Of a stretch of 64,000 nt of DNA, positions 1 through 64,000 are shown piece after piece. The stretch's first letter is position 1, and the number at the start of each line of letters is the position of its first letter. The stretch is from Anaeramoeba ignava BMAN (Eukaryota > Protista > Anaeramoebae): NCBI GenBank assembly GCA_028826165.1, contig JAPDFW010000103.1:620001-684000 (forward strand), read 5' to 3'. The notes beneath the pieces are model-generated. The model was not told the origin of the DNA and searched no databases. It saw only the letters and a list, made by a program, of their open reading frames with translations. Both the position numbers and the translations under genes were made by a program.

Positions 1-1940
1 ATTTATATTGATATTGATATATTGATATTGATATTTATATTGATATTTATATCTATATTTATATTTATATTTATATTTATATTTATATTGATATTTATAT
101 TGATATTGATATTGATATTGATATTTATATTTATATTGATATTGATATTTTATATTTATATTGATATTGATATTTTGATATTTATATTTTTATTTATTTA
201 TATTGATATTGATATTGATATTGATATTTATATTTATATTTATATTTATATTTATATTTATATTGATATTGATATTGATATTGATATTTTATATTTATAT
301 TGATATTATTGATATTGATATTGATATTGATATTGATATTGATATTTATATTTATATTTATATTTATATTTATATTTATATTTATATTTATATTGATATT
401 GATATTGATATTGATATTGATATTTATATTTATATTTATATTTATATTTATATTTTATATTTATATTGATATTGATATTGATATTGATATTTATATTTAT
501 ATTGATATTTATTTATATTGATATTGATATTTATATTTATATTTATATTAATATTTTATATTTATATTTATATTTATATTGATATTTATATTTATATTGA
601 TATTTTATATTGATATTGATATTTATATTTATATTTATATTTATATTTATATTTATATTTATATTTATATTTTATATTTATATTTTATATTTATATTTAT
701 ATTTTATATTTATATTTATATTTATATTTATATTTATATTTATATTTATATTTATATTGATATTGATATTTATATTGATATTTATATTGATATTTATATT
801 TTTATATTTATATTTTATATTTTATTGATATATTTATATTTATATTTATATTTTATATTTATATTTTATATTTATATTTATTTGATATTGATATTTATAT
901 TGATATTTTATATTTATATTTATATTGATATTTATATTTATATTGATATTTATATTTATATTTGATATTTTATATTTATATTTGATATTTATATTTATAT
1001 TTATATTGATATTTATATTTTATATTGATATTTATATTTATATTTTATTTTTATTTATATTTATATTGATTGATATTGATATTGATATTGATATTGATAT
1101 TTTATATTGATATCGATATTTAAATTGATATTTATATTGATATTTAAATTGATATTTATATTTATATTGATATTTTGATATTGATATTGATATTGATATT
1201 GATATTTATATTTTATATTTATATTGATATTGATATTGATATTTATATTTTATATTTATATTTATATTTATTTTATATTTATATTTATATTTATATTTAT
1301 ATTGATATTTATATTGATATTTATATTTTATATTTTATATTTATATTTATATTTATATTTTATATTTATATTTATATTGATATTGATATTTATATTATAT
1401 TGATATTGATATTAATATTTATATTGATATTTATATTTATATTTATATTTATATTTATATTTATATTTATATTGATATTTATATTTATATTGATATTGAT
1501 ATTGATATTTATATTTATATTGATATTTATATTTATATTGATATTGATATTTATATTGATATATTGATATTGATATTTATATTTATATTGATATTTATAT
1601 TGATATTGATATTGATATTGATATTTATATTTATATTTATATTGATATTGATATTGATATTTATATTTATATTTATATTTATATTGATATTGATATTTAT
1701 TATTGATATTGATATTGATATTTATATTGATATTTATATTTATACTGATATTTATATTGATATTGATATTTATATTTATATTGATATTGATATTTATATT
1801 TATATTGATATTTATATTTATATATTGATATTGATATTGATATTGATATTGATATTGATATTGATATTTATATTTATATTGATATTGATATTGATATTGA
1901 TATTGATATTGATATTTATATTTATATTGATATTGATTTA
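1..1940. repeat. Degenerate hexamer satellite (ATATTT/ATATTG)n, runs off left edge
   Basis: Almost entirely interleaved ATATTT and ATATTG units; the ORFs called here are only [16 protein letters not shown] translations of the repeat. Confidence 0.95.
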
Positions 1941-2061
1941 GATTTTATTATTGATTTTATTATTGGTTTTGAAATGAAGTAAAGAATGAGAAAAAAAAAT
2001 TTTTTAAAAAAAAGTCAAAAATCATTTTTTTTCTTCATTTTAGTTTAAATAAAAAAAAAGT

Positions 2062-3245
2062 ATGGTATCAACAAGTATAGCAATATGTTGTATAGCAGGA
2101 GCTATTTTTGGGATTTTAGGATCAACATCCTTTATAACATCATATATAATTTTACCAGAAATTAGAACAAGATCAAGATTATTTATTTTAACTTTATCAA
2201 TATATAATTTTCTTCTTGGATTATCAGTTTTACTTCCTGGTTATAAATCAAACCAAATTTGTGTTGCTCAATGTTTTTTATCAAATTATGCTTTAGTTAG
2301 TGTTTATTTTTGGATTTTCTTGATTTCTTTGATTTATTATTTACAAATTTGTAGAAATTTTGATATTGAAAATTCTCCTAAATTTTATTGGTTTGCTAAT
2401 TTGATTGTTCAAATTGTTAGTTTGATTATTGGAATTTTAACTATTACTGTTGGAAAAAGAATTAGACAAAATACTTATTGGTATTTTTTCAATTAAAAAA
2501 TAAAATTAAAATTAAAATTAAAATTAAAATTTAAAATTAAAATTAAAATTTAAAATTAAAATTAAAATTAAAATTATAATTAAAATTAAAATTAAAATTA
2601 AAATTTAAATTAAAATTAAAATTAAAATTAAAATCAAAATTAAAATCAAAATTAAATTTAAAATTAAAATTAAAATTAAAATTAAAATTAAAATTAAAAT
2701 TAAAATTAAAATTTAAAATTATTTTGATTTTTAGGTGCTATTTTTCAGAACATTGGCTAATAATAACAGCATATCTTTTCATTCTCTTTTTTTTATTTGG
2801 AGCATTAACATTATATTCAATTGTAGTTCGAAAATTACGAAAAGGAGAAACAAACTATCCAAAATCATTTCAATTTAAAATGTTAACATTAGCATTTGTT
2901 TACATTTTCACAGAATCATGGACAACAGCAAAAAGATTAAGACAAGTAATTGAAGATACAAATAGTTCAAATGCTTTTCTTGATTCAACTCAAGCTTTTT
3001 TTACTCCTTTTATTGGATTTTGGGATTTTATTTTCTTTGTTTTAGGTGATAAATTTGTTCGTTTTTTACTTGCTGCAAAATGTAAATGTAATTGTAAATT
3101 CGTATTTAAATTCAATCAAAATCAAAATCAAAACCAAAATCAATTCAAAATTAATGATTTTAATGATGATATTGATGATGATGATGAAAATCTTGAACAA
3201 CTTATCAGAGAAGAAGAAGAAACTAATTTATTATTAACTAATTAA
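2062..3245 (+). CDS. 7-TM G-protein-coupled receptor, cAMP-receptor (CAR)/GCR1-like; 2 exons (2062-2480, 2735-3245), ~309 aa
   Basis: GT..AG intron 2481-2734 joins in frame to give NTYWCYF (ECL2 WC motif); ICVAQCFL at TM3 start; QAFFTPFIGFWDFIFF at TM7; seven hydrophobic segments. Confidence 0.8.
2500..2720 (+). repeat. (AAAATT)n array inside the GPCR intron
   Basis: Direct hexamer array with occasional AAAATC. Confidence 0.95.
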
Positions 3246-3330
3246 TACAAATTCAAACAGAAATCTATCTTTTGATTTGTTTTTTTTCTCTTTTATTTTT
3301 ATTGGATTTAAATTGAAACTTAAATAAATT

Positions 3331-3365
3331 GTTTTTTTTCATTTTTCATTTTTTTCTTTTCAAAA
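3331..3365 (+). promoter_or_regulatory. Initiator-like TCATTTT motifs in a pyrimidine tract just upstream of ATG (example of a motif recurring before most genes)
   Basis: ttttcatttttcattttttt...caaaaATG; similar motifs precede ATGs at 2062, 5411, 12307, 15222, 17123, 24265 and 27239, and on - at 39590, 42399, 44675, 47292, 49398 and 51294. Confidence 0.5.
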
Positions 3366-5164
3366 ATGAATGAAATTATATTTTTTGGTTATAATGAATA
3401 TCCAATTCTTTTCGAAAATGAATTAGATGAAATAAAAAAACCAATTCAATTTAAATTTAAATTTGAAAATGAAAATGAAAATGAAAATGAAAATGAAAAA
3501 CAAATTAAACAAATTTCATCAGGAGATTTTTCAACAATTTTCCTTTTTAAAAATGGAAAAGCAATAGAATATTTAAAAGAAAATGATTCAAATCAAAATC
3601 CTCAAAAAATCCAAATTGAAGAAAATATTCAAAAAGTATCTGTTGGTTTTAAAAATGAAGCTATTTTAACATCAGAAGGAAATGTATTTGCCAAAGGAAA
3701 AGATATTAATCCAAATAAATTTATCAATATTTCATCATTAATTGAAGATACAAATGATAGAATAATTGAAGATATTGTTTCTGGTTTTAGCTCAATTTAC
3801 TTATTAACTTCAAATCAAAATGTTTATGGAATTGGATCAAATGTTTCTAATCAACTTGGTTTAGATTCTCAAACACTTAAAAAAACACAAAAACCAATTT
3901 TAATAATGAAAAATGTTTCTAAAATATTTTCAGGATTTTCAACATCTGTTTTTCTTTTAAATTTAAATCAAGAATTATTTGGATGTGGTTTAAATAGATA
4001 TGGTAGACTTGGATTAGGAGAATCAAGAAAAGAAGAAATAAAAATCCAAAAATTAGCCAAAATACAAAATATTCCAAAAGGCAAAATAATTGATATTCAA
4101 TCTGGATATTCACATTCAATAATGTTGATTGAAAATGAAAATCAAAATCAAAATCCAAAAAGAAAACTTTATTCATGTGGATATTCTGAATATAATGGAC
4201 TTGGCAAATATGAAAATGCTTATGAATTTACTGAAATCGAATCATCTTTATTTGAAAATGATAATATTCTTGATTTTTCTGTTGGAAGACAACATACTTT
4301 GATTTTAACTTCCAATTCAAAATTAATAGGATTTGGAAGTAATTATTTTGGCCAATTAGGAATTGGAGATACAAAATCTCAATCAACTCCAATTCAAATT
4401 GAACTTCCTAAATTAAGATTTAATGAAGATATTTCCAATTACCATGTTTCTTGTGGATTTAATAATTCATTTCTTTATTATTCTCCTTTTCTTTCTTCTT
4501 TTTCCAATCTTGAAGAAGATTTGATAAAATTATTTGAAAGAAAAGAATTTTGTGATATTTCATTTAAAACCAAAAATGGAGAAATAATTGAAGCTCATAA
4601 ATTAATATTGAAATATAGATTAAATCAAAAAAATCAAAATCAAAATGAAAAACTTCAAGAAATTATTTCAAATAAATCAATTAAAGAATCAAATCAAATA
4701 TTTGAAATGATTTATTCAAACAGAATAATAAATCCAAAATTATATTCTGAAATTAAAGAAATTATAAATTCAAATGAAAAAATAGAAGAAACAATGAAAA
4801 GAATTTAAATGAAAATGAAAATGAAAATGAAAAAGATTTTATTATTGAAAGAAAAGAAAAACAATATAAATTTCCAAAATTAATATTAATAATGAGAAGT
4901 GAATTATATCGAGGAATGTTTTTATCTGTAACAAATGATACTTCAAATAAAGTTACAGATTATAGTGAATTAAGTAATAAATCATTTCAAATATTTGAAT
5001 ATTGGATTTATTCAAATCAAATTAAAGATGAAATTGAAATTACACAAGAAATTATTAATGAACTTGATAGGGGAATTGATTATTTTCAATTAAATCAAAC
5101 AAATCCAAATTTATTTGATTTATTAATTAATAAATTTAATAATCAAAATCAAAATCAAAATTAA
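3366..5164 (+). pseudogene. RCC1-repeat beta-propeller + tandem BTB protein, copy 1; frameshifted near 4805
   Basis: RCC1 blades (GxNxxGQLG, VGRQHT), BTB start (FCDISF..IEAHKLIL) and second BTB-like unit (RSELYRGMF). agaatttaaat here versus agaatttatttaaat in paralogues is a 4-nt loss; could be an assembly error. Confidence 0.8.
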
Positions 5165-5410
5165 AATTAAAATTAAAATTAAAATTAAAATTAAAATTAA
5201 AATTAAAATTAAAATTAAAATCAAAATTAAAATTAAAATTAAAATTAAAATTAAAATTAAACTATGACAGTTTTTTTTTCGTAATTGAAAAACTGAAATA
5301 ATGAAATTATTAATTTGAGTAAAAATAATTATTTTTTTTGAAAGAAAATTTTTTTTTTCATTTTTCGCCTTTTGTTTTAATTTTTATTCTTTAATTTTGA
5401 AAGGAGTTTT

Positions 5411-8400
5411 ATGGCAAATTGTTGTTCTCGTTTCTTTAAAAAAATTAATAAATGGATTGGAAGACCACAAGTACTTGATTTTGTTGGAGATGACGTTATT
5501 TGGAGATCCTTAACAATTATTCTATTTAGTACTTTTTTTCTTTTTACTTTTGGAGTTGCAATTAAATATTTACTTGAAGGATCTGAACTAAATGAAGAAG
5601 AAATTGAAATGAGGTAATTAAATCAAATATTTAAATATTCATTTAATTATTTAATTGAATTCTTCTTTTGTTTTGAATAGTTTGGATTTTTATGATTTCC
5701 CAAATGAAACAACTTTACTTTATTCACAAAATTTTCAAACAAAAGTTTGTTTTGATTTCTTTGATTTTATTTTTTAAAAAATTTAATTTGAATTTTTTCT
5801 TCTAAAATTGATTAGTTAAGAGTTTCTAAAAAATATAAATCTGATGGAATCCCTAATTGTAACATTTCTGCAAAAGCTTTTTCTTTCGATATTCCTGAAG
5901 ACGAAGTAGAGATTCAAGATTCAAGTTTAATTCAACTTCGTGATAATTTAAGAACACAAGTTGAAATTTCAGGAAATATAATTCAATTTTCAGATCAAGA
6001 TGGAATTGCTAAATTTGAAAATCTTTCAATAATAACTGGTTCATCTGAAACTGTGAAATTATTATTTTCTGCTGAATGTGGTTTTCAAGTTGATTTAAAT
6101 TTAATTGGTCCTAGTAAAAATTTTATATTTTTTTGATTTTTTGATTTAAAATTTTTTGGATTTTTGTTTTAGGTAAAAATATTACTTTAGAATCAAATTT
6201 TGATTTAGCTGAAATTCCTTTTCCTTTAACAATGATTTCAAAACGTATTTCAATTTAAAATTGTTTGTTTTTTGTTTTTGATTAATTTTGTTTTTGTTTT
6301 TGTTTTTAGTTGATGATTTTGAAATACTTAATAATGTGAGTTGGGATGCAGATTATATTAATAATAAGACATTAAATTATGGAGAAGAATTGTTGCTTAT
6401 TTTCGATTATTGGATTTTACCAGATTTTGAATATGAAACACTAGAAAATATCCCAGTTACTCTTGTTCCAGGAAATAGAACATGGAGTTGTCCTGAATAT
6501 GAATCTTATTGTAAATTCATTTTTTAATTTGAATTTGGAAATGAAATCAAAAAAGGAATTTTCTTTTTGATAATTCCAAGTTGAAAAATAACAAAGTTAA
6601 ATTCAATCCTTAATTATTAATTTTTATATTTATCTTCTGATAAAATTGTTTAATTTAGTAATCTCAAATTTGGTTTATTTTTTTCAAGATAATGATGGTT
6701 ATTCTTATAGCTATTATATATTTCTTGGATCAACATCAAGAAGAATGATTATTACAGGTTTTGCTCAAGCTCTTCAACTTAGTTATTTGTTTTGGGATGA
6801 TTATGGAGATTTTATTCTTTTTCCTGGTTATTTCATTTTGAATTTTGAAACAAATGGTTTGATTTTTCTTTTTTTAGAAAAGAAATCTCATTTCTAAATA
6901 CAAAAACAAAATTTGAAATTCAAAATAGTTTCCAAAATTGAAATTATTGAAAATGGATCTTTTAGTGTAAAAGAAGGAGAATTATTTTCAAAAACTTGGC
7001 AAATTCTTGTTACAGATAATGCAAGTAATCCTATTCAAAACAAATCTGTTTTTGCAAAAATTTCCAAACAATGTGATATTCTCATTTCAGAAAATCAATC
7101 TCCTATTAAAAATTCCAAAGTTCTTTTAAATCCTATTGCTTTTACAAATGAGTTTGGGATGTATTGTTTAAAAAATCAAATCAATTTTATTCATTTTATT
7201 TATATTTAAATTTAAATTTAAATTTTTTTTTTTGATTTTAATTTAATTTAGAGCAAATTTTTTAGATTTAAAATTTTCAGTTTTAGGATTAACAAGAAAT
7301 AATTGTTCATTTAAAATCAAATTTATTTCAGATGGATTTTCTATTGAAACTGATGATATTCGAGTTAATTCTTCTGTTTATGAAATTATTTGGATTGAAA
7401 AAATGGGAACAATCAATATTAGCGCAGATTTGAAAATTTCAAGTAATGATAAATGGTCTGTAATTCAACTCCAAGATATTTTAGGAAAAGGAATCCCAAA
7501 TAATTTAGTTTCTTTGATTTGTACAGATTTTACGTTTCAACCTTATCAATTTATAACAGATGAGAATGGATTTGCTTCTTTATATTTAAATTTTGCTTTA
7601 ATTCTCCCACAAAATTATTATCAAAATCAAATTTGTCAAGTTATTGCTGATGAAACTAAATCAGAAACAATTGAAATTGAAATTTATTTTTCCTCTAAAA
7701 TAAATCCTTATTCAATTTCCGAAATTAATATAACAAATTGGGATGAGAATATAAAATCAGGAGAATTGATAAATTGGAATATTTCTATCTATAATCATTC
7801 AGGAGATATTTTATATGAAGATTACTATTTAACTGCCTTTGTTAATCCAGGAGATTTGCCAATGGGATTTTTAATTTATCCTGAATCAGGATATTGGGAT
7901 ATTACAAATGGAGAAGGAATGATTGAAACAAGAATTTATGGAATTTCAATGAGAACTGAATTGTGTTTAGTAGTTGGACAATATTATATTCCTGATTTTG
8001 AAAATTATGATTGGAAAGAATGTTTTGAAATGAGTTTATCAAATGATATTGAAGCTGTTCAAATTTCCCATTTTCCAGATCCATATTTTAATTATACACC
8101 TAGTAAACCTTTTGGGAATGAATCAATCAAATTAAGTGTAGCAGGAAATAATATTTCTGAAAGTAATTTAACTGTTCATATTCTTGCTTTGAATTCATAT
8201 GATTATTATGGTCAACTTTTTGGAAATTCAAGTCAAAGAACAAAAAATGGAACAAATCATTTATTTGAATCTACTTATCAATTAAATGGACAAGGTTTGG
8301 ATTTTTATTTTTATTTTTATTTAAAGAAAAATAAGAATGAATTGAAATATATTTTTTTTGTGATTTAGATGAATTAATTTTAGATGATTTCGTGATAAAT

Positions 8401-11400
8401 GAGCAATCTGATTTTGATGAAAATGAGAATTATTGGAGTGATCTTGTTCCTTTTAGTTTGATGATTTTTGTAAATGGAGTTCCTGCAAATTCACAAATAG
8501 ATGTTTGTGTTTGTCAACCTCCGATAGATCTGTATTATTATTGGTATTGGAATGACTCAATTCCTTTAAAATCAGGTTATAATCAAATTGATGCTGAACA
8601 CCAACCTATTTTTCAGCTTCTCGATGAAAACGATCAACCACTTCAAGGATACTATGTTTATATTTCTATTGGTGATTGGATTGCAGAGGTTATTGATCAA
8701 GATGCGCAAGAAATAGATGAAAATCAAAAATCAGGATCATTGACAAATTTTGTAAGAAGTATTTCTCCAACTAACGAAACTGGATATACTACTTGGAATT
8801 TAGCTTTTCTTTATATTTACTTTACTGAAACTTTGGAATTCAGTTTTAATCTCCATAACTGTGAAGGATGGCTATATGCATATCAAGAAGTTAATGTTCA
8901 AATTGAGGAAGTTGATTTGAGAATATTTGATATTCCTTCTCAGGTTTTTGGTGGTCAAGTATTTGATGTTTCTCCAATAGTTATTGTTTATGATAAGAAT
9001 TCAAATCAACCCATCCCAAATAAGTATGTTTTATTGTATATGTGGGATGAAGGCTATACCGATTGGTATCATTTCGAATTTGCAAAAACAGATGAAAAAG
9101 GATTGGCAACATTTTCTTCTTTGATGGTGCCTCGAGAAATGAAATTGATAGAAATTACTCAAATCGAAATTTATTTTGAATGTGATGAATATTCCTCTGA
9201 ATATATGCAAGTAGAAGTCATTTCAAAACCAACTCATCTTTTTATCCAAAATCCTCCAACTAATAACTCAAAAATTGGATATCCTTTTCTTCTTCCAAAA
9301 CAAACAATGGAAATAAATGGGAAAAGTTATATTGGATCTGCTATTGTCCAACTTTTTGCATTCTCAAATCCAGTTTCAGGAAAAATCATCACAGCTGATG
9401 CAATTCCTCAAAATTCAGGAACTGGGAATTTAGATCCTGGAACATCATTTGAAACAACTGATGAAAATGGGATTGCTGTTTTTGATCTTCGAATGGAATC
9501 TGGTGAAAGTGGTGATTATATTTTTGAATTTTCTTTTGATGAACTTAATGCTGAAACTGATCCCATTTATTTGGTAAATCCTGTGAAAAATGTAACTGTT
9601 CAATACTCTAGTTTCCCAAATACAATTTCACAAACATTTTCAGTCACAGTTACAGTGAGTTTTGAAGAAGAAATTGATAAAAACATTTCTTTTCCAATCG
9701 AGATAATAACAAAATGCGCAGAAGCTTCTGTTACAAATGATAGTCTTGTTACAGATCTTGGAGGAAAACGAACATTGAATTCTGTGATGTTTTACGACAT
9801 TTCTGGTGTTCCTGAATGCAGAGATGAAGAGGGAAATGTAAAGGCAGATATTGCTTTCTCAGTTTTAGGAATTCAGTCAAATTTTCAACGAGTTATGCTC
9901 AAACCTCCTAATCAGATAGTTTTCACTAAAGCACTTGATTCTCTGAAAGAATCTGTTATCTTTTGGATTGTTAGTACTTGTCTTATTGTTCCTTTCTTCT
10001 TGAATTCTCCCAAAAAACATAATTTACTCACATTTATAATTACGTTTGGATTAATTGTGACTTTCGTTGTTTTGCTTCCTGGTTTGATTCCAAAAACCAA
10101 AAAAAATGATTCGAGTCAAATCATAGCTTTAGCTATTTTGGAGGGTGTTTTTGTCGCTGTTGCTCTATTCCTTTTGTTTGTTTTGATTTTAGCACGAATT
10201 TTCCCCAAATTGAGAATATGGATTGATGATACTTTTTTTGTTCATCAAAGAATTTCAAGTTATTTTTCTCTTTTCAGAAGATTACTTCCAATAGGAGGAA
10301 AAACATGTTTGAAAATGAGGGAAATTGAAAATCAACTTTTTAGAAATAAAAAGGATATTACATCAAGTGATAGTGATGATTTTGATGATATTTTGGATGA
10401 AAATACTGATCCCAAAAATGATTCCAAAATTAATGCAAATGTGGATCTTAACCAAGAACAAAAAGAAGTGAAATTTGGGGAATCAGATGATGGAATTGAA
10501 TTGGAAACTGATTCATCAATGGAAATAAATCTTGATGAAAATGAAAATGAAAAGAAAAAGAAAAAGAAAAAATCAAAACCAAAAAAAAACAAAGAAATCC
10601 AAATCCAAATTGAAAAAGAAAAGAAGGTCCAACAGAAAAAAATTTGGAGGCAAAGTATGAGAACCAAAAAAATATCTGAATTATCACAGAAAGAAGTGGA
10701 AATGGTTCTCAAAAGATCAACACGAAATTTCGAAAAGCATCAACTTATGAAAGAGTTAATGCTGCATAAAAACAGGGAAAAATGGGAAAAAAAGAAAGAA
10801 AAGAAGAGTAAATGCTCTATTTTTTGGCATTGGATTGGAAGATTATTGAAGAAATTGTTGAAAAAAATCAAAGTTAAATTTCATCACAAAAAGAATCCTC
10901 ATAAAGAATTTGAGACTTACTTTGATTTCTATTATCCTCAAAGAATGCTTACTGCTTTTTGGCTTTGGATTGTATTGGTTATCTTATTGATTTTACTTTT
11001 CACAAAATTAATCAGAAGCGCGTATTCACTAGTACAATTCTCTCGACAACAAACCATTGGAGATATTGGATATAGTCAATGTTTCAACAATAAACCGACT
11101 ATGAGCAATTATACTGATTACATTTCAATTTATGGAGTTGAATTGATTCAGCAAATTGATAAGAGTTTCACAGAAGATCGAGACCCTCTTGACAATCCGA
11201 TTTCAAAATACATATATTCCTTTTCAAGAGAGAAAATCAACACAATTCTTAATGCAGTTTCAGTTATTTCAGGAGTTGCTGTTTTATTCGCATTTGGCAT
11301 TCTTCTTTTACTTTGGAGATCAATTTTCAAATTGTATCGGAAAAGAATAATGCTTTTAAGACAAGGAAAGAAACCTTTTAAGGGATATGGATCAGTTGAT

Positions 11401-12246
11401 CCAATACAAGTCACATCCTATACAAATTTACAAGTTTGGGTTGGAGTAATTGCTTTTCTTTTTGTTTGGGTTTTTGTTTTCCTTGTATTGTTTATCATTC
11501 CAGCAATTTATTGGTTAATTTCAAAAAAATTTCTTTATGATGTTCTTCTTTATGTTTTGATTTTCTTTATTCTTGTTTTTGTTTATCAAATCTTGTTTGG
11601 GATTGTTGTTACAAAATTGATGAAAAAATATGCCACTGAAAGAAAAACAATAATTAATCGTACAATTTTCTCCATCTATGATTTCATCAAATTTTTCATG
11701 ACCATTTTCTCATCAGCAACAGAAGCAGTGAAAAAATTACTAGGAACAACAGGAGTTTCAATTTCATCTCTTTTCCGATTAGATGATCCAAAATCCTATG
11801 ATGAATCATACGCAGCAATGATGGCTATTGATCATAAAACAAACAATCCTATTTTAAGAGTTTTTGCTAATTTCTTAAAGAATTTCATTGCTTATAGAAA
11901 CAAAATGGTTCAAGAAATTTTCGCCAACAAAAAGGATGTTACAGATGAAGAATTATCAATGGCTATTTCTTATATGGATCGTCATGCTATTACTGGAGAA
12001 TTAATTATTCAAGAAAAAATGAGAAGGAAATTTTTGCTTCTTCTGACTCTTTATGCAAACAAAAGTTTAAGAAAAAATCGACAAGATGTGATTGGATTCA
12101 AAAATAAAAGAAAAAGTTTTTTTACTCAAAAAGAAATGAAGATTTGGAAACTGATCGAAGATTCCAAAAAGGACGATGATTCTATTGAATTGTTAGACAA
12201 TCAAATTAATTCTCCTTTACTTCGTAATGAAGATAATTGGAATTAA
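5411..12246 (+). CDS. Large membrane protein: N-terminal TM, repeated Ig-like (invasin/Big_1-type) modules, C-terminal STRA6/RBP-receptor-like multi-TM domain; 9 exons, ~2,062 aa
   Basis: Exons 5411-5613, 5681-5744, 5816-6113, 6173-6244, 6310-6510, 6659-6856, 6929-7160, 7252-8294 and 8369-12246 all join at GT..AG in frame (6189 nt). Repeated T-D-x-x-G-x-A motifs. C-terminal motifs YRKRIMLLRQG, INRTIFSIYDFIKFF, IDHKTNNPILRVF and RRKFLLLLTLYANKSL parallel STRA6. Confidence 0.75.
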
Positions 12247-12306
12247 TCCAAAAAATAAAAATTAAAATTTCAAAAAATATTTTTTTCATTTTTTTCTTTT
12301 CCAAAA

Positions 12307-14079
12307 ATGAATGAAATTATATTTTTTGGTTATAATGAATATCCAATTCTTTTCGAAAATGAACCAAATAAAATAATAAAACCAATTCAATTTAAATTTG
12401 AAAATGAAAATGAAAATGAAAATGAAAAACAAATTAAACAAGCTTTATTAAGTGAATTTTCAACAATTTTCCTTTTTGAAAATGGAAAAGCGATAGAATA
12501 TTCAAATGATTCAAAACAAAATCCTTCAGAAATCCAAATTGAAAATATTCAAAAAGTAACTGTTGGACATCAAAATGCAGCTATTTTAACAATAGAAGGA
12601 AATGTATTTGCTAAAGGAAGAGATATTAATCCAAATAAACCAAAAGAATTTATCAATATTTCATCATTAATTGAAGATAAAAATGATAGAGTAATTGAAG
12701 ATGTTGTTGCTGGATATAGTTCAGTTTATTTATTAACTTCAAATCAAAATGTTTATGGAATTGGTTCAAATCTTTCTAATCAACTTGGTTTAGATTCTGA
12801 AACACTTAAAAAAACAGAAAAACCAATTTTAATGATGAAAAATGTTTCTAAAATATTTTCAGGATTTTCAACATTTGCTTTTCTTTTAAATTCAAATCAA
12901 GAATTATTTGGATGCGGATTTAATAAATTTGGTAGACTTGGATTAGAAACCAAAGAAACAAAAATCAAAAAATTAACCAAAATCCAAAATATTCCAAAAG
13001 GTAAAATAATTGATATTCAATGTGGATATTCACATTCAATAATGTTGATTGAAGATGAAGATGAAGATCAAAATCCAAAAAGAAAACTTTATTCATGTGG
13101 ATATTCTCAATATAATGGACTTGGCAAAAATGAGCATACTTATGAATTTACTGAAATCAAATCATCTTTATTTGGAAATGATAATATTATTCTTGATTTT
13201 TCTGTTGGAAGACAACATACTTTGATTTTAACAACTAAAGGAAAATTGATCGTATTTGGGAATAATGAATTTGGCCAATTAGGAACTGGAGATACAAAAT
13301 CTCAATCAATTCCAATTCAAATTGAACTTCCTAAATTAAGATTTAATGAAAATATTTCCAATTATCATGTTTCTTGTGGATTTAATAATTCATTTCTTTA
13401 TTATTCTCCTTTTCTTTCTTCTTTTTCCAATCTTGAAGAAGATTTGATAAAACTATTTAGAAGAAAAGAATTTTGTGATATTTCATTTAAAACAGAAAAT
13501 GGAGAAATAATCAAAGCTCATAAATTAATATTGAAATATAGATTAAATCAAAATCAAAATCAAAATCAAAATGAAAAACTTCAAGAAATTATTTCAAAAA
13601 AATCAATTAAAGAATCAAATCAAATATTTGAAATGATTTATTCAAACAATTCCAAAATAAATCCAATTTTATATTCAGAAATTAAAGAAATTATAAATTC
13701 CAATGAAAAAATTGAAGAAACAATGAAAAAAATTTATTTAAATGAAAATGAAAATGAAAAAGATTTTATAATTGAAAGAAAAGAAAAACAATATAAATTT
13801 CCAAAATTAATATTAATAATGAGAAGTGAATTATATCGAGGAATGTTTTTATCTGTAACAAATGATACTTCAAATAAAGTTACAGATTATAGTGAATTAA
13901 GTAATAAATCATTTCAAATATTTGAATATTGGATTTATTCAAATCAAATTAAAGATGAAATTGAAATTACACAAGAAATTATTAATGAACTTGATAGGGG
14001 AATTGATTATTTTCAATTAAATCAAACAAATCCAAATTTATTTGATTTATTAATTAAGAAATTTAATAATCAAAATTAA
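12307..14079 (+). CDS. RCC1-repeat + tandem BTB protein, copy 2 (intact, 590 aa)
   Basis: Uninterrupted ORF with RCC1 blades and BTB motifs; paralogous to 3366. Confidence 0.9.
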   Translation: MNEIIFFGYNEYPILFENEPNKIIKPIQFKFENENENENEKQIKQALLSEFSTIFLFENGKAIEYSNDSKQNPSEIQIENIQKVTVGHQNAAILTIEGNVFAKGRDINPNKPKEFINISSLIEDKNDRVIEDVVAGYSSVYLLTSNQNVYGIGSNLSNQLGLDSETLKKTEKPILMMKNVSKIFSGFSTFAFLLNSNQELFGCGFNKFGRLGLETKETKIKKLTKIQNIPKGKIIDIQCGYSHSIMLIEDEDEDQNPKRKLYSCGYSQYNGLGKNEHTYEFTEIKSSLFGNDNIILDFSVGRQHTLILTTKGKLIVFGNNEFGQLGTGDTKSQSIPIQIELPKLRFNENISNYHVSCGFNNSFLYYSPFLSSFSNLEEDLIKLFRRKEFCDISFKTENGEIIKAHKLILKYRLNQNQNQNQNEKLQEIISKKSIKESNQIFEMIYSNNSKINPILYSEIKEIINSNEKIEETMKKIYLNENENEKDFIIERKEKQYKFPKLILIMRSELYRGMFLSVTNDTSNKVTDYSELSNKSFQIFEYWIYSNQIKDEIEITQEIINELDRGIDYFQLNQTNPNLFDLLIKKFNNQN

Positions 14080-15187
14080 AATCAAAATTAAAATCAAAAT
14101 TAAAATCAAAATTAAAATCAAAATCAAAATTAAAATCAAAATCAAAATTAAAATTAAAATCAAAATTAAAATTAAAATCAAAATTAAAATCAAAATTAAA
14201 ATTAAAATCAAAATTAAAATTAAAATTAAAATTAAAATTAAAATTAAAATTAAAATCAAAATTAAAATTAAAATTAAAATTAAAATTAAAATCAATATTA
14301 AAATTAAAATTAAAATCAAAATTAAAATCAAAATCAAAATTAAAATCAAAATTAAAATCAAAATCAAAATTAAAATTAAAATTAAAATCAAAATTAAAAT
14401 TAAAATCAAAATTAAAATTAAAATTAAAATCAAAATCAAAATTAAAATTAAAATTAAAATTAAAATTAAAATTAAAATCAAAATCAAAATTAAAATTAAA
14501 ATTAAAATTAAAATTAAAATTAAAATCAAAATCAAAATTAAAATCAAAATCAAAATTAAAATCAAAATTAAAATTAAAATTAAAATTAAAATCAAAATTC
14601 AAAATTCAAAATTAAAATCAAAATTAAAATTAAAATTAAAATTAAAATTAAAATTAAAATCAAAATTCAAAATTAAAATCAAAATTAAAATCAAAATCAA
14701 AAATTAAAATTAAAATTAAAATTAAAATTAAAATTAAAATCAAAATCAAAATCAAAATTAAAATTAAAATTAAAAATCAATATTAAAATTAAAATTAAAA
14801 ATTAAAATTAAAATTAAAATCAAAATTAAAAATCAAAATTAAAATTAAAATTAAAAATCAAAAATTAAAATTAAAAATTAAAATTAAAATCAAAATCAAA
14901 ATTAAAATCAAAATCAATATCAAAATTTAAATTAAAATTAAAAATTAAAATTAAAATTAAAATTAAAATTAAAATTAAAATTAAAATTAAAATTAAAATC
15001 AAAATTAAAATCAAAATTAAAATTAAAATTAAAATTAAAATTAAAATTAAAATTAAAATCAAAATTAAAATTAAAATCAAAATCAAAATTAAAATAAAAA
15101 TTAAAATCAAAATTAAAATTAAAATTAAAATTAAAATCAAAATTAAAATTAAAATTAAAATTAAAATTAAAATTAAAATTAAAATTT
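14068..15187 (+). repeat. (AAAATT/AAAATC)n hexamer array, ~1.1 kb, starting within the RCC1-BTB stop codon
   Basis: Direct array; the ILIL/NFNF ORFs are artefacts. Confidence 0.95.
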
Positions 15188-15221
15188 AAAAAATCATTTT
15201 TTCATTTTTTTCATTTCAAAA

Positions 15222-16985
15222 ATGAATGATTGTTTATTTTTTGGTTCAAATAAATTACCAAAACTTATCAAAAATGAACCATATGAAATAACAAAACCAA
15301 TTCAATTTAAATTTGAAAATGAATTTGAATTTGAAAATGAAAAACAAATTAAACAAATTTCATCAGGAATATTTTCAACAATTTTCCTTTTTGAAAATGG
15401 AAAAGCAATAAAATATTTAAAAGATTCAAAACAAAATCCTTCAAAAATCCAAATTGAAAATATTCAAAAAGTAACTGTTGGTTATCGAAATGCAGCTATT
15501 TTAACATCAGAAGGAAATGTATTTGCAAAAGGAAGAAATATTAATCCAGATAATTCAAATAAATTTATCAATATTTCATCATTAATTGACGATACAAATG
15601 ATAGAATAATTGAAGATATTGTTTCTGGATATAGTTCAATTTACTTATTAACTTCAAATCAAAATGTTTATGGAATTGGTTCAAATCTTTCTAATCAACT
15701 TGGTTTAGATTCTGAAACACTTCCAAAAACAAAAAAACCAATTTTAATGATGAAAAATGTTTCTAAAATATTTTCAGGATTTTCAACATCTATTTTCCTT
15801 TTAAATTCAAATCAAGAATTATTTGGATGCGGATTTAATAGATATGGTAGACTTGGATTAGGAATCAAAGAAACAAAAATCCAAAAATTAACCAAAATCC
15901 AAAATATTCCAAAAGGTAAAATAATTGATATTCAATGTGGATATTCACATTCAATAATGTTGATTGAAAATGAAGATGAAAATCAAAATCCAAAAAGAAA
16001 ACTTTATTCATGTGGAAATTATCAATATAATGGACTTGGCAAAGATGGACATGTTTATGAATTTACTGAAATCAAATCATCTTTATTTGAAAATGATGAT
16101 ATTCTTGATTTTTCTGTTGGTGAATCTCATAATTTGATTTTAACTTCCAAATCAAAATTGATAGTATTTGGGAATAATGATTATGGTCAATTAGGAACTG
16201 GAAATACAAATAATCAATCAATTCCAATTCAAATTGAACTTCCTAAATTAAGATTTAAAGAAGAAATTTTCAATTATCATGTTTCTTGTGGATTTAATAA
16301 TTCATTTCTTTATTATTCTCCTTTTCTTTCTTCTTTTTCCAATATTGAAGAAGATTTGATAAAATTATTTGAAAGAAAAGAATTTTGTGATATTTCATTT
16401 AAAACCAAAAATGGAGAAATAATTGAAGCTCATAAATTAATATTGAAATATAGATTAAATCAAAATCAAAATGAAATTGAAAAACTTCAAGAAATTATTT
16501 CAAATAAATCAATTAAAGAATCAAATCAAATATTTGAAATGATTTATTCAAATAATTCCAAAATAAATCCAAAATTATATTCTGAAATTAAAGAAATTAT
16601 AAATTCAAATGAAAAAATTGAAGAAACAATGAAAAGAATTTATTTAAATGAAAATGAAAATGAAAAAGATTTTATAATTGAAAGAAAAGAAAAACAATAT
16701 AAATTTCCTAAATTAATATTAATAATGAGAAGTGAATTATATCGAGGAATGTTTTTATCTGTAACAAATGATACTTCAAATAAAGTTACAGATTATAGTG
16801 AATTAAGTAATAATTCATTTCAAATACTTGAATATTGGATTTATTCAAATCAAATTAAAGATGAAATTGAAATTACACAAGAAATTATTGATGAAATTCA
16901 AATTGGAATTGATTATTTTCAATTAAATCAAACAAATCCAAATTTATTTGATTTATTAATTAAGAAATTTAATAATCAAAATTAA
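15222..16985 (+). CDS. RCC1-repeat + tandem BTB protein, copy 3 (intact, 587 aa)
   Basis: Uninterrupted ORF, same architecture. Confidence 0.9.
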   Translation: MNDCLFFGSNKLPKLIKNEPYEITKPIQFKFENEFEFENEKQIKQISSGIFSTIFLFENGKAIKYLKDSKQNPSKIQIENIQKVTVGYRNAAILTSEGNVFAKGRNINPDNSNKFINISSLIDDTNDRIIEDIVSGYSSIYLLTSNQNVYGIGSNLSNQLGLDSETLPKTKKPILMMKNVSKIFSGFSTSIFLLNSNQELFGCGFNRYGRLGLGIKETKIQKLTKIQNIPKGKIIDIQCGYSHSIMLIENEDENQNPKRKLYSCGNYQYNGLGKDGHVYEFTEIKSSLFENDDILDFSVGESHNLILTSKSKLIVFGNNDYGQLGTGNTNNQSIPIQIELPKLRFKEEIFNYHVSCGFNNSFLYYSPFLSSFSNIEEDLIKLFERKEFCDISFKTKNGEIIEAHKLILKYRLNQNQNEIEKLQEIISNKSIKESNQIFEMIYSNNSKINPKLYSEIKEIINSNEKIEETMKRIYLNENENEKDFIIERKEKQYKFPKLILIMRSELYRGMFLSVTNDTSNKVTDYSELSNNSFQILEYWIYSNQIKDEIEITQEIIDEIQIGIDYFQLNQTNPNLFDLLIKKFNNQN

Positions 16986-17122
16986 AATTAAAATTAAAAT
17001 TAAAATTAAAATTAAAATTAAAATTAAAATTAAAATCAAAATTAAAATTAAAATCAAAATTAAAATTAAATTTAAAATTAAAATTTCAAAAAATCATTTT
17101 TTCATTTTTTTCTTTTTTAAAA

Positions 17123-18884
17123 ATGAATGATTGTTTATTTTTTGGTTCAAATAAATTACCAAAACTTATCAAAAATGAACCATATGAAATAACAAAACCA
17201 ATTCAATTTAAATTTGAAAATGAATTTGAATTTGAAAATGAAAAACAAATTAAACAAATTTCATCAGGAATATTTTCAACAATTTTCCTTTTTGAAAATG
17301 GAAAAGCAATAAAATATTTAAAAGATTCAAAACCAAATCCTTCAGAAATCCAAATTGAAAATATTCAAAAAGTAACTGTTGGTTATCGAAATGCAGCTAT
17401 TTTAACATCAGAAGGAAATGTATTTGCAAAAGGAAGAAATATTAATCCAGATAATTCAAATAAATTTATCAATATTTCACCATTAATTGAAGATACAAAT
17501 GATAGAATAATTGAAGATATTGTTTCTGGATATAGTTCAATTTACTTATTAACTTCAAATCAAAATGTTTATGGAATTGGTTCAAATCTTTCTAATCAAC
17601 TTGGTTTAGATTCTAAAACACTTAAAAAAACAGAAAAACCAATTTTAATGATGAAAAATGTTTCTAAAATATTTTCAGGAACTTCAACTTCAGCTTTTCT
17701 TTTAAATTCAAATCAAGAATTATTTGGATGCGGATTTAATAGATATGGTAGACTTGGATTAGAAACCAAAGAAACAAAAATCCAAAAATTAACCAAAATC
17801 CAAAATATTCCAAAAGGCAAAATAATTGATATTCAATCTGGATATTCACATTCAATAATGTTGATTGAAAATGAAGATGAAAATCAAAATCCAAAAAGAA
17901 AACTTTATTCATGTGGAAATTATCAATATAATGGACTTGGCAAAGATGGACATATTTATGAATTTACTGAAATCAAATCATCTTTATTTGAAAATGATGA
18001 TATTCTTGATTTTTCTGTTGGTGAATCTCATAATTTGATTTTAACTTCCAAATCAAAATTGATAGTATTTGGGAATAATGATTATGGTCAATTAGGAACT
18101 GGAAATACAAATAATCAATTAATTCCAATTCAAATTGAACTTCCTGAATTAAGATTTAATGAAGATATTTTCAATTATCATATTTCTTGTGGATTTAATT
18201 ATAGTTCATTTCTTTATTATTCTCCTTGTTCTTTTCTTCTTTTCCAATCTTGAAGAAGATTTGATAAAATTATTTGAAAGAAAAGAATTTTGTGATATTT
18301 CATTTAAAACAGAAAATGGAGAAATAATTGAAGCTCATAAATTAATATTGAAATATAGATTAAATCAAATTGAAAATCAAATTGAAAAACTTCAAGAAAT
18401 TATTTCAAAAAAATCAACTAAAGAATCGAATCAAATATTTGAAATGATTTATTCAAACAATTCCAAAATAAATCCAAAATTATATTCAGAAATTAAAGAA
18501 ATTATAAATTTAAATGAAAAAATTGAAGAAACAATGAAAAGAATTTATTTAAATGAAAATGAAAATGAAAAAGATTTTATAATCGAAAGAAAAGAAAAAC
18601 AATATAAATTTCCTAAATTAATATTAATAACGAGAAGTGAATTATATCGAGGAATGTTTTTATCTGTAACTGAAGATAAATCAAATAAAGTTACAGATTA
18701 TAGTGAATTAAGTAATAAATCATTTCAAATATTTGAATATTAGATTTATTCAAATCAAATTAAAGATGAAATTGAAATTACACAAGAAATAATTAATGAA
18801 ATTCAAATTGGAATTGATTATTTTCAATTAAATCAAACAAATCCAAATTTATTTGATTTATTAATTAACAAATTTAATAATTAA
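17123..18884 (+). pseudogene. RCC1-repeat + BTB, copy 4; frameshift near 18230 and TGG>TAG at 18741-18743
   Basis: 5' part near-identical to copy 3. The conserved FEYW codon reads TAG and homology continues to TAA at 18882-18884. Confidence 0.85.
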
Positions 18885-18900
18885 AATTAAAATGAAAATT

Positions 18901-19162
18901 AGAATAGATTTAATTTAATGTTTAATTAATAAATTAATTTAAAAATATAATTTAATATTTAATTTTATTATTAAAATAATAATTTATTGTTTTAGATTTA
19001 AATATTTTATTATTTAAATATTAAACATATAAATATAAAAAATAAGAATAGATTTAATTTAATATTTAATTTATAAATTAATTTAAAAATATAATTTATT
19101 ATTTAATTTTATGTTTAAAATAATAATTTATTGTTTTAGATTTAAATATTTTATTGTTTAAA
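18901..19162. repeat. Two diverged direct copies of a ~118-bp AT-rich unit (period ~144 bp)
   Basis: agaatagatttaatttaat...ttgttttagatttaaatattttatt begins at 18901 and again at 19045. Confidence 0.85.
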
Positions 19163-19555
19163 AATATTTTGAAAATTGATTTTTTTTAAATTAAAATTTT
19201 ATCTTTTTTTTTGAATTAAATTGAATTAATATTAATTTGGAAATTTGTTTTTAAAATTTAAATATATTAATAATTTTTAAATTCCAAAAAAAAAATTAAA
19301 TTAAAAATTAAATTAAAATAATTTTTCCTTTTTTTTTAATAAAAATTAATAAAAAATAATAATAATTTATTAATAAATTATTTTAAAATAATAAATTAAA
19401 AGAAAATTAAATTAATTATTAATTTAAATTTATTCTTATTTTTTATATTTTTATTTATTTTCAAAATCCACTTTTATTTTTTTAAATTTTTCATTTTTCC
19501 TTTTTCTTTTTAAACACAAAACAAAAACAAAAACAAAAACAAAAACAAAAACAAA

Positions 19556-21229
19556 ATGGATAATAATAATGATAATAATAACCAAAATGAAAATGCAAAT
19601 CAAAATGAAAATGAAAAATGAAATGAAAAATTTAGAAAAAAAGTAACAAAAAATTTAATTAAAGATTATTCAAACCTTTTAAATGGAAATTCATTTAAAG
19701 ATTTTTCAATTTTTGTTGAGAATAAATCAAATCCTTTTGAAATTAAAGTTCATAAATCAATTTTATCTTCAAGATCTCCTTTTTTTAATGAATCATTAAG
19801 GCAAGAATCTCTTTCTATTTCTTTAAATCAATTTAATAAAAAAGAAATGGAATCAATTTTGAGTTATATTTATTATGGAAATATTTCTTTTGAGAATCAA
19901 GAAAATCTTATTCAATTATTAGAAATTTCAATTTATTTTTAAATTAAATTTATTGAAAGAAATTATTCAAAAAAAAATTTCAAATTCAATTAATTATTCA
20001 AATTTTTTCCAATTTTTATTCCAAAATCGAAATTTAAATTCAAATGAAATTGAAATAAAATGTTTTGAATTAATAAATCAAAATTTTTCCCAAATTCAGA
20101 ATAATGAAAATTTATTCAATTTAACTAAAGAAGAAATTATCAAATTTATTCAATTTAAACAAGAAAAAAAAGAAATTTTTCAATTTGATTTTTTTCAATT
20201 TTTGGATAATTGGATTAAAAAAAGAAATAAGAAATTAAAATTAAAGAAATATGAACAGAAAATGAATTCAAAGAAAAGATTATTTCATTCTTTTTTTTCA
20301 TTATTTGATAAAGATTCAATTTCAAAACAAGATTTTGATAAATTAAAACAATTTGATATTTTTTCTTCCAAATTATTTTTAGTTGATATTCAAAACAAAA
20401 GTTATTCAAGATCAAATCAAAAGAAAATCAAACAAAAATCAAAGAAAAAGAAAAGAAAATTAAAAAAAGAGATAAAAGAATTAAATCATTTGAATTTGAA
20501 AACCAAAAGAAAGAAAAAGAAAATCAACAAATGAAAATTGAAATTGAAAAGAAATGGAAGAAAGAAGTTGAAGATAAAAACAAAGAAATTGAGAAAATGA
20601 AACCAGTTTTTAATGAATATGAAAAAGAATTTGAATTACAAAAGAAATTGGAACCAATCAAAAAGAATTTTCCTCAATTCTCAGAAACAAGAATTATTAC
20701 AGAAGAAGAATATGTTAAGAAATTACAAGAATGGATAAATGATAATGATTTTTTTTCTAAAATGAAAAAAGGATTTTCAGCAAAAAGAGATGGATTTAAT
20801 TCTAAAATTTGGCATAAAGCAGTTGATGGGAAAGGAAAAACATTAGTTATTATCAAAACAAAACAAAATTTTATTTTTGGAGGTTTTACTAAAGTTGGAT
20901 TTAAATATTCACAAAATGGAGAAAACAGTAATGATTCAAATGCATTTATTTTTTCATTAAGAAATGATAAAGGGGATAGAATACCTGCAAAGTTTACATA
21001 TAAACAAAATGGTCGTGCAATTTATTCTGATTTAAGTCGTGGTCCAATTTTTGGTGGTAGTTATCCTGATTTTTGGTTAGTTTCTAATTTACAACCTGGT
21101 TATTCAAATTTTGGTTATAGTTATAATCCACCTAATGGAATTACTTATGATACAAATGAAGCTAAAAGTTATTTAGCTGGTTCTTATAATAAATGGGTTG
21201 TTGATGAAGTTGAATCTTATTTCATTTAA
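19556..21229 (+). pseudogene. BTB (+ helical/coiled-coil) - TLDc protein with several homopolymer frameshifts
   Basis: ATG at 19556. BTB (FKDFSIF..IKVHKSILSSRSPFF..ILSYIYYG) read by hand at 19630-19940. TLDc motifs (GFSAKRDGF, KGKTLVIIKT, FIFGGFT, AFIFSL, GPIFG, YLAGS, EVE). Shifts near 19617, 19940 and 20400-20530. Confidence 0.75.
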
Positions 21230-21699
21230 AAATTAATTAATAATAAGAAAATCAAACTTTTTTTTTTAAATTTTTTTTTTCAAAATTTAATTCAATTTTA
21301 ATTTACTTTTAATCAAATTAATTTCTTTAAAATAATAAATAAGAAACAAATTTAATTTTAAATAATTTAATTTTAATTTAAAATATTTATTAAAAATTTA
21401 ATTAATAAAAAATAATCCAAAAAAAAAAATAATAAATTTTAAAAAATTGAATATTTTTAATATAATAAATAAAAATAAAAATTGAAAATAGAAATTAATA
21501 ATAATTAAATTTAAATTCATTAATTAAAATATTAAAATAAAAAAAAATCAAATAAAATTTATTATTAATTAATATTTAAATATTAATAAATTATAATCAA
21601 AATCAAAAATAGAATAATTAGTAAATTATTTTTTTAGAAAGTTTATCTTATTCAATCATGTTAAATTCAATTTATTTAAAATTTTTTAATTTTTTAATT

Positions 21700-22040
21700 T
21701 TATTTTTTAATATATTTTATTATAATTAAAATTGGAATAATAAATAATTAAAAATATTAATATAATAAATAAAAATATTATTTAAGATCAAATTAAAATA
21801 AAATAAATTTAAATTAAATTATTATTAATTATTATTAAAATTAAATATTTATCTTTATTAAAATATTTATTCCACTTTTTAATATATTTTATTATAATTA
21901 AAATTAGAATAATAAATAATCAAAAATATTAATATAATAAATAAAAATATTATATCAAATTAAAATAAAATAAATTTAAATTAAATTATTATTAAATTAT
22001 TATTAAAATTATAAATATTTATTTTTATTAAAATATTTCA
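21700..22040. repeat. Two diverged direct copies of a ~170-bp AT-rich unit
   Basis: tatattttattataattaaaatt(g/a)gaataataaataat...aaatattt at ~21711 and ~21884. Confidence 0.8.
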
Positions 22041-22054
22041 ATTTTCTTTTAAAT

Positions 22055-22475
22055 TTTATTAAATTATTGGGAATAGTTTTATATTATTTTAAATAAAGAA
22101 ATGCTAATAAAATATATAAAAATAGAATTAATTTTAAATTTAATTATTTAATATTCTTTATTTAAATTTTTGAAATAAATTAATTAAAATATTTTATTAA
22201 TTTTATTAAATTATTGAGAATAGTTTTTATATTATTTTAAATAAAGAAATATTAATAAAATATATAAAATATAATTAATTTTAAATTTAATTATTTAATA
22301 TTCTTTATTCCATTTTTGAAATAAATTAATTAAAAGGATTTTATTTATTTTATTAAATTATTGAGAATAATTTTATATTATTTTAAATAAAGAAATATTA
22401 ATAAAATATATAAAATATAATTAATTTTAAATTTAATTATTTAATATTCTTTATTCCATTTTTGAAATAAATTAA
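22055..22475. repeat. Three tandem ~147-bp AT-rich units abutting a truncated RCC1-BTB fragment
   Basis: ttttattaaattattg(g/a)gaata...aaataaagaaat...tttgaaataaattaat at ~22055, ~22201 and ~22348. Confidence 0.85.
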
Positions 22476-22800
22476 TGAAAAAGATTTTATAATTGAAAGA
22501 AAAGAAAAACAATATAAATTTCCAAAATTAATATTAATAATGAGAAGTGAATTATATCGAGGAATGTTTTTATCTGTAACTGAAGATACTTCTAATAAAG
22601 TTACAGATTATAGTGAATTAAGTAATAAATCATTTCAAATATTTGAATATTGGATTTATTCAAATCAAATCAAAAATGAAATTCAAATTACACAAGAAAT
22701 AATTAATGAACTTGATAGGGGAATTGATTATTTTCAATTAAATCAAACAAATCCAAATTTATTTGATTTATTAATTAAAAAATTTAATAATCAAAATTAA
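22474..22800 (+). pseudogene. 5'-truncated RCC1-BTB fragment (last BTB-like unit only)
   Basis: Begins abruptly at NEKDFIIERKEKQYKFPK and ends KKFNNQN*; no propeller upstream. Confidence 0.85.
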
Positions 22801-23034
22801 AATTAAAATTAAAATTAAAATCAAAATTAAAATCAAAATCAAAATTAAAATCAAAATTAAAATTAAAATTAAAATTAAAATCAAAATTTAATAATTAAAA
22901 TTAAAATTAAAATTAAAATTAAAATCAAAATTAAAATTAAAATTAAAATTAAAATCAAAATTAAAATTAAAATTAAAATTAAAATTAAAATTAAAATTAA
23001 AATTAAAATTAAAATTAAAATTAAAATTAAAATT
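22795..23034 (+). repeat. (AAAATT/AAAATC)n array
   Basis: Direct hexamer array between the fragment and the actin 3' end. Confidence 0.9.
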
Positions 23035-23047
23035 GTTTTTCAAATTT

Positions 23048-24209
23048 TCAAAAACATTTTCTATTAATAATATTAGAACCAAATTCATTATATTCTTCTT
23101 TTGAAATCCAAATATCTTTAAAATTTGAAAAAGAAGATAAAATAGATCCTCCAATCCAAGAAGAATATTTTCTTTCAGGAGAAGAAATAATTTTAATATC
23201 AATATCAAAATCAAAATCAAATAATTTATAAATTTCTTTTTGAATTCTATATTCAATTCCAGAAATCATTGTTGAACCTCCTGATAAAATAATATTTTGA
23301 TAAAGATATTTTTTCGTTTCATCATTACATTTCATAATTGAATCATAAATCATTTGATGAATTCCTTTTTCTTCTCTTTTAATCAAATATGGATTAAATA
23401 AAACTTCACAACATTTAAATCTTTCATTTGAAATTTGAATAATTTTTTTTTGAGGTAATTCATAATTTTTTTGAATTGAAGAAATTGATTGTTTTGAAAA
23501 TTCAATTTCTTCATCAAAATCATAAGCAACATAACAAAGTTTTTCTTTGATATCATTAATCAAATCATTTTCCCCACTTGTAAATAAATGATTTCCTTTT
23601 TCGTTCAAGATATTCTCTAAATATTCAGTTAAATCTTTTCCTGCTAAATTTTGTTTTATAATTGAATGATTTAAAGTAAACATTTCATAAATAGGAACAA
23701 CACTTGAAAAACCATCTCCAATTTCAACAACAATTCCACTTTTTATTCCTGATTGATAAAGTGATAAAACTGATTGATTTGCAAGATAAAAAGCAGGAAT
23801 ATTAAATGTTTCAAACATAATTTGAATTGTTTTTTCTCTGTTTAATTTTGGATTTAATGGAGGTTCAGTTAATAAAACAGGATATTCTTGAGGAACAATT
23901 TTTAATTGATTATAAAAAGTATGATTCCATATTTTTCAATATTATCCCAATTAGTTATTATTCCATTTTGAATTGGGTTTTCAATCCATAATATTTTCAT
24001 TTTTGCTTCTTCTCCAATATAAAATTTTTAAAATTTATTCCAATCCAAACATTTCTAGATCTTATTTTTCCTATTATTGTTTCAAATATTATTTTTGGTT
24101 TATTTTCTCTTGAAAAACCTGCTTTTTGTTAAATAAGATCCATTATCAATAATTATTGTTTTAAATTTTTCTGGATTTAAATTTAAATTTGAAAAAAATT
24201 AATTTCCAT
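23048..24209 (-). pseudogene. Divergent actin, 5' third broken by multiple frameshifts
   Basis: 3' ORF has MFETFNIPAFY, AGKDLTEYL, IKEKLCYVA, ILSGGSTM, PERKYSSWIGGSIL and RKCF*. Upstream IIIDNGS, AGFS, FYIGEEA, PIQNGIITNWD and PVLLTEPPLNPK occur in shifting frames. Confidence 0.85.
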
Positions 24210-24264
24210 TTTTAAAAATAAAAATTTTTCAATTTTTCATTTTTATTTCAAAAATTAAAAAGAA

Positions 24265-27156
24265 ATGTCTCTTAATTTTAAAAAACAAATTCAACCAAAT
24301 TTTCCAAAATCAGAAAATTATAAAATTTTACAAGAAACACTTGAAAAAAAATCAAAATTAATTTATCAAAAATTTGAATATGAAAAATTATTAAAACCAA
24401 AATATAAAGAATTAATTATTAAAATTGATTCATTATTTAAACCTAAAGAAGAAGAAGAAAATAAGAATAATAAGAATAATAATAATAAAATTAATAAAAA
24501 ATCAAAACAGAAAAGTAAACATCTTCAAGTTGCAATTCAAAGGTAAACAAAATTTAAAATTCATTTTGAAATTAAAATTCATTTTGAAATTAAAATTAAA
24601 ATTAAAATTAAAATTAAAATTCATTTTAAAATTAAATTAGATTTCATTTTGAAATCAAAATTAAAATTAAAATTAAAATTAAAATTAAAATTGAAATTAA
24701 AATTAAAATTAAAATTGAAATCCAAATTGAAATCCAAATTAAAATTCATTTTGAAAATTCATTTTGAAATTAAAATTAAAATTCATTTTGAAATTAAAAT
24801 TCATTTTGAAATTAAAATTCATTTTGAAATTAAAATTCATTTTGAAATTAAAATTCATTTTGAAATTAAAATTAAAATTAAAATTAAAATTAAAATTCAT
24901 TTTGAAATTAAAATTAAAATTAAAAATTCATTTTAAAATTAAATTAGATTTCTTCATAGAATTACAAATTTTGTTCTTATTCCTTTTATTCAAAATTATT
25001 TAATGAAAGAATGGTTTGATATTCAATATAAAGAAGTTTCTGGTCAATTTCGTGATGAAAGAAAAAATTCACAAGAAATTCCAAATTTTCTTGGTTTTTT
25101 AAATACAAGTTCTTGTTATCCAAAATTATGGAATTCAAATCTTATTGAAGCAGCTGTAAAGTTTTTAGAAGATATTTCAACTGAGATTATCAATTTTGGA
25201 TCTTTTGATTTTATTAATAAACAAAAACTAAAAGAATTTCAATATAAATTATCAAATTTTTTAATTGAAAAAGAAAAAGAAAAAAAAGAAAATCAAACCA
25301 AAATTAAAAGTTTAGAAGAAATATCAAGAAAAGTTATTGAAAATACTTCATTTGTGTTTGAAAATGAATTAGTAAAAAACTTACCTTTGAATATTTTAGA
25401 AGATATTTTTGATGAAATGAATTTAAATGGAACAATTACTTCTTCAAATATTTCAAATTTCAAACAATTTGAACTTTTAGATTTTAAAGGAAATTTTTGG
25501 ATAAATGAAAATACTGTTTCGAAATTAATTCATTTTGATAATTTATTTGAATTAAATTTTACAGGATGTTTGGGATTAACTAATGAAAGTTTGAAAATTA
25601 TTTGTGAAAATGAAATGATTCAAAAGAATTTAGAAGTTTTGATTCTTGGAGTTTGGAATGGAAAACCAATTCTAAAACATGAAATTGATTGCAAAGCATG
25701 TTTAACTGATTATAGTTCAACATATCATCACGAACCATTAATTTACCTCCAATTATCAGAAGATGCACTTGTAAACTTGAAATATTTGAAAAATTTGATT
25801 TATTTGGATATTAGTGGATGTCTTGGAAAAAATAATCCAAATAGAGATTATATATATAATGATAATTCTGGAGAAAATTATCAAGAAGAAATTTTCCAAG
25901 AATTTTTACCTCAATTAGATCAATTACAAACTCTTATTTTAGGAAATGATGGAGTAACAACATCAATTGTTGAAATGATTCCTTCTTCAATAATTAATTT
26001 GAAAATTAAAATTTCTGGAGCATCAAAAATAATTGATGGTGAATATCATAATAATGGTTTGGTTTCTATTTACAATGAAGTTCGCAAAGTAAAAAGATCT
26101 AAAATGATTTCAGCTTTTGAAAAACTTGTTAATCTTAAAATTCTTTCAATTTCAGAAATGCAACTTATAAATTATTCAACTAGAACATTTGATAAACCAG
26201 ATGAAAATGGATATCTTTTAGATAATAAATTTGGATCATTATTAAAAGTATTAAATCAATTAACTTATTTGAAAATTGAACCTTTTGATGATCTTGATGA
26301 TTTTGAAATTGCAAGAGATTGGATTCCAAATTTTTCTTCACAACTTTTATCACTTGATTTATCAGGAAATAAATGGATAGCTGATGATATTTTACTTGAA
26401 CTTGAAAAAGAATCAAAAGGAATATCAAGATTAACACTTCTTCGATCATTAGATTTATCAAATACATTTGTATCAGATGAAAGTTTATGCAAAATAATTC
26501 CAAATTTAATTCAATTAGATTATTTGAATATTCAATCAACAAGAGTTGGAAATGAAACCATTAAACATATCAATCAATATTTACCAAATCTAACAGTTTT
26601 AAAACTTGGAGGAGGGGATTATTCTAATCAAATCACAAATATTACAAATGAAGGAATTTATGAATTAGCTTTGAATCAAAATATTCAAAAACTTTTCCTT
26701 TTATCATTTCCCAATATTCTAATATTAACTGAATGTAATTGTTCTAAATCTTACAAAGAAAATGAAAAATGTATTTTTTCACTTCCTCTTTGGAAAAATG
26801 TTCAAGAATTATATTTAAATGAAATGAGAATTAGAGGTTTATTCAAACATTTAGAATCAACTAATGATCCAACATTTCTTCAAAATTTAATCCATTTAGA
26901 TTGTCAAGCAACTGTTGAATGTGATATTTATGGAGGAAATTACTTTTTTTTTGATAAACTTTATTCTAATTCTATTGAAAATATTAGTTTAAGAATTAAT
27001 GATTATTCTAGATATGAAGTTTCTGGAATTTGTTTGAAAAAATTAAAGAATTTAAAATCATTTATTGCTTCTGAAAATGGAGGAAATGGAGGATTTTATC
27101 CATTATTTTTTTGCAATTGTCCTAATCATATTCCTCAAATTAGAAAATATTGGTGA
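24265..27156 (+). CDS. Leucine-rich-repeat protein with BC-box/VHL-box-like motif (ZYG11/ZER1/AMN1-type LRR), copy A; exons 24265-24542, 24948-27156, ~828 aa
   Basis: Intron 24543-24947 (GT..AG) gives in-frame QR-FLHRITNF..MKEWF. LRRs include LxxLDLSGN, LRSLDLSNT and LIYLDISGC. Motif KSLEEISRKVI...LPLNILEDI. Confidence 0.8.
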
Positions 27157-27238
27157 TAAAATTTAATTTAAAATTAAAATTAAAATTTTCATTTTTTTCT
27201 TTTCATTTTTTTCTTTTCAAAATTTTCAAATAAACAAA

Positions 27239-28666
27239 ATGGAAAATTATTTAAATTTAGAAAAACTTTCAAATGATTTAAAAAATTTATTTCAAAATCA
27301 AAATGAAAATGAAAATGAAAGTTATTTTGATTTTGAAATAATTTGTGAACAAAATCAAATTTCATTTAAAACTCATAAATCAATTCTTTCTTCAAGAAGT
27401 GAATATTTTAAATCTCTTTTTAATTCAAAAATGAAAGAATATCAAGAAAATAAATTAATTCTAAAAGATGTTTCAAGTTCAATTCTATCTTCAATTTTGA
27501 ATTATTTTTATTCAGGAAAAATTGAAATTAATTTAGAAAATGTTATTGAAATTTTAATTTTTTCATCAAAATATTTAATTGATGAATTAATTGAAATTTG
27601 TTTAAATTTTATTAAAAATAATTTACAAATTGAAATTATTGTTGATGTTCTTAAACTATCTGAATCAATGAACTTTAATCAATTAATGGATTCTTCTTAT
27701 AAATTTATTTCTGAAAATTTTAATAAATTTATTAAAACTTCTTTTTTTCTTGAACTTGAAGAAAATCATTTAAATTCAATATTATTAAATGATGATATTT
27801 TAATAAATGAATTTGAACTTTTTCAATCAATAATAAAATGGGGAAAACATAAATTAGATATTAATCAAGAAAAAGAACTTGAAAAAGAAGAAAAAGAAAA
27901 ATTACAAAATCAAATTTCAAATGTTATTGAAAAAATAAGATTTATTGATTTCTCAAAAGAAGAACTTGAAGATACTTTGAAAGAAGATTTAATTCCAAAA
28001 CAAATTTCAGAACAATTAATTCAATTCCAAAATCAAAACCAAAATCAAAATCAAAATCAATTAATTTTCAAAACAAGAAATGCATTCAAATTTGATTCAA
28101 TTATAATTCAAGAAAAAGAAGATTTTAGTAAATTAAGAAAATGGATAAATGATGATAAATTCTTTTCCAAAATGAAAAAAGGATATTCAACAAAAAAAGA
28201 AGGATTTGATTCACAAAAATGGCATTCAATTTGTGATAACAAAGGAAAAACATTAGTTATTATGAAAACAACAAATGGTTTTATTTTTGGAGGATTTACA
28301 GAAGTTGGGTTTACAACTGATAAATCAAAATGGAGAGAAGAAGATATTGATTATCAAAATGGTTATATTAGAGATTCAAAATCATTTATTTTTTCAATAA
28401 GAAATGCAAGAAATGAATTAGCTCAAAAATTTATGATTAAAAAAGATCAAGAACAAAATTCTCTTTATTATTTTTTAAAAAATGGACCAAGTTTTGGAGG
28501 AAGTGATATTCGATTAAATTCTGATTTAAGAAATGGATATACAAATTTTGGATACAGTTACAATTTACCTAAAGGAATTGAATTTAAAACAAATGAAGCT
28601 AAAAGTTATTTAGTTGGATCTTATTCTTCATGGAAAATTGAAGAACTTGAAACTTATTTCATTTAA
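27239..28666 (+). CDS. BTB-BACK-TLDc protein (475 aa)
   Basis: BTB (YFDFEI..KTHKSILSSRSEYFKSLF..ILNYFYSG), BACK (EFELFQSIIKW, IRF) and TLDc (KGKTLVIMKT, FIFGGFT, GPSFG, EELETY). Confidence 0.9.
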   Translation: MENYLNLEKLSNDLKNLFQNQNENENESYFDFEIICEQNQISFKTHKSILSSRSEYFKSLFNSKMKEYQENKLILKDVSSSILSSILNYFYSGKIEINLENVIEILIFSSKYLIDELIEICLNFIKNNLQIEIIVDVLKLSESMNFNQLMDSSYKFISENFNKFIKTSFFLELEENHLNSILLNDDILINEFELFQSIIKWGKHKLDINQEKELEKEEKEKLQNQISNVIEKIRFIDFSKEELEDTLKEDLIPKQISEQLIQFQNQNQNQNQNQLIFKTRNAFKFDSIIIQEKEDFSKLRKWINDDKFFSKMKKGYSTKKEGFDSQKWHSICDNKGKTLVIMKTTNGFIFGGFTEVGFTTDKSKWREEDIDYQNGYIRDSKSFIFSIRNARNELAQKFMIKKDQEQNSLYYFLKNGPSFGGSDIRLNSDLRNGYTNFGYSYNLPKGIEFKTNEAKSYLVGSYSSWKIEELETYFI

Positions 28667-28768
28667 AAAAAATATCAAAATTTTCAAAATTCCTTTCTTT
28701 TTTTTTTTTTTGGATTTTAATCAAATGGATTTGAAAGAAGAAGGAAATTAAAAAAAAATTCAATCAAT

Positions 28769-30419
28769 CTAATCTTTCTGAAAACAAATCTTCACTAGTT
28801 TAGTAATTGAAAAATAGGAAGGAATAAATGAAAATAATAAAAGCAAATAAATTGGAATTAAAGGATAATAAACATGATGAATTCCTTTTCTTTCCAAATA
28901 AAGAATCCATAAAATCAAAATTGAGATCCAAAATGCGGGAAGAATCAAAAATAAAAGAATTTGAGAACCCAAATCATATTTCCAAAAACCGTTCCAGAAT
29001 AATCCCAAATAATGAAAAATAACTTGAATAAATAAAGGAATAAAAACAATTCGATAATTCCAATGAATTTTTCCATCGAGTTTTAAACCCAGAAAGATAA
29101 AGAAAGGAATAAAGAAAAGAAATATAATGATTGGAACAATCCACAATCTCCATCGTTCATGGAAATCATATTTCCTTTCTATCAAAAATAAAGAGAGAGT
29201 GATAAAAAAAACTATAAAAGGAATAAACACATAAATCCAAGAACAGTGAATAAAATTATCCACTTGCAATCCAATGAGAAGAATTTGAATATCAAGTAAC
29301 AAGGAAAGCAATGACATAAATAGAGGGATTAATGTGAGATGCAAATAAAACTTATGTTCTCTACTCCAAAAACATAAAAATGGTTTCAATTAGTTGAATA
29401 ATGAAGAAAGCGAATAAAGGAATCATAATAGAAAGACTCTGGTAACTTAATTTTGTATCGATTTTGTCTTCCTTTTTGAGGGTGATTAGAATGAAATAAA
29501 TTGAAAATCCAAAAGAAAATAAAATTATCAGAATAGGAGAGAAGAAATCTATTTCCTTTGTCTGGAAATTATTTAAAGTTTCTTTTCTTTTCTTATTAAT
29601 CATTTCATTTTCCCAATGTTTTTTTCTCTCCAAAAAAAGTTGATAAATTTTTCTTCCTTTTTCAAGCATTTCTTCTTTTGGATTTTCTAATAAATTGATG
29701 TATTTGATTCTTTCTTCTTCTGTTGAAGCTTTTATTGGAACCATATGATGTAAAAATTCATCTTCTTTGGTTGAATCATCAATTTTTTCATTGTTGGAAT
29801 ATTTCTCCAATCTTATTCCTCTTTCTGCGTTCTTTTTTTTAAAATGTGTTGGATCTAAATTTGGAAAATCTAACTTTTGATTTTCAATTTGAATTTTTTC
29901 AATTTCTTGATTGATTGGAGTTTGAAATGCTAAAATACTCAATCCATCTTGAAGATAAAACGGTTTTATTTCCAAATAATCGAAAATGAAAAAATTTTGA
30001 TAGCATTTTGCAATTTGTCTCCAAGTTGTTTGATCATTAAAAATATCTTGAAAATATTTGCAAGTGATTCCTAATCTAGTAAATGCTCCAGGAGATAAAT
30101 ATTCACAAATCATAAATAAAACTTTGAATTTTTAAATTAAATTTTTAAATTAAATTTTTTAAATTAAATTTTTAAATTGAATTTTTGGAAAGTTGGAAAT
30201 GAAAATCTAAAAAATACTTTCTGGATGAAGTTGATTAATTATTAAATTTTCTTCTTTTGGTGAAATTCTGTGTTTTTCTGTTGATTTTAAATATTTCCCC
30301 TTTTTTAAAAGTTGGAAATTACTTTCAGAAATTGATATAACTCCTTTTTGTTTAAAAATTTGTAATTTAAAAGAATCATTTTGTTCTGAATTTCTTTCTT
30401 CCAAATTTGAAGAATTCAT
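28769..30419 (-). CDS. F-box + TMEM185/FAM11-like multi-TM protein; exons 30419-30218 and 30121-28769, one frameshift near 29385
   Basis: Intron 30122-30217 splices to INQLHPEILFMICEYLSPGAFTRLGITCKYF..NDQTTW (F-box). Repeated L(K/Q)xDxxIxW(S/N)xxxVFIP hairpins in the C-terminal half. Confidence 0.65.
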
Positions 30420-30545
30420 TATTAAAATTTATTAATTTAAAAAAAGAAGAAAAATGAAAATGTTTTTTTAATTGGATTTTAATAAAATGATTTGAAAGAA
30501 AAAAAAGGGAATTAAAAAAAAGAAGAATGAAATTAAAAAAAGTGT

Positions 30546-33500
30546 TCAATTATTATTCATTTCATTCAATTCAATTTCACCATTTTTATCAATAACTGGA
30601 TGATCACTAGAAATCAAAGTTTCCTTTTCAACTTTATTAACATCTTGCAAAGTATTTTTGGAGATAAATTGAGAAATAGAGTCTTTTTTATTGAGTTCGT
30701 TGAAATTTCTTTTTCCAAAACAATCAACAAAAGGAGAAAAGATATTTTTATTATTAAAATCAGTGCTTGAATAAGAATAAAGGATTTTATTTCCGAACAT
30801 TTTCTGGTCAGCATCAACAATATTAATAGATAAACCTTGGGAACGGTATTTTGCCTCACGGAATCTAATCAAATCGGAACGTTTTGGAGAGTAATTAAAC
30901 ATATAATATTTTGTAAAAAGAACTGGAGCGATTGATAAAGTAGAAATTAAAAGCAAAGCGAACCAATGAACAGGATCAGCAAAGGTTCGGAAAACGAGAT
31001 AGTAAATCTCAGAAGTGCTCACAAGATTGAAAAGAACGGTGATGATGTAGTAGAAAACCATGATTCCCCAGATGATAAAATGGTTCCAGAACGTGAAATG
31101 GCGGGTTTCAGTTGCCATTGTTAGTGTTTGAACAAAAATCACGATTGTAAAAGGGCTCATGCTGATAAATTCATATCCTGCAGGCGAGCCGTCTGCGTGA
31201 TGATGATAATGCTGATAGATTCCAACGGTAAAGCCAAGCAGAATGACTCCTTGATAAAGAGCTCTCATGAGCCACCAAAATAATGTTCTTCGGTTATAAA
31301 AAATCCCTTTTTGACTATCTTGATATAAATGTGGATTCAAATAAACGCTTTCTTCAGATACGTCCTTGTCTAATAAGAAGAAGAAGATCGGTAAACTTGT
31401 GAAAATTGCGTTGTAAGTCATAACGCTTAAGGAGTTGAAGAATGATACTCCTGAATATCCTGACCAAAATGCATATAATACTTGGATAGAGCAAAAGTAT
31501 ATTGATTTGTAGAAAGAGTATTGTGCAAGGAAAGATGTTCGATAATATGCGTATCTTCCGTGAACGAGCATTAAACTTTTTTTTTTATTTTTAAATTTTA
31601 AATTTTAAATTTTAAATAAATTCATTTTTAATTCATTTTTAATTTTAAATTCATTTTAAATTCATTTTTAAATTCTAAATAATTTCATTTTTAATTCTAA
31701 ACAAATTTTAAATAAATTTTTAAATTCATTTTTAAATTCATTTTTAAATTTTAAATAAATTTTTAAATTCAATTTAAATTTTAAATAAATTCATTTTTAA
31801 ATTCATTTTTAAATTCATTTTTAATTCATTTCTAATTCATTTTTAAATTCATTTTAAATTTTAAATAAATTCATTTTTAAATTCATTTTTAAATTTTAAA
31901 TTTTAAATTTTAAATAAATTCATTTCTAATTCATTTTTAAATTCTAAATAATTTCATTTTTAAATTCATTTTAAATTCATTTTTAAATTTTAAATAAATT
32001 TTTAATTTCATTTTTAAATTCATTTTAAATTCATTTTTAAATTTTAAATAAATTTTTAAATTCATTTTTAAATTCATTTTAAATTCATTTTAAATTTTAA
32101 ATAAATTCATTTCTAATTCATTTTTAAATTTTAAATAAATTCATTTCTAATTCATTTTTAAATTCTAAATAATTTCATTTTTAAATTCATTTTTAATTCA
32201 TTTTTAATTCATTTTTAAATTCATTTTAAATTTTTAAATTTTAAATAATTTCATTTTTAAATTCATTTTTAATTCATTTTTAATTCATTTTTAAATTCAT
32301 TTTAAATTTTTAAATTTTAAATAAATTCATTTTTAATTCATTTTAAATTTTTAAATTCATTTTTAAATTTTAAATAAATTTTTAAATTCATTTTGTAAAT
32401 GTACCGCTTTAAAAATTTAAATCTGGAAATACTAAAATCTGCTGCACGTGCTGCTTGAAGTCCTTCTCTTCCAGAAATTCCAATTCCAACATGTGCTTCC
32501 TATTCAAAAAAAATAAAAAATAAAATAAAAGAATTATTTTTTTTAAATAAATAAAAACCATTTTTCATTTTTTACTTGAATCATTGCAACATCATTTCCA
32601 CCATCACCAATAGCCAAAGTCATTGCACCAATTCTCTTTACCAATTTGACTACTTGTGATTTTTGTTGGGGAGTAGTACGACAACAAATAACAGAACTAG
32701 CTTTCAAACTGAGATCCAAAAAGGAATGTTTGTGGTAATTCAAAGCAATTTTTAAAGAACTTCCTTCAATAACAACATAAAAATCATCATCCTTTTGATT
32801 TTCAATTTGTTTCAATAAATCCGCAATAGAGTCTCCAACCTCTTTATCCTCCGAACCACGAACAGTTAATATTTTCCCATTTGGAGGAATTAAATTACAA
32901 AATTTTGCAATTTGAACAGCAGTTGAATATTTATCACCAGTTAGCATCCAAAATTTGATTCCTGCTTCACGCAAAATTTTAATAGTATCAGGAACCTCTT
33001 CTTGAAGACGATCCTCAATTGCTGTCACGCCCGATAATGTGATATTGTTTTCTACCATGTGATATACTCCTTGTAATGCTTCTTCTCTTTTTTCGATTAC
33101 TTCATTCGCCATGTTATATGTTTCTAAAAAATCTTTGCATTCTTCTTCAGTTACTCTTCTATATCCGCAACATAATGTTCGTAATCCACATTGTGCAAAA
33201 ACTTCTAAATGATCGATTGATTCTTTGAAGTCTTGTCCTGATTAAATTGTTTTTAAATTATTTTGAATTTAATTTGAATTTAATTTGAATAAATTATTTT
33301 GGATTTAATTTGAATTTAATTTGAATTTAATTTGAATTTAATTTGAATTTGATTTGAATTTAATTTGAATTTAATTATTTTGAATTTAATTTGAATTTAA
33401 TTTGAATTTAATTTGAAATTATTTTGAATTTAATTTGAATAAATTATTTTGAATTTATTTTGAATTTAATTTGAATTTAATTTGAATTTAATTTGAATTT

Positions 33501-36500
33501 AATTTGAATTTAATTTGAATTTAATTTGAATTTAATTTGAAATTTATTTGAATTTAATTTGAATTTAATTTGAAATTAATTTGAAATTAATTTGAATTTA
33601 TTTTGAAATTAATTTGAATTTAATTTGAATAAATTATTTTGAATAAACTAATTTGAATTTAATTTGAATTTAATTTGAATTTGAATTTAATTTGAATTTA
33701 ATTTGAATTTATTTTGAATAATTTATTATTTTGAATTTAATTTGAATAAATTGTTTTGAATTTAATTTGAATTTGATTTGAATTTGATTTGAATAAATTG
33801 TTTTGAATTAATTTGAATTTAATTTGAATAAATTGTTTTTAATTTGAATTTAATTTGAATTTAATTTGAATAAATTGTTTTGAATTTAATTTGAATTTGA
33901 TTTGAATTTAATTTGAATAAATTATTTTGAATTTAATTTGAATTTAATTTGAATTTAATTTGAATTTAATTTGAATTTATTTTGAAATTATTTTGAATTT
34001 AATTTGAATAAATTGTTTTGAATTTAATTTGAATTTGATTTGAATTTGATTTGAATAAATTAATTTGAATTTAATTTGAAATTAATTTGAATTTAATTTG
34101 AAATTATTTTGAATTTAATTTGAAATTAATTTGAATTTAATTTGAATAAATTAATTTGAATAAATTAATTTGAATTTAATTTGAATAAATTAATTTGAAT
34201 TTAATTTGAATTTAATTTGAATTTAATTAATTTGAATTTAATTTGAATTTAATTTGAATTTAATTTGAATAAATTGTTTTTAAATTATTTTGAATTTATT
34301 TTGAATTTATTTTGAATAAATTATTTTGGATTTAATTTGAATTTAATTTGAATTTAATTTGAATTTAATTTGAATTTGATTTGAATTTAATTTGAATAAA
34401 TTAATTTGAATTTAATTTGAATAAATTAATTTGAATTTAATTTGAATAAATTAATTTGAATTTAATTTGAATAAATTAATTTGAATTTAATTTGAATTTA
34501 TTTTGAAATTATTTTGAATTTAATTTGAATTTAATTTGAATAAATTAATTTGAATTTAATTTGAATTTAATTTGAATTTAATTTGAATAAATTAATTTGA
34601 ATTTAATTTGAATTTAATTTGAATTTAATTTGAATTTAATTTGAATTTAATTTGAATTTAATTAATTTGAATTTAATTTGAATTTAATTTGAATTTAATT
34701 TGAATTTAATTTGAATTTAATTTGAATTTAATTTGAATTTAATAAATTTAATTTAATTTGAAATTTAATTAATTTTGAATTTAATTTGAATTTTGAATTT
34801 ATTTTGAATTTAATTTGAATTTAATTTGAATTTAATTTGATTAAATTATTTTGGAATTATTTTGAATTTAATTTGAATTTAATTTGAATTTGATTTGAAT
34901 TTAATTTGAATTTAATTTGATTAAATTATTTTGAATTTAATTTGAATTTAATTTGATTAAATTATTTTGGAATTATTTTGGAATTATTTTGAATTTAATT
35001 TGAATTTAATTTGAATTTAATTTGAATAAATTAATTTGAATTTAATTTGAATTTAATTTGAATAAATTAATTTGAATTTAATTTGAATTTAATTTGAATT
35101 TAATTTGAATTTAATTTGAATTTAATTAATTTGAATTTAATTTGAATTTAATTTGAATTTAATTTGAATAAATTGTTTTTAAATTATTTTGAATTTATTT
35201 TGAATTTATTTTGAATAAATTATTTTGGATTTAATTTGAATTTAATTTGAATTTAATTTGAATTTAATTTGAATTTGATTTGAATTTAATTTGAATAAAT
35301 TAATTTGAATTTAATTTGAATAAATTAATTTGAATTTAATTTGAATTTATTTTGAAATTATTTTGAATTTAATTTGAATTTAATTTGAATAAATTAATTT
35401 GAATTTAATTTGAATTTAATTTGAATTTAATTTGAATTTAATTTGAATAAATTAATTTGAATTTAATTTGAATAAATTAATTTGAATTTAATTTGAATTT
35501 AATTTGAATTTAATTTGAATAAATTAATTTGAATTTAATTTGAATTTAATTTGAATTTAATTTGAATTTAATTTGAATTTAATTTGAATAAATTAATTTG
35601 AATTTAATTTGAATAAATTAATTTGAATTTAATTTGAATTTAATTTGAATAAATTAATTTGAATTTAATTTGAATTTAATTTGAATTTAATATGAATTTA
35701 ATTTGAATTTAATTAATTTGAATTTAATTTGAATTTAATTTGAATTTATTTTGAATTTAATTTGAATTTAATTTGAATTTGATTTGAATTTAATTTGAAT
35801 TTAATTTGAATTTGATTTGAATTTAATTTGAATTTAATTTGATTAAATTATTTTGGAATTATTTTGAATTTAATTTGAATTTAATTTGAATTTAATTTGA
35901 ATTTAATTTGAATTTGATTTGAATTTAATTTGAATTTATTTTGAATTTAATTTGAATTTATTTTAAATTTAATTTGAATTTGATTTGAATTTGATTTGAA
36001 TTTATTTTGAATAAATTGTTTTTAAATTATTTTAAATGAAATTGCTTCAAATCAAACCTTCAACCATAATTGGAATCATAACATCATCAGCTCCTTTAAT
36101 CAACAATATTAATTCTTTTGTATCTTCATTTCTCAAAAGAACAGACATTTTCTTTCTTTCACTAGTAAATGCCAAAACTTTTACAACTTCATATCTTTCA
36201 ACAATATCATTATAAGCAAACTCAACAATATCTCCTGTTCGAGCTTGCAAAACAAACCCCAATTTCTGGGCAGCAATTACTAAAGCTTCTTCATCTGGAG
36301 AACTTGATTGATATTCAATTTGATCCTCTTTTGCTTTGATAGGAACAACTGTATTGCATAATGCAAGAATGCGAAAGAAATTAACAGCATTCTCGTCTTG
36401 ATTATCAATCGCAGATAAAAGATCAGCATCTTCATAAGCAGATGCTCGTTTTGTTGAATGTCCATAAATTGTATTTGAAATCGAACATTTTTTAAAAACC

Positions 36501-39500
36501 ATTTGGTTTTCTGTTAAAGTCCCAGTTTTATCAGAAAATATATATTCAATCTGTCCTAAGTCTTCAATAATTGCTGTGTTGGAGGCTTTTGCTGCAATTT
36601 TGTTTTTGTCATCCCACATTTCTAAATCCCAGTTGATGAATAATGCATAGATATATTTACATATATCTAATGTTACTTTTAATGATATTGGAATCATAAG
36701 TGACATTAAAAGCATAAATCGTAATGGAATAATAATTGGTTGATATCCTGGTTCATCATCTGTTTGATAATCTAAATATTCATACTTTTTATATTTTAAT
36801 TTTTAATTTTAAATTTTTAATTTTAATTTTAAATTTAAATTCAAAATGAATTTTGATTTTAATTTGAATTTTAATTTTAATTTTAATTTTAATTTTAATT
36901 TTAATTTTAAATTCAAAATGAATTTTAATTTTAATTTTAATTTTAATTTTAAATTCAAAATGAATTTTAATTTTAATTTTAATTTTAATTTTAATTTTAA
37001 TTTTAATTTTAATTTTAATTTGTTTTGATTTTAAATTGAATTTAAATTTTTAATTTTAATTTTAATTTTGATTTTAATTTTGATTTTAATTTTGATTTTA
37101 ATTTTGATTTTAATTTTAATTTTAATTTTAATTTTAATTTGTTTTGATTTTAAATTGAATTTAAATTTTTAATTTTAATTTTAATTTTGATTTTAATTTT
37201 GATTTTAATTTTGATTTTAATTTTAATTTTGATTTTAATTTTGATTTTAATTTTGATTTTAATTTTAATTTTAATTTTAATTTCAATTTTAATTTTAATT
37301 GAAATTCAAAAGGATACATTTTCACCTCTTTTACTTTTCCAAACATCACCAACAATTCCAAAAATGACAAATAAAAGAAATTGCATAGAGAAAATAAACA
37401 TTGTAGTTTTATTAATTGATTTATCTAATTTAGTCCATTTTGTTGGTGTTTTTCTTTTGTTTCGACCAAGTTTTGTTTCTTTTCCTGTATAAACACTAAG
37501 TCCATAAATAAAACGTGTGTTTTTTATCAATGTTCCTTGTGGTAATAATTGTTTAACAGATAATGAGAGATATTTATTATCATCAACATCCATTTTGAGT
37601 CTAGAATCAAATTTGTAGATTTCTTCATTAGGTGGTGCACATTCAACAACTCCCTTAAAAATTTTAATTATAATTTTAATTTTAATTTTAATTTTCATTT
37701 TAATATTAAATTCAAAATGAATTTTAATTTTAATTTTAATTTTAATTTTCATTTTAATATTAAATTCAAAATGAATTTTAATTTTAATTTTAAATTTTAA
37801 TTTTAATTTTAATTTTAATTTTAATTTTGAATTCAAAATGAATTTTAATTTTAATTTTAATTTTGAATTCAAAATGAATTTTAATTTTAATTTTCAAAAT
37901 GAATTTTAATTTTAATTTTCAAAATGAATTTTAATTTTAATTTTCAAAATGAATTTTAATTTTAATTTTGATTTTGATTTTAATTTTAATTTTCAAAATG
38001 AATTTTAATTTTAATTTTAATTTTAATTTTCATTTTAATTTTAATTTTAATTTTAATTTTAATTTTAATTTTAATTTTAATTTTGATTTTAATTTTAATT
38101 TTAATTTTGATTTTAATTTTAATTTTAATTTTAATTTTAATTTTTATTTTAATTTTCATTTTCATTTTAATTTTAATATTAATTTTAATTTTAAATGAAT
38201 TTTAATTTTAATTTTAAATTCAATTTTAATTTTAATTTTAATATTAAATTTTAATTTTAATTTTAATTTTAATTTTAATTTTAATTTTAATTTTAATTTT
38301 AATTTTAATTTTAATTTTAATTTTAATTTTAATTTTAATTTTAATTTTGAAATTAACCTTAAAATCTTCGCAAACACTAGGTTTTTTTAAATGAAGTGTT
38401 TCTTCAAGTGCTATTCTTAATTTTAAATCTGTTTCTCCATCTAAATTTGCTGTTTGAATATAACAAGATCCATCTTCTTTATTACTTGAAAGAAGAACTA
38501 AATCACAAGGAACTTCTTCATCTTGTTCAACAATTACAATATCTCCAACACAAATATCTTTGGATTTAATCTTAGAAATTAAATTTTAATTTAAATTTTA
38601 ATTTTAATTTTGATTTTAATTTGATTTTAATTTTAATTTCAATTTTAATTTCAATTTAAATTTTTAATTTTAATTTATTTTAATTTTAATTTTAATTTTT
38701 AATTTTAATTTTTAATTTTAATTTTAATTTTAATTTTAATTTTAATTTTAATTTTAATTTTAATTTTAATTTTAATTTTAATTTTAATTTTAATTTTAAA
38801 TTCAAAATGAATTTTAATTTTAATTTTGATTTTAATTTTAATTTTAATTTTGATTTTAATTTTAATTTTGATTTTGATTTTAATTTTAATATTAATTATA
38901 ATTTTAATTTTTAATTTTAATTATAATTTTAATTTTAAAATGAATTTTAATTTTAATTATAATTTTAATTATAATTTTAATTTTAATTTTAATTTTAATT
39001 TATTTTAATTTTAATTTTAAATTTAAAATGAATTTTAATTTTAAATTTTAAATAAATACTTCAACTTCATCTCCATTTCGAATAACTTGATATTCTCGAG
39101 AATTTGCAATTTTATCAGCTTTATGTCTATTCAAATCATCAATTCCTTCTTTAATAGCAGCAAGAAGAATAATAATAATTAAAGGACCCCAAGTTGTTGC
39201 AGGATTAACTGGTGTAATTTCATTCCATAATTGTAAACAAGCAATCATAAGGAAATATATGTTCATAAATCGACTAAATTTTTTAAATTGAAAATTTTTA
39301 ATTTGAAATTAAATTGAAAATTTGTTAATTCAATTTTTTACCTAAATTGTTCAATTAAATTTTTTGGTAAAAATGTTAATATTGTATATTTCGAATTCGT
39401 CACTTTGTTTTTCGGAAATTTCGCGTTCATTTCTAAATTATTTGCATATACAATTCGATTTTCAACTGCTTTTTTTTTCTGTTTTATTTTTTATTTTTTT

Positions 39501-39590
39501 GTTTTATTTTAAAATTGGTTTTCAATTTAAAAAAGGGAGAAGTGGTGAAAAGACATTTTTTTTGGTTTTTTTTACCTTGCAACATTTCAT
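30546..39590 (-). CDS. P4-ATPase phospholipid flippase, ALA2-like; 9 exons, ~1,142 aa, intact
   Basis: Exons 39590-39576, 39478-39342, 39273-39060, 38570-38358, 37653-37318, 36784-36058, 33237-32576, 32499-32405 and 31575-30546 (3429 nt, in frame). Motifs [44 protein letters not shown] and GDGGND. Confidence 0.92.
31576..32404 (-). repeat. P4-ATPase intron filled with degenerate AAATTCATTTTT / AAATTTTAAAT units
   Basis: GT..AG on -; low-complexity ~11-12-mer variants. Confidence 0.85.
33238..36057 (-). repeat. 2.82-kb P4-ATPase intron composed of 10-bp satellite (TTTGAATTTAA-type)
   Basis: Several hundred tandem AATTTGAATT-type decamers between the GT and AG. Confidence 0.95.
36785..39059 (-). 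repeat. Three further P4-ATPase introns (36785-37317, 37654-38357, 38571-39059) filled with (AAAATT)n on the sense strand
   Basis: Read TTTTAA/TTTTGA on +, interspersed with TTCAAAATGAA. Confidence 0.9.
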
Positions 39591-39853
39591 TTTAAAAAGA
39601 AAAAAAAATAAATGAAAAAATGAAAAAATGAAAAAATGAAAAAATTAATTTTGGATTATAATTTTAATTTTAATTTTAATTTCAATTTTTAATTTTAATT
39701 AATTTTAATTATAATTTTAATTTTAATTTTAATTTCAATTTTTAATTTTAATTTTAATTAATTTTAATTATAATTTTGATTTTAATTTTAATTTTAATTT
39801 TAATTTGAAAATTTTGAAAAGAAAAAAATGAAAAAATCAAAAGAATTTGTATT

Positions 39854-42399
39854 TCAGTTTTTTTGAGGAATGTGATTTGGGCAATCACAAAACAATACAG
39901 AACCATCTCCATTTCCTATATATTCAGAACCAACAAAAGATTTTAAATTCTTTAATTTTTTCAGAATTGGTTCGTAACCATTGTCACGGTAATAATAATA
40001 ATCAATTTTATCAATAAAAAAATAATTTCCCCGACCAATATGCGGTCGACCAATTGTTTGCCATTCAAAATGGATTAAATTTTGAAGAAATGTTGGATCA
40101 TTAGTTGATTCTAAATGTTTGAATAAACCATCAATTTCCATTTTATTTAAATATAATTCTTGAACATTTTTCCAAAGAGGAAGTGAAAAAATACATTTTT
40201 CATTTTCTTTATAAGATTTAGAACAATTACATTCAGTTAATATTGTGATATCATTAGTAAATGATGTAAGCAATAGTTTTTGAATATTTTGATTTAAAGC
40301 TAATTCATAAATTCCTTCATTTGTAATATTTGTGATTTGATTAGAATAATTCCATCCTCTAAGTTTTAAAATTGTTAGATTTGATAAATATTGATTGATG
40401 CATTTAATAGTTTCATTTCCAACTCTTGTTGAATAAATATTCAAATAATTTAATTGAATTAAATTTGGAAGTATTTTGCATAAACTTTCATCTGATACAA
40501 ATGTATTTGATAAATCTAATGATCGAAGAAGTGTTAATCTTGATATTCCTTTTGATTCTTTTTCAAGTTCAAGTAAAATATCATCAGCTATCCATTTATT
40601 TCCTGATAAATCAAGTGATAAAAGTTGTGAAGAAAAATTTGGAATCCAATCTCTTACAATTTCAAAATCATCAATATAACCAAAAGGTTCAATTTTCAAA
40701 TAAGTTAATTGATTCCAGTTTTTTAATAATGATCCAAATTTATTATCTAAAAGATATCCATTTTCATCTGGTTTATCAAATATTCTAGTTGAATAATTTA
40801 TAAGTTGCATTTCTGAAATTGAAAGAGTTTTAAGATTAACAAGTTTTTCAAAAGCTGAAATCATTTTAGATCTTTTTACTTTGCGAACTTCATTGTAAAT
40901 CGGAATTAAATTATTATGATATTCACCATCAATTATTTTTGATGCTCCAGAAATTTTAATTTTCAAATTAATTATTGAAGAAGGAATCATTTCAACAATT
41001 GATGTTGTTACTCCACCATTTCCTAAAATAAGAGTTTGTAATTTATCTAATTGAGGTAAAAATTCTTGGAAAATTTCTTCTTGATAATTTTCTCCATAAT
41101 TATCATTATATATATAATCTCTATTTGGATTATTTTTTCCAAGACATCCACTAATATCCAAATAAATCAAATTTTTCAAATATTTCAAATTTATAAGTGC
41201 ATCTTCTGATATTTTGAGGAAAAATGATGGTTCTGGATAAGATATAAAATCACGATCATCAATTAAACCTAATTTGCAATCAATTTCATGTGTTAACAAT
41301 GGTTTTCCATTCCAAACTCCAAGAATTAAAACTTCTAAATTCTTTTGAATCATTTCATTTTCACAAATAATTTTCAAACTTTCATTAGTTAATCCCAAAC
41401 ATCCTGTAAAATTCAATTCAAATAAATTATCAAAATGAATTAATTTCGAAACAGTATTATCATTTATCCAAAAATTTCCTTTAAAATCTAAGGCTTCAAA
41501 TTGTTTGAAATTTGAAATATTTGAAGAAGTAATTGTTCCATTTAAATTCATTTCATCAAAAATATCTTCTAAAATATTCAAAGGTAAGTTTTTTACTAAT
41601 TCATTTTCAAACACAAATGAAGTATTTTCAATAACTTTTCTTGATATTTCTTCTAAACTTTTAATTTTGGTTTGATTTTCTTTTTTTTCTTTTTTTTCTT
41701 TTTTTTCTTTTTTTTCTTCTTTTTCTTTTTCTTTTCCAATTAAAAAATTTGATAATTTAAATTGAAATTCTTTTAGTTTTTGTTTATTAATAAAATCAAA
41801 AGATCCAAAATTGATAATCTCAGTTGAAATATCTTCTAAAAACTTTACAGCTGCTCCAATAAGATTTGAATTCCATAATTTTGGATAACAAGAACTTGTA
41901 TTTAAAGAACCAATAAATTTTGGGATTTTGTGTGAATTTCTTTCATAATCACTAAAATATCGAGAAACTTCTTTAAATTGAATATCAAACCATTCTTTCA
42001 TTAAATAATTTTGAATAAAAGGAATAAGAACAAAATTTGTAATTCTATGAAGAAATCTAATTTTAAAATTTTAAAAATGAATTTTTATTTTTAATTTTCA
42101 AAATGAATTTTAATTTACCTTTGAATTGCAACTTGAAGATGTTTACTTTTCTGTTTTGATTTTTTATTAATTTTATTGTTATTATTGTTATTATTCTTAT
42201 TTTCTTCTTCTTCTTCTTCTGGTTTAAATAATGAATCAATTTTAATAATTAATTCTTTATATTTTGGTTTTAATAATTTTTCATATTCAAATTTTTGATA
42301 AATTAATTTTGATTTTTTTTCAAATGTTTCTTGTAAAATTTTATAATTTTCTGATTTTGGAAAATTTGATTGAATTTGTTTTTTAAAATTAAGAGACAT
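39854..42399 (-). CDS. LRR/VHL-box-like protein, copy B (intact; intron 42057-42118), ~827 aa
   Basis: Same exon structure as copy A, with a 62-nt intron. Confidence 0.85.
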
Positions 42400-42471
42400 T
42401 TCTTTTTAATTTTTTTTGAAATAAAAAAAATGAAAAAATTTTTTTTCCTCTTTTTTTTTTTTAATTTTTGT

Positions 42472-42624
42472 AATTCAAAAAGATTAGGAATTCCCTCAAA
42501 AAAAAAAATTTATTTAAATTAAGAAATGAAAGATTTAAATTTTGTGAGGATTTATTTAATCCATATTTGATTGAAAAAGAAAAATGAAAATTCATTAAAT
42601 CATTTATAATTCCAATTATGAAAT
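42472..42624 (+). pseudogene. Decayed internal actin fragment
   Basis: aatgaaagatttaaattttgtgaggatttatttaatccatatttgatt aligns with the reverse complement of the actin at ~23330-23480 ([16 protein letters not shown]). Confidence 0.75.
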
Positions 42625-42724
42625 TAAAATATTTTCATTTTAATTTTAATTTTAATTTTAATTTTGATTTTAATTTTAATTTTTGATTTTAATTTTAATT
42701 TTAATTTTAATTTTAATTTTAATT

Positions 42725-43102
42725 TTAATTTTGATTTTGATTATTAAATTTCTTAATTAATAAATCAAATAAATTTGGATTTGTTTGATTTAATTGAAAA
42801 TAATCAATTCCCCTATCAAGTTCATTAATTATTTCTTGTGTAATTTCAATTTCATCTTTAATTTGATTTGAATAAATCCAATATTCAAATATTTGAAATG
42901 ATTTATTACTTAATTCACTATAATCTGTAACTTTATTGGAAGTATCATTTGTTACAGATAAAAACATTCCTCGATATAATTCACTTCTCATTAATAATAT
43001 TAATTTAGGAAATTTATATTGTTTTTCTTTTCTTTCAATTATAAAATCTTTTTCATTTAAATAAATTCTTTTAATTGTTTCTTCAATTTTTTCATTTGAA
43101 TT
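42725..43102 (-). pseudogene. 5'-truncated RCC1-BTB fragment
   Basis: NSNEKIEET..EKDFIIERKEKQYKFPK..MRSELYRGMF..NQNQN* with no propeller. Confidence 0.85.
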
Positions 43103-43217
43103 CTAAAATAAATTTGAATTATTTAAAATTTGATTTGTTTCCTATTTATTGATTTGAAGAATTTAATTTGATTGAAAGTAAATTAAAATTAATTTGAAAA
43201 AAAGAAAAAATTTGAAA

Positions 43218-44675
43218 TTAAATGAAATAAGTCTCAAGTTCATCAACAATCCATTTATTACAAGAACCAGCTAAATAACTTTTAGCTTCATTTGTTTTAA
43301 ATTCAATTCCATTAGGCAGATTGTAACTAGAACCAAAATTTGAAAAGCCAGGTTTATGAAAATTAGAAGTCAAAGCAAAATCGGGATCTCTATATTTTCG
43401 ATAAGGAAATCCAAAACATGGACCATAATCTAATTCAGAATCAATTGCATATCCTTCTTCGCCTTTTTTAATTGTGAATTTTTGAGGTTTTCGATCATTT
43501 TTATCATTTCTTAATGAAAAAATAAAAGCATTTGCATCAAATTGAGGTCCTGAATCATCATTTCGATAAAGTTTATGCCATTTTGATTTATCTTTTGGGA
43601 AAAATCCAACTTCTGTAAATCCTCCAAAAATAAAACCATTTGTTGTTTTCATAATAACTAATGTTTTCCCTTTATTGTCAACTTTTTTATGCCATTTTTT
43701 AGAAGAAAATCCATTTCTTCTCGCTGAAAATCCTTTTTTCATTTTGGAAAAGAATTTATCATCATTTATCCATTCTTGTAATTTAGAAGCATATTCGTTA
43801 TCTTGAATAATTTTTGATGATTTAAATCTTGATTGGAAAGTTAATTCTTTTTCATGTAAATTTGTTTCTTGAAGTTTTTGGAATTGAATTAATTGTTCTG
43901 AAATTTGTTTTGGAATTAAATCTTCTTTCAAAATATCTTTAAGTTCTTCTTTTGAAAAATCAATAAATCTTATTTTTTCAATAACATTTGAAATTTGATT
44001 TTGTAATTTTTCTTTTTCTTCTTTTTCAAGTTCTTTTTCTTGATTAATATCTAATTTATGTTTTCCCCATTTTATTATTGATTGAAAAAGTTCAAATTCA
44101 TTTATTAAAATATCATGATTTGATAATATTGAATTTAAATGATTTTCTTCAAGTTCAAGAAAAAAAGAAGTTTTAATAAATTTATCAAAATTTTCAAAAA
44201 TAAATTTATAAGAAGAATCTATTAATTGATTAAAGTTCATTGCTTCAGATAATTTAAGGATATCAACAACAGTTTCAAATTGTAAATTGTTTTTAATAAA
44301 ATTTGAACAAATTTCAATTAATTCATCAATTAAATATTTTGATGAAAAAAATAAAATTTGAATTGCATTTTCTAAATTAATTTCAATTTTTCCTGAATAA
44401 AAATAATTTAAAATTGAAGATAGAATTGAACTTGAAACATCTTTTAGAATTAATTTATTTTCTTGATATTCTTTCATTTTGGAATTAAAAAGAGATTTAA
44501 AATATTCACTTCTTGAAGAAAGAATTGATTTATGAGTTTTAATTGAAGTTTGATTTTGTTCACAAATTATTTCAAAATCAAAATAACTTTCTTCTTCTTT
44601 TTCATTTTGATTTTGATTTTGAAATAAATTTTTTAAATCATTTGAAAGTTTTTCTAAATTTGAATAATTTTCCAT
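43218..44675 (-). CDS. BTB-BACK-TLDc protein (485 aa), paralogue of 27239
   Basis: Near-identical BTB/BACK, divergent TLDc loops. Confidence 0.9.
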   Translation of the reverse strand: MENYSNLEKLSNDLKNLFQNQNQNEKEEESYFDFEIICEQNQTSIKTHKSILSSRSEYFKSLFNSKMKEYQENKLILKDVSSSILSSILNYFYSGKIEINLENAIQILFFSSKYLIDELIEICSNFIKNNLQFETVVDILKLSEAMNFNQLIDSSYKFIFENFDKFIKTSFFLELEENHLNSILSNHDILINEFELFQSIIKWGKHKLDINQEKELEKEEKEKLQNQISNVIEKIRFIDFSKEELKDILKEDLIPKQISEQLIQFQKLQETNLHEKELTFQSRFKSSKIIQDNEYASKLQEWINDDKFFSKMKKGFSARRNGFSSKKWHKKVDNKGKTLVIMKTTNGFIFGGFTEVGFFPKDKSKWHKLYRNDDSGPQFDANAFIFSLRNDKNDRKPQKFTIKKGEEGYAIDSELDYGPCFGFPYRKYRDPDFALTSNFHKPGFSNFGSSYNLPNGIEFKTNEAKSYLAGSCNKWIVDELETYFI

Positions 44676-44733
44676 TTTGTTTATTTAAAAATTTTGAAAA
44701 GAAAAAAATGAAAAAATCAAAAGAATTTGTATT

Positions 44734-47292
44734 TCAGTTTTTTTGAGGAATGTGATTTGGGCAATCACAAAACAATACAGAACCATCTCCATTTCCTATA
44801 TATTCAGAACCAACAAAAGATTTTAAATTCTTTAATTTTTTCAGAATTGGTTCGTAATCATTGCAATGGCGGTAATAATAATAATCAATTTTATCAATAA
44901 AAAAATAATTTCCCCGACCAATATGCGGTCGACCAATTGTTTGCCATTCAAAATGAATTAAATTTTGAAGAAATGTTGGATCATTAGTTGATTCTAAATG
45001 TTTGAATAAACCATCAATTTCCATTTTATTTAAATATAATTCTTGAACATTTTTCCAAAGAGGAAGTGAAAAAATACATTTTTCATTTTCTTTATAAGAT
45101 TTAGAACAATTACATTCAGTTAATATTGTGATATCATTAGGAAATGATGTAAGCAATAGTTTTTGAATATTTTGATTTAAAGCTAATTCATAAATTCCTT
45201 CATTTGTAATATTTGTGATTTGATTAGAATAATTCCATCCTCTAAGTTTTAAAATTGTTAGATTTGATAAATATTGATTGATGCATTTAATAGTTTCATT
45301 TCCAACTCTTGTTGAATAAATATTCAAATAATTTAATTGAATTAAATTTGGAAGTATTTTGCATAAACTTTCATCTGATACAAATGTATTTGATAAATCT
45401 AATGATCGAAGAAGTGTTAATCTTGATATTCCTTTTGATTCTTTTTCAAGTTCAAGTAAAATATCATCAGCTATCCATTTATTTCCTGATAAATCAAGTG
45501 ATAAAAAGTTGTGAAGAAAAATTTGGAATCCAATCTCTTACAATTTCAAAATCATCAATATAACCAAAAGGTTCAATTTTCAAATAAGTTAATTGATTCC
45601 AGTTTTTTAATAATGATCCAAATTTATTATCTAAAAGATATCCATTTTCATCTGGTTTATCAAATATTCTAGTTGAATAATTTATAAGTTGCATTTCTGA
45701 AATTGAAAGAATTTTAAGATTAACAAGTTTTTCAAAAGCTGAAATCATTTTAGATCTTTTTACTTTGCGAACTTCATTGTAAATCGGAATTAAATTATTA
45801 TGATATTCACCATCAATTATTTTTGATGCTCCAGAAATTTTAATTTTCAAATTAATTATTGAAGAAGGAATCATTTCAACAATTGATGTTGTTACTCCAT
45901 CATTTCCTAAAATAAGAGTTTGTAATTTATCTAATTGAGGTAAAAATTCTTGGAAAATTTCTTCTTGATAATTTTCTCCATAATTATCATTATATACATG
46001 ATATCTATTTGGATTATTTTTTCCAAGACATCCACTAATATCCAAATAAATCAAATTTTTCAAATATTTCAAATTTACAAGTGCATCTTCTGATATTTTG
46101 AGGAAAAATGATGGTTCTGGATAAGATATAAAATCACGATCATCAATTAAACCTAATTTGCAATCAATTTCATGTGTTAACAATGGTTTTCCATTCCAAA
46201 CTCCAAGAATTAAAACTTCTAAATTCTTTTGAATCATTTCATTTTCACAAATAATTTTCAAACTTTCATTAGTTAATCCCAAACATCCTGTAAAATTCAA
46301 TTCAAATAAATTATCAAAATGAATTAATTTCGAAACAGTATTATCATTTATCCAAAAATTTCCTTTAAAATCTAAAGCTTCAAATTGTTTGAAATTTGAA
46401 ATATTTGAAGAAGTAATTGTTCCATTTAAATTCATTTCATCAAAAATATCTTCTAAAATATTTAAAGGTAAGTTTTTTACTAATTCATTTTCAAACACAA
46501 ATGAAGTATTTTCAATAACTTTTCTTGATATTTCTTCTAAACTTTTAATTTTGGTTTGATTTTCTTTTTTTTCTTTTTTTTCTTTTTTTTCTTTTTTTTC
46601 TTTTTTTTCTTCTTTTTCTTTTTCTTTTCCAATTAAAAAATTTGATAATTTAAATTGAAATTCTTGTAGTTTTTGTTTATTAATAAAATCAAAAGATCCA
46701 AAATTGATAATCTCAGTTGAAATATCTTCTAAAAACTTTACAGCTGCTTCAATAAGATTTGAATTCCATAATTTTGGATAACAAGAACTTGTATTTAAAA
46801 AACCAAGAAAATTTGGAATTTTGTGTGAATTTCTTTTATAATCACTAAAATATCCAGAAACTTCTTTAAATTGAATATCAAACCATTCTTTCATTAAATA
46901 ATTTTGAATAAAAGGAATAAGAACAAAATTTGTAATTCTATGAAGAAATCTAATTTTAAAATTTTAAAAATGAATTTTTATTTTTAATTTTCAAAATGAA
47001 TTTAAATTTACCTTTGAATTGAAATTTGAAGATGTTTACTTTTCTGTTTTGATTTTTTATTAATTTTATTGTTATTATTGTTATTATTCTTATTTTCTTC
47101 TTCTTCTTCTTCTGGTTTAAATAATGAATCAATTTTAATAATTAATTCTTTATATTTTGGTTTTAATAATTTTTCATATTCAAATTTTTGATAAATTAAT
47201 TTTGATTTTTTTTCAAGTGTTTCTTGTAAAATTTGAAAATTTTCTGATTTTGGAAAATTTGATTGAATTTGTTTTTTAAAATTAAGAGACAT
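44734..47292 (-). pseudogene. LRR/VHL-box-like protein, copy C; intron 46950-47011; +1 A frameshift near 45505
   Basis: Near-identical to copy B. gataaaaag versus gataaaag in copy B; possibly an assembly error. Confidence 0.8.
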
Positions 47293-47364
47293 TTCTTTTT
47301 AATTTTTTTTGAAATAAAAAAAATGAAAAAATTTTTTTTCCTCTTTTTTTTTTTTAATTTTTGT

Positions 47365-47517
47365 AATTCAAAAAGATTAGGAATTCCCTCAAAAAAAAAA
47401 ATTTATTTAAATTAAGAAATGAAAGATTTAAATTTTGTGAGGATTTATTTAATCCATATTTGATTGAAAAAGAAAAATGAAAATTCATTAAATCATTTAT
47501 AATTCCAATTATGAAAT
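47365..47517 (+). pseudogene. Decayed internal actin fragment (duplicate of 42472-42624)
   Basis: Essentially identical to 42472-42624. Confidence 0.75.
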
Positions 47518-47613
47518 TAAAATATTATTTCAATTTTAATTTTAATTTTAATTTTAATTTTAATTTTAATTTTGATTTTAATTTTATTTTTAATTTTAAT
47601 TTTGATTTTAATT

Positions 47614-49398
47614 TTAATTTTTATTTTGATTATTAAATTTATTAATTAATAAATCAAATAAATTTGGATTTGTTTGATTTAATTGAAAATAATCAATTCC
47701 ATTTTGAATTTCTTCAATGATTTCTTGTGTAATTTGAATTCCATTTTTAATTTGATTTGAATAAATCCAATATTCAAATATTTGGAATGATTTATTACTT
47801 AATTCACTATAATCTGTAACTTTATTAGAAGTATCATTTATTACAGATAAAAACATTCCTCGATATAATTCACTTCTCATTATTAATATTAATTTTGGAA
47901 ATTTATATTGTTTTTCTTTTCTTTCAATTATAAAATCTTTTTCATTTAAATAAATTCTTTTCATTGTTTCTTCAATTTTTTCATTGGAATTTATAATTTC
48001 TTTAATTTCAGAATATAATTTTGGATTTATTTTTCTATTTGAATAAATCATTTCAAATATTTGATTTGATTCTTTAATTGATTTTTTTGAAATAATTTCT
48101 TGAAGTTTTTCAATTTCATTTTGATTTAATCTATATTCCAATATTAATTTATGAGCTTCAATTATTTCTCCATTTTCGGTTTTAAATGAAATATCACAAA
48201 ATTCTTTTCTTTCAAATAATTTTATCAAATCTTCTTCAAGATTGGAAAAAGAAAGAGGAGAATAATAAAGAAATGAAGTGAAAGCACTACAATAAACATG
48301 ATAATTAGAAATATTTTCATTAAATCTTAATTTAGGAAGTTCAATTTGAATTGGAACTAATTGATATTCTTCTTCATCTTCTCGAATTAAAATACCTAAT
48401 TGATTATAATGGTTATTTCCAAATCCTATCAATTTTGAATTGTATGTTAAAATCAAATTATGAGAATGACCAACAGAAAAATCAAGAATATTATCATCAT
48501 CATTTTCAAATAAAGATGATTTGATTTCAGTAAATTCATAAGTATTTTTATCTTTGCCAAGTCCATTATATGTATAATCTCCACATGAATAAAGTTTTCT
48601 TTTTGGATTTTGATTTTGATTTTGATTTTGATTTTCAATCAACATTATTGAATGCCAATATCCACATTGAATATCAATTATTTTACCTTTTGGAATATTT
48701 TGGATTTTGGTTAATTTTTGGATTTGTTCTTCTTCTTTTCTTGATTCTCCTAATCCAAGTTGACCCTGATCATTATTTCCGCATCCAAATAATTCTTGAT
48801 TTGAATTTAAAAGAAAAAAATGATTTGAAGAATTTCCTGAAAATATTTTAGAAACATTTTTCATCATTAAAATTGGTTTTTCTGTTTCTGGAAGTGTTTC
48901 AGAATCAAAACCAATTTGACCATAATCATTTGAACCAATTCCATAAACATTTTGATTTGAAGTTAATAAGTAAATTGAAGAAACACCAGAAACAATATCT
49001 TGAATTATTCTATCATTTTTATCTTCAATTAATAATGAAATATTGATAAATTCTTTTGGATTTTTTGAATTAATATTGTATCCTTTGGCAAATACATTTC
49101 CTTCTTTTGTTAAAATAGCTTCATCGTAACCACCAACAGTTACTTTTTGAATATTTTCAATTTGGATTTTTAGAGGATTTTGATTTGAATCTTTTAAATA
49201 TTCTATTGCTTTTCCATTTTCAAAAAGGAAAATTGTTGAAAAATAACCTGTTGAAATTTGTTTAATTTGTTTTTCATTTTCATTTTCATTTTCATTTTCA
49301 TTTTCAAATTTAAATTGAATTGGTTTTATTATTCTCATTGATTCATTTTTGATAAGAATTGGATCATGATTTGAACCAAAAAATAAAATTTCATTCAT
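47614..49398 (-). CDS. RCC1-repeat + tandem BTB protein, copy 5 (intact, 594 aa)
   Basis: Uninterrupted ORF. Confidence 0.9.
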   Translation of the reverse strand: MNEILFFGSNHDPILIKNESMRIIKPIQFKFENENENENENEKQIKQISTGYFSTIFLFENGKAIEYLKDSNQNPLKIQIENIQKVTVGGYDEAILTKEGNVFAKGYNINSKNPKEFINISLLIEDKNDRIIQDIVSGVSSIYLLTSNQNVYGIGSNDYGQIGFDSETLPETEKPILMMKNVSKIFSGNSSNHFFLLNSNQELFGCGNNDQGQLGLGESRKEEEQIQKLTKIQNIPKGKIIDIQCGYWHSIMLIENQNQNQNQNPKRKLYSCGDYTYNGLGKDKNTYEFTEIKSSLFENDDDNILDFSVGHSHNLILTYNSKLIGFGNNHYNQLGILIREDEEEYQLVPIQIELPKLRFNENISNYHVYCSAFTSFLYYSPLSFSNLEEDLIKLFERKEFCDISFKTENGEIIEAHKLILEYRLNQNEIEKLQEIISKKSIKESNQIFEMIYSNRKINPKLYSEIKEIINSNEKIEETMKRIYLNEKDFIIERKEKQYKFPKLILIMRSELYRGMFLSVINDTSNKVTDYSELSNKSFQIFEYWIYSNQIKNGIQITQEIIEEIQNGIDYFQLNQTNPNLFDLLINKFNNQNKN

Positions 49399-49460
49399 TT
49401 TTGAAAGAAAAAAATGAAAAAATAATTTTTAATTTTGATTTTAATTTTAATTTTGGATCA

Positions 49461-51294
49461 TTAAAAAATTAAACAATTTTCTTTCTTTTTTTCGTTTTGA
49501 ATTGTTTCTTTCTTATTGTTTTTATTTTGATTATTAAATTTGTTAATTAATAAATCAAATAAATTTGGATTTGTTTGATTTAATTGAAAATAATCAATTC
49601 CTATTTGAATTTCATCAATTATTTCTTGTGTAATTTGAATTTCTTCTTTAATTTGATTTGAATAAATCCAATATTCAAATATTTGAAATGATTTATTACT
49701 TAATTCACTATAATCTGTAACTTTATTTGAAGTATCATTTATTACAGATAAAAACATTCCTCGATATAATTCACTTCTCATTATTAATATTAATTTAGGA
49801 AATTTATATTGTTTTTCTTTTCTTTCAATTATAAAATCTTTTTCTTTTTCATTTAAATAAATTCTTTTCATTGTTTCTTCAATTTTTTCATTAGAATTTA
49901 TAATTTCTTTAATTTCATAATATAATTTTGGATTTATTTTTCTGTTTGAATAAATCATTTCAAATATTTGATTTGATTCTTTAATTGATTTATTTGAAAT
50001 AATTTCTTGAAGTTTTTCAATTTGATTTTCATTTTGATTTAATCTATATTTCAATATTAATTTATGAGCTTTGATTATTTCTCCATTTTTGGTTTTAAAT
50101 GAAATATCACAAAATTCTTTTCTTTCAAATAATTTTATCAAATCTTCTTCAAGATTGGAAAAAGAAGAAGAAGAATAATAATAAAGAAATGATCTGGAAT
50201 CTCCACAAGAAATATGATAATTGAAAATATCTTCTTTAAATCTTAATTTAGGAAGTTCAATTTGAATTGGAGTTGATTTATTTTCTATATTTCCAGTTCC
50301 TAATTCACCAGAATAATTATCTCCAAATCCTATTAACTTATTATTGGAAGTTAAAATCAAATTATGAAAATTTCCAACAGAAAAATCAAGAATATTATCA
50401 TCATCATTTTCAAATAAAGATGATTTGATTTCAGTAAATTCATAAGTATTTTCATCTTTGCCAAGTCCATTATATGTATAATCTCCACATGAATAAAATT
50501 TTCTTTTTGGATTTTGATTTTGATTTTGATTTTGATTTTCAATCAACATTATTGAATAACCATTTCCACATTGAATATCAATTATTTTACCTTTTGGAAT
50601 ATTTTGTATTTTGGTTAATTTTTTGATTATTGTTTCTTTTCTTGATTCTCCTAATCCAAGTTGGCCATAATGATTATATCCACATGTAAATAATTCTTGA
50701 TTTGAATTTAAAAGAAAAACATAATTTGAAGAATTTCCTGAAAATATTTTAGAAACATTTTTCATCATTAAAATTGGTTTTTCTTTTTTTAAGTGTTTTA
50801 GAATCAAAACCAAGTTGACCATAACGATTTGAACCAATTCCATAAACATTTTGATTTGAAGTTAATAAGTAAATTGAAGTTCTTCCAGAAACAATATCTT
50901 GAATTATTCTATCATTTGTATCTTCAATTAATGATGAAATATTGATAAATTCATTTGGATTTTTTGAATTAATATTATTTCCTTTGGCAAATACATTTCC
51001 TTCTTTTGTTAAAATAGCTTCATTTAGATAACCAACAGTTACTTTTTGAATATTTTCAATTTGGATTTTTTGAATATTTTCATTTAAATATTCTATTGCT
51101 TTTCCATTTTCAAAAAGGAAAATTGTTGAAGATTCGCCTGTTGAAATTTGTTTAATTTGTTTTTCATTTTCATTTTCATTTTCATTTTCATTTTCATTTT
51201 CAAATTTAAATTGAATTGGTTTTATTATTTTATTTGATTTATTTTTTAAAAGAATTGGTTTTTGATTTGAACCAAAAAATAAAATTTCATTCAT
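49461..51294 (-). pseudogene. RCC1-repeat + BTB, copy 6; frameshift near 50785; extended C-terminus ending in CaaX (CLIF)
   Basis: Two overlapping ORFs. aaaaaaagaaaaacc versus aaaaaaacagaaaaacc in paralogues. Tail is NEKKKENCLIF*. Confidence 0.8.
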
Positions 51295-51341
51295 TTTTGA
51301 AAAAGAAAAAAATGAAAAAAATAAAAAAATTAATTTCGTTC

Positions 51342-54300
51342 TTATTTTTGAAATGTTTTTAAATTCCTTTCAAAATATTTAAATGCTCCAATGCAAAATT
51401 TTAATTTGATTGATTCTGGAAAATTCTTTTCAATTTGTTCATTTAATTGTTCATTTTCTGGTTCAATTTGAATTAAAAATTTTTTAATTTTTTCATTTTC
51501 ATCCAAATTATCTTTTAAAAATGTTGAAATAAATTCTTTCCAAATTCTTTCTAATTCCAAAATTTCATTTTTTGAAAATGAAGAAAATAAATTTGTCATT
51601 TCTTGTTGATAAATTGATAAAATTTTTTTCTTGAATTTTTTTGAAATATTTGGAAAAGGATCAATAAAATATTCTTCGAATTTTTGAGAATAAATTGAAT
51701 ATGTTTAATTTTTACTAAAGATTTAAAATTTGGTGAACTTTTAGAAATTTCTTCAATTTCATGATTTTGTAAATCATTCAAAACATAATCATAAACAGTT
51801 TTTTCAAATAATTCATCTGTAACATTTTTTGGATCAATTTTTTGAATTCCTTGCCAAATTTGTTTTACTAACTCTTGGCAATTCTTTATTTGAGAATGTT
51901 TTTCTAAATCATTTAAAATTTGTTCCCATTCGTTAATTGCTAATTTTTCATCTTTAAATTCTAATTTTGGAATTTGATATTGTTCAATAATTGTTTCTGG
52001 ATTTGAATAAATAAATTGGTTAATCTGGTTAATCTCCAAATCTCTGAAATTTGTTAAATTCATTTTGATTTGAGAATTGATCTTAAATTCCAATATTCTG
52101 AGGAAATATTTATCAATAAATTGATTTTTGAATTCTTTTTCAATTTTATCTGGATCAATATCTAAAATAGAAATTCCATTAAATTTTTCTATTGAAATTG
52201 GGAAAGAAATTAAAAATGGTTTTTCTTGATGATTCCATTCATGATTATTTTGTTGTATTTCTTTTAATTCTTTCATTTTTTTAATCATTTCATTATTTAA
52301 TCTTATAGAATGATTTATCATCATTTCAATAAATAAGTGATTTGGTTCATTTCCTGGTAAACAATAATCAATAATCTGATTTTCATTCATTTTTATATCT
52401 TCAAATTCTTGAGGTAATGATTCTTTTACTATTAAATATTTAATTTCTTTCAAACATAAATTCCAAAACTTTTCAAAATCTTGATAAATTTTTTGGAGAT
52501 TTGTTTTTGAATCCAAATCATTTTCTTGGTTTAAAAATTCATTGATTTTCATAATTTTTGTTTCTTCTTTTCTAATTTTACCATTTAATTCATTGAAAAT
52601 AATACTTGAAAATGTAAGAAATTTTGGGAATAATTTTAGAATTTTTAGCTTATTGGAATTTTCAATTATGAAATGAATAATTGATTTTCTTCTTTCTTCT
52701 GGATTTTTGGAAATCATTAAATCAATAATCTCAAAAATTTCATTTCTCTCAAAAGAAATAAACATCCATTTCTTTTCTGATGAACTCTTCTTAATTTCTT
52801 GAATAAGTTCATTTTTTTCAATTTGCTCAGAAAAAATAGATTCAAGAATTTTTTGATTATTTTTTTGATAAATATCTTCCACTATTTTTTCAAATGAATT
52901 TCTTCCTTCAATATTTTTAAAATCTATAACGCTTTGTTTTTGTGATTTAAACTTGGATCGGAAATTTGATAATATTTGATAATAATAAATAAGTGATTCT
53001 TCTTTTGAAAACTTTAATAATTTTGTGAATATTTCAAAATCATTTTCTATGTGTTCTAAAAATGAATTAATTAAATCATCTTGATTTTTTGATTGAAAAA
53101 AAAGATCATTCAATATTGAAATGAAATTTTTTGATGCTTTTTCAGAAATGATAATAAAGGGTAAAAAGAAACAATGAATAGCCAATCTAATAAATCTGAA
53201 AATTATTGGATTTAACTCTCGAATTGAATAAAGTGGATTTGTATTTGGATATTTGCTGAAAGTGTAAGAAAATGGTTTTTTGAAAAAGCTTTTCTTAATT
53301 CCATCATTTTTTATTATTCTTGAATCACAAATCCTGCATTTCATTAACTTTTCTTCATTTGGCTTGTTGATAATATTAATGTGATTATTCTCACAAATAA
53401 ATATCTTGTTGAGATTTTTGATTAAATCTTCTGGAAATGTAGCTTTTGGTGTTGTTGGCCAATGTATTTCCCTCATTTCTTCAATTTTTTCTTTTTCTGT
53501 ATTTCCAGTTTCAAGAATAAATTTTAATAAAGAATAAAAAGGTTCTAAATTAATTTTAAGAAAAATTTCTGTTGTTGAAAGAATCATATGAATAATTTCT
53601 TTTGATTTAACTTTTTTATCAATCATCCCCAAGTTTTGAGCTATCATCTGAATTTCTTCTGAACTTTCTTCAACAATTTCATCGGGAATATTTGTTAAAT
53701 AATTATTTTTAATCCAAAAATTTAAAACAGTAGATTTCTTGAATAAGTTATTTGATAATCTTTTTGAATTAGAATAAGATTTGATTAGATTTTTTGCTAA
53801 ATCATTTTTTTTTAATTTTCCATTTTGAATAAAATTATTAAGTTTTTCTTTTCCATCATTTCTGTAAATATATTCTAATAAAAACAAAATCCAATCTTTT
53901 CCTTTATTTTCAAAATTAAAGTGTCTAAATTTTTGAAGGAGAATTTCTGGTTGTTTTTTCAATTCTTTTCTTAATTTTATAATTTCAACAATTTTTTTTA
54001 AATTAAAAGGTTTTTGAATAATTTTAATTGCTGGATCTTGTTTAACTTTCATTTCTTTTTCTTTTTCTTTTTCATTTTCATTTTTCATTTTCATTTTCAT
54101 TTTCATTTTCACTATCACTATTACTTTCACTATTACTTTTACTTTCAATTTCTTTTTCAGAATCTGAATGTGAATCTGAAGGTGAATCTGCATCTGCATC
54201 TGAATCTGAATCTGAATTTGATTTGGAGTTATTTTTTTGATTTTCATTATTTTCATCATTTTCATCACTTTCATCACTTTCATTATTTTCATCATTTTCA

Positions 54301-57300
54301 TTATTATCATTATTATTATTATTATTTTTATCTTCAATATCAATATCAATATCAATATCAATATCAATCTTATTATTTTCCACAAATTCACAAACTTTCT
54401 CAAATAATTTTTCATTTTCTTCAAAAATTTTTAAAGTATTAATTGAAACCCAATTATAAATATTATCATAAATTGTTTTTTCATCACATTTTTTTATCAT
54501 TCCATTTATAACTTGAAATATTTCATTATAATATCTTTCATTTAATTCTTCTTCTTTAAATAAATTTTCAAAAAATGTTCCTAAAACTGTATTGTAAATT
54601 AATTCTTTTTTCATTTTTAATCCACACAAAAAACTATTTTCTAAATCTCCAACAATAAATTGCAAAAATTCTTCAACTTCTTCTCCAATTTTTTCATTTT
54701 CATTTTTAATTCCTAAAAATTTGAATTTGAAAATTATTCTTTCAATAATAATTTTACTGAAATATTCCATGAATAATGTGAAATAACGAATTAATTTCTC
54801 AATTTTTGATTTATTCTTTTCAATTATTTTTTCTTTTGTAAAATTTATAAAATGCGTTTTAAATTCAGAAACTTTTTGAGAGCAAATTGGGCATTCATAT
54901 TTTTTATTATTTTGTGTGCTTCTTTGAATTCTTCTTTGAATATTTTTTGTATCCTTTTTTGAAATAATTCTTTCCTTAATTTTTTTATTTTGTTTTGTAT
55001 TTGAACAAATTGTGATTTCTTCTTGAGAATTGAATAATATTTCTTCCATTTCTTCAAATCCATTAAAATTAGTTTCAATCCATTTTTTACTTTTTCTCCA
55101 AATTTTATTTTTTGTTAAATCTAATATTGGAGTAAATACTGATTTAATAAATTCTTCATATTTCAATTTTTTTGGATAAATAAACAAATCTTTATTTTCT
55201 TTGATTATTTTCCTAACAGTTTTTTTTGTTCTGAAATGAAGTAAAAGTTTAATTGTTTGTTTTTTAAGAATAATAAGATGCCAAATATTAACAAATTTCT
55301 TAATTTGTTTTTGATTTTCTTTTTCATTTTGGAATTTTTGTTCTTTTTGAAGTATTTTAATCAAATTAGAGAAATTCATTGCAAAAAGAATAATTGAATT
55401 TTCATTTTCATTTTCATTTTGATTTTCATTTTGATTTTCATTTTCATCTTCTTCAAAGTTTAAATTTGAAAATAATTTTAAACAATAATCAATAAAATGA
55501 TAAATTGAAAAACCGTTTCCTATGAAATTTTGAGGATTTCTAAAATCTTCACTAATCATCTCCATTTGATTCCAAATTGAAAATATCATACTTAATTCTT
55601 TTTGAACAATTCCAAAATAAATTTGATGGATTTTAATCAAAAAGTTTTCTTGTTCTTGTTCTTGTTTTTGTTTTGAATTATTCATTTCAATAAATTTAAC
55701 AAGATCAATATTCAATTTATCTATCATTTGATTTTGTTCTTGTGTTAAAGTAAATCTTCGAAAATCATTTATATATCTTGAAATTAAATTTTGATTTTCA
55801 GAACAATTTATATGAAAAGTTCTATTGAGTATTTCAATCAATCCTTTGTTTTCGACTTGATTAAATTTATTTTCTTGGATAATAGAATAAATATGATAAG
55901 AGAATGGGAATTCAGCATTTTGAAAATCATCTTCTGGAAATAAATTAATACATGGAAAATTTCCTGTTGTTATTATATCTTTCCAAAGTTGAGAAACATC
56001 CTTTTGTTTTGAACTCAAAAGAGATAAATTTCCATTTCGATTAACATTATTTAAAAACTTTCCAAATATTTGAATGATTTTTTCAATGAATTGATGATAA
56101 AGAAAGGAATTAAATGATTGATAATTTTCTTGTTCTTTCCATTTTTTTTCAATAAATTCCATTAAATCCCATTTATAAAGTTCAATTTTATATTTCACTC
56201 CTTCTCTTATCATTGAAATTAAAGAATCGTAAACAATTTCTTTAAAATCCTTTTGTTCTTGGATTAATTTTTTGAAATCATTCATTAAAGATTTGAATTT
56301 TAAGCTTGTAGTATCTAAAAATCTAGAAAATGATAATCCAATAATTTCATGAAGAATAAAATCTGAAATATTCTTTTTGTTTCTCTCAAAAACTAATTCA
56401 AGTTGATTTTTTGTTGTCGTTTCAATTTGATTATTATTATAATAATTAAATTCAATTTTTGGAGAAATTTCTTCAATATAATAATATTCCCAAAAATCTT
56501 CAAAACAAAATGAAAATTCTGTTGAATATGGATTTGGTGAAAGATGAATAATGAATATTACATAAAAATATTGTTCTCTTTGTTGAAGAAATTTGTTAAT
56601 TTCCAATTCAATCAAATATTTAGATTGATAAAAAATATGAGAAGAAATTTCATTTGGATTAAAATGAATAAGTAAAATATTTTTTCTCTCTTTCTTATTT
56701 TGGATTTGATTAAAGAATTTTTCTCGAACTTCTATTAATAATGATGAATCAGTTTCAAAATTAAGAAGATTAATTGAAAATAAATTATAATCTTCAGGTA
56801 TTGGAATTTTTTGGTAAATTGGTGAATGTGTAAAAACAATTGAGTTTAAAATTTTATCATGAACCAATTCATTTTGAAACAAATCAAGAAAATTTTGTTT
56901 ATGTAAATCAAAATAGGAACTGCATATTTGATTGATTTGAGATGATTCTATTGAGTTTTCATTGTTTTTCAATAAAATATTTTGCAATTCAACAATTTTA
57001 TCAACCTTACAAAGTCTAATCCAACAATCCATTCCAAATTTATCAAATTGGGATTTATCAAAATTATTGTTGTTGTTATTATTGTTGTTTCTTTTCATTT
57101 TGTTTTGAAGTTTAATTGCAAGTGTTGTGAATAAATTATCGTTATAATTTAAAATTAAATTATTCTTTCCAATTTTTTGTGAAGATAATTTTTTGACATT
57201 TTCCATAATTTTGTATTGTTTTTCTTCAAAATCTTTACAATATGAATTTTTGATAAAATCTTTTGGAATAAATAATTGTTTTTCAAATCGATTCAAAACA

Positions 57301-60300
57301 GCTGGTGATTCATTATCATAGGCTTCTGTTTTGACTAAAACAACAATAACTCGAAATTTTGGATCAATTTGAATTGAATCTGAATTATCTCCAAATGATA
57401 TTCTTGCAAATAATTTGTCTTCAATTTGAATATAATTCTGATTAAGAAGATCATATAAAGGCTCAAAAAGTTGATTGTTATTACATAGAACAATTGTTTC
57501 TCCTAATCTCACTCCAAATTCTACTTTTTTCAAATTTTGAATAATTCTAAGTGAGTTTCCATCTTCAGAAAAAGATGAGCCAAATAAAACAACATTTTTA
57601 GTTTTAATTTGTCTTAAAACAACATTGAAAAGTGAAAGGTTTTCAACAAGAATCATTAAATGTCTTGAAAATTTGTGGATTTCATCTTTAGAAAGTATGT
57701 ATTTTTTTTCTCCTTCTTTTGGAATTAAATATCCTTTCAAGTTTTGTTTAATTAATGATCTTGTTTTTGGGATTTGATTAGGTTTTTGTATTCCCAAAAT
57801 TTGACAAAGTTTGGTTTGTAATTTCTCAAGAAATTCAGGTTTTGATCCAAAATTTCGATAAATTGAATTCCATATTACTTGATTATCAAGATGACTTTTT
57901 TGAAATTTTGATGTTGATTTAGCAATCATTTTTAATAAATAATAAAAATCTCTTAATCCATAATAATTCCTAATTTTTGTATTTTGACTTGCATTTTGAT
58001 TTTGATTTCTTTGATTTTGATTTCTTCGATTTTGATTTCTTCGATTTTGATTTCTTTGATTTTGATTTCTTTGATTTTGATTTCTTCGGTTTTGATTTCT
58101 TTGGTTTTGATTTGGATTTTCATTTTGATTAGAAATTATTTCAAAATAAACTTTTGCTAATTTTTCAGGAAAATCATGAGATATTAATTTAAAAGATTTG
58201 AGTATCATTTCTGAAGTTAATTTAAGTTGTTTTAATGATGGATCAGGTCTTCTTAATAAAATTCCTCTGTTTATATTTGCTGGATCTAATCTCCAATTTG
58301 AAACTGCAAGAACAGAAACTTGTTTTTCAGAATCTTGATTTTGAGAATAATTTGTTTGTTCAAGTAGATGTTGTTTATCTGATTTTTCAAGTTCTGAATG
58401 TAAAACTTTTAAAGGTAAATCTGGACTTAATTCAGCTAATGCAACTTCATCCAAAATAACAACAGGAATAATATCTTTTTGATCAATTTTATTTGCAAAA
58501 TTTCTTGCTGAATCAAAAATATTTTTAATTCCTTTAGCTGTTGTAACAGGAGAACATTGAATATAAAAAGGTTGTAAAGCAGGAAGTCCTCTAACTCTAA
58601 TAAATTGATTTTCACTTCTTGGTCTTAAAATATGCATTAAAAGTTCAATAGAAAGTGATTTAGAAGAACCTTTTTAATTTTAATTTTAATTTTAATTTTA
58701 ATTTTAATTTTAATTTTAATTTTAATTTTAATTTTAATTTTAATTTTAATTTTAATTTTAATTTTAATTTAATTTTAATTTTAATTTTTGATTTTGATTT
58801 TAATTTTAATTTTAATTTTAATTTTAATTTTAATTTTAATTTTGATTTTAATTTTGATTTTAATTTTAATTTTGATTTTAATTTTGATTTTAATTTTGAT
58901 TTACCTGGTTTCCCAACAATAAACAATGGAATTTGAACATAACAACAAATGAATATCAATAACAAATTTTCTTTTAATGCTTCATTTATAGCAACTGTTC
59001 GATCATAAGTATTAATTTCAAGTGAATCAACTAAATTTGATTGAATATTTTCAATAATTTTTTTAATTTCAACTTTTTGAATATTATTTTCTCCTCTTGG
59101 AAAATTAACATATTTCTTCTGAATTTCTTTTAAAAAAATTGTTTTCCTTTCACCAACAAATCGAGTAGAATAACAAACAAATAATGATAATAAAATTGCA
59201 GAATAAACATAATAATCTCCTCTTGAATAAATTAAATATTGGCCTGCTTTATTTTCCAAAAGCCATTTAAAAATTCTTAAAGTTCTTGATGCATCTCTTA
59301 ATGAAACTGAACTTTCTGAATCTATTGAGTTATCTCTAATAAAATTATGAATAAAACATATAATGTCTGTAAAATTTAAACTTATTATTTCTCCTTGCTT
59401 TTCGTTCAAATTGTTTAATTGAATTTCATCTAATGTTTGTTTAACCATTTGTTCTATATATATTTTTTCAATTTCAGGTGTTAAACTTCCAAAGTCAAAA
59501 ATATCTTCCAAAAAAGAATCAGGAATAGGATGAACTCTATAAACCGCTTGTTGAATTTTTCTCATTTCTTCTTGTCTTTCTCCGTAATTGAAAACTAATC
59601 CTTCATTTTTGAGTAAATATTCATTATCATCTTCTTGATTTTGATTTTGATTTTGATTTTTAATTGATTCTCTTAATCTATATGGATTTGCAGCTGCTAA
59701 AAATCTGATGTTATTTGATATTGATCTTCCATTTATTAATCTATCAATCAATATTTCTTTGAATAAAATAATACAATCTTTTGGTGCTGTATTGAATTCA
59801 TCAAAGAAGATATTTACAACAATATTTTGATTCTCATTATTTTCATTATTTTGATTATTTTCATTTTGATTATTTTCATTTTGATTTTCATTTTGATTTT
59901 CATTTTGATTTTCATGATTTTCACAAAAATGTTCTGCTTGTTCAACAATTTCAATAATATCTTTTTGTTTAATTCCTCCATGAATATTTTTGATAAATAA
60001 TTTTTGTTCCATTACTTCTTCAACCAAATATTTAATCAATGCTGTTTTTCCACAACCAGTTTCTCCTAATAAAATAACAGGAATATTTGCAAATAATTTA
60101 TATTGAATATAAACCATCTTCATAAAATTATCTGAAGTTATAACATATCTTGATTTTTTTTCGGCTTTTTGTTTTAATTTTTCTGTATCAATTGGATTTA
60201 CATTCAAACCATTTAAAGTTTCAAAAACATATTCCTTTCCAATTTCAAGTTTTGTTTCACTGGATAATTTATCATGAAAATGGAAGTTATTACGTTGAAG

Positions 60301-63300
60301 ATAAGGTCTAATTGAACTATGAAAATGAGATTCCATTTCTTTTGAATCTCTTCCAATAAGATTAAATCCATTAATTTCTAATTTTTTTCCAATAAATAAA
60401 ACCATAAGACATAAACTTCTTTCTTTCCATTTCACTCTTGTAGAAAGAAGTTTTGATAATTCTTCAAGTTCAGATGATTTGATTTTTTCTGATTTATTTG
60501 TCCAATTTATAGAACGAGAAACAATATTTGCAACAGAATATAAATAAGTTTCAAATAATTGATCAATAAATTTTTTAGCAAGTTCTTCTGGATTAAATTT
60601 GGGTTGATTTGATCTTAATAATTGCATTATAAATGGATCAAATTGAGATTGATCATCTTGGAATTTAAATTAAAAAATTCATATTGAGATAATTGAATGA
60701 TATGACTTTTCATTATTTTCCAAAAATTATTAAAAATTCTGAAAGTTGGTGTTTCATTATCACTAATTTTTTTGTAAAGGTTTATGAATGTTTGTATCAT
60801 AAGCATTTGTTTATCAGGTTCAATATTATCTAATAACTCTTTTCTTATCCGTTTTTGGAATTGTATATCTCCAGCCATTTGAAAATCTTGGAATGTTTCT
60901 TGACTTAATTCAATAAGACGAGCAACTCTTTTCAAATTTAAATCAATTTCAAGTTCAATATCATTTTCATTTGAGATTTTATATTTTTCAAATGAAAAAA
61001 CATCATCATCAAAAATACATTCATTTTCTTTCATATATCTCAATGAAGGAAAAAATCTCAATCCATTTTCTGAATTATAAGCTCTACTGCTTGGTATTTC
61101 GAATGAAAATTCAAATTGAGGTTGAAAATTAATAATTAATTCATTTCCATTTGTGCTAATTTTCCTTCGATTTTCAATTGATTTCCACATTAAAAATTCC
61201 CAAATAAAATCCTTGGTTTCTCTATTTGATGAAAATGGGAATTCAATATGAAAATAATATTTTTTTGTTGTTTTCTTAAAATATTCTTTTTGATAAATAT
61301 CTTGAATTTTTTTGATAGTTTCTGTTTTAGTTCCATTTTTCAATGAAATGTAAAAATATTTTTTTCCCATTTCTTTTGTTTGATAAAAATGTTTCCTAAT
61401 TTGATAAGTTTTCCCAAGACCTGAAATTTTTGAAGTGAATGTTTGATAATTTGAATAATTTGGATAATTGTTTTCGAATATTTCTTGTATTCCTTTTCTT
61501 TCCAAAATTTCAAGTTTTTCTTTAATTTCTCCATCTTTAAAAGCATGTATCAAATTGATGACTTGATATAAATCTCCTGAACATAATAAAACTAATGGGA
61601 ATTTGGTTTTGTAGTTGATTCTTTGTATTTGTTCAATTAAAAAATTGTTGATTGATGTTTTTAGTTCTTGTGGATATAAAATTGTAAAAAGAAAATTTCT
61701 TGGATTTTTTTCCTTTTCATTTGAAAAAATATGAGAAATTGTTTGATCTGTATTATAAATTTTGTAAATTGATAGGAAATTAAGTATGTCTCTTTCTTTT
61801 GTTTTTTTTGAGCAAATTAATACATTTTCTTTTAATGGAAAATGTTCAAAATAACATAAATAAAGTGTTGTCGTGATATCATAAATTTGTTCTTCATCGT
61901 TAAATCTATAAATATATATTTTAGGATCAATTATTGTTCCTTCTCTTTTTTCTAAAATTTCGTTAAATTTATTTTTTAATTGTTCTTGTTTTTCTTGATA
62001 ATTTTGAGGTTTTTTTCTTATACAAATCAACCGATTTTGAATTGAATTTTGAATTGGAAACAATTGAAGTAATTTTGATGTAAAATCAACAATATTTTCT
62101 TCATTAATTAAACTTAATTCTTTCAATTTCTCTGTTTCTAATTTGGGATTAAATAAATGTAAAAGTGGAATAATTTCTTCAATTTCTTGTTTTAAATAAA
62201 AATGATGAAGAATTGAAAAAAATTGTTCTTGTGAGAAAAAAGAAATTAATGGATATTTTTCATAAGCTTTTTCAATTTCTTTTTCCCATTTTTCTAAATC
62301 TTTTTGAAATTCATTTTTAGTTTTTTGAATTTCATTCCAATCATCATTTGGTTTGAGAATTAATTCTTTGTGGTAATTCTTTTTTCGATATTTGAAATGA
62401 GCACAATTCAATAATTTATGAAATAAATGAGGAAGAGTTTCAATTATTGGGAATATTCTTTGAAATTGTAATATATAATTTTGAATATTTTCATCTTGAA
62501 ATAATAAATTAGATGTTTTGGTAAGAAAACTATTTGATTGTTCGATTTCTTCTTTCCTTCTAAAATCTTGGAAAATATAATAAATTTCATATAAAGATTT
62601 AAGATCAATCGAATCATCTTCAATTTCACAAAGAAAAATTTCATTTTCATTTTCAATTTCATTTTCAAATTCATTTTCGTTTTCAGTTTCAATTTTTTGT
62701 TTAAATTCGAAAATAAATTTGCATCCTTTTGAAAACATTTTTGTAATTCTTTCAACAGCTTGTTGTTGGATTGATTTTTTATTCATTTTCAAAGTTTGAA
62801 TAAATTCATGAAAGGTTTTGTGTAAAAATGCAAAATCAAAAGCTCTTTCTTTTTGGTTTTTTTGGAAATCTCTTTCTGATTCATTAATCAAATCTAAAAA
62901 TTGTTCAATATTTGTAAATTTTTTCTCATAATATAAATATTTTGTCATTCTATTTCTAAGTGAATTTAATAATTGAGCTGTGATTGAAAGTTTCGAATTT
63001 CCAGAAGAAATTGATTCAATAATTTTTTGGAATTCATCATTATTTGTTTGTTCTTTCAACCAATCAAGAATCTCTGTATCAAATTTAACAATTTCTTTTT
63101 CGATTTTAATTTCTTTTTCTTTTTCTTTTTCTTTTTCATTTTCACTTTTAGTTTCATTTTCATTTTCATTTTCATTTTCATTTTCATTTTCATTTTCATT
63201 TTCACTTTTAGTTTCATTTTCATTTTCACTTTTAGTTTCACTTTTAGTTTCATTTTCATTTTCATTTTCATTTTCACTTTCTTTTTCATTTTCTTTTTCA

Positions 63301-64000
63301 TTTTCAATTTCTAATTTTGGAATTTCAGATAAAATAACTCTTTTAGGCATTAATTCACCAATAAAAGTTAAAATTTGAGTTGTTAATTTATTGGATGTTT
63401 TGAGAGTTGTTTTTAAAATATCTGATGCTTGAGATAACTGTTGATTTTTTTCAAAAGTTGGTTGATAGAATTTTGGTTCTTCTTGAAATTCAAATTGATT
63501 ACAGAAATGTTGAAATGATGGATAAGTCTCTGTATTTCGAATAATTTTTCTGTAATCTTGAATTTTATCTTGATCAATATTTATCTTTGCTGATCCAGAA
63601 AAAAAAGCTTTATTTAATTTTTTAATTTCAGATTCTAAATCTTCATCTTTTAAATCATTTGAGAAAAATTGATTTAATTCTTCAAAATTAATTGTTTGTT
63701 TTTCAATTCTATACCTTAAATCATCCCATTCTTTTTTAACTTTTGGAATAAGTTCTTCTTGAATTTCTTTTAATAAATTTTCTCTCTTTTCTTTTTTGAA
63801 AAAGTTGATTTTTTCTCTATTCCAAATTTTTAAAAAAATGTAACTTTGTTCTAATTTTTCAAAAAATTCTAAATCATTAAAATTCAAATTAAGAGGTTTG
63901 AAAATCTCGTCAATTTCAGAAAGTTTATGAAAATTTTGAATTTTATCATCTTGAATATATTTTTCTTTTTCAATTTGCGATAAAACATTTTCAATTTCTT
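51342..64000 (-). CDS. RNF213: RNF213 (mysterin)-like giant AAA+ ATPase/E3-type protein, partial (5' end beyond window); intron 58670-58904; single-base frameshifts near 60660, 54082 and 51675
   Basis: TSKISGLGKT, LGETGCGKT, FFDEFNT, AANPYR, YRVHPIP, SVSLRD, spliced VGKPGSSKSLS, QCSP, LDEVALAE..PLKVLH, SNWRLDPANINRG, GLRDFYYLLK, FGSSF, LYDLLNQNY, LNRFEK and an RZ-like CENNH..CRIC appear in RNF213 order. The frame is open to position 64000. Confidence 0.88.
57995..58125 (-). repeat. In-frame 15-bp minisatellite encoding (NQNQR/NQNRR)n within the RNF213-like gene
   Basis: Tandem ttttgatttct(t/tc)g units; translation NQNQRNQNRRNQNQR... Confidence 0.85.

What the first reader, a model, noticed from the sequence alone, without database searches (positions are those of the whole stretch)
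53300..53420. RNF213-like protein with an apparently catalytically dead RZ finger
Seen: FICENNHINIINKPNEEKLMKCRICDSRI (C-x3-H-x14-C-x2-C), followed by SIRELNPIIFRFIRLAIH and EHIENDFEIFTKLL, which match the post-RZ region of RNF213. Established: the RNF213 RZ finger (CPNGHPCSVGECGRPMEQSICIDC) uses C, H, C, C as zinc ligands. The Cys in GECG is the transthiolation active site used to ubiquitylate bacterial LPS. Here all four ligands are kept but no Cys lies between the His and the CxxC. Inference: a pseudo-E3, decoy or scaffold mysterin that senses or coats a target without ubiquitylating it, which would be relevant to tolerating intracellular bacteria.
Basis: partly seen in the sequence, partly recalled or inferred. 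Interest (0 to 1): 0.8.

Follow-up and report, generated by a model that had tools for sequence, protein, structure and literature searches.

The report
Dead-finger RNF213 paralogue family in Anaeramoeba
This amoeba gene is a true relative of the human antibacterial ubiquitin ligase RNF213 that keeps the zinc-binding residues of its catalytic "RZ" finger but has lost both catalytic residues, and it belongs to a species-specific group of about 25 such genes that sit beside 8 catalytically intact ones.

Summary
The C-x3-H-x14-C-x2-C motif lies at 53315-53401 on the minus strand, in the last exon of a roughly 5,000-residue RNF213-like gene of Anaeramoeba ignava.

- **Homology:** paralogue alignments, a profile-profile comparison (E 7.6e-19) and a structure match to the human RNF213 E3 module (Z 17.8) all place it at the RZ position.
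- **What is kept and lost:** the four zinc ligands are invariant. The nucleophile Cys and the general-base His are both gone, and the loop holds no Cys, Ser, Thr or Tyr.
- **Sequence check:** independent short-read contigs match the sequence exactly.
- **Not a one-off:** the genome holds 8 canonical RZ fingers and 25 intact plus 3 degraded dyad-less fingers. The dyad-less ones form one well-supported clade, seen only in A. ignava.
- **Other domains:** no family member has a RING. The Walker motifs of AAA3 and AAA4 are intact here.

Most likely this is an ATPase-competent, non-ligase paralogue, that is, a pseudo-E3. Its role as scaffold, coat or regulator is inferred, not shown.

Two caveats apply. 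This copy has two unresolved frame breaks and could be a young pseudogene. Several relatives are already auto-named "rnf213" in GenBank.

First-stage notes of this scan flagged other RNF213-like genes in the same genome, some with an intact RZ and some with none visible.

The parts
53315..53401 (-). RZ-homologous zinc finger (C-x3-H-x14-C-x2-C). Ligand codons are 53393-53395, 53381-53383, 53336-53338 and 53327-53329. The nucleophile Cys and the general-base His are absent.
   Evidence: sequence confirmed by contigs
53174..53227 (-). Conserved post-RZ helix (R-x-L-x-P...F-R-x-I-R-L type). It holds invariant residues of the family.
   Evidence: aligned to the human RNF213 helix that follows the RZ
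53015..53056 (-). Second conserved post-RZ helix, with a His invariant in the dyad-less clade.
51599..54080 (-). Last coding piece: C-lobe of the E3 shell, the RZ finger and the C-terminal domain. The stop codon is at 51596-51598. GenBank model M0811_02265 (874 aa) covers only this part.
54081..54085 (-). A5 homopolymer in an acidic low-complexity linker, where the frame shifts. The sister copy on contig C58 has A4 and reads through in frame.
   Evidence: reads uninformative here (region skipped as repeat)
54882..54893 (-). CxxC followed about 10 residues later by His, at the position where animal RNF213 has its RING. It is partly conserved in both clades but is not a RING domain.
54086..58669 (-). 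Exon with the AAA4 Walker B (58443-58460), AAA5-6 and the N-lobe of the E3 module. Matches mouse and human RNF213 at E 8e-40.
58670..58904 (-). GT..AG intron of 235 nt, made of ATTAAA-type hexamer repeats. Removing it restores an AAA4 Walker A that matches the human one over the eight residues of the motif.
58905..60655 (-). Exon with the AAA3 Walker A (60043-60066), the AAA3 Walker B (59794-59811) and the start of the AAA4 Walker A (58903-58914).
60630..60669 (-). Second unresolved frame break. No GT..AG intron fits. The sister copies on C58 and C116 diverge exactly here and carry about 40 extra bases.
60656..64000 (-). N-terminal arm. The open frame runs on past the window end to about 66494 in window numbering (contig C93:686494).

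Best explanation
The gene encodes, or until very recently encoded, a giant RNF213-type AAA+ protein of Anaeramoeba ignava. Its RZ finger is kept as a zinc-binding module but cannot act as a ubiquitin ligase active site. Shown: the finger is positionally and structurally the RZ finger. Its four zinc ligands are invariant. The nucleophile Cys column is a gap or a non-nucleophilic residue, and the loop that carries the general-base His is deleted. No RING is detected. The ATP-binding and ATP-hydrolysis motifs of AAA3 and AAA4 are intact. The loss happened once, at the base of a clade of 25-28 loci found only in this species, and that clade coexists with 8 loci that keep the full catalytic finger. 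Inferred: the protein still binds and hydrolyses ATP and still folds its E3 shell and C-terminal domain, but it cannot accept ubiquitin from an E2 by transthiolation. It would then work without ligase activity, as an ATP-driven sensor, coat or scaffold subunit, or as a regulator or competitor of the catalytic paralogues. In human cells, RZ-dead RNF213 alleles still coat Toxoplasma vacuoles, which shows that a ligase-independent activity of this machine exists.
For: RNF213 homology: the AAA core hits mouse and human RNF213 at E 8e-40 and 2.5e-39, with Walker A and B of AAA3 and AAA4 aligned and intact. The AlphaFold model of the last 699 residues (pLDDT 77) has RNF213 as its top nine Foldseek matches (E 1e-12 to 9e-8), with the next match at 0.67. 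VIA-align gives Z 17.8 to the human E3 module, model 1-562 against residues 4375-4979. RZ homology: paralogue alignments; the four ligands invariant in 23 sequences including animals; hhalign of the dyad-less profile against the canonical RZ profile gives prob 99.1 and E 7.6e-19, with the nucleophile column a gap and the IGGxxH loop an 8-residue gap. Column counts: ligands 100% in both clades; nucleophile Cys and base His 100% in the canonical clade and 0% in the dyad-less clade. Single loss: the trees give SH-aLRT 99 for the dyad-less clade and 96-99 for the canonical clade, and the A. flamelloides homologue, which is canonical, falls outside both. Genome census: PF20173 finds exactly 8 loci; the dyad-less profile finds 25 intact and 3 degraded loci. 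Constraint and expression: dN/dS is 0.3-0.85 in most close pairs, and a transcriptome ORF of another clade member carries the dyad-less finger. Biochemistry of the lost residues: mutating the Cys or deleting the RZ abolishes autoubiquitylation and lipid A ubiquitylation, and the His-to-Ala mutant is more than 10-fold weaker. RZ-mutant human RNF213 still coats T. gondii vacuoles. Sequence accuracy.
Against: This copy has two frame breaks that I could not resolve (54081-85 and about 60655). GenBank splits it into separate models, and I found no transcript for it. It may therefore be a recently dead gene. ATPase activity, zinc binding and lack of ligase activity are all inferred from sequence. 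In mouse RNF213 a Cys-to-Ser mutant keeps autoubiquitylation, so absence of Cys alone is not proof. Here, though, the loop has no hydroxyl residue either. A catalytic residue elsewhere in the roughly 5,000 residues cannot be excluded, because only about 600 residues upstream of the finger were compared across paralogues.
Confidence: 0.6

Rival explanations
1. This particular locus is a young pseudogene, one of two decaying copies, so its finger has no present function. The dyad-less state is inherited from functional clade ancestors.
For: There are frame breaks at 54081-85 and about 60655. The sister copy on C58 and C116 is about 98% identical and carries many 1-nt indels. dN/dS between the two copies is about 1.4, although that alignment is partly corrupted by the sister copy's frameshift. 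GenBank annotates only fragments. No transcriptome ORF falls in its 90% cluster.
Against: Open frames of 1955, 669, 1531 and 944 codons in 20% GC DNA cannot persist long without selection. One apparent break is a genuine intron. The A5 run is a typical long-read homopolymer error site, and the sister copy is in frame there. Short-read contigs simply stop at the repeat, so nothing confirms the break.
Confidence: 0.3
2. The dyad-less paralogues are still ubiquitin ligases by another route. This could be a nucleophile elsewhere, or direct E2-to-substrate transfer promoted by the E3 shell, the C-terminal domain and the small CxxC..H remnant at the RING position.
For: E2~Ub docks on the C-terminal domain, not on the RZ, and that domain is retained. 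A CxxC..H remnant is conserved in both clades. One subgroup (loci L013-L015, L020) has Ser-Ser-His at the nucleophile position, and Cys-to-Ser mouse RNF213 keeps autoubiquitylation.
Against: No RING or other E3 domain is found by Pfam. No Cys column other than the ligands is conserved in the clade within 600 residues upstream or across the C-terminal 700 residues. Deleting the RZ abolishes all activity of mammalian RNF213. The loop of this protein has no Cys, Ser, Thr or Tyr.
Confidence: 0.12
3. The motif is not the RZ finger, or the missing Cys is a sequencing or assembly error.
For: Pfam PF20173 does not score this finger. HMMER alignment to human RNF213 starts only after the finger.
Against: homology; contigs with no differences, from two studies; identical finger sequence in the sister copy; 24 further loci with the same architecture.
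Confidence: 0.02

Closest known systems
Human and mouse RNF213 (mysterin)
   Same: A giant protein of about 5,000 residues. It has a dynein-like AAA core with active-type AAA3 and AAA4 motifs, an E3 shell, an RZ finger with the same four zinc ligands at the same place, and a C-terminal domain.
   Different: It has no RING. The nucleophile Cys (human C4516) and the general-base His (H4537) are absent, and the His-bearing loop is shortened by 8 residues. The N-terminal arm shows no detectable sequence similarity.
The eight canonical-RZ RNF213-like paralogues of A. ignava (for example the 4182-codon open frame on contig C70)
   Same: Same family and same architecture, also without a RING. They are 23-25% identical over the C-terminal 700 residues.
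   Different: They score 46-68 bits on Pfam ZnF_RZ-type and keep the Cys/His dyad. The window gene scores nothing and lacks both residues.
Engineered RZ-dead RNF213 alleles (human C4516S, H4509A, delta-RZ; mouse C4462 mutants)
   Same: The ligase nucleophile is lost while the AAA machine stays intact. Such alleles cannot ubiquitylate bacteria or lipid A, yet they still coat Toxoplasma vacuoles.
   Different: Those are laboratory point mutants. Here the loss is natural and ancient enough to have been followed by a radiation, and it also includes loss of the general base.
ZNFX1 RZ finger / Pfam PF20173
   Same: The same kind of zinc finger, with a C-H-C-C ligand set.
   Different: ZNFX1 keeps the Cys/His dyad and is a helicase, not an AAA protein. 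No ZNFX1-type RZ exists in this genome: all 8 PF20173 hits are RNF213-like.
RNF213 expansion reported in chemosymbiotic bivalves (PMC9993606)
   Same: A lineage-specific expansion of RNF213 genes in a host that houses bacterial symbionts.
   Different: That case is in animals, and nothing was reported there about the catalytic state of the RZ finger.

Membership tests
RNF213/mysterin family | Dynein-like AAA core with Walker A and B in AAA3 and AAA4 | tested here: met
   the motifs lie at 60043-60066, 59794-59811, 58903-58914 (completed across the intron) and 58443-58460
RNF213/mysterin family | E3 module and C-terminal domain with the RNF213 fold | tested here: met
   Foldseek top nine matches are all RNF213; VIA Z 17.8 to 9jwg_A; clade-only profile against PDB RNF213 gives E 2.7e-14
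RNF213/mysterin family | RING domain | tested here: not met
   No RING by Pfam in this protein or in the canonical paralogues; only a CxxC..H remnant remains. The RING is dispensable for known RNF213 activity.
RNF213/mysterin family | RZ finger with four zinc ligands between the E3 shell and the C-terminal domain | tested here: met
RNF213/mysterin family (as an active E3) | Cys nucleophile and His general base in the RZ loops | tested here: not met
RNF213/mysterin family (as an active E3) | Transthiolation from E2~Ub; ubiquitylation of lipid A or protein | not testable with these tools
   Needs purified protein and probe or discharge assays.
Pfam PF20173 ZnF_RZ-type | Score at or above the 27-bit gathering cut-off | tested here: not met
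   No hit even at E 10, whereas canonical paralogues score 49-64 bits.
Pseudoenzyme (pseudo-E3) | Homologous to an enzyme, catalytic residues lost, fold-defining residues kept | tested here: met
Pseudoenzyme (pseudo-E3) | Maintained by selection and expressed | tested here: inconclusive
   At clade level the ligands are invariant in 25 loci, dN/dS is mostly 0.3-0.85 and a transcript exists for one member. For this locus there are two unresolved frame breaks and no transcript evidence.

The most novel reading that the evidence does not exclude
The A. ignava-specific radiation of 25 or more ATPase-competent RNF213 paralogues without a ligase centre forms a non-catalytic recognition or coat layer, or a set of regulators of the eight catalytic paralogues. 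On this reading it evolved together with the amoeba's Desulfobacteraceae symbiosis. That would make it a protist counterpart of pseudoenzyme-rich immune gene families, and a natural separation of RNF213's coating function from its ubiquitylating function.
Probability: 0.2. Interest if true: 0.8.

Novelty: new variant of a known kind. Interest (0 to 1): 0.55.

Why it matters
RNF213 is the only known ligase that ubiquitylates bacterial lipopolysaccharide. How its ATPase-driven coat formation relates to its ligase chemistry is an open question. A natural family would give ready-made separation-of-function proteins, if three quarters of its members have lost the Cys/His dyad while keeping the zinc finger and, at least in this member, the ATPase motifs. 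Such a family would also show that a non-ligase form of this machine can persist through an extensive radiation. It extends cell-autonomous immunity-type gene radiations, catalytic members plus pseudoenzyme members, to a free-living anaerobic protist that houses bacterial symbionts. For annotation, GenBank names at least one dyad-less member an "E3 ubiquitin-protein ligase rnf213", which probably overstates its chemistry.

Tried and rejected
- **Pfam and PDB sequence searches** of the C-terminal piece gave nothing.
- **The word-index homologue search** found only the protein itself, so the exhaustive profile search was used.
- **The look-up of encoding contigs** had no record.
- **Reads:** only Logan contigs were available. 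They confirm the finger but break at the 54040-54380 repeat and at the hexamer-repeat intron, so they settle neither frame break nor splicing nor expression. The nature of run X4, RNA or DNA, is unknown.
- **Intron hypotheses:**
  - A 50-nt GT..AG intron at 60657-60706 would restore the frame but would delete residues well conserved with the C70 paralogue, so it was rejected.
  - An AT..AC intron there does not fit the frames.
  - An intron of about 95 nt at 54044-54139 is possible but unnecessary, because the sister copy reads through in frame.
- **Finger folded alone:** the model had pLDDT 67 and gave no significant PDB match, only weak zinc-ribbon-like rows.
- **Effector-decoy idea:** I checked whether bacterial effectors are known to target the RZ, which would have supported a decoy model. 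The Shigella effector IpaH1.4 binds the RING, not the RZ, so that precedent was dropped.
- **One paper search** was badly framed and useless.

Full report
**Where and what.** The window is contig C93:620001-684000 of a 42.8-Mb, roughly 20% GC eukaryotic assembly. A 100% match of the C-terminal piece to GenBank protein M0811_02265 identifies the organism as Anaeramoeba ignava. This is an anaerobic amoeba that keeps Desulfobacteraceae symbionts in a symbiosome. Its genome paper does not mention ubiquitin or RNF213.

The finding lies on the minus strand in a very large gene. The gene appears as four open-frame pieces: 60630-66494 (running past the window end), 58663-60669, 54081-58673 and 51599-54430. 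Each was searched on its own, by reference.

Logan contigs of two runs of one sample cover 53000-54039 without a single difference. A run from a different study covers 53143-53314 and 53363-53883, also without a difference. A near-identical second copy of the gene, on contigs C58 and C116, encodes the same finger. No hidden Cys exists.

**It is an RNF213 homologue.**
- The 54081-58637 piece hits mouse and human RNF213 at E 8e-40.
- The 58663-60669 piece hits them at E 2.5e-39.
- In those alignments the Walker A and B motifs of AAA3 and AAA4, the two active ATPase sites of RNF213, are all present.
- One apparent break between pieces is a real 235-nt GT..AG intron (58670-58904) made of hexamer repeats. 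Removing it gives an AAA4 Walker A that matches the human one over the eight residues of the motif.

The C-terminal piece has no Pfam or PDB sequence match by itself. However, a profile of its paralogues hits human RNF213 at E 2.7e-14, starting at the helix just after the RZ. An AlphaFold model of the last 699 residues (pLDDT 77) has RNF213 structures as its top nine Foldseek matches (E 1e-12 to 9e-8, next match 0.67). It aligns to the human E3 module with Z 17.8, model 1-562 against residues 4375-4979.

**The motif is the RZ finger without its catalytic dyad.** The literature defines the human finger as follows. The ligands are C4505, H4509, C4525 and C4528, the nucleophile is C4516 and the general base is H4537. 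The mouse equivalents are C4451, H4455, C4471 and C4474, with C4462 and H4483. Mutating the Cys or deleting the finger abolishes autoubiquitylation and lipid A ubiquitylation, and the His mutant is more than ten-fold weaker.

A search of the amoeba's own genome with the C-terminal region found about 40 paralogous loci. Eight of them carry a textbook RZ finger that scores 46-68 bits on Pfam PF20173, and these are the only eight PF20173 hits in the genome. The finger in the window, like those of most paralogues, is not scored by PF20173 at all. It nevertheless aligns column for column:
- The four ligands are invariant in 23 sequences, including a fish and a snail RNF213.
- A profile-profile comparison of the two finger types gives probability 99.1% and E 7.6e-19. 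The nucleophile column falls in a gap, and the loop that carries the general base is replaced by an 8-residue gap.
- In a column count, the ligands are 100% conserved in both groups. The nucleophile Cys and base His are 100% conserved in the canonical group and 0% in the other.
- In the window protein the loop has no Cys, Ser, Thr or Tyr, and no His follows within 40 residues. This matters because a Cys-to-Ser mouse mutant retains autoubiquitylation.
- The spacing from the last ligand to the conserved helix is 36 residues, against about 44 in human. The difference equals the deleted loop.

**No other ligase centre is visible.** Pfam finds no RING in this protein or in the canonical paralogues. 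Only a CxxC followed by His survives at the RING-equivalent position (54882-54893), and it is partly conserved in both groups. Apart from the ligands, no Cys column is conserved in the dyad-less group over the 600 residues upstream or the 700 C-terminal residues.

**A family-level event.** Trees of the C-terminal 500 residues were rooted on animal RNF213. They split the A. ignava genes into a canonical clade (SH-aLRT 96-99) and a dyad-less clade (99). The window gene sits inside a well-supported subclade of the dyad-less clade (97-98). One loss at the base of that clade explains the pattern.

A profile of the dyad-less finger finds 25 intact full-length matches (126-201 bits) and 3 degraded ones in the genome. 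The canonical fingers score only 33-59 bits against it. Many loci come in near-identical pairs, either haplotigs or very recent duplicates, so the number of distinct lineages is about twelve.

An exhaustive profile search of 1.84 billion representative proteins found 225 relatives. Every hit carrying the A. ignava-type dyad-less finger belongs to A. ignava. The nearest A. flamelloides protein has a canonical finger and branches outside both A. ignava clades. Canonical giants also occur in Naegleria, Copromyxa and Paulinella. RNF213-like proteins outside animals are therefore already in the databases, and some A. ignava members, including a dyad-less one, are already auto-named "rnf213".

Close pairs give dN/dS mostly between 0.3 and 0.85. 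A transcriptome-derived ORF of another clade member carries the dyad-less finger. The clade is therefore expressed and under some constraint.

**State of this particular copy.** Two frame breaks remain.
- At 54081-54085 an A5 run in an acidic low-complexity linker shifts the frame. The sister copy has A4 and reads straight through. The short-read contigs stop at this repeat, so the break cannot be checked.
- Near 60655 the frame shifts again. No intron fits. Both sister contigs diverge at exactly this point and carry about 40 extra bases.

GenBank models only fragments of the gene. Open frames of 944 to 1955 codons in 80% A+T DNA argue that the gene is intact or only just broken. I put the chance that this copy is a pseudogene at about 0.3. 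The sister copy has many 1-nt indels and looks worse.

**Mechanism.**
- Shown: an RNF213-type AAA machine with active-type nucleotide sites, an RNF213-fold E3 module, a zinc finger kept at the RZ position, and neither a nucleophile, a general base nor a RING.
- Inferred: it cannot take ubiquitin from an E2 by transthiolation, so it acts without ligase activity. That a ligase-independent activity exists is shown by human RZ mutants, which still coat Toxoplasma vacuoles while failing to ubiquitylate anything.
- Untested: whether the amoeba proteins coat, sense, scaffold or restrain their eight catalytic relatives, and whether this concerns symbionts or prey bacteria.
- A parallel: RNF213 expansion has been reported in chemosymbiotic bivalves.

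**Verdict.** The core of the interpretation, an RZ homologue without its catalytic residue, is supported and strengthened. The functional story remains inference. The finding is best described as a new variant of a known kind: a species-specific clade of natural RZ-dead RNF213 paralogues, of which this locus is one member that may itself be decaying.

Noticed in passing
window 3366-4808, 12307-14079, 15222-16985, 47614-49398, 49461-50849; also 43218-44675: The neighbourhood is packed with RCC1-repeat plus BTB genes, in units of about 2 kb that are 88-96% alike and also lie next to the sister copy on C116. There is also a BTB-BACK-TLDc gene. All look like Cullin-3 adaptors.
   Followed up: partly
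G000:C58:585330-594626 and G000:C116:34-4757: A second copy of the whole gene, 97-98% identical, is split over two contig ends. It has the same finger but many 1-nt indels, concentrated opposite window 56.7-57.7 kb. It is either a poorly polished haplotig or a decaying duplicate.
   Followed up: partly
whole genome (G000), e.g. C93:213074, C93:466375, C93:586332, C64:403292, C60:741352: The RNF213-type AAA3-AAA4 core gives 158 matches, at many more loci than have an RNF213-type C-terminus. A larger superfamily therefore exists, including giants without any RZ region, which agrees with other first-stage notes.
   Followed up: no
proteins P0048 (Branchiostoma, 4870 aa), P0031, P0084, P0063, P0132 (ENA assemblies): RNF213-like giants of other organisms also show degenerate fingers at the RZ position, with no nucleophile Cys and no IGGxxH loop. 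Loss of the dyad may therefore have happened repeatedly.
   Followed up: partly
loci L013, L014, L015, L020, L036 (C59, C111, C138, C35, C128): This dyad-less subgroup has Ser-Ser-His where the nucleophile Cys would be. Because Cys-to-Ser mouse RNF213 keeps autoubiquitylation, residual chemistry cannot be excluded for this subgroup.
   Followed up: no
loci L032/L044 (C55, C24) and L040/L041 (C46, C124): Some paralogues have gone further. In two the finger is deleted altogether. Two others have a C-x2-H variant with no dyad.
   Followed up: no
window 58670-58904: The intron consists almost entirely of ATTAAA-type hexamer repeats and is open in two reading frames, which makes it easy to mistake for coding low-complexity sequence.
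   Followed up: yes
window 1-2000 and 34001-36000: These stretches have 7-9% GC and a GC skew near +1, presumably simple repeats.
   Followed up: no
window 51599-54220 (GenBank M0811_02265): The public annotation starts a separate 874-residue "hypothetical protein" at the first Met after the 54081 frame break. The giant gene is therefore fragmented in GenBank.
   Followed up: yes
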